Below, piece by piece: positions 1 through 64,000 of a stretch of 64,000 bases of DNA. The stretch is taken from the NCBI GenBank assembly GCA_036785375.1, contig JAWMAR010000026.1:8370001-8434000 (forward strand). Direction: 5' to 3'. A program made the translations under genes and the position numbers. The stretch comes from Leucoraja ocellata (taxonomy: Eukaryota). Under the pieces are notes generated by a model. That model saw only the letters and a program-made list of their open reading frames with translations, did not search any database and was not told where the DNA came from. How positions within the stretch are numbered: the stretch's first letter is position 1; each line of letters starts with the position of its first letter.

Positions 1-2676
1 GCCAAAGCAATTGTGGTCACACTATTTATTCCACTCGAACTTCATTCCACCTGAAATATTATCGTTTGTCTACTGCAGTTGGAGCCGAGCTCCTTGATAT
101 TATCCTGCAAGTCTTGCGCTGGGGACGTTGTAGGATGGATCTCTGTTCGCGATCGTTCAGACAGTAGCTTTCAATGAGACCTAATACAATCTGTGGAGTT
201 ATGCAGTTATAGACTGCACGGCAACGGGTGAGTCGGTGCACCAGTCTTTGCTGACCAAGGTAGCATTCTGCAGCAGCCCCTTTTTCCTGGATATGGCATA
301 CAATCCTCTAGATTCTTCAGTGAAATTTCTCAGTGAAATTATTATCCTTGAACCCCTTCCTAAATCTCACCCCTCTCACGAAGCCTACATTCTCCAGTTT
401 TAATATCCTCCAATCTGGGATAAGAACATAGTGCGTTCACTTTTTCCAGGATCCCTGTAAGATTTTACAGAGGTGCAAGAGCGGCGCTCCAGTGAGCTCC
501 GGCAGTACTGCTCCCCTGGATATAAGACATTTAATTGCGAAATGCCTGTCCTTTAGTATTGGATAGATTGAGTAGAGGGTCTGTGCTGTTCCAAGTTTGT
601 GGTGGTTGCGGTGCGTTTCCCCCAGCTATCTCGCCCAGTGCACTTTGACCAGCACAGTTCGCCAGCCCTTGTTAGCAGAGGCTCTTTGTGCAGGTGTTAC
701 CCGAAGCCCAAAGGTTTTGTGGAGGTTCTGCATAGGATCGGGCACGCAGCGAGCTAGGGAGAGGGCTGTCAGATCAGATCATCCCAGGTTGCCGAGTGGC
801 CGAAGGGTGGATTTTAATAGGTCGTTATCAAACTTTTCTGTCTGTGCGGCATCGCCAGCTCTATCTCTCTCTCCCAGATCCCCCACCCCAACTGTCGACA
901 AAGTCTGACTGAGAAAATGCTCCCACTCATATTACAGGTTGGCTCCACGTTTGCACACTCACTGGGGCGGGCAGCGCCTCTTTAAAAGAGAGCGAGGATA
1001 GGTCCCGTTTTACATTGATCCCATTTGCTACCATTAGATGCATGTCACTCCATTCCTTCTCAACCCAAGTACCTGTCGAAACGCCTTTCAATTGGTGCCT
1101 GAAAAGATCATTTGAAATAGATTGGTCATGATAGGCTTGTTTTCCCTGGAATTAAGCTGGCCGAGGGAAGAGCTGAAAGAAGTATCCAAGAGTACGAGAG
1201 AAGAGATAATCTGGATTTTTTTATCCATGGGAGGGGTTTCAAATCAGGAGCGCGTGGGGGGATTTTAGGGGTAGATCTTTTAGACTATGTCATATAGTGT
1301 TAGTTACCTTCAATATGGGGAAAAGTTTCCTAAAGGAGGTGGTAGAATTAGATACAATTACTAGGATAAAAAATATTTATGCAGACACGCAAATAGACAA
1401 GAATGAGGTTCTAAAGTGGGCAAATAGAATTAGTGTGGGTGGGCATGGACATGGTGGGCCGAAGGGCCTGTGTTGCAGGATCCTGTGAATCGATGACTCA
1501 ATGACACTTTAAAATTTGACTGTTTTTTACTTTGTTCCATGTTCTCCATGAGTTTACATGTTGACCAGGCCAGGGTTTATTCCCTGGCGGCAGGCAAATA
1601 CGTAATTGATGGACTGAGGATACCTGGTTTCCTGTCCACTTACTGATTACTGGAGTTTTACCAATTTACAGATACCAAATCTTTTGTTATAGAATTCAGT
1701 TTTCAAAATGTTCTCTGAATTATAGCTTGCCCAGTACACTAAAAGTTATGGAGTCATGCGGCTTCCACTACTCTCTTTCTCTGCGTATTTCAGGTACCCG
1801 CTGCAATCTGGGTGCAAAAGGTCCCCGACAGATTCTCTCTAAATCTCTTCTTCTATATCCACAGCCATGTCCTATATTTTTATCTATATGGGAAAAAATT
1901 TCCTGCAGTTTACCCGATCTATATTCCTCAGCATTTTAGGTATCACAATCAAGTCCCTTTCTTAACCTCCTCCATTCCAGGGTGACAGACCCATGCTGTC
2001 CAGTCTGTCCACATTGCTGACTTAGTTCATCCCATGCTTATCCTGGTGAATCTCTTTTGCACCCTCTCCTGTGCTATATCATCCTTTTTCCACCTTGGTG
2101 ACCAGAGCATTATGTACTACTCCAGCTAAGATCCAATCAATGTTTTATAAAGTTGGATTATAACCTCACTGCTCTTGAATTCATTGCCGGACTAACGACT
2201 AATAGTCCATATGCCTTCAAAGCCATGTTATCTACATGCTCTGCTACCTTCAAGAAATTGTACCAGTGCTGGAAAATTGGTGAAATTGCAGTTAATTTTG
2301 CCCCATGGATAATGGGATGATGACCATCTTATCTGTATGTTAGGCAGTCTCTAAAGAATGGCCTGTATCCATGCTGTAAGAGTTGGTGACACATGGAGAA
2401 AACTCAGTCACAGGGAGAATATTAAAACTTCACACTGACAGTATCTGAGGTAACAATTGAACCCCGTGCCTGGCACAGAGACATTAGCTCTAATTGCAGC
2501 TGTACCGTGCAACTCTCTGCACCACATTTAGCTCAAATCCAAATCTTCCCCCAATGTGATCTCAATTGGCACATGTTTGTGGTATCATTGTAATATTGGC
2601 TGGTAAGGATTGAAAAGATGTTGGAACAAAATCAGGCAGGTCAGTGTAGGCATATTAAATCTGGTAAAGCCTTTAC

Positions 2677-2768
2677 CTTCTCTTGTCCCTCATCCAGTCC
2701 CTGAAAGGGAGGTCGGGCAGCTCCATCCAGTCCCCAAGACTGAGGGTGATGACGGAACCCTCTATAGA
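2677..2768 (-). CDS. osgin1: OSGIN-family (OSGIN1-like) coding exon, SIEGSVITLSLGDWMELPDLPFRDWMRDKR(R); the gene continues below position 1
   Basis: Minus-strand acceptor ttgttccattggcag and donor AG|gtaaag; 92 nt, phase 0->2. The peptide matches the recalled OSGIN1/2 segment SIEGS..LS.G.WM.LP.L..KDW...KRR. Family assignment is secure; OSGIN1 versus another paralog is not. Confidence 0.9.
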
Positions 2769-3394
2769 CTGCCAATGGAACAAAATCAACCAAGGGTTAA
2801 TCCTGAATATTATTGTGCTTTTCCAAAGTTAATGAAAGCTACTTAGCTGAGAGGTCATTGATAGGAAGAGAAACGTCAGGGTTGCAGGATGTTATGTCAT
2901 TGGGTAATTCACCATTGGGACTTTGAATGAGAAGACACAAGGAGAAAGGGTAGGTTATGATTTATAGCTCTGTCCCACTGGATCACACAGCCATGGGTCA
3001 AACTAGGAGTGAAGAGGTGCATAATGAAACAGAGGATGGAAGGGTGACACAAAATACTGGAGTAACTCAGCGGGACAGACAGCATCTCTGGATAGAAGGA
3101 ATGGGTGATGTTTCAAGTCGACTCTCCAGAAAAGATAGACACCTTCAGCATTTTATGATGATTTTATGTCTATCTTTGGATTAAACCAGCATCTGCAGTT
3201 CCTTCCTACACAGAGTGGAGGGGTGTTTGATCCAATGGATTATAAATGTGATTAGAACCATTGGATATTTCAACAGTTTTCATATTGTTTATTGCACATG
3301 TTATTAAGGATGTAATACAAAGCCATATATAAACACAAAAATATGCCACCATCCACAGTCAAACACAGCCACTAATGCATAATCAGGAACTTAC

Positions 3395-3586
3395 GTGCCA
3401 AACTCCTCCCAGTGGTCCTTTGCCCAGGGCCAGGTGAGGAATATATTGGTCAGGTTCAAGCCTCCAGCTGAGCACTGAATCCACAGATACACCCAAATCA
3501 GCATCAGGACGAAGAAGAGAATCAAACAGGATGCCAACCGGGCTGTGTGAACGGCCTTCCAATCCCTCAGACAGGAACTGCAGGTC
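3395..3586 (-). CDS. osgin1: OSGIN-family coding exon, DLQFLSEGLEGRSHSPVGILFDSLLRPDADLGVSVDSVLSWRLEPDQYIPHLALGKGPLGGVWH
   Basis: Acceptor cccctgccattcctag, donor CAC|gtaagt; 192 nt, open, phase 0->0. Contains the OSGIN hallmark LSEGLEGRS.SPV..LFD.LL.PD and IPH..LG....GG.WH. The supplied ORF track shows a different frame here. Confidence 0.93.
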
Positions 3587-3969
3587 CTAGGAATGGCAGG
3601 GGAGACAAATAGGTGTAAAAATATCGATGAGCAGGTGTATGATGGAGAGATGCTGAACAAGGAGCCCCCACATGTAGCACTGCAGCCAATTAGCTCCCTA
3701 GCTTAGTGCAAAGCAAGCCTGTTCATTCCAACTCCTCAAATCCCTCTAAGAACCATTTGTGTCATTTTGTACAGAGAAGCTTTAGCTTAGTTTAGTTTAT
3801 TATTATCACATGTACCAAGGCACAGTGAAAAAAATGTTTACCCGCTGTCCTGTCAAAGTAAAAACTATACATGAATACAATACATGGCGCTGTAAGGCAG
3901 CAACTCTACTGCTGAGCCACAGTGCCACCGGAATTGTTCATGGCTGAATGGACAAAGATTAAGTAAATG

Positions 3970-4250
3970 GCAGCACAGCTGTGCAGTGGATAGAGCTGCT
4001 AGCTCTATAGTGTGAGAGACCTGGGTGCATTTCTGACCTCTATTGCTGTCTGTGCTGCATTTGCATGTTCTCCTCAATGTGCACATTGAAAGATAATTGG
4101 TTGCTATAAATTTCTCCTCATGTGTAGGTGACTGGGTGGTGAGATTGCAAGAAGTATACAAATTAAGATTAGTGTAGGATCAGTGTAAATGTGTGGTTGC
4201 TGGTCGGAATGGACCAGGTGGAGTGAAGAGCCTGGGCCCCACGCTGTGTC
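3970..4250 (+). mobile_element. tRNA-derived SINE (HE1-like), degenerate, in an OSGIN intron
   Basis: Degenerate tRNA-like head and body similar to the better-preserved copies at 15.1, 31.4 and 41.9 kb. Confidence 0.6.
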
Positions 4251-4409
4251 TCTCACTGATTCTTATGACTTCTACTGCGCTAGAAATGTCCATGATTCTA
4301 TAAATATGTAGTCCAAAAGCTAAGTAGTAAGTAGCAAAGTAGTTCAAAAGGGAGCGAAAGAGCAAAAGCCAGAAACTATTTGCTGTTAAGCTCAGTCACT
4401 CTTGATTAC

Positions 4410-4546
4410 CTGATTTACAATGGATTTTCCCCGATTTGCTTCCAATTTCCGTTGAAGAATAGGATTTGGATGGACTGAAGATTCCTTGAAGTAAGGTCTA
4501 TATCCTGACAGGAAGAATGACAGACAAATGGCTGAAGGACCATTCC
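4410..4546 (-). CDS. osgin1: OSGIN-family coding exon, (G)NGPSAICLSFFLSGYRPYFKESSVHPNPILQRKLEANRGKSIVNQ
   Basis: Acceptor tatttcaaacag, donor CAG|gtaatc; 137 nt, phase 1->0. Splicing to the 8.6 kb exon rebuilds the Rossmann-like motif VVIIGNGPSA typical of OSGIN. Confidence 0.93.
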
Positions 4547-4784
4547 CTGTTTGAAATAAATAAAAACAAATGTTAAGGGGTGTGAAGTCACGATACACTT
4601 TGTGTCGCTAATGGAGTCTGCTCCAGGTGATAGGGATGAGTTGGCCTCTCTAGTTAATTCAGCTGCTTGAGGTGGCTGCAATTAAAGAAACATGGAAACT
4701 CACACTGAACACTGCTCAGAAGCAAAGGGCATGATAGTGCTGGATTGGCAGGAAGATGGATCCAACTCTTACTTGAGGCATCAT

Positions 4785-5470
4785 CCAGTCCAGACAGCAC
4801 CTTACCCTCCTACCATCAGTCAGTGAGACCGCAGTGAGTGATGTTCACAGGATGCACATCAGCAACTCGTCTTTCCCCGATCCTCCGTCCCATTCCAGGC
4901 TCACTCTTCCCTCTGCAACTACTCCCTCTTCACTACACATCCACTCTCTTCCATCCCTCCATTCTTTTCTTGGAGGAACAGCACCTTATATTTCACTCGG
5001 GCAGCTTACAACGCAGTGGTATGAACGTTAATCTCTCTAATTTCAAGTAACCTGCATTTTTTCCACCCCCTCTCCCCCTTCCCCCACCCTAATCATCCTA
5101 GGTACACCAAAATGCTGGAGAAACTCAGCGTGCAGCAGCATCTATGGAGCAAAGGAAATAGGCAACGTTTCGGGCCGAAACCCTTCTTCAGATCATCCTA
5201 CTTGTTCCACTGTTTGCATGCCTGTATCCCTGTCGTTAGCACATCTTCCCCAGCCAACAATGGGCCATTGTGGCCTTCCCCTTCCTGAGGTCATCTGTTG
5301 CCGGCCCTGTTTTGTTCTGGGCTTTGCAATCTTTCGGTCTGAAGAAGGGATCAGACCCAAAATGTCACCTATTCCTTTTCTCCAGAGATGCTGCCTGATC
5401 GACTGAGTTACTCCAGCATTTTGTTTCTATCTTCAGTATAAACCAGTATCTGCAGTTCCTTCCTACATAT
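4785..5470 (+). mobile_element. Penelope-like element 3' remnant with a nested inverted terminal-repeat copy (5101-5191)
   Basis: Decayed C-terminal ORF remnant (EEQHLIFHSGSLQ..GMN) followed by the family terminal repeat. The inner copy is flanked by the 9-bp direct repeat ATCATCCTA (5092-5100, 5192-5200). Confidence 0.7.
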
Positions 5471-5899
5471 TAAGGAATTCCTTGCCTAGATGATAGTGGA
5501 TGAAAATAGTAAGCAGTTTTTGGCAATCACGGAGGGGCGTGGTGGTGTGGTGCGGGAATGGGAAAGAGGGAAATATGGATGAAATTCCAACCATTCTCTA
5601 CCAATCACTGGTGGAGGGAGCTGGTTGAGAACAGACAGGAGCAGCTCTCCCAGATGCAACTTGCATCTTGTGATACTGCCTGTGTTTCCCCAGAGTAAGC
5701 GGAGTTGCTGGCAACAGATTACGGCTGGTGAGAGTGAAAGGCTGCTTCAGAAAAATGTTTAATCACAGTGTGAAACAGCATGGAAATAGACCAGGTTGCC
5801 TCTGATATCTTATATCACCAACATCAGCTATCACAGATCATGCACACCAATCCTTTTGAGGTACAATGGGAACCGCATCACTCTGTCGAGACATACACC

Positions 5900-6660
5900 C
5901 ATGCAGATACAAAGTCTCCAGTTTCAAGCCCTGCCTGCATTGTACGAAGGGAAAAGGAGGCAGGAGTTGGGCATGTACAGTAAATGGAGGGGCACAATGA
6001 ATGCTGAAGAACAGGGAGATCGAGTCCAAGTTTACATTTCTTTTAAAGTGGCAACATAGGTGTATAGGCCGGTGAAGGAGCCATGTAGCATGTTTGCCTT
6101 CAGAAGTCGGGAAATAGAATACACGCATTGGGATGTTATATTGCAAGACTTTAGTTAGGCTACACTTACAATATTGTCTGCAGTTCTCATTGCCACTAGA
6201 GGGAGGATGGGGTTGTGCTGGAGAGAAGGCAAGGGAGATTCACTTAGATTCATTTAGGATGTCATCCTATGGGGAGAAGTTAAACAGGCTGGGATTGTTT
6301 TCCCTGGAGCTAAGGAGACTGAGGGGTGACCCGATAGAGGTTTGTAACATTATGGGAGACATTGATAGAACAGGTCGTCACAATCCTTTTTCCCCTTGGT
6401 GGGGATATCAAAAACAATGGGCGATAGGTTCAATGTGAGAGGAAGGAGTTTTAAAAGAGGTATGTGGGATGCTTTTACCACTTAGAGTGGCAATATCTGG
6501 ATGTTACTGCCAGGGGAGGTAGTGGAATCTAATATAATCACTGTGTTAAAGGCATTTAGACAGACATGTAAATGGGCATGGAATTTTAATCCAGGCAAAT
6601 GGGCAAAACCCCTGGCATGGACATGGTGGGGCAAAGGGCCCGTTTCTGTGCTGTATGACT
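5900..6660 (+). mobile_element. CR1 LINE 3' fragment, degenerate
   Basis: ORF track 6133-6438 (LVRLHLQYCLQF...LGLFSLELRRLRGD) is the CR1 ORF2 C-terminus. Confidence 0.8.
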
Positions 6661-7512
6661 GAGCTTATCTCAGCTCTAATGGTCCACTCCCCAGCGACCA
6701 CAGAAGTTTCACGCCAGTACCCTGTTTGTCCACCACTACACTATTCCAGCAGCTGTGCATTGCTTAGTGCAGACTACTGGGTGAAATTAATGAACAGAGA
6801 ACAGCCTCGTCCCCAAACCATCCCACCTGCCTTGAATTAATTGGCCCCCACCTCCAGTACGAGTAGGGCAACCAGTAAATGATCATGACTTCAGAATTAT
6901 CGGTATGGCAATGTTTTCAGAGACACGTTCCCTTTAGGGGATGTGTCTTGTTATTGTCAACCGTCTCAGGTGGAGAAACAAGAGACACCAGATGCTGGAC
7001 AAGAAAAAACAAACTGCTGGGGAAACACAGTAGGGCAGACAGCTTCCACAACGGGAATACATGTCTCGGGTCAAAACACTTAATGCAGGAGCAGGTGTTA
7101 GATTGCCAGTTGGTGTTTGCACACAGTGGCCAGTGGTGTTTTAATATAGGGAGAGGCAATTAGTTCCTTCATCAGAGATCCTGATTGGTGAGCTCATTGT
7201 CAGCATGGAACAAGTTTGTAAAAAGTTTGCAATATTCACTTTAAATTAAACTGAGTAGAATTGTGCAAGTAAACCATGCAGTTTATTTCAACAATTAAGA
7301 TCTGGATAGTCTACTTGAAGAAACTTTAACTGGAGGACTGCAGTAAAGCGCTGTGCCTATGTTGGAAATGATTGGACAAGAGCAGGAGTGGAGTGAAGGT
7401 CGGAATGGTCAGGGTCTAACTTGACAGTTATATCGAGACCTCTTGTCATCAATTGCCTCTGAATAGCATATGTGCCTCTGTTACTTGGATCTTAACAAAT
7501 TGCAGGATCAAA

Positions 7513-7790
7513 GGGCAGCACAGTGGGGAAGCAGCAGGTACTGCAACCTCACAGCTCAGTGTCTCGGGTTTGATTACAGCCTTCGGCCCTCACAGTGTGG
7601 TGTTGCATGCTCTCCCTGCGAGCCAGGTTTCCCCCAAGTGCTCTAGTTTCGCACATCCCAATGATTTGCAGGTTGGGAGGTAAATTGGCTGCTGCAAATA
7701 CCGCACAAAAGAACAGGCTACAGAAAATGTGGGTGACTAGGACCGACTGGGTTGATCTGGGAGTGGACATAGACTCAATGGCTCCATGAC
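7513..7790 (+). mobile_element. tRNA-derived SINE (HE1-like), degenerate
   Basis: Head gggcagcacagtgg... with B-box-like gggtttgatt; body shared with other copies. Confidence 0.6.
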
Positions 7791-8585
7791 CTCCGGTGTC
7801 TATAAGCTGCAGCAAGCAAGAATTTCATTGTCCTGTTCCTGGTGCATTTGACAATTATACTCTCTCGACTCTTGAAGTCATTTGAAAATGTGCGCTAAAT
7901 GATCAGGCAGGAACATTTTAAATAAAACACTCACCAGTAAAGTGAATTTAAAATAAATCATGGTCAGTTATCCTGCATTAGCCAGCAAAACATGCAGCAC
8001 AACACATTTCACTGCATGTCCAAATCAGGGAGGAAGTTTCAGGTGTGGGAGAGTGGAACTTGCTGGCATATTCTTACATCAGAACAGTATAGATTTGATG
8101 GGCTGAGTGGCATCTTTCTGTGCTGAAACCTTTCTGTGATTCTATAGTCCCTTTAAAATACTTGGTGGAGCTCAGCCAATGAGTTTCCACCTAGTAAAAC
8201 CACACAGATACCTCCTGGGATTGCATTAATATAAACTGCAGGTCATTAATCCAGGTGTACACATAAGATTATACAATCATTTGCACACTTGCAAACAATA
8301 GATTAGGCCTAAGGAATTGAAACTGCACTACAATATTCAAACAGAGATGGAAGGAGGAGATAATGTGCTTGGAGATACAAAATTATTACAATATTTAATT
8401 TAACATTGAAAGAGAGGGTTGAGGGCGCCAGGCGATTTTACATCCTGAGCCTTTACAGTGAGCAGATCTCACAAAGAAGTGTTGCCAGGATTCCTTCCTC
8501 CAGCACAACGATGTTACTTGGACAATAGTTGGAGTGACTTGGTAGAAGGGGGTGATGGGGATGATGGTTAGTAGAGCTCGCTTAC

Positions 8586-8673
8586 CGATTATAACGACAG
8601 GGATGGGAGTAAGTTCTTTCATGGTCTGGTCCATTGTCCACACACTGCTTCCAATGTTTCCAGAGTTCTCAAT
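8586..8673 (-). CDS. osgin1: OSGIN-family exon, IENSGNIGSSVWT-MDQTMKELTPIPVVII(G); likely start ATG at 8634
   Basis: Acceptor ccttctgttttggcag, donor G|gtaagc; 88 nt ending in phase 1, matching the next exon. ATG 8634-8632 is in a strong Kozak context (ACAATGG). The other two frames contain stops. Confidence 0.85.
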
Positions 8674-9609
8674 CTGCCAAAACAGAAGGTTAGGAGTTAA
8701 TATCAGCAACAGGATTAACCCTAGAGGCCGTCTTTCCCATCTAGATTAAATGTTTTGAGAAGTTAGTTATGGAATGCATAACTGCCATAACAGGCTGATG
8801 CTGTCTCCCTGGCCCTACACTCATCCCTGGAACATCTGGAGAAGAGAAACACCTATGTGAGATTTTTTTTCTGCTTTTAATACCATTATCCCATCCAAGG
8901 TCATCACCAAACTCATCAAAATTGAAGTCAGCACTCATCTCTGCCACTGGATCCTGGACTTCCAATCCAACAAACCACAATCAGTGATGATAGGGGACAA
9001 ACTACAATAATCTTCACCACTGGTGCTCCACAAGGATGCATTCTTAGCCCACTCTTTACTCCTTACACGACTGTGCAGCCAAATATAAATCCAATTCCAT
9101 TTACAAATTCCTGGATGACACCAACGTGGTGGGACGGATATCAAATAATGACGAGACAGAGAATAGAAAGGAGATTGAAAACTTTGAGACCTGGTGTTAA
9201 GGCACAATTTTTCTATCATTGAGAGCAAGATAAAGGAGAAAGAACTGCAGATGCTGGAAAATTGAAGATAGACAAAAATCCTGGAGAAACTCAGCGGGTG
9301 AGGCAGCATCTGTGGAGCGAAGGAAATAGGCGACGTTTCAGGTCTGAAGGGTCTCGACCCAAAACGTTGCCTATTTCCTTCACTCCATAGATGCCGCCTC
9401 ACTCGCTGAGTTTCACCAGCATTTTTGTCTACCCAAGATCAAGAAGATAATGATCAACTTCAGGAAGCGAAGTGGTACACATACCCCAGTATACACTGAC
9501 GGCACAGAAGTAGAGATGGTTGAAAGCTTTAAGTTCCTAGAAGTAAATATCATCAGTAACTGCCCTGCACCAGTCATATCAAAGCAATGGCCAATAACAT
9601 TGCTTTGAA

Positions 9610-10103
9610 AGACATTCTTGCCATAGAGTACAGAGAAGGTTCACCAGACAGATTCCTGGGATGTCAGGACTTTCATATGAAGAAAGACTGGATAGACTCA
9701 GTTTGTACTCGCTAGAATTTAGAAGATTGAGGGGGGATCTTATAGAAACTTACAAAATTCTTAAGGGGTTGGACAGGCTAGAAGCAGGAAGATTGTTCCC
9801 GATGTTGGGGAAGCCAGAACAAGGGGTCACAGTTTAAGGATAAGGGGGAAATCTTTTAGGACCGAGATGAGGAGAACATTTTTCACACAGAGAGTGGTGA
9901 ATCTCTGGAATTCTCTGCCACAGAAGGTAGTTCATTGGCTAGAGGGAGTTAGATGTGGCCCTTGTGGCTAAAGGGATCAGGGGGTATAGAGAGAAGGCAG
10001 GTACAGGATACTGAGTTGGATGATCAGCCATGATCATATTGAATGGCGGTGCAGGCTCGAAGGGCTGAATGGCCTATTCCTGCACCTATTTTCTATGTTT
10101 CTA
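9610..10103 (+). mobile_element. Young CR1 LINE 3' fragment
   Basis: Near-identical to 51955-52460; ends in the tttctatg tail. Confidence 0.9.
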
Positions 10104-10608
10104 AAGCACACTAACACCTCTACTTCCTTAGAAAGCTTAAGAAGTTCGGCATGTCCCCAATAACTCTCACCAACCTCTGCATATTGCATTGGAAAGCATT
10201 TTCTCGGGATGCATCACAGCGGAACACCTCCATCCAAGACCGCAAGAAATTGAAGAGAATTGTGGATGCAGCCCAGACCATCACACAAACCAACCTCCCT
10301 TCCAATGACTCCATCTATACTTCATGCGGCCTCTGCAAGGCCACCAGGATAATCAAGGACGAGACTCACAGCAATCACCCCTTCCTCTCCCCTCTCCCAT
10401 CAGGCAAGAGGTATAGAAATGTGAAAACACAAACCTCCAGATTCAGGGACAGATTCTTCCCAGCTGTTATGAGGCAAATGAACCATCCTATCAACAACTA
10501 GAGTGGCTCTGAGCTATCATCTACCTCATTGAAGACCCTCGGACTATCTTTGATCAGACCTTACTGGCTTTACCTTGTACTAAAGTTTATTTCCTTTATC
10601 ATGTATCT

Positions 10609-10750
10609 TCTTCTTCTTCTTGAGTACGGCGTGCACAGCCTAAAGTTGTATGACAACTTGTTCTATTTGATCTTATTTGATTGTGCACGCCGGGTTGATT
10701 GCATTCATTGAAACAGGGCGTACCACGTGAAGGTTACAATCTTCCACCCC
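10609..10750 (-). mobile_element. Short (GAA)n-tailed retroposon with 12-bp target-site duplication
   Basis: TSD TATCATGTATCT at 10597-10608 and 10751-10762. Related copies at ~18045-18090 and ~20743-20848. Confidence 0.75.
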
Positions 10751-11208
10751 TATCATGTATCTGTAGACTATGGACAGCTCGATTGTAATCATTTATAATC
10801 TTTCCGCTGACTGGTTATCAAGCAGAAAAAAGCATTTCACTGTACATGAGTACACGTGACAATAAACCACTAATTTAAACTAAACTATTCATGGACTAGC
10901 ATTACATGAAAACAGGCCATTTGGCCTACAAAATCCACACCTATGAATGAGCACTCCTCCATGTTAATTCCATCACCTGGCACTGTACTTTAAGGCTAAG
11001 AGATTCATGGGCTCATCTGAACATTTATTAAATGCTGTCAGCGACTCTACCTCCACCACTCTCTAATGCAGCATATTCCAGATATTGAGCACTCTCTGAG
11101 TGAAACAAATATCCATCGGATCCCCACCAAAATTCTTTCCCCCTTCCCCTCAATCCATGTTCCCTAGTTTCATCCGCTTCTGATGCAGGACCTCCCACAG
11201 CACACCCT

Positions 11209-11435
11209 GTGTACAGGAAGGAACTGCAGATGCTGGTTTAAACCAAAGATAGACACAAAAAGCTGGAGTAACTCAGTGGGACAGGCAGCATCTCTGGAGA
11301 GGAGGAATGGGTGATGTTTCAGGTCGAGACGCTTCTTCAGAATCTGAAGAGTCTCAACCCGAAACGTCACCCATTCCTTCTCTGCAGAGATGCTGCCTGT
11401 CCCACAGTTTGTCCAGCTTTTTGTGTCTATCTTCT
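11209..11435. mobile_element. Head-to-head pair of Penelope-derived terminal repeats
   Basis: Two inverted copies centred on cttcttcagaatctgaagag (~11333-11352). Confidence 0.7.
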
Positions 11436-12594
11436 ATTTATAACCCACACAATTTGATGTCCCCTTGCTGCTGCTGCTGCTGGTCTCGACTATCCACCAC
11501 ACAGTGACATGTGAACACCTATTGTGGCTGATTACTCCTCAAATCTTCTGTTAGATTAATCCATTGGCCTGTTCCACGTGATTCCTTCCTCCTCTGTGTA
11601 CTGAGCCTGATTAACCCATCACTGTATTCTTTCTGAGCAATTTCTAAGAATAGCAGAGTCTTATTAATATCACGTAATCAACATTAAAAGCAATTTTCCG
11701 CAGGAGTTAAACAATGAGCAGCTGGAGGGAGAGGTGGGTTGATTACAGAAAAGGAAGGTGATCTCTGTACACAGGCAGGAATAGCAGATGAGTAGTTCAC
11801 CCTGATCTCTGCTAATGCGCTGATCTCTGATACTGCCTGTGCCCCACGGGAAGGAGAGTCAGTGGAGGTGATAAAAGAGTAGTGGAAAGGCCAGTTAATG
11901 AGTCAGCTTCAGGACAGGGTATACTCATGAAGGAGGGAGTGGGATGGAAGTGTGATGAGATTTGACCAGTAACTGAGGGCCGGTCAGTTTAACCTTGGAT
12001 CTGGGACAACTTTTAGAAACTACACAGGGGAAAAGAGAGCTTGAGCTGATAAATGCGAGTCGGTGTGAGTTTGTGAAAGGCAAGCCGTTTTGCCTAACCT
12101 GACCGAATTCTTTCTTTGGTGAGGTAATTGACAAGGACAATTGATGAAAGGAATAGAGTAAATGTCACAAAGCTGGGCTTTCAGACAACACGGGACAGAA
12201 GGCAGGTTGGTGACGCTTTGGCCCATGAATGAGGAGAATTGTTCATTTTGGAGTAAACTGTGGCATTTTAAGAGCCAGCAGTGACCTCACCCAAAGTTAA
12301 ATGACCAGAAGCTATACAGATAGGAAATAATTCAAGAAGTAGGCAGATAGTGGTGGTAGCGGCAGGTGAAAGATGATGTTGGTCCCCAGTGCGGTCACTG
12401 ATGGCTCTTACATTGCAACAGTTCACCACAAAACCCCAATGCATGAGAGTCTCAACTTTACATAGCTCACAGCCAAACATTCCATGAGCTACCTGTACTG
12501 AGACCTGCTGACACAGGGTAGCAGCATTGAGTCGCCAGAGCAATAAACCTCAGTCACATGAGAGTCGCCACAGAGCTAAATTAAGTGCACAGTA

Positions 12595-12860
12595 TTCTGT
12601 CAACATCTGCAACAGCATCCCTCCGACAACAGATGGAAGAGTTCCCCTCTAACTACATCTGGAACAGTGTCCCTCTGGCAAGAGCTTGAACAGTATCCCT
12701 CACAAACAGCAGGAGCAGTCCCTGACAAACAGCTGGAACAACTCCCCTTACTGACAGCAACAGGAACAGCAGCACTCACAAACACTGGAACAACACCCTC
12801 TCACAAACAGCCGCTGGAATTTTTCTCATGGACAGCAGCTCATGGACAGTGTCCCTATCA
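12595..12860. repeat. Degenerate ~25-bp minisatellite (acagctggaacag...ccctc)
   Basis: About ten imperfect units recurring at roughly 24-27 nt spacing. Confidence 0.6.
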
Positions 12861-12899
12861 ATGAGTGTAATAACTCGGTTTATCTTGGCATAACTTTTC

Positions 12900-13450
12900 A
12901 ATAGAAACATTGAAAAGATGAACATAGCACAGGAACAGTCCTGCCCATAATGTCTGTGCCGAACATGGTGCCAAGACCATATCTTAGCTGCCTGCACATA
13001 AACCATATCCCGCCATTCCCTGCATAACCATATGTCTATCCAAAAGTCTCTTAAATGCCACTATCATATCTGCCTTAACCACCGTGACAGGTAGGGCATT
13101 CCAGGCACCTCAGTGTATAAGACTTGCCCTTTACATCTCCTTTAAACTTTGCTCCTCTCACATTAAAATTATGCTGTGCAGTTTTGGATTTTTCCACATG
13201 GGGAAAAGATTCAGACTATCTACTCTACCCATGCCTCTCTTAATTTTATGTACTTGTATCAGGTCTCCCTGCAATCTCCAACATTCCAGAGAAAGCAATC
13301 CAAATCTGCAGCCAATATCCCCTAATCCAGCATCCTTCTTGTAAACCTCCTCCACGCTCTTTCCAATGCTTCCACATCTTTCCAGTAATGGGATGAACAG
13401 AACTGCACATGATACTCCAAATGCTGCCTGGCCAGTATCCCATAAAGCTA
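12900..13450 (-). mobile_element. CR1 LINE 3' fragment
   Basis: ORF track 13158-13355 (GLLSLECWRLQGDLIQVHKI). Confidence 0.8.
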
Positions 13451-14139
13451 CATTGACTTCATAATGAAGGATGAAGGCAGTGGACTTGAGAACATGAAGG
13501 AATTCTAACTGATTTACCTACATTATCTTTAATTTTCATTCAGAGGGTACAGGCTCAGCATATTTACTCACTGCACCAACCCTGTAATCAATGTGGCAAA
13601 CTTGCATTGTACACACTTCACATCCTTAGGTAGGGAGATAAGACCAATACGTCAAACTCCAGATTTGGTCTCATCAGCACCCTGTATATTTGGAGTAAGA
13701 TGTCTCTACTCAAGTCTTGCAATGAAGTCCAACATGTGGCATGTCTTCTCAGTTGCTTGCTGCACCTGCAAGAATATCCAAATCTCTCTGAATGCCAATG
13801 CCTTTCGATCACTTTTTTAATTATTCCTCATCAAAGTGGATGACTTCATATTTCCACGTCACCTGGCCCATCTGGCAGGTGGTTCCCCAGTGACTCAGCC
13901 TGGCTCCAACTTCAGGAAGCTGCTTTGTATTCTGTTTATAGAGTCCACACAACTGCCTAGCTTGATATCATCGGTAAACCTGCACATGTAAAATGTCACA
14001 CCCCTCCGTGCAACCATTTCCATAGATTGTGAGGAAGGGTTCCAGCACCAGTCACAACTGTCCATCCCCAAAATGATCTGGTTATTGTGTTCATTATCTG
14101 AGGCAGTTCCTCGACAGTGAAGGTGACCTACTTCCTCTC

Positions 14140-14960
14140 AGGTGCAGTGATTTTGAAGTGTCTGTTGAAGACATTGTGGGAACTGCACTCTTCCATGGCC
14201 AAGTAGATGGTGTCTGATGGGGCCAGTGGATAATGCGGGAGATGGTGCCATCCCACCTTGATTTATGCTGGGATTCTGCGTTCTCCTAATACATGAGCCT
14301 GAGGTTCTCACTAATGTCTCCCCTTCATTTTGAGTGACCATGGGTCATCGATTCCCAGGAGTCAATCAGGATGTCACATTTATTCACAGAAATTTTATAT
14401 AAATCCGTGGACTTTTTTCCGCTATCCACCTCTTCCCACTATGGAGCTCCAAGCTGGATGGCTGACCTGCAAATGACATGCCCAGCCCAAGGTAATCAAC
14501 TGGGAGTAACGGGTTTCTCAGTGCTGGGGTGCTGGCCAGTAGACTCAGTTTGCTGATCCTTCCCTGTGGAGCATTCTGTGCAAGCAGAATGTTATTGTTC
14601 TGGTGCATAGAGATGTTTGCTGTAGGTAATCCAGAAACAGAGCACGGTAGGGATCACTGCTGCTCATTGCTGCCCAGTAGATCATTAGCTCGGTGCCAGG
14701 TTTAACCTTTTAATCTTCCAATATCCATATGTAGTCTTATGATCCATTGTCTGCCTTCAAGATTTGGGAAATGCTGCTTGTACGGTGGGGACCAGATGTC
14801 GAGGGACATTGTTTTCAGAACGCTAAGTGTAAGGCCATCTTGTCACCTGCTTCAGAGATGAAGGCGACGGTGATTTGGAGCTTGGCATCTGATCGTGCAC
14901 TTAAGGTATTGCCTGTGTGCGAGAACTCTGCAGCTGACCCTCCTGCAGGTCCTGGCCCAA
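14140..14960 (-). mobile_element. Highly decayed L1/Tx1-like LINE remnant
   Basis: Weak by-eye resemblance to a Tx1-type ORF2 C-terminal region; no intact frame. Confidence 0.35.
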
Positions 14961-15084
14961 AATGCCACTTGTGCATGTTCTCCAAAGATGCTGCCTGACC
15001 CGCTGAGTTATTCCAGCACTTTATCTTTTATCATGGTGCTGCTCTCTGCATCTCTCGTGGTGTTGCATATATAAGGAATGCATA

Positions 15085-15365
15085 TATCGTGGAAACAGGG
15101 CTCTCGGTCCACCAAGTGCACGCTGACCAGTGATCACCCATACACTAGTTCCATCCTACATACTCGTAACAATTTACAGAAGCCAAATAACCTACAAATC
15201 TGCACATCTTTGGAATGTGGGACAAAACCCGAGCACCCAGAGAAACCCCACACAGGTCACATTGAGAAAGTACAAACTCTGCACAGACATCACCCATAGT
15301 TGGGATCGAACCCAAGTCTCTGATGCTGTAAGACAGCAATGCTACCGCTGCACCACTGGGCTGCC
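15085..15365 (-). mobile_element. tRNA-derived SINE (HE1-like)
   Basis: Minus strand reads gggcagcccagTGGTGCAGCGGtag (A box)...GGTTCGATCC (B box), then a body shared with other copies. Confidence 0.85.
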
Positions 15366-15604
15366 CTTGCCTTGATGTAACTTTCCATAATGCGCCCATA
15401 GCATGAATCAAGAAATGTGAAATGAAAATACAACAAAAGTTGACACATAAATTCCTTGGCAGCCAATTTATATTCCATGTCTCAGATATTTTGGTAGTTA
15501 TTTGTGAATTCAGTCAGGGTAAAACTTTGTTACCCAAACAGAGTAAGGCACCAGTGGGTACAGGTAGATAGTTCCTTGAAAGCGGTGAAACAGGAAATCA
15601 GGAT

Positions 15605-15635
<31 letters not shown>
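15605..15635. repeat. Poly-G tract (~31 nt)
   Basis: Direct observation. Confidence 0.9.
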
Positions 15636-15636
<1 letters not shown>

Positions 15637-16510
15637 ATGCGTTTGGTGTTCTTGCCTTCCTTGGTCAGGGCATAGACCAATTTTGGATGATCAGCCACGA
15701 TCATATTGAATGGTGGTGCTAGCTTGAAGGGCTGAATGGCCTACACCTGCACCTAGTTTCTATGTTTCTTTGAACCAGGGAGTACAGCAGCAAAGTAATC
15801 ATGAATTTCAAAGGAAGAGGAACATCTCCACATATTCCTGAAGGTAAAGAACCTGCGAACTGCAGAGCACATGGTGGACATGGTGGAAGAACCTGGAGGC
15901 AAGGCAGCTGATGCACAGACATGACATGACCGAGAGCCAGACATGACCGAGAGCCAAGAATGAGGATTAACCCACCAGGGAAGTTATCAACCCTGATTTG
16001 AGAGCCCTTGGCTCCATTCCTCAGCAGACTGCGGCTCAGCCTGTTGTGCCAACACACAGCAGTTGGTTTGAAACCTTCTTACTGAGCCTTAGCTGTGGCT
16101 GCCCGCAACCTCGGGTGCCCATGGAGAAACGATGGAGAGCAAGTGTCGGGGTTCCCACAGAACTGTAGCTGTCTTATCCTTGCTCATTCTCTTGGGAGCG
16201 CAGTGGTGGAGACAGCCGAGTGCCTCCTGTTAGAAGGGTAGCTCTTACCCTGCACGTCATTCCAAAGCTCCCTTCCACCCTAATTCTTCAGGTCTGGGGT
16301 TCATGGGTCTCCGCTGGACCCGTTTGCACAGGGGTTCTGTGGCGATGCCTTGGTGGGTGGGAGGTGCTATAGGAGGTGGTATTGTTTCCCAACCACTACC
16401 CAGTGGCTCCTGTAGGGGGCGAGGACTGACAACACCTCCCCTCTACCCTTCAACATTCCGGTGGGAAAGGGCGATGTTGTAGCTGGAGGCTCGGCAGATC
16501 AAGACCTTAC

Positions 16511-16720
16511 CTGCTGGGGCCGGGCACCGAGACAGCTGCTGTGCATAAGGCTGGGCTCACCGGCTCACAGTCTGGCACCACACTGCTCACTCCCGGGATT
16601 CGTGACAGTCACTGGAGTTAACATAGGCTTCAGGAGCAGGGCGGAGCCTGAGCAGGGGGGTGGGTCGGGCAAAGCTGCTGAGGGAGCGTGACTCGGCACA
16701 AATGAGCCGGGAGCCTGCCG
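16511..16720 (-). promoter_or_regulatory. Candidate OSGIN promoter and first exon
   Basis: CpG/GC-rich patch. Two minus-strand donors: CAG|gtaagg (exon end 16511) and CCG|gtgagc (exon end 16561). GC box gggcggagc (~16639-16647), KLF-type ggggtggg, and ARE core GTGACTCGGCA (16688-16698). Confidence 0.5.
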
Positions 16721-16784
16721 TGTCAGGAGAGTATCAGAGGGCTGGCCGACAGAAAAGAATGGGACACATGCCTGAACATTAACC

Positions 16785-17400
16785 CTGCACACTCTGACCA
16801 TTCACAGTCTGTCCCCACATACTCTGACCTCACATGACTTGGCACTCACACCCTGTCCTCTCACACTCTGTAACAGGCAATCTTTAACCCCTTACATTCT
16901 TGATGTTTTACATTTCCGTCTCACACTCTTTGTCTCTTTACACTCTGACTCTTCACATTCCCACCCCTCTCTCTCACCCCTCACACTCTGGACCATCACG
17001 TTCTGTTTCTTTACACTCCTCACACTCTTACCCCTTACACTTTCACCACTCACAGTTTGACCCCTCACCATCTTGACCTCATTCTAACCCCTCACTTTCA
17101 CCATTGAAACTGACTGCTCACACTTTGTCCTTTCACACTCTCACCCCTCACACTCTGACTGCTCACACTCTGATAACTCACACTCTGATAACTCACACTC
17201 TGATAACTCACACTCTGACTCCACATACCCTGTCCCTTCTCACACTGACCCCTCGCATTCAGTGCCTTCACACTCTGACAACTCTAATTCCTCACTCATT
17301 TCTCTCACACTCTGATCCCTTCTTCTGTGAGCCTTCACGTTCACCCCTTCACACCGAACTTTAATGCACTGACCTTTCATTCTGCAGCCCTCTGGCCAAA
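16785..17400. repeat. Degenerate minisatellite (ctcacactctga-type units)
   Basis: Includes perfect 15-bp units cactctgataactca near 17168-17212. A related block lies at ~20605-21020. Confidence 0.8.
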
Positions 17401-18619
17401 GCATACTTTGAACCTCACACCCTGAACCAAAGTCACTCCAACCCTCCAGGTATTTACCAAAGCACACAATTTGTGCTCTCTTTGCAAACAATTGCTGTAT
17501 TCATGTCATCATATTGAAAGGCTGACCCCACATTCAGTGGCCAGTCTGACCTGTCAACCTTGAGACTGACCCCTCACCTCAGAGTTTGTTGCTCCCATTC
17601 AAACATCCTTCACACATACAGACTCAGCCATCGCACTGATAACCAATGTCACCTTAGACTCTAATCCTATACACAAGACCTGAAACCGACCATTATGCCC
17701 TGTCAGTCCACGTGGCTCTACTTGAACGGTTCCCTTCCTCTCTAATCCCCAGGCCTCGGCGTGACCCTTTATACCCATCCCATGCCTCCCCCATTCTTCA
17801 CTTCCATCAGTTACTCTGGGCATGAGTTCCACAGCCTCACCCCTCTGTTGGTAAAGACGTTTCCTCTGAAATTCCTATCGGTATCCTGGAGACCCCCAAT
17901 CACTGACAGCCTTTGGTGATGCTTTTCCCCACAATGGTACCACTGAGATAAAGAATGTTAGCATTTCAGTGTTTCCTGTTCAGCCTCCAGCTTCAATTAC
18001 CAAAGAGAAACCAAGTCCAGTGGGTCCATTGTTTCCCAATGCATCTTCTTCATCTTGCATATGGCGTGAACAGCTTAAAGTTGTAGGATAATCAATGTCA
18101 CCTTAGACTCTAATCCTATACACAAGACCAGAAACCGACCATTATGCCCTACCAGTCCCCCCCCCCCCCCCCCCCCAATGAATAAACACTCACATCTCCA
18201 ACATCCTTGTGAACCACATCCACACTCTCTCATGTGCTTCTGCAATTTTTTCTATGGCACATCATGCAGAGCTCCACTGAGTGGTCCAACCAAGGTTTTT
18301 ATGCAAGTTTAGCATAACTTATTTACTTTTCATTTCTACTCCTTTTAAAATAAACCCAAGTATTTGGTTTGTTTTTTTGCATAGCCTTGCTAACGTATCA
18401 CGATGGGTTCATTAAACTCTATTCCTGATTCTTTACCCTATTCAGGCACAGTTCCCGAATAATGTAATCTTCAAACACCTCCCACTAATTATTTGCCCAT
18501 TCTATGCTAATCCAAATCCTTTTGATTGTAGTTCCCTCAGCATTATCCACCTCATTGACAGACCATGTCCCAGTACTAATAGTGGATGATGAGGGTGGGG
18601 GAGGAGGGGAACAAATGCA

Positions 18620-19075
18620 GAAATATTGGCGAGACCAAGCGTAGACTTGGGGACCGTTCCGCTGAACACTTACGCTCAATCCGCTTTGGCCTACGCGATC
18701 TCCTAGTTGCCAAACATTTTAACTCGCGTTCCCATTTCCATACTGACCTTCCTATCCTGGGCCTCCCCCACTGTCAGAGTGAGGCCACAGGCAAATTGGT
18801 GGAACAGCACCTCTAATTTCAAGTAATTTCTGTATTTTGTCCACCCCTCCCCCCGTCATCCTACTAGTTCCACTGCTTGCAATTTTGTATCCCTGTCATT
18901 AGCACATCTTCCCCAGCCAACAACAGGCTATAATGGACTCCTCCCTTCCTGTTGTGATCTGTTGCTTGCCCGGTTTGATCTAGTCTCATCTATCTTTCAA
19001 TCTGAAGAAGAGTACCGACCCAAAACGTCACTTACTCCTTTTCCCCAGACACACCAGCATTTTTGGTCTATCTTC
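18620..19075 (+). mobile_element. Penelope-like element GIY-YIG endonuclease remnant plus terminal repeat
   Basis: Translation NIGETKRRLGDRSAEHLRSIR...VAKHFN...EQHL. Confidence 0.8.
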
Positions 19076-19994
19076 AGAATACAATCAGATCAGCAGTAAT
19101 TTTACTGAACTCAACTTTACTGTCTCCACGTTCCTGTCCGAATAGCCTTCAGTCTATTGATGAATCAATATTTAAAAGCAAGAAGCTCAGACCAGGTTCA
19201 AAATATTTAAAAGCAAGAGCTCAGACCAGGTATAAAATGCATGGCCTACCTAGCAGACTGACCCACACTCTTCTCGTTGGCTCCAACACATGGATTTCGT
19301 ACAGCAGGCCCACAAGGCACTGGAAAGATAATTCCCCTTCCTCTTAAAGATGTGCTGGGAGGAAAAATTGGATTAGTGTAGAATAACTGTAAATGTGTGC
19401 TTGCTGTTTGGTGGCTTTAATAGGGCAAAAAGCCTGTTGCATACCGTGCGAGTCGAAAAAAAATTGGGTTAAAAAGCCAATTTCAACAGTGGTGATCATA
19501 ATGCCACCTGATCCTAGCAAGGATCCATCTGGAAGCCTTGTCCAAGGAAGGAAAATTGCTGTCCTCATCCCCTCATGCCTCTCTATGACTGTCTTCCGAA
19601 ATGCCCTGGAAGGTCTTGTCAGGAAAGTCACACCCCAAAATAAATATGGAACAGCGGAGGAATTTCAAGAGACTGTAAATGTAGGAATCCCAAGTTAAAA
19701 AACAATTGCTGGAGGAATTCAAACAACACATCTCTATTTCCCCAACCCTCCCCACGGATACTACCTGACCGTTGAGTTCCTCCAGCAGTTTGGTTTATGA
19801 CAGCAGAAGAGACTCGATATGCAAATTGGGAAATTACAGGAAGGGATGTGGAATGTTGAACTCGCCGAATGCAGAGAATGGAAGGGGAAATGCACTTTTG
19901 AAATCTTGATAGTTTTGGGAAGATTGTAGTTATTAGCAAAGAGATTAGAAGATTTTAAGCGTTTGTTTTAATTACGTTTATTTAAACCAAGAAG

Positions 19995-21285
19995 ATTTTG
20001 TAACTAAGCTGCGTCTTTCGCTGAAATGGCCAGGCCTAGGGACCTTGAGACAATCATAAATCGTCTTCTGTCCTTACAAAACCCTACGGGTAATTTGCAA
20101 GAGCACAGTCAGGAAAAAGCATTTGCCTAAAAATAATCTCGATTATCTGAGATACTCAGATGTTTTGCCTGTGCTGTGGAGAGTGGGTAGTACCGTTGGT
20201 TATCCCCAAGACAATTGCTTAAACATATATTTATCACCATGACTTTGCAATATGTAAACTAGTTGCTGTGTTTCTAGCTTTAAGACGCTACAGGTCTCTC
20301 CATTGCCGGACTGGCAGGTTCAGGAACAGCTTCTACCCTGCGGCTGTTACACAATCTAACTCTGCACCTTGGTGATTGCCAGTCACCGCACCCAGACACT
20401 CCTTCCCCCAGAAAAATTGCACTACTGCTACTGTATGTACATATATATATTAATGTTCCATTATTCTGTGTTCACTCTTCTGGGTGAGATGCTAGCTGCA
20501 TTTCGTTGTCTCTGTACTGTACACCGCACAATGACAATAAAGATTCAATCCGAATCTGAATGCATTTAAAACAGGACTTTGAAAGGCAAAACATTCCTGC
20601 TGTTCTGTTACACTACTCACACTCTTATCCTTTGACCCCTCACTAGACTGACCTCATTCTAACCAAAGACTCTAACCCCTTACATTTTCACCACTCAAGC
20701 TGACCCCTCACAATTTGTCCTTTCACACTCTCCCCTCACACTGGAAGATTGCAACCTTTACGTGATCGGCCCTGTTTCGACGAAGGCAATCAAATAAAAC
20801 AAGTTGTCCTACAACTTTAGGTTGTGCCTGCCATACGCAAGAAGAAGACCCCCGACACTCTGTTCACTCAAACTCTGATAACTCACACTCTTAAAACACA
20901 CATTCTGACAACTCACTCTGACTCCACATGCTCTGCCCCCTCTCACACTGACCCCTCACACTCAGTGCTTTCACACTCTGACAACTCATACTCTAATTCC
21001 TCACTCAGTTCACACACTCTTACCAATAACGTTTTGTAACTAAGCTGTTTCTTCCGCTGAAATGGCCGGCGCTCGAGGCCTTGAGCTAATCATAAATCGT
21101 CTACTAAATTCCTAATGGTGATTTGCAAGAGCACAGATTGAGCTGGTTATCTCAGTCAATAAATTAAACATATTCATCACCATGACTTTGTAATATGTAA
21201 ACCAGTTGCTGTGTTTCTAGCTTTAACGCATTGAATGCATTTCAAAAAGGATTTTGAAAGGCAACATTTTCCTGCTGTTCTGAGC
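19995..21285. repeat. Local direct duplication (~19995-20606 versus ~21031-21282); copy 1 interrupted by a Rex1-like LINE tail (~20289-20556)
   Basis: Shared blocks ttttgtaactaagctg, catgactttg(c/t)aatatgtaaac, gttgctgtgtttctagcttt, tgaatgcattt, gaaaggcaa, cctgctgttctg. Confidence 0.85.
20234..20253 (+). promoter_or_regulatory. Full extended antioxidant response element (NRF2/sMAF) match
   Basis: TCACCATGACTTTGCAATAT matches TMAnnRTGAYnnnGCRwwww at every defined position. Confidence 0.45.
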
Positions 21286-21399
21286 CCCCCACTGGTTTTC
21301 ATTGTTTTTTTAAACAAGAGATTTAAACAGGTTTCGGAATATTTACAATAGTTCTGAAATTAAAACACGACCTTCCCAATCTAGGATACAATTCGGCTT

Positions 21400-22010
21400 T
21401 CTACCACGCTCGGCATCGTGTGGGAATCCCGGGCAGTTTCACTGCAAATGTGCTGAACGTCCCGGCGAGGCGGCGGGTTGCAAAAGACAGTTCCGCTCTG
21501 TCCCCGTGACCCGGGGGACAGGCTGGCGGTCTAAGCGGATTTAGTGTGGGAGAGCTTTTGTATTTTTCTAATTTGTATTTAGCGTGGAGCGGTCACCCCT
21601 CTGTGAAAGCAGCGTCCTGCGACAAGCAACTGGGGCAATCAATCAGTGCTAATAATTCATACTCTAAAAGCGTCCATGCACCCAGGCAGCGCCGCCACTG
21701 TTCCCTGCCTGGATTGTGACGGCAAATCAATAAAGGGAGGAGACAAGCAAGCGTATCCGCACCACCAATGGGGTGTGTGCACAAGTCATTTCGTTGACAG
21801 GAATCATTAACATCCTGTTCGTGTGCAGGCACATTTGTTTGCAGTTCTGTGCGGAAATCATCATTGCACGCTCCGAGTAATTTTCCGCACATGAACGCAT
21901 TGCGTAAGCAGGTCTTTGCTCTTGCTTGCCTGCACGCGAGCTGGTTGCACGGCAGTTGTGGCTAGTAACCGGATTTAATATAATTTATTTGGCCTGCTTT
22001 CGGTCGACCC
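21400..22010. promoter_or_regulatory. CpG-rich candidate enhancer/promoter with MRE cluster, XRE and C/EBP-like site
   Basis: Five TGCRCNC cores in 21677-21937, TCGCGTG (minus strand, 21933-21939), ATTGCGTAAG (21899-21908); high CpG density. Confidence 0.45.
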
Positions 22011-22194
22011 TTTGATCTGCAGGTGCAATGTGTTAATGAAACAAAACACAGACAAATGCCACTTGCCCACAGTCGAGATTAAACCCACTGGCGGAACACT
22101 AGCATATCTGCCTGCCAGAATATTGGTTCCACTCCAGTTCGCTCAACCCATCTCTCTGTCACGAAAACAATCAACCCGACATGCACAATCAAAT

Positions 22195-23640
22195 AAGATC
22201 AAATAGAACAAGTTTCAAACCGGCTAGACTGCGAAAGGCGATACTGCAGTCTCCTAAGAGTGACGGCGGTTTGGCACATCCTGACTTTAGGCGATACTAT
22301 TGGGCAGCTAACTTGCAAAAACTCCTGTATTGGATGAATGATGATTGCGACCACCTACCGACCTGGGTACACATGGAAAAGACGAGTTCACATCTCCCGT
22401 TGCGGTCTGTCCTATGCTCCCAATTCCCCCTTCCTATAACATCTGGGCGCAGGCCCAATTGCATCCCTCTCGCTCAAGCTATGGAGTCAACTTATGAAAA
22501 ACTTTGGTTTACAAGGCCCTTCCATCTTGACCCCACTGCTTTAAACCTTCAAGTACAGACCACGCATTCAAAACCTGGCATAGCAACGGTATCAGTAGTA
22601 TCAAAAACCTATACAAGGATGGCATATTTTCGTCTTTTGCGGAGCTCTCATCCAACTATAGCCTCCCAAACTCCCAACTTTTTAGTTTTTTCCAGATTAG
22701 GGATTTTGTGAAGAAGACATTCCCCCATTTCCCAAATCGCCCCCCTGAAACCCTGACCGATACCATCTTAGCTCTAGATCCCAACCGGAAGAAATGCATC
22801 TCAGTTTTGTATAACTTGTTAGGGTTGGTTATATTGAAACCTCATACCTCATTAAAAGCTGCGTGGGAGGGTGAGCTGCATACGAAACTAACAGACCAGC
22901 AATGGGACTCTGCCTTGGATTTGATCCATTCTTCCTCCATATGTGCCCGTCATGGCCTGATCCAATGCAAAGTCCTTCACAAAGTCCACTACACAAATGC
23001 AAGATTATCTAGAATTTACCCCGCTGTTAGGGACACCTGCAACAGATGGAATCAATCTCCTGCCATATGTTTTGGTCTTGCCCTAAACTAGCAGCCTTTT
23101 GGAGGAGTGCTTTCGACTTGATAAGCAGAGCCTATGGCCGGACTATTCCTCCAAACCCACTGTCAGCCATTTTCGGTACCCCTCCCAATACCAACCTCTC
23201 TGTTGCGGTGAAACGGGTTCTAGCTTTTACAACCTTGTTAGCCCGGAGACGGATCTTGCTTAACTGGAAGCTCACCTGTCCCCCGACACACGCCCGCTGG
23301 ATTAAGGAGGTGCTTTACAATTTAAAGCTTGCAAAACTTAGGTTCTCTCTCAAAGGCTCTACCAAGACATTCCTAGATACATGGAACCCTTTCTTGGAAC
23401 TTGTTAACTCTCTCAACTTGTCCCTGGACTCGGAAGAGGACTGAGTGCTCTCCACCATTGTTCTGCTCTACTGCAGCTGCTCTCCCCTTAACCCCCCCCC
23501 CCCCCATCCCATCCCATCCCCACACTTATTTATTTAATTACTTATTTATTTATTGTTATTAGTGACCCCCTTTTTTAATTTTCTTTTATTTATTTATTTA
23601 TTTATTTATTAGTACTTTTTGTATCTGTCCCTGTATTGTT
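22195..23640 (+). mobile_element. L1-clade LINE 3' fragment (frameshifted ORF2 C-terminus and 3' UTR)
   Basis: Overlapping ORFs 22181-23444: GGLAHPDFRRYYWAA, LIQCKVLHKVHYT, and Cys/His-knuckle remnant HMFWSCPKL. Confidence 0.88.
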
Positions 23641-23964
23641 CACCGCATCTCCCCGGGGGGAGAGAGGGGTGGAGCCGGGGCTGTGTGCGTGAAGCACTGT
23701 GACTGGAGGGGCGGGAGCGTTGCCCTTGGACCGTGAGGGACCTCTCCCTCACCCCCTTCTCCATTCCCTCTCACACCCCCCTCCCCGCCTACCCCTTTCT
23801 TCTCTCTCCATCCCTCTACTCTCTCTCCAACCCGCTCTGCCCCCTCCACCCGGGGTAGATCTACCCGAGCCAAGAGTAGATTACTCCAAAGATCCTAGAG
23901 CGGGGCCCAATTGGGAGCAAATCGGCCAATCGGCAAGGTAACCACCATCCTGGAGTCTCGATTG

Positions 23965-24125
23965 CTGCCACATCTTTGGGATGTGGGAGAAAACTGGAGC
24001 ATCAGGAGAAAAACCACATGATTACAGGGAGAGTGTGCAAACCCCACATAGACAGGGTCCAAATTAGAATTGAACCTGTATCTCGAGTGTTGTGAAGCTG
24101 CAGCTCTACTAGACGTGTTGCTGTT
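23965..24125 (-). mobile_element. tRNA-derived SINE fragment (HE1-like)
   Basis: Similar to the 15085-15365 copy. Confidence 0.6.
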
Positions 24126-24399
24126 GAGCCCAAGGTGGTGATTGCCCTTCTCAGGGAAGCCAAGGCATGTTAAATCATCCCACTGAAGGTTCCTCTGCCT
24201 TGCTAAATGGCACTCAAAGCTGTATTGGTCTGAGAGTTTCAGTTTACCAATTGAAATAATGGGATTTTTTTCAAACTCATTACTGATTCGGCAGCCCTTA
24301 AAATCACTGAAGATTACTTACAGATGTTTTTTTTTTAAATTCCAGTAGACACTGGCCAAGCTGTGACTCACTATTTCAGTAAAACTGCAGTGCAATGTA

Positions 24400-26195
24400 T
24401 GGTGCCAGGCAGAGATCAACTCAAGGATTGTAGGACTGATGGAGCAAAGATTGTTGAATTATGTCTCACTGATGGGCAATACAGGGTGAAAAGAAGAAGT
24501 ACAAAGGTAAGCTCGCCAAGAATATCAAGAAAAATAGTTAAAGCTTCTTCAGGTATGTTAAGAGAAAAAGATTAGTAAAGCCAAAAGTGGGTCCCTTGAA
24601 GGCAGAAACAGGTGACATTATTATGGGGAACAAGGAAATGGCCGAAGATTCGAACAGGTACTTTGGTTCTGTCTTCACTAATGATGATACAAACAATCTC
24701 CCAGATGTACTAGAGGATCTAAGGAGATAAAGGATCTGAAAGAAATTTGCACAAGGTGAGAAATAGTATTGGGTAGACTGATGGAATTGATAAATCCCCA
24801 GGGCCTGATGGTCTGCATAGGATAGGTTCCTGTGAATTGGAGTCTAGCTAATGTTATCCTACTTTTCAAGAAAGGAGTGAGAGAAAAAACTGAGAAATAT
24901 AGACCAGTTAGCCTGACATTGGTGGTGGGGAAGATGCTGGAGTCAATTATTAAAGGTAATAATAGCACATTTGGATAGCAGTAAAAGGATTGGTCCAAAT
25001 CAGCACGGATTTATGAAAGGGAAATCATGCTTGACTAATCTTCTGGAATTTTTTGAAGATGTGACAAGTATATTGGATGAAGGGGTGCCAGTGGATGTAG
25101 TGTATCTAGACTTTCAGAAAGCTTTTGATAAGATCCCACACAGGAGATTAGTGGGCAAAATTAGAACACATGGTATTGGAAGTAGGGTATTGACATCGAT
25201 AGAGAATTGGTTGGCAGACAGGAAACAAAGAGTAGGAGTAAACTAATCCCTGTCAGAATGGCAGGCAGTGGCGAGTGGAGTGCCACAGGGCTTGGTGCTG
25301 GGGCCACAACTATTTACAATATATATTCGTGATTTGGATGATGGAATTAAAAGTAACACTAGCAAATTTGCAGATGACACAAAGCTGGGTGGCGGTGTGA
25401 ACTGCGACGAGGATGCTAGGAGGTTGCAGGGTGACTAGGACAGGTTGAGTGAGTGGGCAGATGCAATAAAATGTACATAGATGTGAGGTTATCCACATTG
25501 GCGGCAAGAAAAAGGAGTTAGATTATTATCTCAGTGGTGTCAGATTAGGAAAAAGGGAAGTGCAACGAGACCTTGGTGTCCTTGTACACCAGTCTCTGAA
25601 AGTAAACACGCAGGCACAGCAGGCAATGAAAAAAGCTAATGGCATGTTGACCTTCATAATGAGAAGATTTGAGTATAGGAGTAAAAAGGTCCTTCTGCAG
25701 TTGTACAGTGCCCTGATGAGACCACACCTGGAGTATTATGTGCAGTTTTGGTCTCCTAATTTGAGGAAGGACATTCTTGTTATTGAGGAGTGCAGTGTAG
25801 CTTCACGAGGTTAATCCCCGAGATGGCGGCACTGTCATATGCGAAAAGATTGGAAAGACGGTATTTGTATTCACTGGAATTTAGAAGAATGCGGTGGAAT
25901 CATATAGAGACATATAAAATTGTAAAAGAACTGGACAAGCTAGATGCAGGAAAAATGTTCCCAATGTTGGGGGAGTCCAGAATCAGGGGCCACAGTCTAA
26001 GAATAAAGGGGAGGCAATTTAGAACTGAGATGAATTTAAAAGAGAGTTAGATAGAGCTCTTGCTGCTCGTGTAATCGAGGGGTATGGGGAGAAGGTAGGC
26101 ACGGGTCATCAGCTGTGGATGATCAGCCATCATCACAATGAATGGTGGTGCTGGCTCGAAGGGCCGAATTGCCTCCTCCTGCACCTATTTTCTAT
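24400..26195 (+). mobile_element. CR1 LINE, 5'-truncated and decayed
   Basis: RT motifs NQHGFMKGKSCLTNL, YLDFQKAFDKIPH and KFADDTK, plus C-terminus, across several frameshifted ORFs. Confidence 0.92.
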
Positions 26196-27479
26196 GATGG
26201 TACTGAAATACTGAATGTGCTCTTTTCTCCCCCTTCTCTTATTCTCAATTTGACAGGGGGAAACATTCAATCTGCTGGCAACCTCGTTGCTATCTCACTC
26301 AGGTGGATATTTTCCATGGGTGATCTTGAGCAGCTGTTGTTTCCTTGAAGGTGTTACTGCCCAAGCTGACCACTCTCATTGCCATTCGCCTCAGGGTGAC
26401 AGGGAAGTGCTTTTGTCTGTGGGCATAAAGCTCAACTCCCTTGGATGAAACTGGTGCCCCTGTTCCCCGTGTTACCTTGGATCTGGGGTCTTGCTTGTCA
26501 GGATAGTTTGTAGCCACAAAAATAGAAAATGCTAGAAATATCTGCTGAAAAATAGTTATCTGTGTTGCTCCAACCTCATTTGCTGTCTGACCTGCTGAGC
26601 ATTTACAGCATTTACTGTTTTTCCCCCATATCCAACATATGCAGATTTTTTATAAAGCCATATTTGACAACCCTAATTGCTGTGAAAAATTGCTTTATTT
26701 GTAAATTAAAGTATTCTGCTAAATAGAAAGTACCTCCGCAGAAATCAACCCACTTTCTTCCGTTCTGCTACTTTTATTTCCTCCTCCCTCGCCTACTATG
26801 CTAATTTGTTGCTTCCAAAAGCACTTCTTCTATTGCCGATAACTCCCTACCGACCAGCCCGCCTGCCTTCTGCGCCTCAGTGCATCCTTCCGCCACTGAA
26901 TCCCCAACAGCAGGGGACAGCAGAGACCTCTCCATTACCGCACCGACCATCAACTCTATTTACATTCATCTTAGAATAACTTTTTAGTTTCTCGCCACAT
27001 TCATATGAACTTACCCAAATTCTCCACTCAAATTGCTCCCCCCCCCCACTCAAAGGCATCCCTTCCTCGGCCCAGCTGTTCAGTAGTTTAGTTTAGAGAT
27101 GTGTCGTAACTACATTCCATGCCGCAGTCCTGCTGCCACAGACCTTGCTTCTGCCTTCCCATTGAACAAGTCTCTCTCCCACATCTCCCTGACTAATGTC
27201 TAAGGGAAACAACTCCATTACTTTACTGCTACAGAGGTTGGAATACCTGCTCAGACGATTCCTTCATTTCATACGCTGAACTGTTTGGTGATTTTAATTT
27301 ACTCCTCTTTCAGCTTCTTGCCATCGATATGGAGGCTGCACCCAGGGACCATTGTCTACTCCCTTACCCCCTCCAATATCTCTTGAATTCTCCCTCTTTC
27401 AGTTGCTTTCCCACCTCCTACATCCCCTTGACAGTCCCCTTGCCCCCTCACAACTTCTCACCCACTCACCTCCCCACAG

Positions 27480-28352
27480 TCGCGGAGAGGTGTTGATGAA
27501 GGCCTGTGGCTAGTGGTGTGCTGTTTGTCAGCTCTATCAATCATGAGAACTTGCATGGCATGATTAACAAATTTGAAAATGGCACGAAAGGGAGTGACAG
27601 TGAAGTTGGTTGTCAAAACTTGCAGCAGGATCTTTATCAGTTGGGCACGTGGGCTGAGGAATGGTTGGTGGAATTTAATACAGAGAAATGTGAGGTGTTG
27701 CAATTTGGGAAGTCTAGCGTGGGCAGGACCAACACAGTAAATGGTAGGGCTTGAGTATTGAGTATGGAAGTTGGGAGGTCATGTTGCAGTTATATACTTG
27801 GTGAGGCCAGATTACGAGTATCGTGTTCAGTTTTGGTCACCATGTGACAGAAAATATGTTGTCAAACTGGAAAGGGTGCAGAGAGGATCTACAAGGATTA
27901 TACCAGGACTCGAGTCCCAGAGCTTTATGGAGAGGTTGGGCAGGCTAGGACTTGATTCCTTGGAGTGCAGGAGGATGAGAAGTGATCTTATAGAAATGTA
28001 CAAAATGATGACACGAATAAACAGCGTAAATGCACAGAGTCTTATGCCCAGAATAGTAGAATCGAGAACTAGAGGACATGGGTATAAGGTGAGGGGGGAA
28101 AAGATTTAATAAGAACCCAAGGAATAACTTTTTTACACAAAGGGTGGTGGGTGTATGGAACAAGCTGCTGGTGGAGGTAGTTGAGGTAGGTACTAACGCA
28201 AAGATAAGAAACATTTGGACACATACATGGATAGGACAAGTTTAAAGGGATATGAGCCAAATACAGGCAGGTGGGACTAGTGTAGTTGGGGCATGTTAGT
28301 CAGCATGGGCAGTGTGGGAAAAATGGCCTGTTTTAATGCTGTATGACTATGA
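27480..28352 (+). mobile_element. CR1 LINE 3' fragment
   Basis: ORFs 27506-28109 carry CR1 ORF2 C-terminal motifs; ctatga tail. Confidence 0.85.
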
Positions 28353-28673
28353 CTCGTTCCTTGATCATTAACCTCACTACTGTCCACAACCCCTCACCAC
28401 TCTCTTCATCTCTTCACAATTTCCCTCATTCGCTTTCCATTCTCCTTATCCCGACACCACTCACCACTCCACCCCTTTCCCCACTCCACTCAACTCCATT
28501 CATCCTTCCTCACTTCCACTCTATTCCCTACCCCTCTCCCCTCATTCCTTCCTACTCCCATCCATTCACCCCACTGCTCTAATGGAAACAGTGCAGTTTG
28601 GACAGCACTTTAAATTTACCCTCTCAGGGGTGCAAAAAGGCATCTGTAATACAACATCAAGTAAACTGTGGGA

Positions 28674-28771
28674 GGTACACAAAAAAGCTAGAGAAACTCA
28701 GCGGGTGCAGCAGCATCTATGGAGCGAAGGAAATAGGCAACGTTTCGGGCCGAAACCCTTCTTCAGACTGT
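28674..28771 (-). mobile_element. Penelope-derived terminal repeat with hammerhead core
   Basis: Minus strand CTGAAGA-A-GGGT-TTCG-GCCC-GAAA-CGTT; same as the 5101-5191 copy. Confidence 0.7.
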
Positions 28772-29917
28772 GGGGAAACTGTGGGAATTGGCCCTAGGAG
28801 CAGGTATCGGGTAACTTATCACATTACCCTTTACAAATAGATTGCCAGGCCTTTGATACCAAATTGTCATGTCTTCAATAGGCAGTATTAATTGGCAGTA
28901 TTAATTCAGAAGTATTAATTGTAACACTATTTATGTGTTAATAGGCAATATTAATTGCAATGCTAGTTGTCGTATTAATCTTAATCGCCACTGTTGTACC
29001 TGCTTCTATCACCATACCTATGCTATGGCAGCGCATTCCAGATAAACACCATTCTCTGTGTAAAGGAGAAGAAGGGGGAAGAGCTGGTTGGGGAGGGGAA
29101 GGAAGATGAGAGGGTGCAGAGGTCATAAGTGCAGAAAATTGTGGAAATTGTCAGGTTATACCTTCTTGAAATGGAACAAATTATAATGGCATCAATCAAA
29201 TGAGGACCAGGATGACAGAGAGAGGTCGGACAGCGGAAAACCCTTCTGTTTATGGAATTCCATAGAAACGGGCCATTATTCACTGCCTGCTTTTGTCCAT
29301 CTCACGTTAATAGATCTTTTCTCCTCTATTTAATTGCACCATGATCGTGTCAATAATGATTATCTTTAGAATCAGAGTATCAAACACTGACCTCAATGGG
29401 GACAAAAATTTCCAATGACGAAATTCAGAAACTGAAGATGTTGTTTTGCTCATTCAGTGAGATGCTCTGCAAAACCTGACCATTAACTGAGGGAAGGTAA
29501 TGGAAACTTATTTCATTAGAAATGACAGCTTTTGTTTTAATCTAACAGATCTAGATGCAATTATTCATTGGCAACCAGCACCTTTTGGAGCCGCAAAGAT
29601 GTGGTTGCACAGACAGGTTTGGCCAGTTCTTAAAAAATGTTTTGCAACTGCTTTCTGCAGAAATGGGAGGTAGGTAACAAAGTGTGGGGGTGTATTGCAA
29701 GACACAGGCCAGAGTCTAGTCCAATAAGTGCCTGTTCCAAAGGAAACATTTGTGGTTTGCAGGCCAGATTGTTATCGTGCATTTATGTTTCTAATGAATG
29801 TTGGTTGATGTGTGATTAATTAGTTCTTAGTTTTGCACATTGTTCTGCAACTTATGCGAGTAAACAACATGACCTCACGCACCTTCTATTTTTGGAAAGA
29901 ACAGAAAATATTAAGTG

Positions 29918-30410
29918 AATAGAATAGAATAGAATAGTTTCTTTATTGTCATTGTAACATGAACCATGTACAACAAAATTTTAAAATGTCAGCCAGTCAG
30001 TGCACCATTCAAACATTTCTAAAAGCTAATGATACATACAAGATAAAATATTAAAAGATAAACAACTAAAATAAATATCATGAAAATAGCATGCATAAAC
30101 ACCCAACCCTCCATCCTTCTGTTGGTTTCACAGTGTACCACAGTCCCTTAGTATGTATCGCCCCTGCGTTCCTTGGCGGCTACATTTAGTGCTTTTATAG
30201 CAGTGGGGTAAAAACTGTTTTTTAGTCTGTTCGTCCTTGTCCTTGTAGATCTGTACCGTCTGCCTGACGGCAACAGTTCAAACAGGGAGTGTCCGGGGTG
30301 GGAAATGTCCTTTATAATACTCTGGGATTTTTTGATGCAGCGGGAACTGTGTAAGTCCTCCAAGGTAAGGAGAGGGCAGCCGACAATCCTCTGGGCGTTG
30401 TCAATGGCCC
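29918..30410 (-). mobile_element. Rex1/Babar-type LINE 3' end
   Basis: ORF 30148-30519 contains HPGHSLFELLPSGRRYRS...RLKNSFYPTAIKALN; (ctatt)n tail. Confidence 0.85.
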
Positions 30411-31391
30411 TATGGAGAAAAGCAAAATTTCTGAGCTTCATTGAATAAAAATGCCCCCAAGCATTGGAGCAAGTGATGCAGCTCCTACTGATTGAGATAG
30501 GTAAAATGGGAAGGTCCATGCTAAAAAATATTATGTCCTCAGTTAATGTTCTCTGTAAAAATATTTATTTGGTCTTAGTTACCGTCTTTATTTAATTGGA
30601 TAACACATTTCCAAGAATGGGACAAATGCGGGGATATGGCTGAAAGATTATTTATAATGCAACACGTGGCCAGAAAATATGGAGCAGAGATCAGATGGTT
30701 TTCATGTGAAAGAACCAGCTGATTTACATGTGATAACATTGGCGCTGAAGCAAGTTGTTAAAATGGAAGTTTCTCTGTCCTTGCTTCCTGCTCTGTCACA
30801 CATCACTTCCCTTGGAATTTGGCCACAGGAGAAATCAGTGACTTGAAAAGATGCCAAGAACAAGCTTGTTGAGAATGCAGTGTTAGACCAGTGCAAACAT
30901 TTGGGACATAGTCCCAGTTCGATCTCATTGATTATAACTCCCTGGCCCTTTGGCCAATTCAAGCCAGCTGTTCATACAAATGGTCATCACTCCACAGACC
31001 ACGTAGAAGATCCACAGGAGGAAGTGCAAGAGAGCAGCAGGCATTCCCTTTTGAAATATAATCTTTCAGTCTGTCTGTCAATAACTCAACCTGCACAAAG
31101 GAAGTTTTGGCATATTTACCTGATTGTTGTTGTGCAAGTTTGCTGTGCATCAATTTACTAACATGTTTCTTCATGATAATAGTAAAGATTCTTCACAACT
31201 AATTGTCTCTTGGGCAAACATGCAAACAACATAGTCATAGAGTGATACAACATGGAATCATGCCCTTCACTCAAATTACCTATGCCAACCAAGATGCCCC
31301 ATGTATGCTAGTCCCACCTGCACGCATTTGGCCAATATCCTTCTAAACCTTTCTAACTATATATCTATCCAAATGACTTTTAAATCTTTTT

Positions 31392-31690
31392 GGGGCAGCA
31401 CAGTGATGCAGTGTTAGAGCTGTTGTGTTAGTGCCAGAAACACAGGTCCGATCCTGACTTGGGGTGCTGTCTGTGCGGAGTTTGTACTTTCACCCTGTGA
31501 CTGCGTGGGTTTTCTCCGGGTGCCCCGGTTTCCTCCCACATTCCCAAGATGTGCAGGATTGTAGGTTATCTGCTCCGGAAAAAGTAGTAAATTATCCCAA
31601 GTTTGTAAGATAGTGCTAGTGTATGGGATGATCGCTGGTCAGTGCAGACTAGGTGCTCTGAAGGGCCTGTTTCCGTGATGTATGTCTAAA
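31392..31690 (+). mobile_element. tRNA-derived SINE (HE1-like)
   Basis: tRNA-like head with B-box ggtccgatcc and CR1-like tail gggcctgtttccgtg; inserted in an older CR1 fragment. Confidence 0.8.
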
Positions 31691-31979
31691 CCTAAGTAAA
31701 CTATAGTATAATGCCAAAACTACCTTCTCTAGCAGCTTCTGTCATTTACCTATCACTCTCTGTGTGTGATGAAGTTGCCCATGAGGTTCCCATTACATCT
31801 ATCCCTGTCACCTTAATCATGACTTTCATACTTCAAATTCTTCATCAAAAAAGAACAAACTGTGACTCAATATTGCATCAAAGAGCCGAGGTTGGGTCAT
31901 AAGATCCTCGGATTGAAATGAGCAGGAGGAAGTAGGGATACCAGCCGGGGATAGTTGGGGCTCAGAGACTGAGTTTTAC

Positions 31980-32470
31980 AAAACATTGAACAGTACAGCA
32001 GAGATACAGGCCCTTCAGCCTACAATATCGGTGCCGAACATGATGCCAGGTTAAACTAAACCACTTAGCCTGCATGCGATTCAAATCCATTCCCTGCATA
32101 TCCATGTGCCTATCTAAAAGCCTCTTAAATGGCACTATCATATCTGCTTCCACTACCATCTCGGGTAGTTTGTTCCATACATTCATCACTCTCTGTGCGA
32201 AATACTTGCCCCACACATCCCTTTTAAATATTACCCCAATCATGTTAAAGTATGTCATCTAGTCTTTAATATTTCCATCCCAAGAAAAAGGTTCTGACTG
32301 CCTATCCTATCTATGCCTTTCATAATTTTATATACCTTTATCAGGTATCCCCATTTTCTAAAGATTCAAAGAAAACAATCTAAATTTGTCCAACCTCTGT
32401 TTATAACTAATACCCTCTAATCCAGGCAATATTCTGATAAACGTCTCCTGCACCCTCTTAAAGCCTCCTG
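31980..32470 (-). mobile_element. CR1 LINE 3' fragment
   Basis: ORF 31962-32258 (FAQRVMNVWNKLPEMVVEA). Confidence 0.8.
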
Positions 32471-32611
32471 ACTTGAACAGAAGTTCAGTGCTGGAATGCC
32501 ATTCGCCCCGCCAGTCTCGGGTGCACCTGTATCAATGCTGGCAGTTGTAAAATTGGCCTTCCTGAGAGTGAATCCGCAGAAAGTAACTGTCCCTGTCAAT
32601 CACCAGCTTTG

Positions 32612-33650
32612 CCCTCCCCACCGTCAAAGAGATCTATCATAGTCGCTGCCTCAAAAAAGGCATCCAAAATCATCAAAGACCCACACCATCCTGGCCACAC
32701 ACTTGTTTCATCATTGCCATCAGGAAGAAGGCACAGGAGCCTGAGAACAGTAACGTCCAGGTTCTGGAACAGCTTCTTCCCTACAGCCATCAGGCTATTA
32801 AAGACAACAGCGAATAAGATCTGAGCTCTGAACTGCAAAAGACTATATTATAATTGCAGTAGATTTGTTATTTATTGAACTTTATCTGTGTTTTTCTCTC
32901 CCCCGTTATGTACTATGTTTACATATTCACATTTTTTGTTTTCCTGCAGCAAGTAAGAATTTCATTTGACATTAAAACACTCTTGACTCTTGAATATCCT
33001 GCAGTCTGTTTCATTTGGTGCTCTCAGTGTGACTTCCTTTACATTGGCAAGACCAAACATAAACTAGTCACCAGTTTCACTGAATACTTGCACTGAGGCC
33101 TGCTGGATCTCCTTGTTCCCAATCATTTTAGCTCTCCTTCCCATGCACATACATATCAGGTTTCTTACATTGCCTCCACTTGTGGTGATGTTTCTCCAGT
33201 TCTTATGTTTTGTACACAAACTGGAGAAATGCCACCACAAATTCCACAAATGAACTGAGTTTTCTAACCGAGTGATACCTTTTAGACTCTTTTTCATTCC
33301 TCACCCCCATAATACTGCACTCCCAATTCTCCCACTGTATCCCACCTCCCCCAAGTTACCTTGCTCCTTTCCCCTCTGTATACTCATCTCCCGTCCCCGA
33401 GTCCTCACTTCCCTTTACGCATCCCGCCTTCCCCTCCTCTGAACTGCAAAAGACCATATTATTATTGGAGTACATTTGTTATTTATTGAACTTTTTCTCC
33501 TCTTTTCCCTTCCATCCACATTTCTCCCTCTGGCTGTAAATTTCACTCCTCCTCACCCTTTTGTCTCCTTTTCACCTCTGGCCATTGTCACTTTCTGTAC
33601 CTATCTGCCAATTTAACTCCCCTCACCTGGATCCACCCATCTCTTGCACA
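32612..33650 (+). mobile_element. Rex1/Babar 3' end (~32612-32992) followed by a Penelope-like remnant (~32995-33650)
   Basis: HPGHTLVSSLPSGRR...RFWNSFFPTAIRLL, then CSQCDFLYIGKTKHKL (GIY-YIG-like). A ~55-bp piece of the Rex tail recurs at ~33437-33495. Confidence 0.7.
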
Positions 33651-34673
33651 TACTTTGCATATAGGCAAATTCTATGTGAGAATAATTCTCGCAGAGAATA
33701 ATTGACGGGAATTTCTGACACAAGCGACATTTAGAATCAGAATGTAATGTGAGGATCATATTTTACATTCGCTCTTGTAGAGGGATGGAGTTATCTATAA
33801 ATCAATAACTCAGCAGTCTATGGCCTGTACCTGCACACAGTTCAGGTCTCCCTGAACCTTCACTCCCTGGGTGTGCCCGTGGTCATGATGCCACATGCTC
33901 TGCACAGGGTGAAGCTACTTCCATCATCGTGCCAAGGTAATGTGGTGTAGCTTGTGGTCTGCAGTGATGCCAGTAAAGCCTCCCTATGATGCTAAGCATG
34001 TCAGTGTCTGTGTGACCTCCATTGCATGGCCAGAGCAACCTGGACAGAGTCCATGGTCAGAGCTCTGCCCATGGCAGGTGGCCTTTCCAGGTGCTTGGAA
34101 ACTCAGCCCCAGGTACATTGCTTCTCGGAGACATGGAGTTAGGTCTGCTACTTCTGGGGGGGGGTGGGAAACCCTCCTCACCAGAGGTTGTCTCTCCCTC
34201 TGTCCAGCATCTCCCTATATGGAAGCCTGTCCTCAGAGTCTCACCTGAGCTCAGTGAAGATAAAACTAGTAAAGACATCAAGCTGTGCCTCAGTGACAAA
34301 TCCCAATGTCTCTGCTGGGAAGAGGAAATGCTGCATCCACTCAGCAAGCCAGAGAAGGGCCAGTGGGCCACGTTACATGATAAAGCATCTTTCAGTTCTG
34401 ACAGAAGGCCACTTTAACTTTTAATGCTTGCATGGCAAGAGGGACATAATTGAGGGTGGAGCTTGTGTTGCTCTGGTAGAGAGTTGGTCTGGACATGATG
34501 GGCCAAATGCTCCCCTCTGCTGTAATCAACCACAATTGTCATGTGACCTGCCCAACACCGGCAACATTTCCTGTGTGTATTTCAGATTCCAGCACCCCTC
34601 TGTATTTCACTTCAGTCTTACAATCTGACTTTAGTCTGCCTAAAAATAACAATTAAATATGCCAGTGAAATTG

Positions 34674-34940
34674 GGCACCGTGATGTATCTAGCAGAGCTG
34701 CTGCCTCTCAGCAGGAGAGACCCTGGTTAGATGCTGACTTCAAGTGCATTATATGTGGAGCTTCCACGTTGCTCTTGTGATGGATGGGGTTTCTCCAGGT
34801 GCTCCAGTTTCCTCCCATAGACATGCGGGTTTGTAGGTTAATTGGCGTCTTGTAAATTTTGTGTATACAGTGGATGCGAAAGTGGGATAACATGGAACTA
34901 TTGTGAATGGTTAGTGTGATGGGTCTATTTCCATGCTTTA
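34674..34940 (+). mobile_element. tRNA-derived SINE (HE1-like), degenerate
   Basis: Similarity to the other SINE copies. Confidence 0.6.
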
Positions 34941-35789
34941 CCTTTCAATCAATTTAAACAAAAAAATGTCCAATGTCACACCAATGACTGGCTCAAAGGC
35001 AAATTAAATTCAGCCAGTGAAATTAGTAATTAAACGACAAATGACTGCAGATGAGGAAAATCTGAAATATCGACAGAAAATGCTGAAAGCACTCAGCAGG
35101 TCAGACAGCATCTGTAGAAAAACAGAGTTAACGTTCCTGGTTGATGACTGGCTACAGGGCGATGAGCACCCAGGCCAACAACCTGGCTGCTCAACACCTG
35201 GCTTGAGACCTAACTATTCCTTTGGTTTATGTTTCATTCGCAATAAGAAGAAGAAGAAGAAGAAGAGGAAGAAAAAGCATCCGTTTATTAAAATGTCTGA
35301 ACTTTGCTAGTTAACCACCAGAGGCCAGTGTTGCTCAACAAATGTTAGTTGGTAACATAAGAGACTGCAGATGCTGGAATCTTGAGCAAAAGCGAACTGC
35401 CAAAGGAAATCAGCTGGTCAGGCAGAATCTGTGGAAGTAAAGGACTGGTTGATGTTGTGGGTGAAGGCCCTGCAAGGGAGGATTAGGGCAGGGCTGTTGA
35501 TATTGTAGCAGTTGATTTCAGCAAGGACTGGGAATTTTGAGGGAACATAGCCAGTATAAAGTTAGAATGAGGGGTAACATTGGGGCTGGTCGGTGTAAGG
35601 TGGAAACAGGTGGGGGAGGGGGATGATTGACAGGTGGAACAAGGTAGGGGTAGGGAGGAGTGAGGTAGAGATAGAGGTCGGAAGGTTTTAGATAGAACCA
35701 GATAATTGTAGGATGATGACATCAGGTGAACATGGGATAGGAAGTGTAGACAAGGAGTCAAGAAACTCAAGAGGATGGATAAAGTCATA

Positions 35790-38310
35790 CCAGGCCCTTT
35801 GGCCCAAATAGCTTCACATGCCCTTCTACACTAATCCTACCTGTCTGCATTTGGCCCATATGCCTCTAAACTCATCCTACCCACGTACCTGTCTAAATGT
35901 TTCTTAAACATTGTGATAGTACCTGCCTCAACTGCCTTCTCAAGCAGCTTGTTCCATATACCTACCACCATTAAAAAAAATGCCACTCAGCTTCCTATTA
36001 AATCTTCCCTCCATCACCTTAAAACCTATGCCCTCTGGTTCTTGTTTCCTCAACCCAGGGTAAAAAAAAAATCTGCATTTGCCATGCTATCTATTCTGCT
36101 CATGATCTTATACACCTCTATAAGATCACCCCTCATCTACCTGAATTTCAACAGAATAAAGTCCTAGCCTGCTCAACCTCTCCCAATAGCTCAGTCTCTC
36201 GAGTCCTGATAACATTCTTGTAAATCTTTTCTGCACCTTTTCCAGTTTAAGAACATCTTTCCTATAACATGATGATCAAAACTGACCACAATATTCTAAA
36301 TGTGGCCTGGCCAATGTCTTGTACAACTGCAACACGACCTCCCAAATTACTTACTTAATACTCTGATAGATGAGGGCCAATGAGATGAAAGCCTTCAAGA
36401 CCACCCTATCTCCTTGTGAAGCCATATTGAAGGAACAATGTACCTGCATGTCTAGATCCCACTGCTCTTCAATGCTCCGCAGAGCCCTGCCATTCACTGA
36501 TTAGGTCCTTCCCATGTTCGCCTTCCCAAAATACAACACCTCGCACTTCTCTGCATTAAACTCCATTAACCATTTCTCAACCCACCTCCTCAATGGATCA
36601 AGATCCTGCTGCAATCTTTGACAACTATCTTCGCTATCTTTACCACGCACTTTGATGTCATCTGCAATTTTACTAATCATGTTTTGTACGTTTTCATCCA
36701 GATTATTGATGTAGATGTCAACACTAAACAGCACTAAACCCTGAAGCACACCACTGGTCACAGAATTACAGTCCGAAATAACAACCTTACACCATCACCT
36801 TTCCTTCCATGAAGCCAATTTTCTATCCAGTCGGTGAGCTCTCCTCAGATCTGAGCTAACTTGCCAGAGCAGCCTACCACGTGGAACCTTGTCAAATACT
36901 TTGCTGAAATCCATATACACAACATCAACAGCTCAGCCCCATCAACCGTTTTGGGTCACATCTTCAAAAAGCTCAATCAGATTCATAAAACATGAACTCC
37001 AACATACAAAACCATGCTGACTATTACTAATCAGCTCCTGTACATTAAGATGCCTGTATATCTTTTCCCTTAGAATAAACTAGTAACTATCTGACCAGAG
37101 ATGTTCGACTCACTGGCCTGTAATTCCCTGTTTTTCTGTGCAGCCTTTTTTAAAAAGAGACACATTACTAGACACCCTCCAATCTTCCGGCACCTAACCC
37201 TTATTTAATGACTCATAAATCAAAGCCAGGATACCTGCAATTTCCACTAGCTTCCCACAATGTCCTTGGATATATCTCATCGGGCCCATGAGATTTGTCT
37301 ACCTTCATAAGTGTTAGGAGCTTCAGCACCTCCACGACCGTCATATTGACTGTCCCCAAGACACTTTCATTGACTGACCTAAGTTCCCCGATCCTCGTAT
37401 CTTTCTCCATGGTAAAACAGAGCAGAAATACTCATCAAGGACCTTTCCCATCTCCTGTGTCTCCATGCAGAATTTACCGCTTTGATCCGTGAGGGGCCCA
37501 TTCTCTTGCTGGTTACCCTTTTCCCTTGATGTACATACAATCTCTAGGGATTATCCTTAATATTATCTGCCAGAGCTATTTCCTGTCCCCTTTTTGCCCT
37601 ATTAATTTCTGGATTTCTTTTTTTAATATGCTTCTCAGTTTCCAAAACTCCTCCAGGGATACACTTGATCCCAGCTGCCTGTATCTGCCCCATACCTCCT
37701 TTACTTACTTTTGACCAAGGCCTCAATTTCCCACATCATCCAAGATTCCTTGCACCCACCTGCTTTGCCTTTCACTCTATTAGGAACATACAGATCCTGG
37801 ACAGTGTAACACCTCACACTTGTTCGGATTACCTCAACAGCAGAAATGTTGGTGTTGACTACAAACTTACTAACCAACACATCCATATTTGTGTCCAAGT
37901 CATTTACGTATATCATAAATGCAGGTCCTAATGAGGTCCTAATGCAGATCCCAGCAGAACACTACTGGTCACAGACCTCCAGCCAGCATCTTGCCCTTAC
38001 ACCACAGCCCTCTGTCTTCTATAAGCTAGTTCCGAAGACATTTGATCAACACCATGGATCCTATGCCTCTTAATGCTCTGGATCAACCTCTGGACCAGAG
38101 ACTTAATCAAATGCCTTACTAAAATCCACCACCCTACCCCCATCAATCACCTTCCTCAGCTCAAAAGCTTGATCAATTTAGTAAGACATGACTTGCCGCG
38201 TACAACAACATGCTGACTGTCCCTCATTAGGCCAACTAAATGGGACTAAATCTTATCCCAAAGAATCCCCTTTAATAGCTTCCCTCCAACTGACATGACA
38301 CTCTCCGCCC
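35790..38310 (-). mobile_element. Decayed CR1 LINE fragments (~35790-37800 and ~37840-38310)
   Basis: TSGVLQG..YINNLD...KIADD and DKSHGPDEIYPR motifs in minus-strand ORFs. Confidence 0.8.
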
Positions 38311-38422
38311 ATTACCTCCCTGAGTGTGTGAGGGATCACTCAAATTATTTGGATATCAGAGGTGCTGTTGGAACGGCCTGTGTGTATGCCTGCAATGCAT
38401 TTTGTGTATGTTACTCACTAAT

Positions 38423-40307
38423 GGGCCTGTCCCACTTGGGGATTTTTTAGGCGATTGTCATAGTCATAGCAGGTCACCAAGAAACCAGCGACTAAACCCC
38501 CTCCACCCCCAAAACAATGTCTACGACAAGCTACAACAACCTACCACCTAGCTACCGCCAACCACAATCTCCGCGACTAGGACATCCACCCACGACAACC
38601 TTCAACGACACCTACGACAACACAGACAAAGTCAACAAGCTACAACAAGCTAAGATCCTGTCGGCGACAAATGAAGCCTTTAAAACAATGGAATCTCAGT
38701 TTTCCTATAATTTACAATGCAGTACAATGCTTGTGTTTGTGTTATTGATGAAAATATATGAAAAGAGTCTGCTTTTCAATGCAGTGCAATGCTTGTGTTT
38801 GTTTTATTGGTCAAAATATATGAAATTTATATATTCGAAAGTAATTCCATGAGACACTAATCTGAAATATAATATCTTCATACACCAATTTGCTGTCAAA
38901 ATGTCAAGCATTTCTTTTATTGATATTGAAACAAACAAAAGTTTTTACAACAAAAAAAGTTGATTAAAAAAAGTCCATATAAAAATATTATAATCACATT
39001 AAAATTGAAATTATCTATAATAAATCTAGGAAGAATAAATTTAACAACAAAGAAAGTTTGATTTATTATTAGATTATAAAAACTGTGCATATAAAGATAT
39101 TATAATCACATAAAATTGTACTCCCATACCCCAAAAAGTGTTCTTGTGTTTCAATAAACTTCAACATTTTAATTTAAACTTCAAACGTAATACAAGTACA
39201 AAATCATACAGGACTTCACATAATTTATGGACACATTACACTTATGTGTGATCTGTGTCAATTAATCCTGTAGAATCCAGACTCAAGTGCCCACTTGCGT
39301 CCTGGGTCTCTGTTGTGGGGGTACCCCCTGTTGTCACTGGTGCTGATCTGGGCATATCAAGGCTGGGGTAGTCTGTGAATGCAGATGGGAGTGCAGAGCA
39401 GCCACTAGATTTTGCAGGCTGCCAGCAAGTGTATGTGGAAGTAGTGGCTACCTGCTATGCTTTGGAACAGGGTGACCTTGCCGTTGGTAAGGTGGCCATC
39501 GGTGAGCATAACATCACTGGTGGTGGCATCTGTGGTGGTCCCATCAGTGACTATGGCTGCAACACAGAAACATATCAATATTAAGTGGAAGGTAAATAAA
39601 TGAAAACTTTTCACAAGCTGTGTGTGACAAAGAATTTCAAGTCCAATTCACAAAAAGTATTATGAAATTAGATACCTGGTATGCCTGCTGATATGGTGGT
39701 CCCATAAGTGGCATCTATTGAAGTGGTCCCATCTGTTGCTGTCCTATGTGTCCCATCAGCTGCAGAGTCTGCAACACACATTAATTCATTGTGAATATTT
39801 CAATCAAAAACATTAATTTAAAGGTAAAATATTAAAGTCCAATGTTCCTTAAATTCCACAAAAATTGCTTAATATATTTAACGGCTGGGAGAAGTTATAG
39901 ACCATCGTCATGGCAGCCATGGTGAAGTTGGACCACAATAGTACCTTCAGCAGCTCACTATTCAAGAATGCCAGGAAGTTGGCAACAGCCCTCTCATGTG
40001 GTGTCTGGGGCTGTGGGTTTTTCCAATGTGCCAATGAAAATTACCGGTCAGCACCATCGGGAACATACATCACTGGCGACAACCTACAATAGAACCTACA
40101 TCATGAGAATTCAAGTTACGCTCATATGGGTCAAACACACTGTCGCCGAATATTTCTCAACAGGTTGAAAAATTTGCAGCGACCAGAAAGACGCTACGAC
40201 TCTTTGCGCGACTGAGGAGACTACTCAGGACCATACAGGCAACACCCATGTGGCGACAGCCAAGTCGCCTGCAGTTGCCTAAAAAATCGCCGAAGTGGGA
40301 CAGCCCC
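38423..40307. mobile_element. Non-autonomous PIF/Harbinger-type DNA transposon (1885 bp)
   Basis: TIRs GGGCCTGTCCCACTT..GATTTTTTAGGC and (reverse complement) GGGGCTGTCCCACTT..GATTTTTTAGGC; 3-bp TSD AAT on both sides; no transposase ORF. Confidence 0.8.
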
Positions 40308-41859
40308 AATAGTTACATTGTGCTATTGGTGGAGGGAATGCTTGGCTAGGGCAGTGGCTGGGGCACCAATCAGATGGGCTGCTTTGACATGGATGGTGTT
40401 GATGTCTTTCACTGTTACATCCACCTGAGAAACTACCTGGGGAGGGGGTGGTTTGGGTGGGAAGTGATGACCGAGCCAAAGAATTGCGGAGGGAGCTGTC
40501 TCTGCTGAAGGCGGAAATGGGTGGAGATGGGAAGATACTGTTCCAGTATTGGGTGCTTATCTATTCATTAGATAGTCAGCCCCACTTCAAAAAAACTCAT
40601 AAAATGTGAAAAGATAAAAGAACTGCGGTTCCCAGAGTTATGGAGTCAGACAGCACAGAATGAGTATAGATATGGTGAGTGGAATGCCCTGTTTCTGTAC
40701 TGAATGGGTATGATTATATGAACAGATACATTTTATCCTTCTGTTCATCCAGAATCCTTCTCTTACCCTCACTGATAATTTAGAATTCTGATACTGACCC
40801 CCCTCAGTTTTAACCAGTAGTTCAAAGGGCAAATTTGTTAGTGAAATGTCAGAAATATATCTCTTTTCCCTCCCTGCTCTCTTCTCTGCCCCAGACCAAC
40901 AACAATATTCGCTCACAGTTTGGTACAAGAGTTTATGTGAAATGTTAACCTCCTGTTTTCTTTGTAAAGATCACAACACATTTCCTGAACTGCTGTTTCC
41001 TGTCTATCATCATTTGTTCATTGTTTTCTGATAGTTGGCTCCTTTCTCTTAATTTCCAATTAATTATTTCACCTTTGCAATTGTTCTTTTTTTTCTAACT
41101 TGGATATTTTTCCTACTTGCTATTGCTGCATTCCAAGAGCTGCTGTCTGCTCTCTAACTGTTCTTGCAACCCTCGCCTCAATTGTTGTGTGAACTCTCCT
41201 GAATCTAGATTGCACATTTCGTGCAGTTCATCATTTTAGGAAGCAGATGCTTATTTTGCCCTATGTGCTCACCCAAGCGAATTAAACTTTCCTTCACCAG
41301 ATTGGAAATTCTAGCAACATCAGCGACTGAAAACTGAACAGATATTATAGGTAATCTCACAGATATATGTTGACTGTGACAGCAGCACATTGACCTCATA
41401 AACAAAAGGAACACACTAAGTGCTGGAGTAAACCATCGGGTCAGCAGCATCTCTGGACTACTCGGATAGGTAATGTTTCAGATCGGGATGTTTCTTCAGA
41501 CTATTTTGGGTCCCGACCCAAAATGTCACCCATCAATGTTCTCCAGAGATGTTGCCTGACCCGCTGTGTTAGTCTGGTACTTTGTACCTTTTTTTGGAAA
41601 CCAGCGTCTGGGGTTCCTTGTTTCTACAAACCTCACAGAGGTTTGTTTTAAAAGCAAGTCATTTTTAAAGAATGGAACAAATATTTATAATGAATCTCAG
41701 GAATGGTCACAAGATGTTGAAACAAAGATCATAGATTTTGTGATGATTAATTGTCAGTATATATGGATAAACCAGCCCTTTTGAAGAAGCTGACATATTT
41801 TCAACCACCAGGAGGCAGCAGAAACCACCGACCAGCAATCCCCGCACGCCAACACTACG

Positions 41860-42082
41860 CTACACACATGAGGACAATGTAGGTTACATTTATAACAAAG
41901 CCAATTAACCTACAAACCTATATGTCTTTGGAGTGTGGGAAGAAAGCGAAGATCTTGGAGAAACCCCACGCAGTCACGGCTAGAATATACAAACTCCATA
42001 CAGACAGCACCCATAGTCAGAATCAAACCCGGGTCTCTGGCGCTGTAAGGCAGCAACTCTACTGCTGTGCCACCATGTCGCC
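41860..42082 (-). mobile_element. tRNA-derived SINE (HE1-like)
   Basis: Minus strand ggTGGCACAGCAGtagagttgctgccttacagcgccagagacccGGGTTTGATTC. Confidence 0.85.
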
Positions 42083-42461
42083 ACTGTGTTCTCCAGAGAT
42101 GCTGCCTGTCCAGTTGCGTTACTCCAGCACTTTGTATCTTTTTTTGAAAATCAGCATTTCCAGTCCTTTGTGCCCAGATAGGTGTTCTGAATGCACACAG
42201 CTCCACCTTGCAAACTCACATACTCTGTCCTCATATTAGTTGCTTGTTATTTGTTCATGGATGAGCTCCATTTTTCCATTAGTTCAAAAGTTCAATAGTT
42301 ATTTTATTGTCATGTATACCTAGATTCCATGAAATGTTCTATTTTGCATATGATCGAGTGAAATAATACTAGACCTAACTAAATCATACACAATTGATAG
42401 AGCGTAACAATTGTAGTGTAAAAAAATTGAAGGAGATTAGAGATTGTGGATTCTGCAATAT

Positions 42462-43346
42462 AGGGAGGTTTCACGGCAGTCGGGTGACGACCCATGACCC
42501 GTACTGTTGCTAGGCTACTCCAAATGGATTGCATGCGATGTACTGCAGGTAAGCATTTACATTGTTTCCAGCGTAGCGGGCCCGTTAAAACCCGCCGAAA
42601 ATGTCAATTTTTGCGCTGCAAATAATTATGGAAATCGGGATAAGCGTGTGAGACATTTATTCTACTTTAGAATTCCAAAAGTGAGGAAAAATGACAGTAT
42701 ATACAAGAGCTGAAGGGACAACAACAGCCAGAGTGCTTAGCGAACATTGGCCGTTTGCTCACTGCATTTCATCAACTAAGGCATTATTTGTGTTTTTCCT
42801 TGATTTCTTTGGCATCTAAAAGTGATCAATCTGGCTGTAATTTTTTTAAATCGCCCATAGTTCTCAAGTGGGTTTTTACATACAAAATAAAAACGCATCT
42901 GAAGAAACATTTACAGCCAGATTGATCACTTCTGAGACTTTTTAGATACCAAAGGAATCAAGAAAACACACAAATAATGCCTTACTGTTGATGAAATGCA
43001 GTGAGCAAACGTGATAATTCCCAATATTTTCAATTCCGATATCTGCACGGCCAATGTTCGCCAAGCACTTTAGCTGCTGTAGTTCCTTCAGCTCTCGCTT
43101 CTCTTTACCTTCATTTTGCTTCACGTTTGGAATTCTAAAGTTGGGTACATGTCTCTCACACTTACCCCAACTTCCACAATTTTTTTCAGCATATAAATTC
43201 AACATTTTGGCGGTTTTTAACAGGTAGGAAAGTACGCGTTTCTAGCATTAATAACATATACCGGAAGTGACGGATGTCCTCCAGCTGGATTGAGCGGCTC
43301 CGTGCGTCAAGCCCTATGACCCAGTGACCTTACGTGCAAACCACCT
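42462..43346. mobile_element. Non-autonomous fold-back DNA transposon with two inverted THAP-domain remnants (ISL2EU-like)
   Basis: Imperfect TIRs AGGGAGGTTTCACG / AGGTGGTTTGCACG and 2-bp AT TSD. THAP remnants NFCAANNYGNR...FRIPKV (plus) and FRIPNV...CLANIGR...VCSLHFI (minus). Confidence 0.72.
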
Positions 43347-43926
43347 ATATTGTCTTTATATTTCCCACAGCAACAATTTGCTGGCAGCGTTTGACTGCAT
43401 CCTCTGCATGGAGACTCTCCGAGATGACTGTCGCATGAGCATGAAGGAAATACAAACAGAAATGCTGAAAATAATTCCAGAGTTTTCAGTTGTTATTTTA
43501 ACTTTCTTGTTAATGTAGATGTTCCACGGTAAAATATAATTGTTTTCCCTGGATTCTCAGAACATGAAAGGAAGCATCAGATGGTGTGTTTGGAAGCTGG
43601 TTCTACCCTCCCATAACTATTGACAAGCCCGCAGTCAGCTTGCACTGCTCAGTAAATTCACAGATTAACTAATGCCTGCACTTTACATAAAACATAGTTC
43701 AGCACCGGAACAGTACATTCAGCCTACAATGTCTGCACAGCCAATGATACCAATTCAAACTAATCCCATCTGCCTGTACATGGTCATATCACTCCAATTT
43801 GTGCCTGTTCATATGCTTGTCTTGGCTAATGCTGGAGGTGTGGCTGCTGGACATTTGAATTACAAGAGGTTGAATGGTATGGGGAGACACTAAGGCAGCT
43901 GTTTTGAGACCAAGATTGATTCAGCC

Positions 43927-43927
<1 letters not shown>

Positions 43928-44013
<86 letters not shown>
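43928..44013. repeat. (TCTG)n microsatellite, about 21 units
   Basis: Direct observation. Confidence 0.95.
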
Positions 44014-44017
<4 letters not shown>

Positions 44018-45119
44018 GTACATAATATATCTATACATACTGTAACTAAAACTCTGATCTTGTGCTCTTCCAGTTTGCGCGTTTTTCCTATTTGCGCAAA
44101 AACGGTATGCTATAGCGCTACGAATTTTCACCACCTTACTCACCGTTCTCCTGTGTTGCGTGTGCAACAGGTTTCGTTTCGATCAGTGGTTTATTGTAAA
44201 AGTTAACGAGGTTTAAAATCTTAAAATTAGTCTCTTCACCTGTCACTCTCCGGGACGGTCCGCCCCATCCTGCGCCATTAAATCTTTACTGGAGCTGAGG
44301 GGCGCTGTGGGTGGCCAGCGGAAGTCTCAAACCACACATCATTTTTGGAGGGACCGGAAGCGGCCAGGCCTGGCCCGGGAGACGTCGCCAAACGGAAAGC
44401 GGAGAATCTGATCCCGGTGCAGGATAGCATCCAGTGCCTGCTATCAGTCCCAACCGCACCGCCATCATAACGCCATGCAGCTCCAGCCCCTTCCCCTCGG
44501 GTCCCCCTCGCTGGCTCCTGTCCCCCTTCCCCATGATACTCCCTCTACCCCATGGCTCTTTCCCCGTCTTTTCTCCGAGCTCTCCACCCTCCCCTTCCTC
44601 CCCCCACACGCCAGCGTGGCCGTAGCTGCTGGCGCTTCCGGGACAAGCCGAGGGTCCACGCCAACGGCTGATGCTCCTCCGGGGCACGCAAGAAGGGAGA
44701 GGAGCGGCAACCTCGAGATCCTGGGGAGGGAGAGTGGGGGAGGAGAGGGGATAGAGGGAGAGAAGGGAAGTAGGGATGGGGAGGAGTTATGGAGGGAGGG
44801 AGGGAGGGAGTGTCTAAGGGTAGGGGAAAGGAGAGGTGAGGGAGGAATTGGGGAGGGTATGAGGAGAAGGAAAAGAAGAGGGAGGAGGTGAGGAGGGAGA
44901 GAATGGGGAGTAGAGAAGGCGGGGTGGGGGAGGTAGGGAGGGGGGGAATAGACAATAGGTGCAGGAGTAGGCCATTCAGTCCTTCAAGCCAGAACTACCA
45001 TTCAATATGATATTGGCTGATCATTCACAATCAGTACCCCGTTCCTGCCTTCTCCCCATATCCCCAGACTCCGCTATTTTTAAGAGCCCTATCTAGCTCT
45101 CTCTTGAAAGTATCCAGAG

Positions 45120-46102
45120 CAAAATTTAAATTGAATAACAACCAATAATTTAAATATCTACAGGTATGTGATTTTATGAAGAAATATATACCAAGATTTC
45201 AAGGTATAATTTTAGATCCACTGGGAGAAGCAATGAATATCAAGGCGGTCAAAAAAAAATAATATCATACCTATATAACAGTATTTTAAACATATAATTA
45301 CCATCAACAGAGGCAATTAGTGAAGACTGGGAAAAATAATTGATGACAAAAATCTCAAAAGAAACATGGGAAAAGTATTTGATATATATACATAAATGTT
45401 CGATCAATGCTAGACACAATTTAATTCAATTTAAAATATTATATAGATTATATTATTCAAAAACTAGGTTGAATAAATGTTATCCAAATATTTCTCCCAT
45501 CTGTGATAAATGTCTTTCTCAAAATGACAATATTACACACTCATTTTTCTTGTACAAAACTTTATAAATTTTGGTGTAACATATTTGATATATTCTCAAA
45601 GCTATTTAAGATTTTTAAAAATGGAACCTAATACTGAAATGATTATATTTGGAGTAAGTGGAGATGGGAACAAATTAAATATACACCAAAACTCATTCTT
45701 CAATTATGGGTTAATAATAGCAAAAAAACTCATACTTAAATTTCTTGAAAAATGCTAATATACCAACATTTAAAATCGTGAAAATTAAAAGTTTCATGTA
45801 TGGGTGAAAGACGATGTAGAACATAAAAAATCATCTCCTTGTGGCGATTGAATAAACTCCCTCCTGCTTTCCCTCTTCACTTATTTATTTTCTTCACTTT
45901 TTTCTCTATCTGCCTTTCACTCACGCTCACTAGCCTATCCTTTACTTTCTACAACCTCTTTTTCCTTTTTCTCTTCTTACTTTTCTCTTTAAAAAAAAAG
46001 GAAGTCGTACAGAGAATATAATATGTTAACATAATTTTGGGTACTTGTAAAAAGGTACCACTGTATTGTACTTACTTCTAATAAATAAAATTATTTAAAA
46101 AA
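45120..46102 (+). mobile_element. AT-rich L1 3' fragment with 14-bp TSD
   Basis: LIQFKILYRLYYSK...CDKC; AATAAA and A-rich tail; TSD GAAAG(T/C)ATCCAGAG at 45106-45119 and 46103-46116. Confidence 0.88.
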
Positions 46103-47791
46103 GAAAGCATCCAGAGAACCGGCCTCCACCAATCTCTGAGGCAAAACTCACAACTCTGTGAGAAAAAGTGTTTCCTCATCTCTGTTCTAAATGGCTTACC
46201 CCTTATTCTTAAACTGTGTCCCCTGGTTCTGGACTCCCCCTACATCGGGAACATGTTTCCTGCCTCTAGCGTGTCCAAACCCTTAACAATCTTCTATGTT
46301 TCAATAAGATACCCTCTCATCCTTCTAAACTCCAGAGTGTACAAGCCCAGCCGCTCCATTCTCTTAGCATATGACAGTCCCGCCATCCCGGGAAACCTAC
46401 GCTGCACTCCCTCAATAGCAAGAATGTCCTTCCTCAAAGTACAGGACACAAACTGCACACAATACTCCAGGTGTGGTCTCACTAGGGCCCTGTACAACTG
46501 CAGAAGGACCTCTTTGCTCCTATACTCGACTCTTGTTATAAAGGCCAACATGCCATTCGCTTTCTTCACTGCCTGTTGTACACTGCCTGTTGTACCTACA
46601 TGCTTACTTTCATAGACTGATGAACAAGGACCCCCAGATCCCATTGCACTTCCCCTTTTCCCAACTTGACACTATTTGGATAGTAATCTGCCTTCCTGTT
46701 TTTGATACCAAAGTGGATAACCTCACATTTATCCACATTAAACTTCATATCCCCCAACCTGTCGAAGTCACCCTGCATTCTCATAGCATCCTCCTCACAG
46801 TTCACACTGCCACCCAGCTTTGTGTCATCTTCAAATTCGCTAATGTTACTTTGAATCCCTTCATCCAAATCATTGATGTATATTGTAAATAGCTGCGGTC
46901 CCAGCACCGAGCCTTGCGGTATCCACTAGTCACTGGCTGCCATTCTGAAAGGGACCCGTTAATCCCTACTCTTTGTTTCCTGTCTGCCAACCAATTATCT
47001 ATCCATGTCAGCACTCTACCCCCAATACCATGTGCCCTAATTTTGCCCACTAATCTCCTATGTGGGACCTTATCAAATGCTTTCTGAAAGTCCAGGTACA
47101 CTACATCCACTGGCTCTCCCTTGTCCATTTTCCAAGTTACATCCTCAAAAAATTCCAGAAGATTAGTCAAGCATGATTTCCCCTTGGTAAATCCAAGCTG
47201 ACTCAGACCGATTCTGTTACTGCTATCCAAATGTGCGGCTATTTCATCTTTTATAATTGACTCCAGCATCTTCCCCACCACTGATGTCAGGCTAACTGGT
47301 CTATAATTCCCTGTTTTCTCTCTCCCGCCTTTCTTAAAAAGTGGGATAACATTAGTTACCTTCCAATCCACAGGAACTGATCCTCAGTCGATAGAACATT
47401 GGAAAATTATCACCAATGCATCCTCGATTTCTAGACCCACTTCCTTAAGTACCCTGGGATGCAGACCATCAGGCCTGGGGATTTATCAGCCTTCAGTCCC
47501 ATCAGTCTACCCAACACCATTTCCTTCAGTTCCTCCCTCACCCCAGATCCTCTGGGCACTACTATTTCAGGAAGATTGTTTGTGTCCTACTTAGTGAAGA
47601 CAGATCCAAAGTACCTGTTCAACTCATCTGGTCTTCAAGGGTCCATCTTTGGTCTTATCTATTTTTTTCCTCTTCACATACCTAAAGAAGCTTTTACTAT
47701 CCTCCTTTATATTCTTGGCTAGCTTACCTTCGTACCTCATCATTTATCCCCATATTGTCATTTTAGTTATCTTCTGTTGCTCTTTAAACAT

Positions 47792-48142
47792 TACCATATA
47801 ACATATAACCATATAACAATTTACAGCACGGAAACAGGCCATCTCAACCCTTCTAGTCCGTGCCGAACACATAATCTCCCCTAGTCCCATATACCTGCGC
47901 TCAGACCATAACCCTCCATTCCCTTCCCATCCATATAACTATCCAATTTATTTTTAAATGATAAAAACGAACCTGCCTCCACCACCTTCACTGGAAGCTC
48001 ATTCCACACAGCTACCACTCTCTGAGTAAAGAAGTTCCCCCTCATGTTACCCCTAAACTTCAGTCCCTTAATTCTCATGTCATGTCCCCTTGTTTGAATC
48101 TTCCCTACACTCAGTGGGAAAAGCTTTTCCACGTCAACTCTG
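47792..48142 (-). mobile_element. CR1 3' end of a second subfamily, nested in CR1
   Basis: ORF 47881-48153; gttatatg tail. Same subfamily as 60577-61571. Confidence 0.88.
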
Positions 48143-49449
48143 TAAAGACCCAATCATTTTGTTTCCCGCTCATCTATGCTACATTGTACTTCTTCCCTTT
48201 TATTTTTATACTATCCCTGATGTCCCTTGTCAGCCACGGTCACCCCTTACTCCCTTTGGAATCTTTCTTTCTCCTAGGAATGAACTGATCCTGCACCTTC
48301 TGTATTATTCCAAGAAATACCTGCCATTGTTGTTCCACTGTCATCCCTGCTAGGTTATCTTTCCAGTCAACTTTGGCCAGCTCCTCCTCATGACCCCATA
48401 GTCCCCTTTATTCAACTGTAACACTGACACCTCCGATCTACCCTTCTCCCTCTCCAATTGTAGATTAAACCTGACCATATTATGGTCACTGCCTCCTAAT
48501 GGCTCGTTAACCTCAAGTTCCTTTATCTAATCCGGTTCATTGCATATCACTAAATCCAGAATTGCCTTCTCCCTGGTAGACTGCAATACAAGCTGCTCTA
48601 TGGATCCATCACAAAGGCACTCAACAAAGTCCCTTTCTTGGGGTCCAGTACCAACCTGATTTTTTTCAGTCTATCTGCATGTTGAAATCTCCCATAACAG
48701 CACATCATTACTTTTGCTATATGCCTATTTTAACTCCTGATTCAACTTGCACCCAATGTCCAGTCTACTGTTTGGGGGTCTGTAGATGTTCCATTAGGGT
48801 ATTTTTACCCTTACAATTCCTTAGTTCTATCCATACTGACTCCACTTCTCCTGTTCCAATGTCACCCATTGCAACGGACTGAATTTCATTCCTCACCAAC
48901 AGAGCTACCCCACCCCCTCTGCCCACCTGTCTGTCTTTTCGATAGGAGGTGCACCCTTCAGTTCCCAGCCCTGGCCCTCTTGCAGCCATGTCTCTGTAAT
49001 TCCCACAACATCATACTTGCCCATTTCTAACTGAATAGAGGGAGGGGAGGGCAGTGGGGGGCGTGAGGAGGGATAGTGGGGGGATAGGGCATGTGAGGAG
49101 TGGGGGATAGAGGGACATGAGGGGGGTAGGGAGGGGATAGGGGTTATGGAAGGAGGGAGTGACTGAGGGTGGGGAAAAGAGAGTGAGAGAGAGGTGAGGG
49201 AGGGATTGTTGGAGGGTAGGAGGAGAGGGTAAAGAAGAGGGAGGGGAGAGAGTGCTAGGGATGAGGGGAAATGAGCTGCGCCTGTGCAGTTGGGGGCTAT
49301 GGGTGAGTGGTGGAATAATATGCTGGGGGACCAAGTCTCCTGTGTGAAAGGGACCCGTTGGGACCCACTTAGTCTAGTTTTATTTAAAGGCAGACCTGGT
49401 TCAAGGAGTGAATTGGTCTTTGCCTCCTGTTTCTTATGTTATGTTGCCA

Positions 49450-49830
49450 AGATTTGAGGACCTGAGCTTTAAGAAGGTATAAGGAGAGGTTGGGAAGGGT
49501 AGTTTTGGAATCATAGGAGCATAGGAGAATGAAATGTGTATGAGATCATGAAGGGAACAGGATAGATGCACATAGTCTTTTACTCAGAGCAGTGGAATCG
49601 GACAGGCGACTTTTTCACTGAGAGCGGTGGATATATAGAATGAGCTGCGGAGGAGGTAGTTGAATCAGAAAATATAACACCATTTAAGAGACTTTTGGAT
49701 AAGCACATGGATTGGATTGGTTAGGAGGGATATGGGCTAAAGATAGGTGGGACTAGTGCAGGTAGGGTACATTGGTTGGCAGGGACAAACTGGGTCAAAG
49801 GACCGCTTTCCATCCTGTATGACTATGACG
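49450..49830 (+). mobile_element. CR1 3' fragment, degenerate
   Basis: Similar to the 3' end of the 27480-28352 copy; ctatga tail. Confidence 0.65.
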
Positions 49831-50509
49831 CTATAAATTCCTGGGACACAATCTCCCTTGTACAAAACCAACCTTTAATCAACCCATCTCTCTCAATGCA
49901 TGTATATCTTATCTCGCAGAATCCTCTCCTGCAAATTTCCTGCCAAGGAATGTTACACTTAACCCATCTGTAGCTGAACAATTCATTAAAAAGGATCGGG
50001 AATATTTACAAGTAAAAAATCCTGTATGAATGAAGCAGAAGATCACCGAGGATTGAGTGGAAGCCAACACTCACATCGGAGGTTCTGCAATGTGTGCTCT
50101 TGTATGTGTGTATTTTTGTCTGTGTTGGGAAAGACGGGAACTTGAACTATAAAAGTGCTCTGCTGGTCTACTCCAAAGTGGAGATATGCTACAAAAAGAT
50201 AGGAATTTCATGTCACAACCACTCTCACCTTGCAAGCTTAAGCATCATTCCAGGTTGTTGCTCTTGATCTCTGCCGCTGCTCATAATGTGGTACTCACTG
50301 CTGCATAACCTCAGGCTCATTGAAAGGAGACAATAGGCTTCCCCATCAGCCCCCAGAGGCAGGGAAATTGACGTGCCTGCATCGCAGGCATCCTAAAGGC
50401 AACATTCAGAGTTAACAATTTTGCTCTCACTGAAACCTTCCTGAGAGCATCCCGCTGTGGGCGACACCACCACAGTGGGCCACATATCAAATAATGACAT
50501 ATAATTACA

Positions 50510-50835
50510 ATAAAAAAGAGATAGTGATCAACCACAGGAAGCAAAGTAGTATACATTGATGGCACCAAAGTAGAGATGGTTGAAACTTCAGGTTTCTAGG
50601 AGTAAATATCATTAGCAACTTGGCCTGGACTAGCCATATCAAAGTCATGGGCAAGAAAGCACACTGACCCCTCTACTTCCTCAAAAGGTTTAGGAAGTTC
50701 AGCACATCCTCAACAATTCTCACCAACCTCAACAGATGTGCTGTAGAAAGCATATTATCGGGGTGCATTACAGCATTGTTTGGGAACAGCTCCTCTAAGC
50801 TCCTCCAAAAAATTGCAAAGATATATAGATGCAGC
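50510..50835 (+). mobile_element. Rex1/Babar LINE internal fragment
   Basis: Similar to 9450-9600 and 10105-10270. Confidence 0.7.
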
Positions 50836-50970
50836 CATTTGGCCTATCTAGTCGGGACTGGACTATTGCCCCTCTAAAATGTATCTTTCCCCCTCCTTTG
50901 CTTGTCCTCGATATAAGATATCCCCTCGATTTCCCCCATCCTACTTCGCATCTTGAATTGGTCGATTCTA

Positions 50971-52476
50971 CGAATCTTTAGATTCTGGAGTAGTTCCTGA
51001 AGATTGGCGGGTAGCAAACGTAACCCCACTTTTTAAGAAGGGAGGGAGAGAGAAAATGGGGAATTACAGACCAGTTAGTCTAACATCGGTAGTGGGGAAA
51101 CTGCTAGAGTCAGTTATTAAAGATGGGATAGCAGCACATTTGGAAAGTGGTGAAATCATTGGACAAAGTCAGCATGGATTTACGAAAGGTAAATCATGTC
51201 TGACGAATCTTATAGAATTTTTCGAGGATGTAACTAGTAGCGTGGATAGGGGAGAACCAGTGCATGTGGTGTATCTGGACTTCCAGAAGGCTTTCGACAA
51301 GGTCCCACATAAGAGATTAGTATACAAACTTAAAGCACAAGGCATTGGGGGTTCAGTATTGATGTGGATAGAGAACTGGCTGGCAAACAGGAAGCAAAGA
51401 GTAGGAGTAAACGGGTCCTTTTTCACAATGGCAGGCAGTGACTAGTGGGGTACCCCAAGGCTCAGTACTGGGACCCCAGCTATTTACAATATATATTAAT
51501 GATCTGGATGAGGGAATTGAAGGCAATATCTCCAAGTTTGCGGATGACACTAAGCTGGGGGGCAGTGTTAGCTGTGAGGAGGATGCTAGGAGACTGCAGG
51601 GTGACTTGGATAGGCTGGGTGAGTGGGCAAATGTTTGGCAGATGCAGTATAATGTGGATAAATGTGAGGTTATCCATTTTGGTGGCAAAAACAGGAAAGC
51701 AGACTATTATCTAAATGGTGGCCGATTGGGAAAGGGGGAGATGCAGCGAGACCTGGGTGTCATGGTACACCAGTCATTGAAGGTAGGCATGCAGGTGCAG
51801 CAGGCAGTAAAGAAAGCGAATGGTATGTTAGCTTTCATTGCAAAAGGATTTGAGTATAGGAGCAGGGAGGTTCTACTGCAGTTGTACAGGGTCTTGGTGA
51901 GACCACACCTGGAGTATTGCGTACAGTTTTGGTCTCCAAATCTGAGGAAGGACATTATTGCCATCGAGGGAGTGCAGAGACGGTTCACCAGACTGATTCC
52001 TGGGATGTCAGGACTGTCTTATGAAGAAAGACTGGATAGACTTGGTTTATACTCTCTAGAATTTAGAAGATTGAGAGGGGATCTTATAGAAACTTACAAA
52101 ATTCTTAAGGGGTTGGACAGGCTAGATGCAGGAAGATTGTTCCCGATGTTAGGGAAGTCCAGGACAAGGGGTCACAGCTTAAGGATAAAGGGGGAATCCT
52201 TTAAAACCGAGATGAGAAGAACTTTTTTCACACAGAGAGTGGTGAATCTCTGGAACTCTCTGCCACAGAGGGTAGTTGAGGCCAGTTCATTGGCTATATT
52301 TAAGAGGGAGTTAGATGTGGCCCTTGTGGCTAAGGGGATCAGGGGGTATGGAGAGAAGGCAGGTACGGGATACTGAGTTGGATGATCAGCCATGATCATA
52401 TTGAATGGCGGTGCAGGCTCGAAGGGCCGAATGGCCTACTCCTGCACCTAATTTCTATGTTTCTATGTTTCTATGT
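50971..52476 (+). mobile_element. Young 5'-truncated CR1 LINE; RT domain intact except for one frameshift
   Basis: ORFs 51056-51445 and 51438-52376 (QHGFTKGKSCLTNL, GVPQGSVLGP, KFADDTK) are separated by one extra T in 51419-51423; (tttctatg)3 tail. Confidence 0.96.
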
Positions 52477-53729
52477 TTACAGATAACATGAAAGATTATA
52501 GCCAACTCATTGCTTTTATCCTTTAAGATGACCCTGAATAGACACTTGCGAGAAAATACGTTTCAAGGCTTTCAGATAGCAACTAAGGGTGGAATTAGAG
52601 GCATTACGTTATTGGAACCGACTTAGATTTGGTAGGATTCCATTTTCCTCGTGACCAGAAATTTGGGATAATTAATTTTACTCATTGATTTTATATGTTG
52701 TTGATTCACTGCAAGGCCCATTTCACTGCCCATCCCTAAACATCAAGGTCAGCTGCGGGAAGCGCCCGCGGGTCTGGCGAAGGGAGAGATGTCGGTTCAC
52801 GACCAAACCCGTCAAGGGCAATGGAGGAGGCACTGCAACAGATTGGGGCACACTTCGCCTCATCTGGATCGGGTGCGCTCCCATGCATCCAGCATGTGGA
52901 CTTCCGTCTTTTTCTTTTTGTAAGAGGCGCCAAAACATGGTGACTGTGTGTGTGTGAGTTGTGCAAAAATAATTTGACTGTGCAATGCATACGTGAAAAT
53001 AAAGAACAATTGAACCATTGAAACACAAATCACAACTGGCCTGCTAATAGCGTTGTCATAGTGTTATTGGGTGCTCCAGCAATTAGATATAACGACAATG
53101 GGCTAATCTTAATCTACTTCCAAATTACATATTCTGTGGTTTGCAGAGGTGGATGTGACGTAGTCAGCCCAGCACAGGCAAGTAACGTTACGTACGTTAT
53201 AGATGGTATACGCTGTTTGGGAAACGGCATATTGAAAACCGACCAATGAGCAGAATGGATGTGTTTTCAAATTGGAATGTAAATGCAAGTACTTGGCTGC
53301 ACAGATCTGCAATTTAATTCAAAAGGTAATTAGTTCCAGATTACAAATCATTGGACTGCAGACTGGATGTTTTCTGGTTCCTCATTCTTTGCGCCATCAT
53401 GTGCACTAAACCTTTTCTTTAGATCACGCAGAATGATTGGGATTGTCAGGTTGTCGAGGATTTCAGAAAGGAAATTAAGGTGGACCATGCGCTGGCAACA
53501 CTGACGAAGCCTGGTTGTAGATTCTTTAACATTCAATTCTGCATTCACCTCCTTGCTTCAGCCATCCTTGTTATTGGTTCTGTTCTTGAACCCTTCTCCA
53601 TTAACCAGTCATCACCAGAAGAACGTGGAACTGATCCCAGAACCCACCACATCAATGACTCACGACCTAAAACAAGACACTGGGAACTTTGCTTTTAAGG
53701 CTGACTACGCCTCCGGATTCAAAGAAGCA

Positions 53730-53905
53730 TAGGACATAGAGACATAGAAAACAGGTGCAGGGGTAGGCCATTCGGCCCTTTGAGCCAGCACCGCCATTCA
53801 ATATGATCATGGCTAATCATCCAAAATCAGTACCCCGTTCCGACTTCCCCCCCATATCCCTTGATTCCCTTAGCCCCAACAGTTAAATCTAACTCACTCT
53901 TGAAA
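53730..53905 (-). mobile_element. CR1 3' tail fragment
   Basis: Reverse complement of the CR1 3' UTR seen at 52310-52470. Confidence 0.8.
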
Positions 53906-54395
53906 GCGAGCACATGAGAAGCAAAAATCTGCGAGGGAATATATGACCACTGTTGGTGGAAGATAGTTGTGAGGGCAGAAGGCACCAGATAACATTGGCG
54001 CCGTTTTCAACAGTTCCCTTATTTTCTTGAGAAATGCCGGTGTCTTGAGTCACTGTATTTTCACATAGGTCGACCCTGGACCCCACATTCGCGACGATCA
54101 GTACGAGGATATTGCTCAATAGATTACATAGATTACATGGCAGCAATTTCTAGCTGCATTGAATTTCTGTAGTTGTTCAGCAAATGCTTTGTGAAGTTTT
54201 CGGAAACGTGTGAGCGGCCACTAACTTCACCTTTGCTCCGCGTCAGTGCGCAGAGAGGCAGCTCATGCATGAGATGAGCATGAGCAGACTCACTTTCCGG
54301 CACACCCACTGAACCCAAGCATACTCGCGGTATTCCTCGCTCACTATTTATTCGACACTTGTTTCAGTCGACTGTTCTCTGCAGTTTTGCCGTGA

Positions 54396-54447
54396 ATGAT
54401 GACACGTGTCTTACTGCAATTGATTGTTCTTCACATCAGCTGCGCCG
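54396..54447 (+). CDS. IgSF receptor exon 1: signal peptide MMTRVLLQLIVLHISCA
   Basis: ATG, hydrophobic core, phase-1 donor G|gtatat and a 171-nt intron to the V exon; typical split-leader layout. Confidence 0.82.
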
Positions 54448-54618
54448 GTATATTTTACTCTTGCTATAGACAGTCCGACCGAAAGTTAATTATCAATTTA
54501 TATGTTTGCTGATCCTTTATCTTTATTTATTTTCTCCTTTCGTGCAATTTTCAATTAATTTGGTCAATACCTCGCTTTAATCCTAAACCTTATAGTTTGA
54601 TTTTTCGTTTCCCGACAG

Positions 54619-54930
54619 CCGGTGGCGATGGTCCGTTGACCGTAACACAAGTTCCAGAAGCAGTTTTGATGCGGGGTGACTCGGCAGTGCTTTACTGCAT
54701 TTATCCAATCTTCTCAGACAACAAGCTGTACACAGTGCATTGGTGGAGAGATGGGGATAATAGATTCCTGGATGAAAGTGCAGATAGACGAATCCAGTTT
54801 TATTTCCTGAGAGGGGGAAGCGCTGTCTTACGGATGGAGGACGTGACAGTGAAGGACGCCGGGCTCTATTTCTGCAGCTTGACACGTTCCGAAATTTTAA
54901 ACGGGACTGGTACAAAGCTGGTAGTTTACG
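54619..54930 (+). CDS. IgSF receptor exon 2: V-set domain with germline-joined J-like G strand (VJ domain)
   Basis: Acceptor tttcgtttcccgacag, donor G|gtgagt, phase 1->1. Motifs: LTVTQVP, B-strand L-Y-C, C-strand W (VHWWR), D-A-G-L-Y-F-C, and G-T-G-T-K-L-V-V. Confidence 0.93.
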
Positions 54931-54974
54931 GTGAGTTTCGGGGAGAGGAGTGAGCCAGATCGGTCAACTTCAAC

Positions 54975-55292
54975 TGTTGGAGGAAAACAGAACCAGGGGC
55001 CACAGTTTAAGAATAAAGAGTAAGCCATTTAGAACGGAGACGAATAAATACTTTTTCACACAGAGAGTTGTGAGTCTGTGGAATTCTCTGCCTCAGAGGG
55101 TGATGGAGGCCGGTCCTCTGGATGCTTTCAAGAGAGAGCAAGATATGGCTCTTAAAGATAGCAGTCAGGGGATATGGGGAGAAGGCAGGAACGAGGTACT
55201 GATTGGAGATGATCAGCCGTGATCACATTGAATGGCGGTGCTGGCTCAAAGGGCCGAATGGCTAACTCCTGCACATACTGTCTACTGTCTAT
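54975..55292 (+). mobile_element. CR1 3' fragment in intron 2 of the IgSF gene
   Basis: RTRGHSLRIK...FFTQRVVSLWNSLPQR. Confidence 0.88.
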
Positions 55293-56285
55293 TCACCAAC
55301 TAAAAGCGATTAGCTCAATCAAGTTAAAGAAATTGCGCTTTCTTCATCATCTGTGTGCTTTGAAATAATATGATTTTTGTGATGGGTTAGATAGTATTTT
55401 TGACGCAATTACCAACGAATCCGAATAGACGTATTGAGAGAGTAAATGATGCCTTCCACACCTTCTGCTTGACAGAATTAAAACACCTTTCGCGTATATT
55501 TTAGAATTGCTTCAACGCCGAGGGAAGGTTGTTACTGAAACCAACAACACACGATACAGGTAGTTGAGAGTGAAAGTATGCAGGGTTCCGAATGTGGTAC
55601 TGATCAAGGAGATTTTTTAATTGATTTCTTTGGACCTGTCACATTTTTTTAAATCTAAATTGTAAGGAATTTCAGAATTATAGAATCATACAACACAACA
55701 ACTGGCCCGTTCTGCCCACGTCGTCTCTGCCGACCGTGCTACTTATATATGTTGATGGCGTTTGCCTGCATTAGGACCATATTCCTCTATAACGCTTCTC
55801 CGTAATTACCAGTCTAACGCGATTTAAATGTTATTATTGTACTGCACCCTCTTCTGTGACAGATGTTCCAAGTGTGCAAACCTTCCTCGTTTACATTTTC
55901 CACTTTTACCTAAAAACCGTGCCTCATAGTGCGTGATTCCACTATGAGGCGGGGGGGGGGGGGGGGGCTCCGTCTGTGTGGCCCCGATATTTAAAAAAAA
56001 TAACCTTTTACAAGGTTACTCTTCTCCCTCCTATGTTCTACTGAGAATAAACCAAGTTCACCAAATGTCTCGTTTTTTATTCATCATCTGTGTCTCGTTA
56101 TAACTAGGCCCCTCTATTTCAGTCAACATTCTGGTGAACTTCCTTTGCACTTGCTCAATTGGTACCATGTTAATCCGTTGTATAAGTTTGGTCACATTTC
56201 TGATTGTTCCGGGTGCTACTTGAAATTATATAGGAGCCGTGAAGCGAGTCAGTCATTGAGGGATAAAGATCTGTATTGTTACATT

Positions 56286-56418
56286 TAGTCTGAAGAAGGG
56301 TCTCGACCCGAAACGTCAACTACTCATTTTATCCAGAGATGCTGTCTGACCCGCTGGTTACTACAGCTTTTTATGTCTACCTTCGGCTTAAACCAGCATC
56401 TCTAGTTCCTTCCTACAC
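56286..56418 (+). mobile_element. Penelope-derived short repeat with hammerhead ribozyme core and 11-bp TSD
   Basis: TSD ATTGTTACATT (56275-56285, 56419-56429); CTGAAGA-A-GGGTC-TC-GACCC-GAAA-CGTC at 56290-56317. Confidence 0.8.
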
Positions 56419-57370
56419 ATTGTTACATTAACATATATTTTCCGTTAACTTTCCACTTATGATTGTAGCGATAGCAGCAATGGAAATAGAATTAAGATCA
56501 TGTAGATATTGAAAACGGTTTGTTTTTAAATGGTGCAAATGTACATGTAGTTTGAATCTCCAGCCTACATTTTGGGCGGCTTACGCAGACGCTGATCACT
56601 GTTTGAGCTATTGTAAATGGATGGGGTAGTGACATTTTCATGTATGAATGTCATTGATATCGTCTCAGAGGCCTTTACATACCATCCAAAATTCTTAAGG
56701 CAATGTGATGGTGCTGGGATAATTGTGCTCGAAGTAAGGCAATACCTTCTTCTGTGCTTAATGGAACTCTAAATAGCGAGCTGTTCCCTCTGGTCCAGAT
56801 GTACAATATGTTTTCACACATTTTTCTGACCTTGTAAATTAAAGCTTTTTTTTTAACCTCAAGTTACTTCTGAATAAACCTTCTGCCCGAGTTAGTTATT
56901 TGAACAACGAGAAAGAATATATTTGTAAAATTTGGATAGTCGAGCTGTTATTATTGATTACATTTTGTACAATTAACACAAAATTATAATCAAAATCGCG
57001 AAGACGATTAAAAAAAATCAAGTTAATGCTTTGGCTCCTAATGTCCCTGCACAGAGCGGAACGCATCATTTACATGCGCTGCCAGTAGTAGCGGAAGCGC
57101 CATATTTATGAAGTAAGGTGTACAATATACCACAATTGTAAAATCAAGGCATACGACGACGAGGATTAAAAGGAAGGAAATTAGTCGTTAGATAATACCA
57201 CAACAAGGAAAATACTTAACAGTTTGAAATCACTGTAAGTGCATTGGTTATAAAACCAGACTGAAAACAAATATAATTCAATTAAGATTTTTTTCGAGGT
57301 TGCAATGAAATTTGATTCGTCACGAATTACGGGACTGGTGAAATATTTTTTAAATCGTTTTATTTTCCAG

Positions 57371-57673
57371 ACCCCCCAACTCCTCTGAGCTTGACCACCA
57401 TGCTGCCGGAGAACACATCGGTTTCTCTGATTCTCGTTTGTAAAACAGCAACGTTCTTTCCTCTTGATCTGAATATTACTTGGTACAAAAATGGGTCAGA
57501 TATTATACAGAAGATTGAGCCAAACAAAACGCAGACTTCAGCAGGACTGTACGAAGCTTGGAGCAGCCTGACCGAGACAGACGATGTGGAGAGCGGGACA
57601 GTTTATACCTGCCAGGTGTCTCATATTTCTCTTCCGAATCCAACCAATATCAGTTATACTTTCTACAGTCGAG
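57371..57673 (+). CDS. IgSF receptor exon 3: C1-set domain (D)PPTPLSL...LVCKTATFFPLDLNITWYKNG...YTCQVSHISLPNPTNISYTFYSR
   Basis: Acceptor ttttattttccag, donor G|gtaaga; 303 nt, phase 1->1. C1-set signatures L-x-C...F-F-P...I-T-W and Y-x-C-x-V-x-H-x-S-L. Confidence 0.93.
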
Positions 57674-57989
57674 GTAAGAATAACGATACATTTTCAGTGC
57701 AATTTGGCCACATATCCATTATTACCTCCGGAAAAGGTGTGGTTAATAAACCAAATTGTCCATTTAGCACCGTTGACACGTGTGTACCACAACAATGGGC
57801 GATGTTGGGACAAACGTCCATACTTGTGTGTGTCTCATGAACGTTATACTCATGAAAGTATATTTTCGTGCCAAAACACCACGCTATGGTAAGATCAGGA
57901 GTAATTGGACTTACATATTCTGGAGACAGAGGTGGTTGGCTGGGCCTCCCCCCCCCCCCCCCTAGTGTACAGGAGGCTGAACGTAAAAC

Positions 57990-59240
57990 ATACAATAGTA
58001 CCGCACAGGAGAGGTCCCTTCATCCATGATTGCACACAACATGATGTCTCATCTGCCTGTAGGTGATCCATATCCCTCGATTCCATGTGCCAACTGCAGA
58101 TGCTGGTTTACACCAAAGATAGACACAAAATGCTCGAATAACTCAGCGTGACAGACAGCATCTCTGGATAGAAGGAATGGGTGACGTTTTGGGTCACGAT
58201 CCTTCCTCGTGTGCCTGTCTAACATCCTCCTAAACGCCACTACAGTATCCGTCTCCACCACCACCCCTCGCAATTCGTCCCACGATCTCAATACACTTAG
58301 TAAAAGTCTTGCCACGCACATCTCCAAGAAACCTTCCCCATCTCAGCTTAGAGCTATGCAGTCTAAGAATGGCAATGTCAAGCCCTGGAGAATGAATCTG
58401 ATGGTCTACCATATCTACGCCTCCTAAAGTTATTCAGGTCGACCTTTTGCATTCCGTAAAAACCTCTTAATTGTCATTATTGTTCCTTTGTATCTTGGTA
58501 TCTTTATCCACTACCACGTCTGGCAGCACATTCCAGGCACCAACCACGCTCTGTGCATAGCACTTGCTCGGCATCTCTTCTTTAAACTTGTCCATCCAAC
58601 CTAAACCTACTCTAGTCGTTTTTACACCAATAAAGGCTCTGACCAGTCGTGCCACTCATAATTTTATATACTTCCATCCAGAATCCTTTCAGCCTGCACT
58701 GCTCTGGAAAAGACAATCAAATCTGTTCTAACCTCTCCTTGTACCCAATACCCTCCAATCTAGACAGCATCCTGGTTAAAGGCAGCATTGTGGCGCTGAT
58801 AATGGAGGGAGCTGTCGACGGAGCCAAGACCCGTTTGTACATCAATGCTGTTTACTGTATGCGCCCACCCTACATTCGACCTCCCAAAGTGCTACACCTC
58901 ACGCTACCTCGGATAAAACTCCATCTGTCATTTGTCCACCAATTTCTGTAGCTGATATATATTTCCACTGTATCCTTTGACAGCCCTGCTGGATGTCCGC
59001 AACTTCGCCCATTTTGGCATCGTTTGCAAACATACGCATGAACTCATCTACGTTTACATCCAAGTCATTCATATAGAAATCACAAACATTGATCCTGGTA
59101 GAAGTGCACTTATCACAGAGCTCCAACCAGAACACTCTTCTACCTCAACTCTCTGTCTTGTTTGAGTAAGCCAGTTCTGAATCCATACCACCAAGTCACC
59201 CTGAATCCGATCCATCTCAATTTTCTGGATCAGCCTGTCC
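57990..59240 (-). mobile_element. Old CR1 fragments with a nested Penelope-derived repeat (~58093-58200)
   Basis: YMNDLD...MFANDAK and VVWIQNWL remnants in minus-strand ORFs. Confidence 0.7.
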
Positions 59241-60576
59241 TGCCGTGGACTAAGCCAAGGTGACTGACCGCAATTAATCAATTTTCTGCCAATAAATCCA
59301 ATCCTGAATTATATTCTTCAATAAATTCCCTTTCACTGACGAACCATTCCCCATGTTACTATGCTTCCCAACCAGTCTTGTATATTTCCCTTAGCCGTCT
59401 ACAATGGAATCTACAGTTAAAATTCCAAGATTTTCCAGCATATCTTAATGGATGGACAATAATTATTGATTAGCCAAGACAACTACGAAAACAGAAATGA
59501 TCGCATTGGAATTTGCAAGACCTTGCTTTGTTGAAACTGCGCGCTTCCTTCCCCGCTACACATCACGTACTTCTACATTCTTCATATGGCCTCGCCTATG
59601 GTGCAAATAACCTCCTGCCATATTACGTTGGATTCACCCGGCCTGTAATTTACTCTTCCAATGGATTCCTCCAGATTTGCACTGGAATTTATTCTCCCCA
59701 TGCGACCAAGCCGATCAGCACCCAGCGAGATTCTTTAAACTTTACAAGTGATTCACTCATGCCTGTTGAAGGATTTCTAAACTTGTCGAGGTAAAGGGGG
59801 CGGTGGATGGCACCATTTCACCGAGTACTGATGTGTGTCCTTCGCTTAATTGCCATTATTCTTGATCCTTTATCCTCTCCATATTTTTCTTTTTACATCG
59901 AGCCTTAATCCCAAGCATGAAGATTTCGCAGCATTGGTTATAATCGGCATTTTAAAATGAATGATGGTCCGCAATTCCAAGATCACTGACACTATTTGTT
60001 AGAATTCAATTTGCAATGAATTCCAATGTACTTTGCAAAAACATGGCAGGTTCCGCCCACGCGTAAACGAATCTATCAAATGGTTTCAATTTAATAGATT
60101 CTCTGAGACATTTGAACATTTATTTTGTCATGGTGACCTGAATCAAGTACACAGGACAAGATGTTAAGAAGTCCCTTGTGCCAATAGGTGGGGAGCATTT
60201 CACGACATTCGTTGACTGTTGAGAGTAGTAGACGCTCAACATCGGTGGGGGGGGGGGGGGGGGGGGATACGTATACCTTGGCCTGATCTACCATTGGCAT
60301 AATTTAAGAAATTTTTGCAAATATTTTGAGGACACGCTGTTTCCTGCCCGAATAATGGACATTGCTTGTACATTGGAAACTCTTGTATATAATGGAGAAA
60401 ATCTAACAACCAAGTTATAAAATTAAATATAGCCACAAAAAGCTGGAGTAACTCAACGGGACACGCAGCATCTCCGGAGCGAAGGAATGGGTGACGTTTC
60501 GGGTCGAGACCTTTTTTCAGACCCGACCCGAAACGTCATCCATTCCTTCTCTCCAGAGATGCTGCCTGTTCCGCTG

Positions 60577-61571
60577 GGGTGCCTCAGGGATCTGTGTTGG
60601 GTCCTTCGTTGTTTGTCATGTACATCAATGATCTGGATGAAGGTGTGGTAAATTGGATTAGCAAGTATGGAGATGATACCAAGATAGGGGGTGTTGTGGA
60701 TAATGAAGAGGATTTCCAAAGTCTACAGAGTGATTTAGGCCATTTGGAAGAATGGGCTGAAAATTGGCAGATAAATGTGAGGTGCTACACCTTGGCAGGA
60801 CAAATCAAAATAGGACGTACATGGTAAATGGTGGGGAATTGAAGAATACAGTTGAACAGAGGGATCTGGGAATAACCGTGCATAGTTCCTTGAAGGTGGA
60901 ATCTCATATAGATAGGGTGGTAAAGAAAGCTTTTGGTATGCTAGACTTCATAAATCAGAGCATTGAGTATAGAAGCTGGGATGTAATGTTAACATTGTAC
61001 AAGGCATTGGTGAGACTAAATCTGGAGTATGGTGTACAATTTTGGTCGCCCAATTATAGGAAGGATGTCAACAAAATAGAGAGAGTACAGAGGAGATTTA
61101 CTAGAATGTTGCCTGGGTTTCAACAACTAAGTTACAGAGAAAGGTAGAATAAGTTAGGTCTTTATTCTCTGGAGCGCAGAAGGTTAAGGGGGGACTTGAT
61201 AGAGGTCTTTAAAATAATGAGAGGGATAGACAGAGTTGATGTGGACCAGCTTTTCCCTTTGAGAATAGGGAAGATTCAAACAAGAGGACATGACTTCAGA
61301 ATTACGGGACAGAAGTTTAGGGGTAACATGAGGGGGAACTTCTTTACTCAGATAGTGGTAGCGGTGTGGAATGAGCTTCCAGTGGAAGTGGTGGAGGCAG
61401 GTTCGTTGGTATCATTTAAAATGAATTGTATAGGCATATGGATGAGAAGGGAATGGAGGGTTATTGTATGAGTGCAGGCAGGTGGGACTAAGGGTAAAAA
61501 GTTGTTCGGCATGGACTTGTAGGGCCGAGATGGCCTGTTTCCGTGCTGTAATTGTTATATGGTTATATGGT
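60577..61571 (+). mobile_element. CR1 3' fragment inserted in a head-to-head Penelope-derived repeat (~60435-60576 and ~61572-61630)
   Basis: PQGSVLGP...KYGDDTK and C-terminal ORFs; gttatatg tail. The host repeat resumes after the tail. Confidence 0.9.
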
Positions 61572-63113
61572 TACTGCAGTTTTTTTGTGTCTATCTTCGG
61601 TTTAATCAAGCATCTGTAACTCCTTCTTATAAGAGTTATAACATTAATTCGCGTGTGTCTAAATATTGGATAGACTTATTTTGTAAAGAGGTAACAAGAC
61701 ATTTTGAGGAATGATTGCAGTAGCTGACGTCAATGAAGAGTTTTGAATTAAAAAGATTCGACAAAGCTTCAACCAAAATGTTGGTTATTAATGCTGTCGC
61801 TCATAGAATGAAACCAGTCAACTAATCAATAAACAAGCTTTCAAGAAGGCATACGAAGTAATGAAGAGAGTTTTACAGAGAAAAAGCTGGATATAGGATG
61901 TTGCTCTTCAATTATCGGATGGGAAAGCGTGGGTGGAATAAGATTCAGTGCAGTAATCTGTTTATGATTCTTACAAAACTTGTAACCAGACATAAAAGCT
62001 GACCCATGTAAGTTGCCATTTGATGCATTTGAAGTAAAATCAAAAGACAGGCCAGAAAGTGATATGTGCGCGTCCTTTCACTAGAGCTGCGCGTTGTGCC
62101 GTCCCAAACCATTGCATATTTTACGTGTTAATGGGCCTCTTGACAAATTTAATCGATTCGTTACCGCAAATCAATAAAACCATTCATGGAATGTTTCTTG
62201 TGTTTGAGGAAGATATCGTGAATCTGCTGCCATGCCTAACCCCTCCAGGTTGCTCACTGATATTCTAAGTCAAAGGAGCATTTTCGTCTGTGTTCTGTAT
62301 GGATTTTCGATGGTCGCCGTGCCATCCTGAATACAGCGGACGTCAATTCGCCTTTGGAAGTAGACTACGAGGTCATGCACATCATTAGAATGGACGGTTC
62401 CAAAAAATCGGGTTCCATCGATACTCTGGATTTAAAAAACAAATGATTATGTGTTTCTGTGTTGTACAGCACATCATTTGTCACGAATGGTATTTCCACT
62501 GTTCAGTCACAGCGAGCGAAATCTACCTTCGATTTTCCTACCACTCTCTTGAAATTAATTTTATTTGGGATCGGATTTCACAGCAAATTTCAACTTCCTT
62601 AATTACATTCCCAATATTCCATGAATACTGCATCGTCTATAATTCTGCCTCGAGCACACCAGGGCCGCCAATAAACGTAATGACGGTGGAGATTTTTTTC
62701 CAGCCACACTGTTGAATCACAAGGTGAAGAGTATATAACTCTTTATCCCTTGCCATTCGTAGACATTCCACAAAACGTCTTGTTGTACCGACACAGCTAT
62801 AAATCAATACTTGTTACGCTCTGCGACCTATCCAAGCTACATACTTATATACTGTTTAGAATTGGTTGCAGGCAAATATTTGGTTCTTCTGCACCTTAAT
62901 GATTCTTTGATCATATGTTATTTACACACAACTGGCATGAGACAAAAATGAAAAAGACAGCAACTGCGTTCATGGGCAATGTTCATGTGTGTTTATTCCC
63001 GTCGACGTCAACTCGATATAAACAAAGACAGAATTATGCTTTTGAAATAGCAGCCTGCCCTATTATTAACACTATAAATATATTACAACTTGTCATTATT
63101 TTATTGTTTACAG

Positions 63114-63212
63114 TTCCATTACCCGATAATCCATTTCATAACTGGATTTATGGTTGCATCGGAGCAGGATTGATACCTCTCATAATCATTATTTTCATTG
63201 TGAAACGGAAAG
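63114..63212 (+). CDS. IgSF receptor exon 4: stalk and transmembrane (V)PLPDNPFHNWIYGCIGAGLIPLIIIIFIVKRK
   Basis: Acceptor ttattgtttacag, donor G|gtaagg; 99 nt, phase 1->1; ~20-aa hydrophobic span followed by a KRK stop-transfer motif. Confidence 0.87.
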
Positions 63213-63289
63213 GTAAGGCTCCTAAACTTTTTGATCTCGAGATTGTTATAAAATTAACCAATCAAAATTCAGCAATACTTTAGTTAGAA

Positions 63290-63450
63290 ATACAGCTCGG
63301 AAACAGGTGATTCGGCCCACCGAGTCGGCGCCGACCAGCGACCCCGTCATAGTTACACTATCGTACACACACTAGGGACAATTTACAGTTATACCAAGCC
63401 ATTTCATCTACAAATCTGTACGTCTTTGGAGAGTGGGAAGAAACGGAGAT
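63290..63450 (-). mobile_element. SINE 3' fragment (HE1-like)
   Basis: Similar to 15085-15240. Confidence 0.7.
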
Positions 63451-63871
63451 GCAGGAGAAAATAATATTGGAGAGTTATATTGGATCGGACACTGCATGCG
63501 TTAGCTGGTCTGTGGTACATACGCCCCATCTCACTGAGTGCATCGTTTCTCGGAAGCTAACTTTTGAGTTAGTCACCGATTTGTTCATGCAGGATAGCTG
63601 CTTGGTGTTTTGGGGCAGGTTGTGGGATAAGGGGTTGAGTGTGAAAAATGGGTCGGTGATGCAGAAACACATTCTGTAATTGAATGTGCTCCGGCTCGTA
63701 GAGGACTAATATCCTGTAGATTTTTAACAATTGGTATCGTGATATTAGTTTTGCTACATACATGTATACAAACTCAAAAGTTTAAAAAAATGTATATGCT
63801 GCCAGATTTACTGGCTACTACGATTCTTTGTAATGGCCAAAAGTTTTGTATTCAAAATTACCTCACTCTAG

Positions 63872-63915
63872 GGACGTGCAGAAAATCGAAAGGACGTGCA
63901 GGGCATACAACAAAG
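63872..63915 (+). CDS. IgSF receptor candidate exon 5: cytoplasmic (G)TCRKSKGRAGHTTK; no stop codon, so the gene continues beyond the window
   Basis: Acceptor ttacctcactctag, strong donor AAG|gtaaga; 44 nt, phase 1->0, compatible with the TM exon. Confidence 0.6.
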
Positions 63916-64000
63916 GTAAGACATGTATAATACTGCAGAGACGTTCAAACAGCACTCGGACATCCTCCCAATTATTACCTTCGTTTGGATAATTACAAAA

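Follow-up and report, generated by a model that had tools for sequence, protein, structure and literature searches.

In the search for relatives of the gene that was split by RAG, non-rearranging VJ-C1 genes are of interest. The locus considered here, a window of 64,000 nucleotides on a contig of Leucoraja ocellata (C26), raises the question whether a gene with the layout of an antigen-receptor chain is a germline receptor of this kind and, if so, to which receptors it is related. The gene comprises the following features in the window:

54396..54447, + strand: exon 1, split leader (signal peptide), 52 nt, phase 1 donor
54619..54930, + strand: exon 2, single-exon VJ domain with J-like G strand, without RSS, 312 nt
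57371..57673, + strand: exon 3, C1-set domain, 303 nt
63114..63212, + strand: exon 4, connecting peptide and uncharged transmembrane helix, 99 nt; same exon in Amblyraja P0112
63872..63915, + strand: exon 5, short basic cytoplasmic exon, 44 nt, phase 0 donor
63916..64000, + strand: start of intron 5; the gene extends past the window end

The initial annotation described five in-phase exons with canonical splice sites and no stops, and this is confirmed by the AG/GT ends of exons 1-5 and by their joined frame of 810 nt, which is open over 270 codons. That V and the J-like strand share one exon, followed by a single C1 exon, is borne out by Pfam matches of exon 2 to V-set (E 1.2e-8) and of exon 3 to C1-set (E 6.7e-13). 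Exon 4 holds the sole hydrophobic segment, in which there are no charged residues. The J-like strand was recognized correctly as far as G-x-G-T-x-L-x-V is concerned, but it has Asn where antigen-receptor J segments have F/W. The leader is 96-100% identical across three paralogues, and the gene product has 93% identity to a Leucoraja protein. The junctions agree with annotated gene models of other species, namely V-C1 with Leucoraja P0001, C1-transmembrane-exon 5 with Amblyraja P0112, and the entire layout with Heptranchias P0002.

Exon 5 had been regarded as the cytoplasmic tail. It is indeed a short basic cytoplasmic exon, but it is not the end of the gene, since two exons of 111 nt follow outside the window:

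G000:C26:8434818-8434928, + strand: exon 6, 111 nt, phase 0, tyrosine motifs IVYSDF and TIYTQ
G000:C26:8440902-8441012, + strand: exon 7, 111 nt, phase 0, canonical ITIM LTYTTL, plus TVYAQ

The tail carries one canonical ITIM, the other tyrosine motifs being weaker. All seven exons are open and have canonical sites. The frame of exon 7 runs on to a stop codon 7 codons further, and no exon was found further downstream; the 3' end of the gene is therefore uncertain.

The gene is part of a multigene paired family. The skate assembly contains 50 VJ matches, whose C1 partners lie 1-9 kb downstream and some of which are probably haplotype duplicates, and 24 intact V-C1 genes were found in 523 kb of sequence examined. 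These have one C1 per gene in 23 cases, and the remaining gene has a degenerate second C1. In the window, a scan for RSS turned up two weak matches (14119 and 30351), both remote from the gene, which agrees with the absence of a complete RSS initially noted. Across the family, no RSS follows any of the 24 V exons (best 7 mismatches), in contrast to 15 of 15 TCR V controls. Together with the layout, this supports the proposal of a non-rearranging VJ-C1-transmembrane receptor gene of cartilaginous fish. As had been anticipated, relatives carry automated names (SIRPα-like, tapasin-like, IgL-like, NCR3LG1-like); they exist only under such names, so that the genes are already in databases with misleading labels.

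In phylogenetic analyses, the family V domains form one supported clade (96/98 in a first tree; 97/96 in a second tree, which is the first minus 27 rows, including a C-domain row labelled UrIg2_P0082), and so do the C1 domains (97/96). Both clades take in shark, ray, and chimaera (Callorhinchus) proteins and are apart from the sampled TCR, germline-joined IgL, SIRP, UrIg2-like, and B7-H6-like sequences. On the Ig/TCR side, these trees drew on IgL and TCR Vα/δ-type sequences of the skate, on Ig C domains, and on a single teleost IgH, with SIRP references from lizard and lungfish only and without TCRβ/γ, IgH V, TCR C, PRARP, and shark NCR3. The subfamily of the window gene has orthologues in Heptranchias, Heterodontus, and Mobula (support 100/99), and a characterized orthologue did not turn up. 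Searching PDB sequences with V exons or with profiles gave mostly multi-domain Ig proteins. A turtle protein, P0206 (six VJ, transmembrane arginine), matches the activating transmembrane profile of the family, and its best skate match is a family member (E 2e-4); its V lies outside the family clade in both V trees, and it remains a lead.

Skates carry Ig light chain or TCR genes that were joined secondarily in the germline, and a VJ-C1 gene could also be one of these. The layout is that of IgL and TCR, germline-joined IgL genes do exist in the same genome, and the best Foldseek matches are Ig light chains (19-23% identity), which dominate that library. A sister relation of the family V to IgL or TCR also survives AU tests (p-AU 0.16 and 0.30). 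However, the family V domains are not nested within the sampled TCR or germline-joined IgL V, and in the C1 tree a split with 92/86 support places the family on the non-Ig side. F/W-G-x-G is absent from the family G strands displayed, unlike the five germline-joined IgL exons of the skate, which carry FGKGT. The transmembrane helix, the ITIM tail, and the subfamily orthologues in three other genera likewise argue against this origin, which is extremely improbable.

A second explanation is that these genes are the chondrichthyan SIRP family, i.e. true SIRPα/β orthologues with one C1 instead of two and part of a CD47-type 'don't eat me' system. Like SIRPα/SIRPβ1, the skate family combines a germline VJ with C1 and occurs as inhibitory/activating pairs, and the tail of a Mobula family member aligns with the lizard SIRPα tail in such a way that all four of its tyrosines are in register. 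The family tail HMM matches the same lizard tail with E 1e-5 (among 12 proteins). The nearest ESM Atlas clusters are SIRPα (score 0.96, a lead only); a query with the V exon gave generic V-set clusters only. A V clade of the family plus SIRP survives the AU test (p-AU 0.18), and none of the three V sister hypotheses was rejected, an outcome compatible both with and without the proposed kinship to the RAG-split ancestor. In the free trees, however, neither SIRP V nor SIRP C1 ever joins the family, and the V profile ranks lungfish SIRP V (39.6) below CD28H-like VJ (63.8), TCR V (48.0), and IgL V (44.7). SIRPs have two or more C1 domains, and SIRPβ1 carries Lys at mid-membrane, in contrast to the single C1 and the outer arginine of the activating skate forms. 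The skate family also differs in its dozens of copies and in its neighbouring genes, which on C26 are a septin-7-like gene, an LRR gene, and MBTPS1. The human SIRP neighbours are NSFL1C, FAM110A, and SNPH; SEP, FAM110, and syntaphilin family genes are absent from C26 (in an assembly below chromosome level). MLYCD is located on C98 and not on C26. A search of the genome for the CD47 family, run without a positive control, gave no match. According to PMC9652883, SIRPs are known from mammals, birds, and lizards and are of unknown origin, and they have been grouped as tetrapod (PMC13262535); lungfish SIRP-like proteins were found among database proteins. On balance, true SIRP orthology is quite unlikely.

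It is also conceivable that the family is already named, as a chondrichthyan expansion of the PRARP or NKp30/NCR3 lineage. PRARP, which Fu et al. are said to have described in 2019, is reportedly a non-rearranging VJ-C1-transmembrane receptor with ITIM/ITSM and adjacent gene pairs, a definition that the window gene matches in a comparison by description only. With NKp30/NCR3 and CD28H-type receptors, the family shares the single-exon VJ and an alike G strand; CD28H-like VJ was the best profile match tested, and human NKp30 gives a weak full-length match to the family V (E 3e-4 to 8e-4). The outer arginine of the activating skate forms also resembles that of NKp30. On the other hand, transmembrane-arginine activating forms and a large array are not known for PRARP, and no PRARP-named protein was among the database matches of the family, including 30 proteins looked up. 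NKp30 is without C1 (PMC11999971), while the family has a C1 exon between V and transmembrane exon, and ITIM forms are common in it. NKp30 and PRARP are placed in the MHC (PMC10751288). In the white shark, five NCR3 genes are listed for the MHC chromosome (chr19), whose gene table extends to 115.6 Mb, whereas the family member P0225 sits on a 193.5-Mb sequence. A contig-level search for MHC class I gave no match on C26; an MHC class II β family search likewise gave none, the positive control being absent as well. Membership in one of these named lineages appears unlikely.

The elasmobranch non-rearranging VJ examples in the literature consulted are UrIg, UrIg2, and NCR3. UrIg and UrIg2 resemble the window gene in combining a non-rearranging VJ with a split leader and C1 domains (PMC12227049). 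They differ in having three to eleven C1 domains, linkage to the MHC or to Ig/TCR complexes, and expression in liver or gill (PMC12227049), and neither the V nor the C domains of UrIg2-like sequences join the skate family. A literature search gave no description of a chondrichthyan paired VJ-C1-transmembrane family, with the proviso that key papers or supplements may already list the genes.

The array is partly an inverted mirror with 97-99% identity; window positions 32.9-52.3 kb mirror C26:8.04-8.06 Mb. Because of this mirror, and because the contigs C578 and C1270 are apparently redundant, family counts may be inflated. The window copy might be a silent duplicate that looks intact, or the mirror array an assembly artefact; an N gap lies at 8,497,616. 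In four RNA runs, labelled with a related species and of unstated tissue, the leader and C1 bins of the window gene had zero depth, and no exon-exon joint was found; the reads fell on intronic repeats only, which permits no verdict on expression. Transcript-like support exists for a paralogue only, in form of a Logan contig of 1,024 bases that encodes V-C1-transmembrane (P0245). Against a silent or artefactual copy stand the seven open exons, the differences between the mirror copies, which include insertions and a C1 exon of 92% identity, and the intact orthologues in other skates, rays, and sharks. We regard this explanation as distinctly improbable.

Sister genes occur as ITIM-tailed and transmembrane-arginine forms with ectodomains that are 85-98% identical (seven sister pairs: V 92-97%, C1 85-98%). 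In a hand-compiled census of 22 of the 23 genes on C26, which are not independent of each other, intact ITIM units were present in none of 10 arginine forms vs 9 of 12 neutral forms (Fisher p 0.0005), and after removal of four mirror copies in 0/8 vs 7/10 (p 0.004). A tail exon was not found for 3 of the 12 neutral genes, and B' retains one tyrosine motif. Among database proteins, which are gene models from non-independent species, at least two ITIM-like motifs occur in 0 of 20 arginine forms and in 31 of 66 neutral ones; a single ITIM-like motif is present in 6 of the 20. The arginine was gained by separate substitutions in different subfamilies, and B' lost its ITIM tyrosines.

The near-identical arginine partner of the window gene lies 40 kb away at C26:8464834. 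It has the arginine near the outer end of the transmembrane helix and a tail without tyrosine. At the DNA level, leader, intron 1, V, and C1 of the two genes are 97-100% identical, whereas the end of intron 2, intron 3, the transmembrane exon, and intron 4 are 56-82% identical. The C1 of the partner is 97-98% like inhibitory copies, yet only 92% like its own mirror copy. The ectodomain exons of the two genes thus show exon-limited homogenization, the pattern of gene conversion. The genome also encodes an FcRγ-like transmembrane exon with Asp, i.e. an adaptor gene of the FcRγ/CD3ζ type. The linkage of genes whose ectodomains are nearly identical but whose predicted signalling motifs are opposite amounts to a paired-receptor layout. 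In KIR and Ly49, activating copies come from inhibitory ones via gain of a transmembrane charge and loss of the ITIM. KIR, Ly49, Siglec-11/16, CD300, and NITR are likewise paired receptors under concerted evolution, but the skate scaffold is VJ-C1, an antigen-receptor-chain layout, and the homology seen is that of the Ig fold. For Siglec-11/16, ectodomain gene conversion is described in PMC5701461.

Gene structure, family size and clade, the ITIM and transmembrane-arginine forms, homogenization, and the adaptor gene were observed directly. They favour reading the window gene as a receptor of leader-VJ-C1-transmembrane layout that is encoded in the germline without rearrangement and has an ITIM tail, and that is likely the inhibitory member in a family of paired receptors of cartilaginous fishes (probability about 0.75). 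On the best reading, signalling would by analogy resemble that of SIRPα/NKp30-type receptors. From ITIM biology, it is expected that a ligand engages the V domain, whereupon Src-family kinases would phosphorylate the ITIM/ITSM-like tyrosines; these would recruit SHP-1/SHP-2, and the leukocyte would be dampened. The arginine partner may pair with the transmembrane Asp of FcRγ/CD3ζ and cause activation, as is general for charged transmembrane segments. According to paired-receptor theory, the inhibitory form might recognize a self surface protein that is mimicked or bound by pathogens, while activating copies would repeatedly arise from inhibitory ones and be kept matched by gene conversion. A bolder version, which we consider quite a long shot, is an undescribed family predating the shark-chimaera split, with dozens of non-rearranging VJ-C1-transmembrane receptors in TCR-chain layout that would form a KIR/Ly49-like self-sensing repertoire outside the MHC and Ig/TCR regions. 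This family would be a direct descendant of the pre-RAG receptor, and its A/B cassettes, arranged tail to tail and made up of two inhibitory or two activating genes, would encode TCR-like heterodimers.

Compared with the elasmobranch VJ genes considered so far, the locus instead points to a large family that extends across the chondrichthyans, is organized in on/off pairs, and has two domains and a membrane anchor as in a TCR chain. It supplies concrete candidates for the receptors by which leukocytes of sharks and skates would recognize self and be inhibited, none of which are known to have been identified. The family also provides an outgroup for the question of SIRP and antigen-receptor origin and clearly exemplifies how activating receptors can be derived repeatedly from inhibitory ones.

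The window gene is real and intact. Its exons are listed below, with plain numbers counted from the window start and C26 denoting the window's contig.

Exons of the window gene
54396-54447: exon 1, leader, AG/GT-type splice ends
54619-54930: exon 2, V-set (VJ), E 1.2e-8, AG/GT ends
57371-57673: exon 3, C1-set, E 6.7e-13, AG/GT ends
63114-63212: exon 4, transmembrane (TM), AG/GT ends
63872-63915: exon 5, cytoplasmic, AG/GT ends, phase-0 donor at its end
C26:8434818: exon 6, beyond the window, 111 nt, phase 0, IVYSDF and TIYTQ
C26:8440902: exon 7, beyond the window, 111 nt, phase 0, canonical ITIM LTYTTL and TVYAQ

Joined exons 1-5 form a stop-free frame of 270 codons, whose product contains six N-glycosylation sequons and one hydrophobic segment free of charged residues. 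The initial annotation had claimed five exons with canonical splice sites and no stops, a V domain with a single C1-set exon, and no complete RSS; all three claims were borne out, the RSS scan finding none near the window gene. It had also described a five-exon gene with a cytoplasmic tail, of which exons 1-5 stand but not the gene's end, as two 111-nt exons lie beyond the window. These were located using the tail of the Heptranchias orthologue P0002 (52% identity in V). The last exon runs through to an ITSM-type TVYAQV followed by a stop, and no exon downstream of exon 7 was found in the window gene.

The sequence comes from a skate, as the V domain shares 93% identity with a Leucoraja protein and C1-TM-exon 5 splicing is the same as in an Amblyraja gene model. 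Reads from four runs, labelled as a related species and of unstated tissue, were mapped to window 54001-64000: depth was zero in the leader and C1 exon bins, coverage lay on intronic repeats, and no exon-exon joints of the window gene were listed. That this copy is silent or artefactual is quite unlikely. One paralogue is represented by a 1,024-base Logan contig that encodes a 232-residue V-C1-TM protein; the contig is too short for the introns, a sign that at least one member of the family is spliced.

The VJ-C1 family to which the window gene belongs is distinct, ancient and chondrichthyan-wide, and has paired-receptor anatomy. The window gene's V exon has at least 50 matches in the assembly, a lower bound of the search (26 on C26, 13 on C1270, 10 on C578, one on C105), with C1 matches close by; given the apparent redundancy of C578 and C1270 and an inverted mirror, 97-99% identical, within C26, the true count is below 50 on that ground. 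In the 523 kb examined, 24 V exons are intact and every one has its C1; one further V is degenerate, as is one additional C1. Skates, rays, sawfish, sharks and the chimaera Callorhinchus all have relatives, which go by automated names, as had been suspected. In one protein search, 37 of 39 matches were chondrichthyan, the other two being weak teleost multi-Ig proteins. The C26:12080645 gene (loci L055, L056) and proteins P0099, P0225 and P0248 form a conserved subfamily found in many sharks and rays, with a neutral TM and a basic tail without ITIM-like motifs, possibly a non-signalling or founding member. In the literature covered, among it PMC12227049, PMC10751288, PMC11599192, PMC9652883, PMC13262535, PMC11999971, PMC6795676 and PMC5701461, no account of the family was found, though an earlier description may exist.

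A single clade (96/98; 97/96 in a reduced 32-row set) unites 35 family V domains and excludes all outgroups: skate TCR V, skate joined IgL, lizard and lungfish SIRP, UrIg2-like V, B7-H6-like V and a turtle multi-VJ protein, labelled from source names and domain layout, one outgroup row of the full set being a C domain. The C1 tree likewise joins 20 family domains in a single clade (97/96), placed on the non-Ig side of a 92/86 split. Orthologues of the window gene's subfamily are present in Heptranchias, Heterodontus and Mobula (100/99). Sister relations to IgL (p-AU 0.16), TCR (0.30) and SIRP (0.18) were not rejected. With a single template per group, the family V profile scored a CD28H-like skate VJ highest (63.8), followed by TCR V (48.0), IgL V (44.7), SIRP V (39.6) and UrIg2-like V (34.9). 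CD28H-like single-exon VJ genes with an EIP motif lie at C175:1140527 (L082) and C228:2491622 (L142), the latter being the best match among the templates tested. In Chelonia mydas P0206, named an NCAM2 isoform, six VJ domains stand in tandem and the TM carries an Arg, like the family's activating TM; the protein is probably a misnamed immune receptor.

RSS were present at none of the 24 intact family V exons (best candidate 7 mismatches) and, as a control, at 15/15 TCR V segments from C471 (0-3 mismatches), in a comparison using 26 of 30 loci from the preceding locus search; five germline-joined IgL exons of the same genome carry FGKGT. On C471, TCR Vα/δ-type segments flanked by RSS form a large array, and joined light-chain VJ exon clusters lie on C384, C531 and C4817 (L059, L063, L072, L080, L088). 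Nesting within TCR/Ig V families had been named as a refuting outcome, and the family V domains form a clade separate from the TCR V and joined IgL V sampled; a joined Ig/TCR gene is highly improbable despite the unrejected sister relations. No result assigns the family to SIRP, NCR3, UrIg or Ig/TCR. Orthology to SIRP, whose V domains fall outside the family clade with their sister relation unrejected, is unlikely.

The C26 cluster adjoins a septin-7-like gene and an LRR gene, presumably DNAAF1, and the C105 member lies next to MBTPS1 (E 2.6e-22); in human, DNAAF1 and MBTPS1 lie at 16q23-24. In this contig-level assembly, MHC class I, a TCR V array, IgL clusters and the SEP, FAM110 and syntaphilin families are on other contigs. 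FAM110 C-terminal matches (144 genome-wide, many broken, scattered over many contigs) suggest a burst of retrocopies or mobile-element capture. A tandem-duplicated unit at C26:7.71-7.74 Mb (L130, L132) contains a GST C-terminal exon and a 321-codon ORF that looks GPCR-like by eye. Reverse-transcriptase-type ORF fragments of the kind found in LINE repeats occur at window 50957-52373, 60653-61573 and elsewhere, one in intron 3, and insertions differ among paralogues. White-shark P0225 sits on a 193.5-Mb sequence; for the white shark MHC chromosome, the PMC10751288 supplement gives five NCR3 genes and a gene table ending at 115.6 Mb. Descent from the PRARP/NCR3 lineage is rather doubtful.

Two signalling types are distinguished by sequence. 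Among 23 intact C26 genes in the examined blocks, 22 were classed, by hand, and one enters an N gap: Arg near the outer TM end occurs in 10/22, none with intact ITIM units, whereas ITIM exons are present in 9 of the 12 neutral-TM genes (p 0.0005; p 0.004 without four mirror copies). A family C1 occurs in 129 database proteins, of which 30 lack a TM, and 86 distinct TMs were kept; at least two ITIM-like motifs occur in 0/20 Arg-TM versus 31/66 neutral-TM proteins, which are non-independent gene models classed by a rule that overlooked one Arg. Seven sister pairs are 92-97% (V) and 85-98% (C1) identical, and subfamilies A and B 33% and 43%, respectively. The window gene's near-identical partner, C26:8464834, carries a Gly-to-Arg change in the TM, and its short tail has no tyrosine; next to this partner, B' has exchanged Leu for Arg and lost 3/4 tail tyrosines, and a third subfamily again shows Gly to Arg. 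A and B genes are arranged tail-to-tail, both members of each cassette having the same sign, and their products may form heterodimers. At C26:7954026, an ectodomain of 7894332 type with an Arg-TM exon of 7874433 type suggests exon shuffling between subfamilies.

The window gene and its partner show homogenisation. They share 97-100% identity over leader, intron 1, V and C1, versus 56-82% for flanking intron segments and TM, and the partner's C1 is 97-98% identical to inhibitory copies versus 92% to its own mirror copy; exon-limited gene conversion is the simplest reading. Window 32892-52256 mirrors an opposite-strand stretch, C26:8040001-8060000 (L133, L134), at 97-99% identity with some indels; gene order is mirrored as well, pointing either to two haplotypes that were joined or to inverted duplication of a large segment.

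An adaptor gene is represented on C201 by an FcRγ-like TM exon that includes an Asp, and C175 holds a second such match. With a probability of about three in four, the window receptor would, as established for ITIMs, recruit SHP-1/2 and inhibit, while its Arg partner would use FcRγ/CD3ζ and activate, as charged TMs do, and the ligand, following paired-receptor theory, would be a self molecule that pathogens exploit. PRARP/NCR3 descent and SIRP orthology are compatible with this same mechanism, and by analogy the family would work like SIRP/KIR-type pairs.
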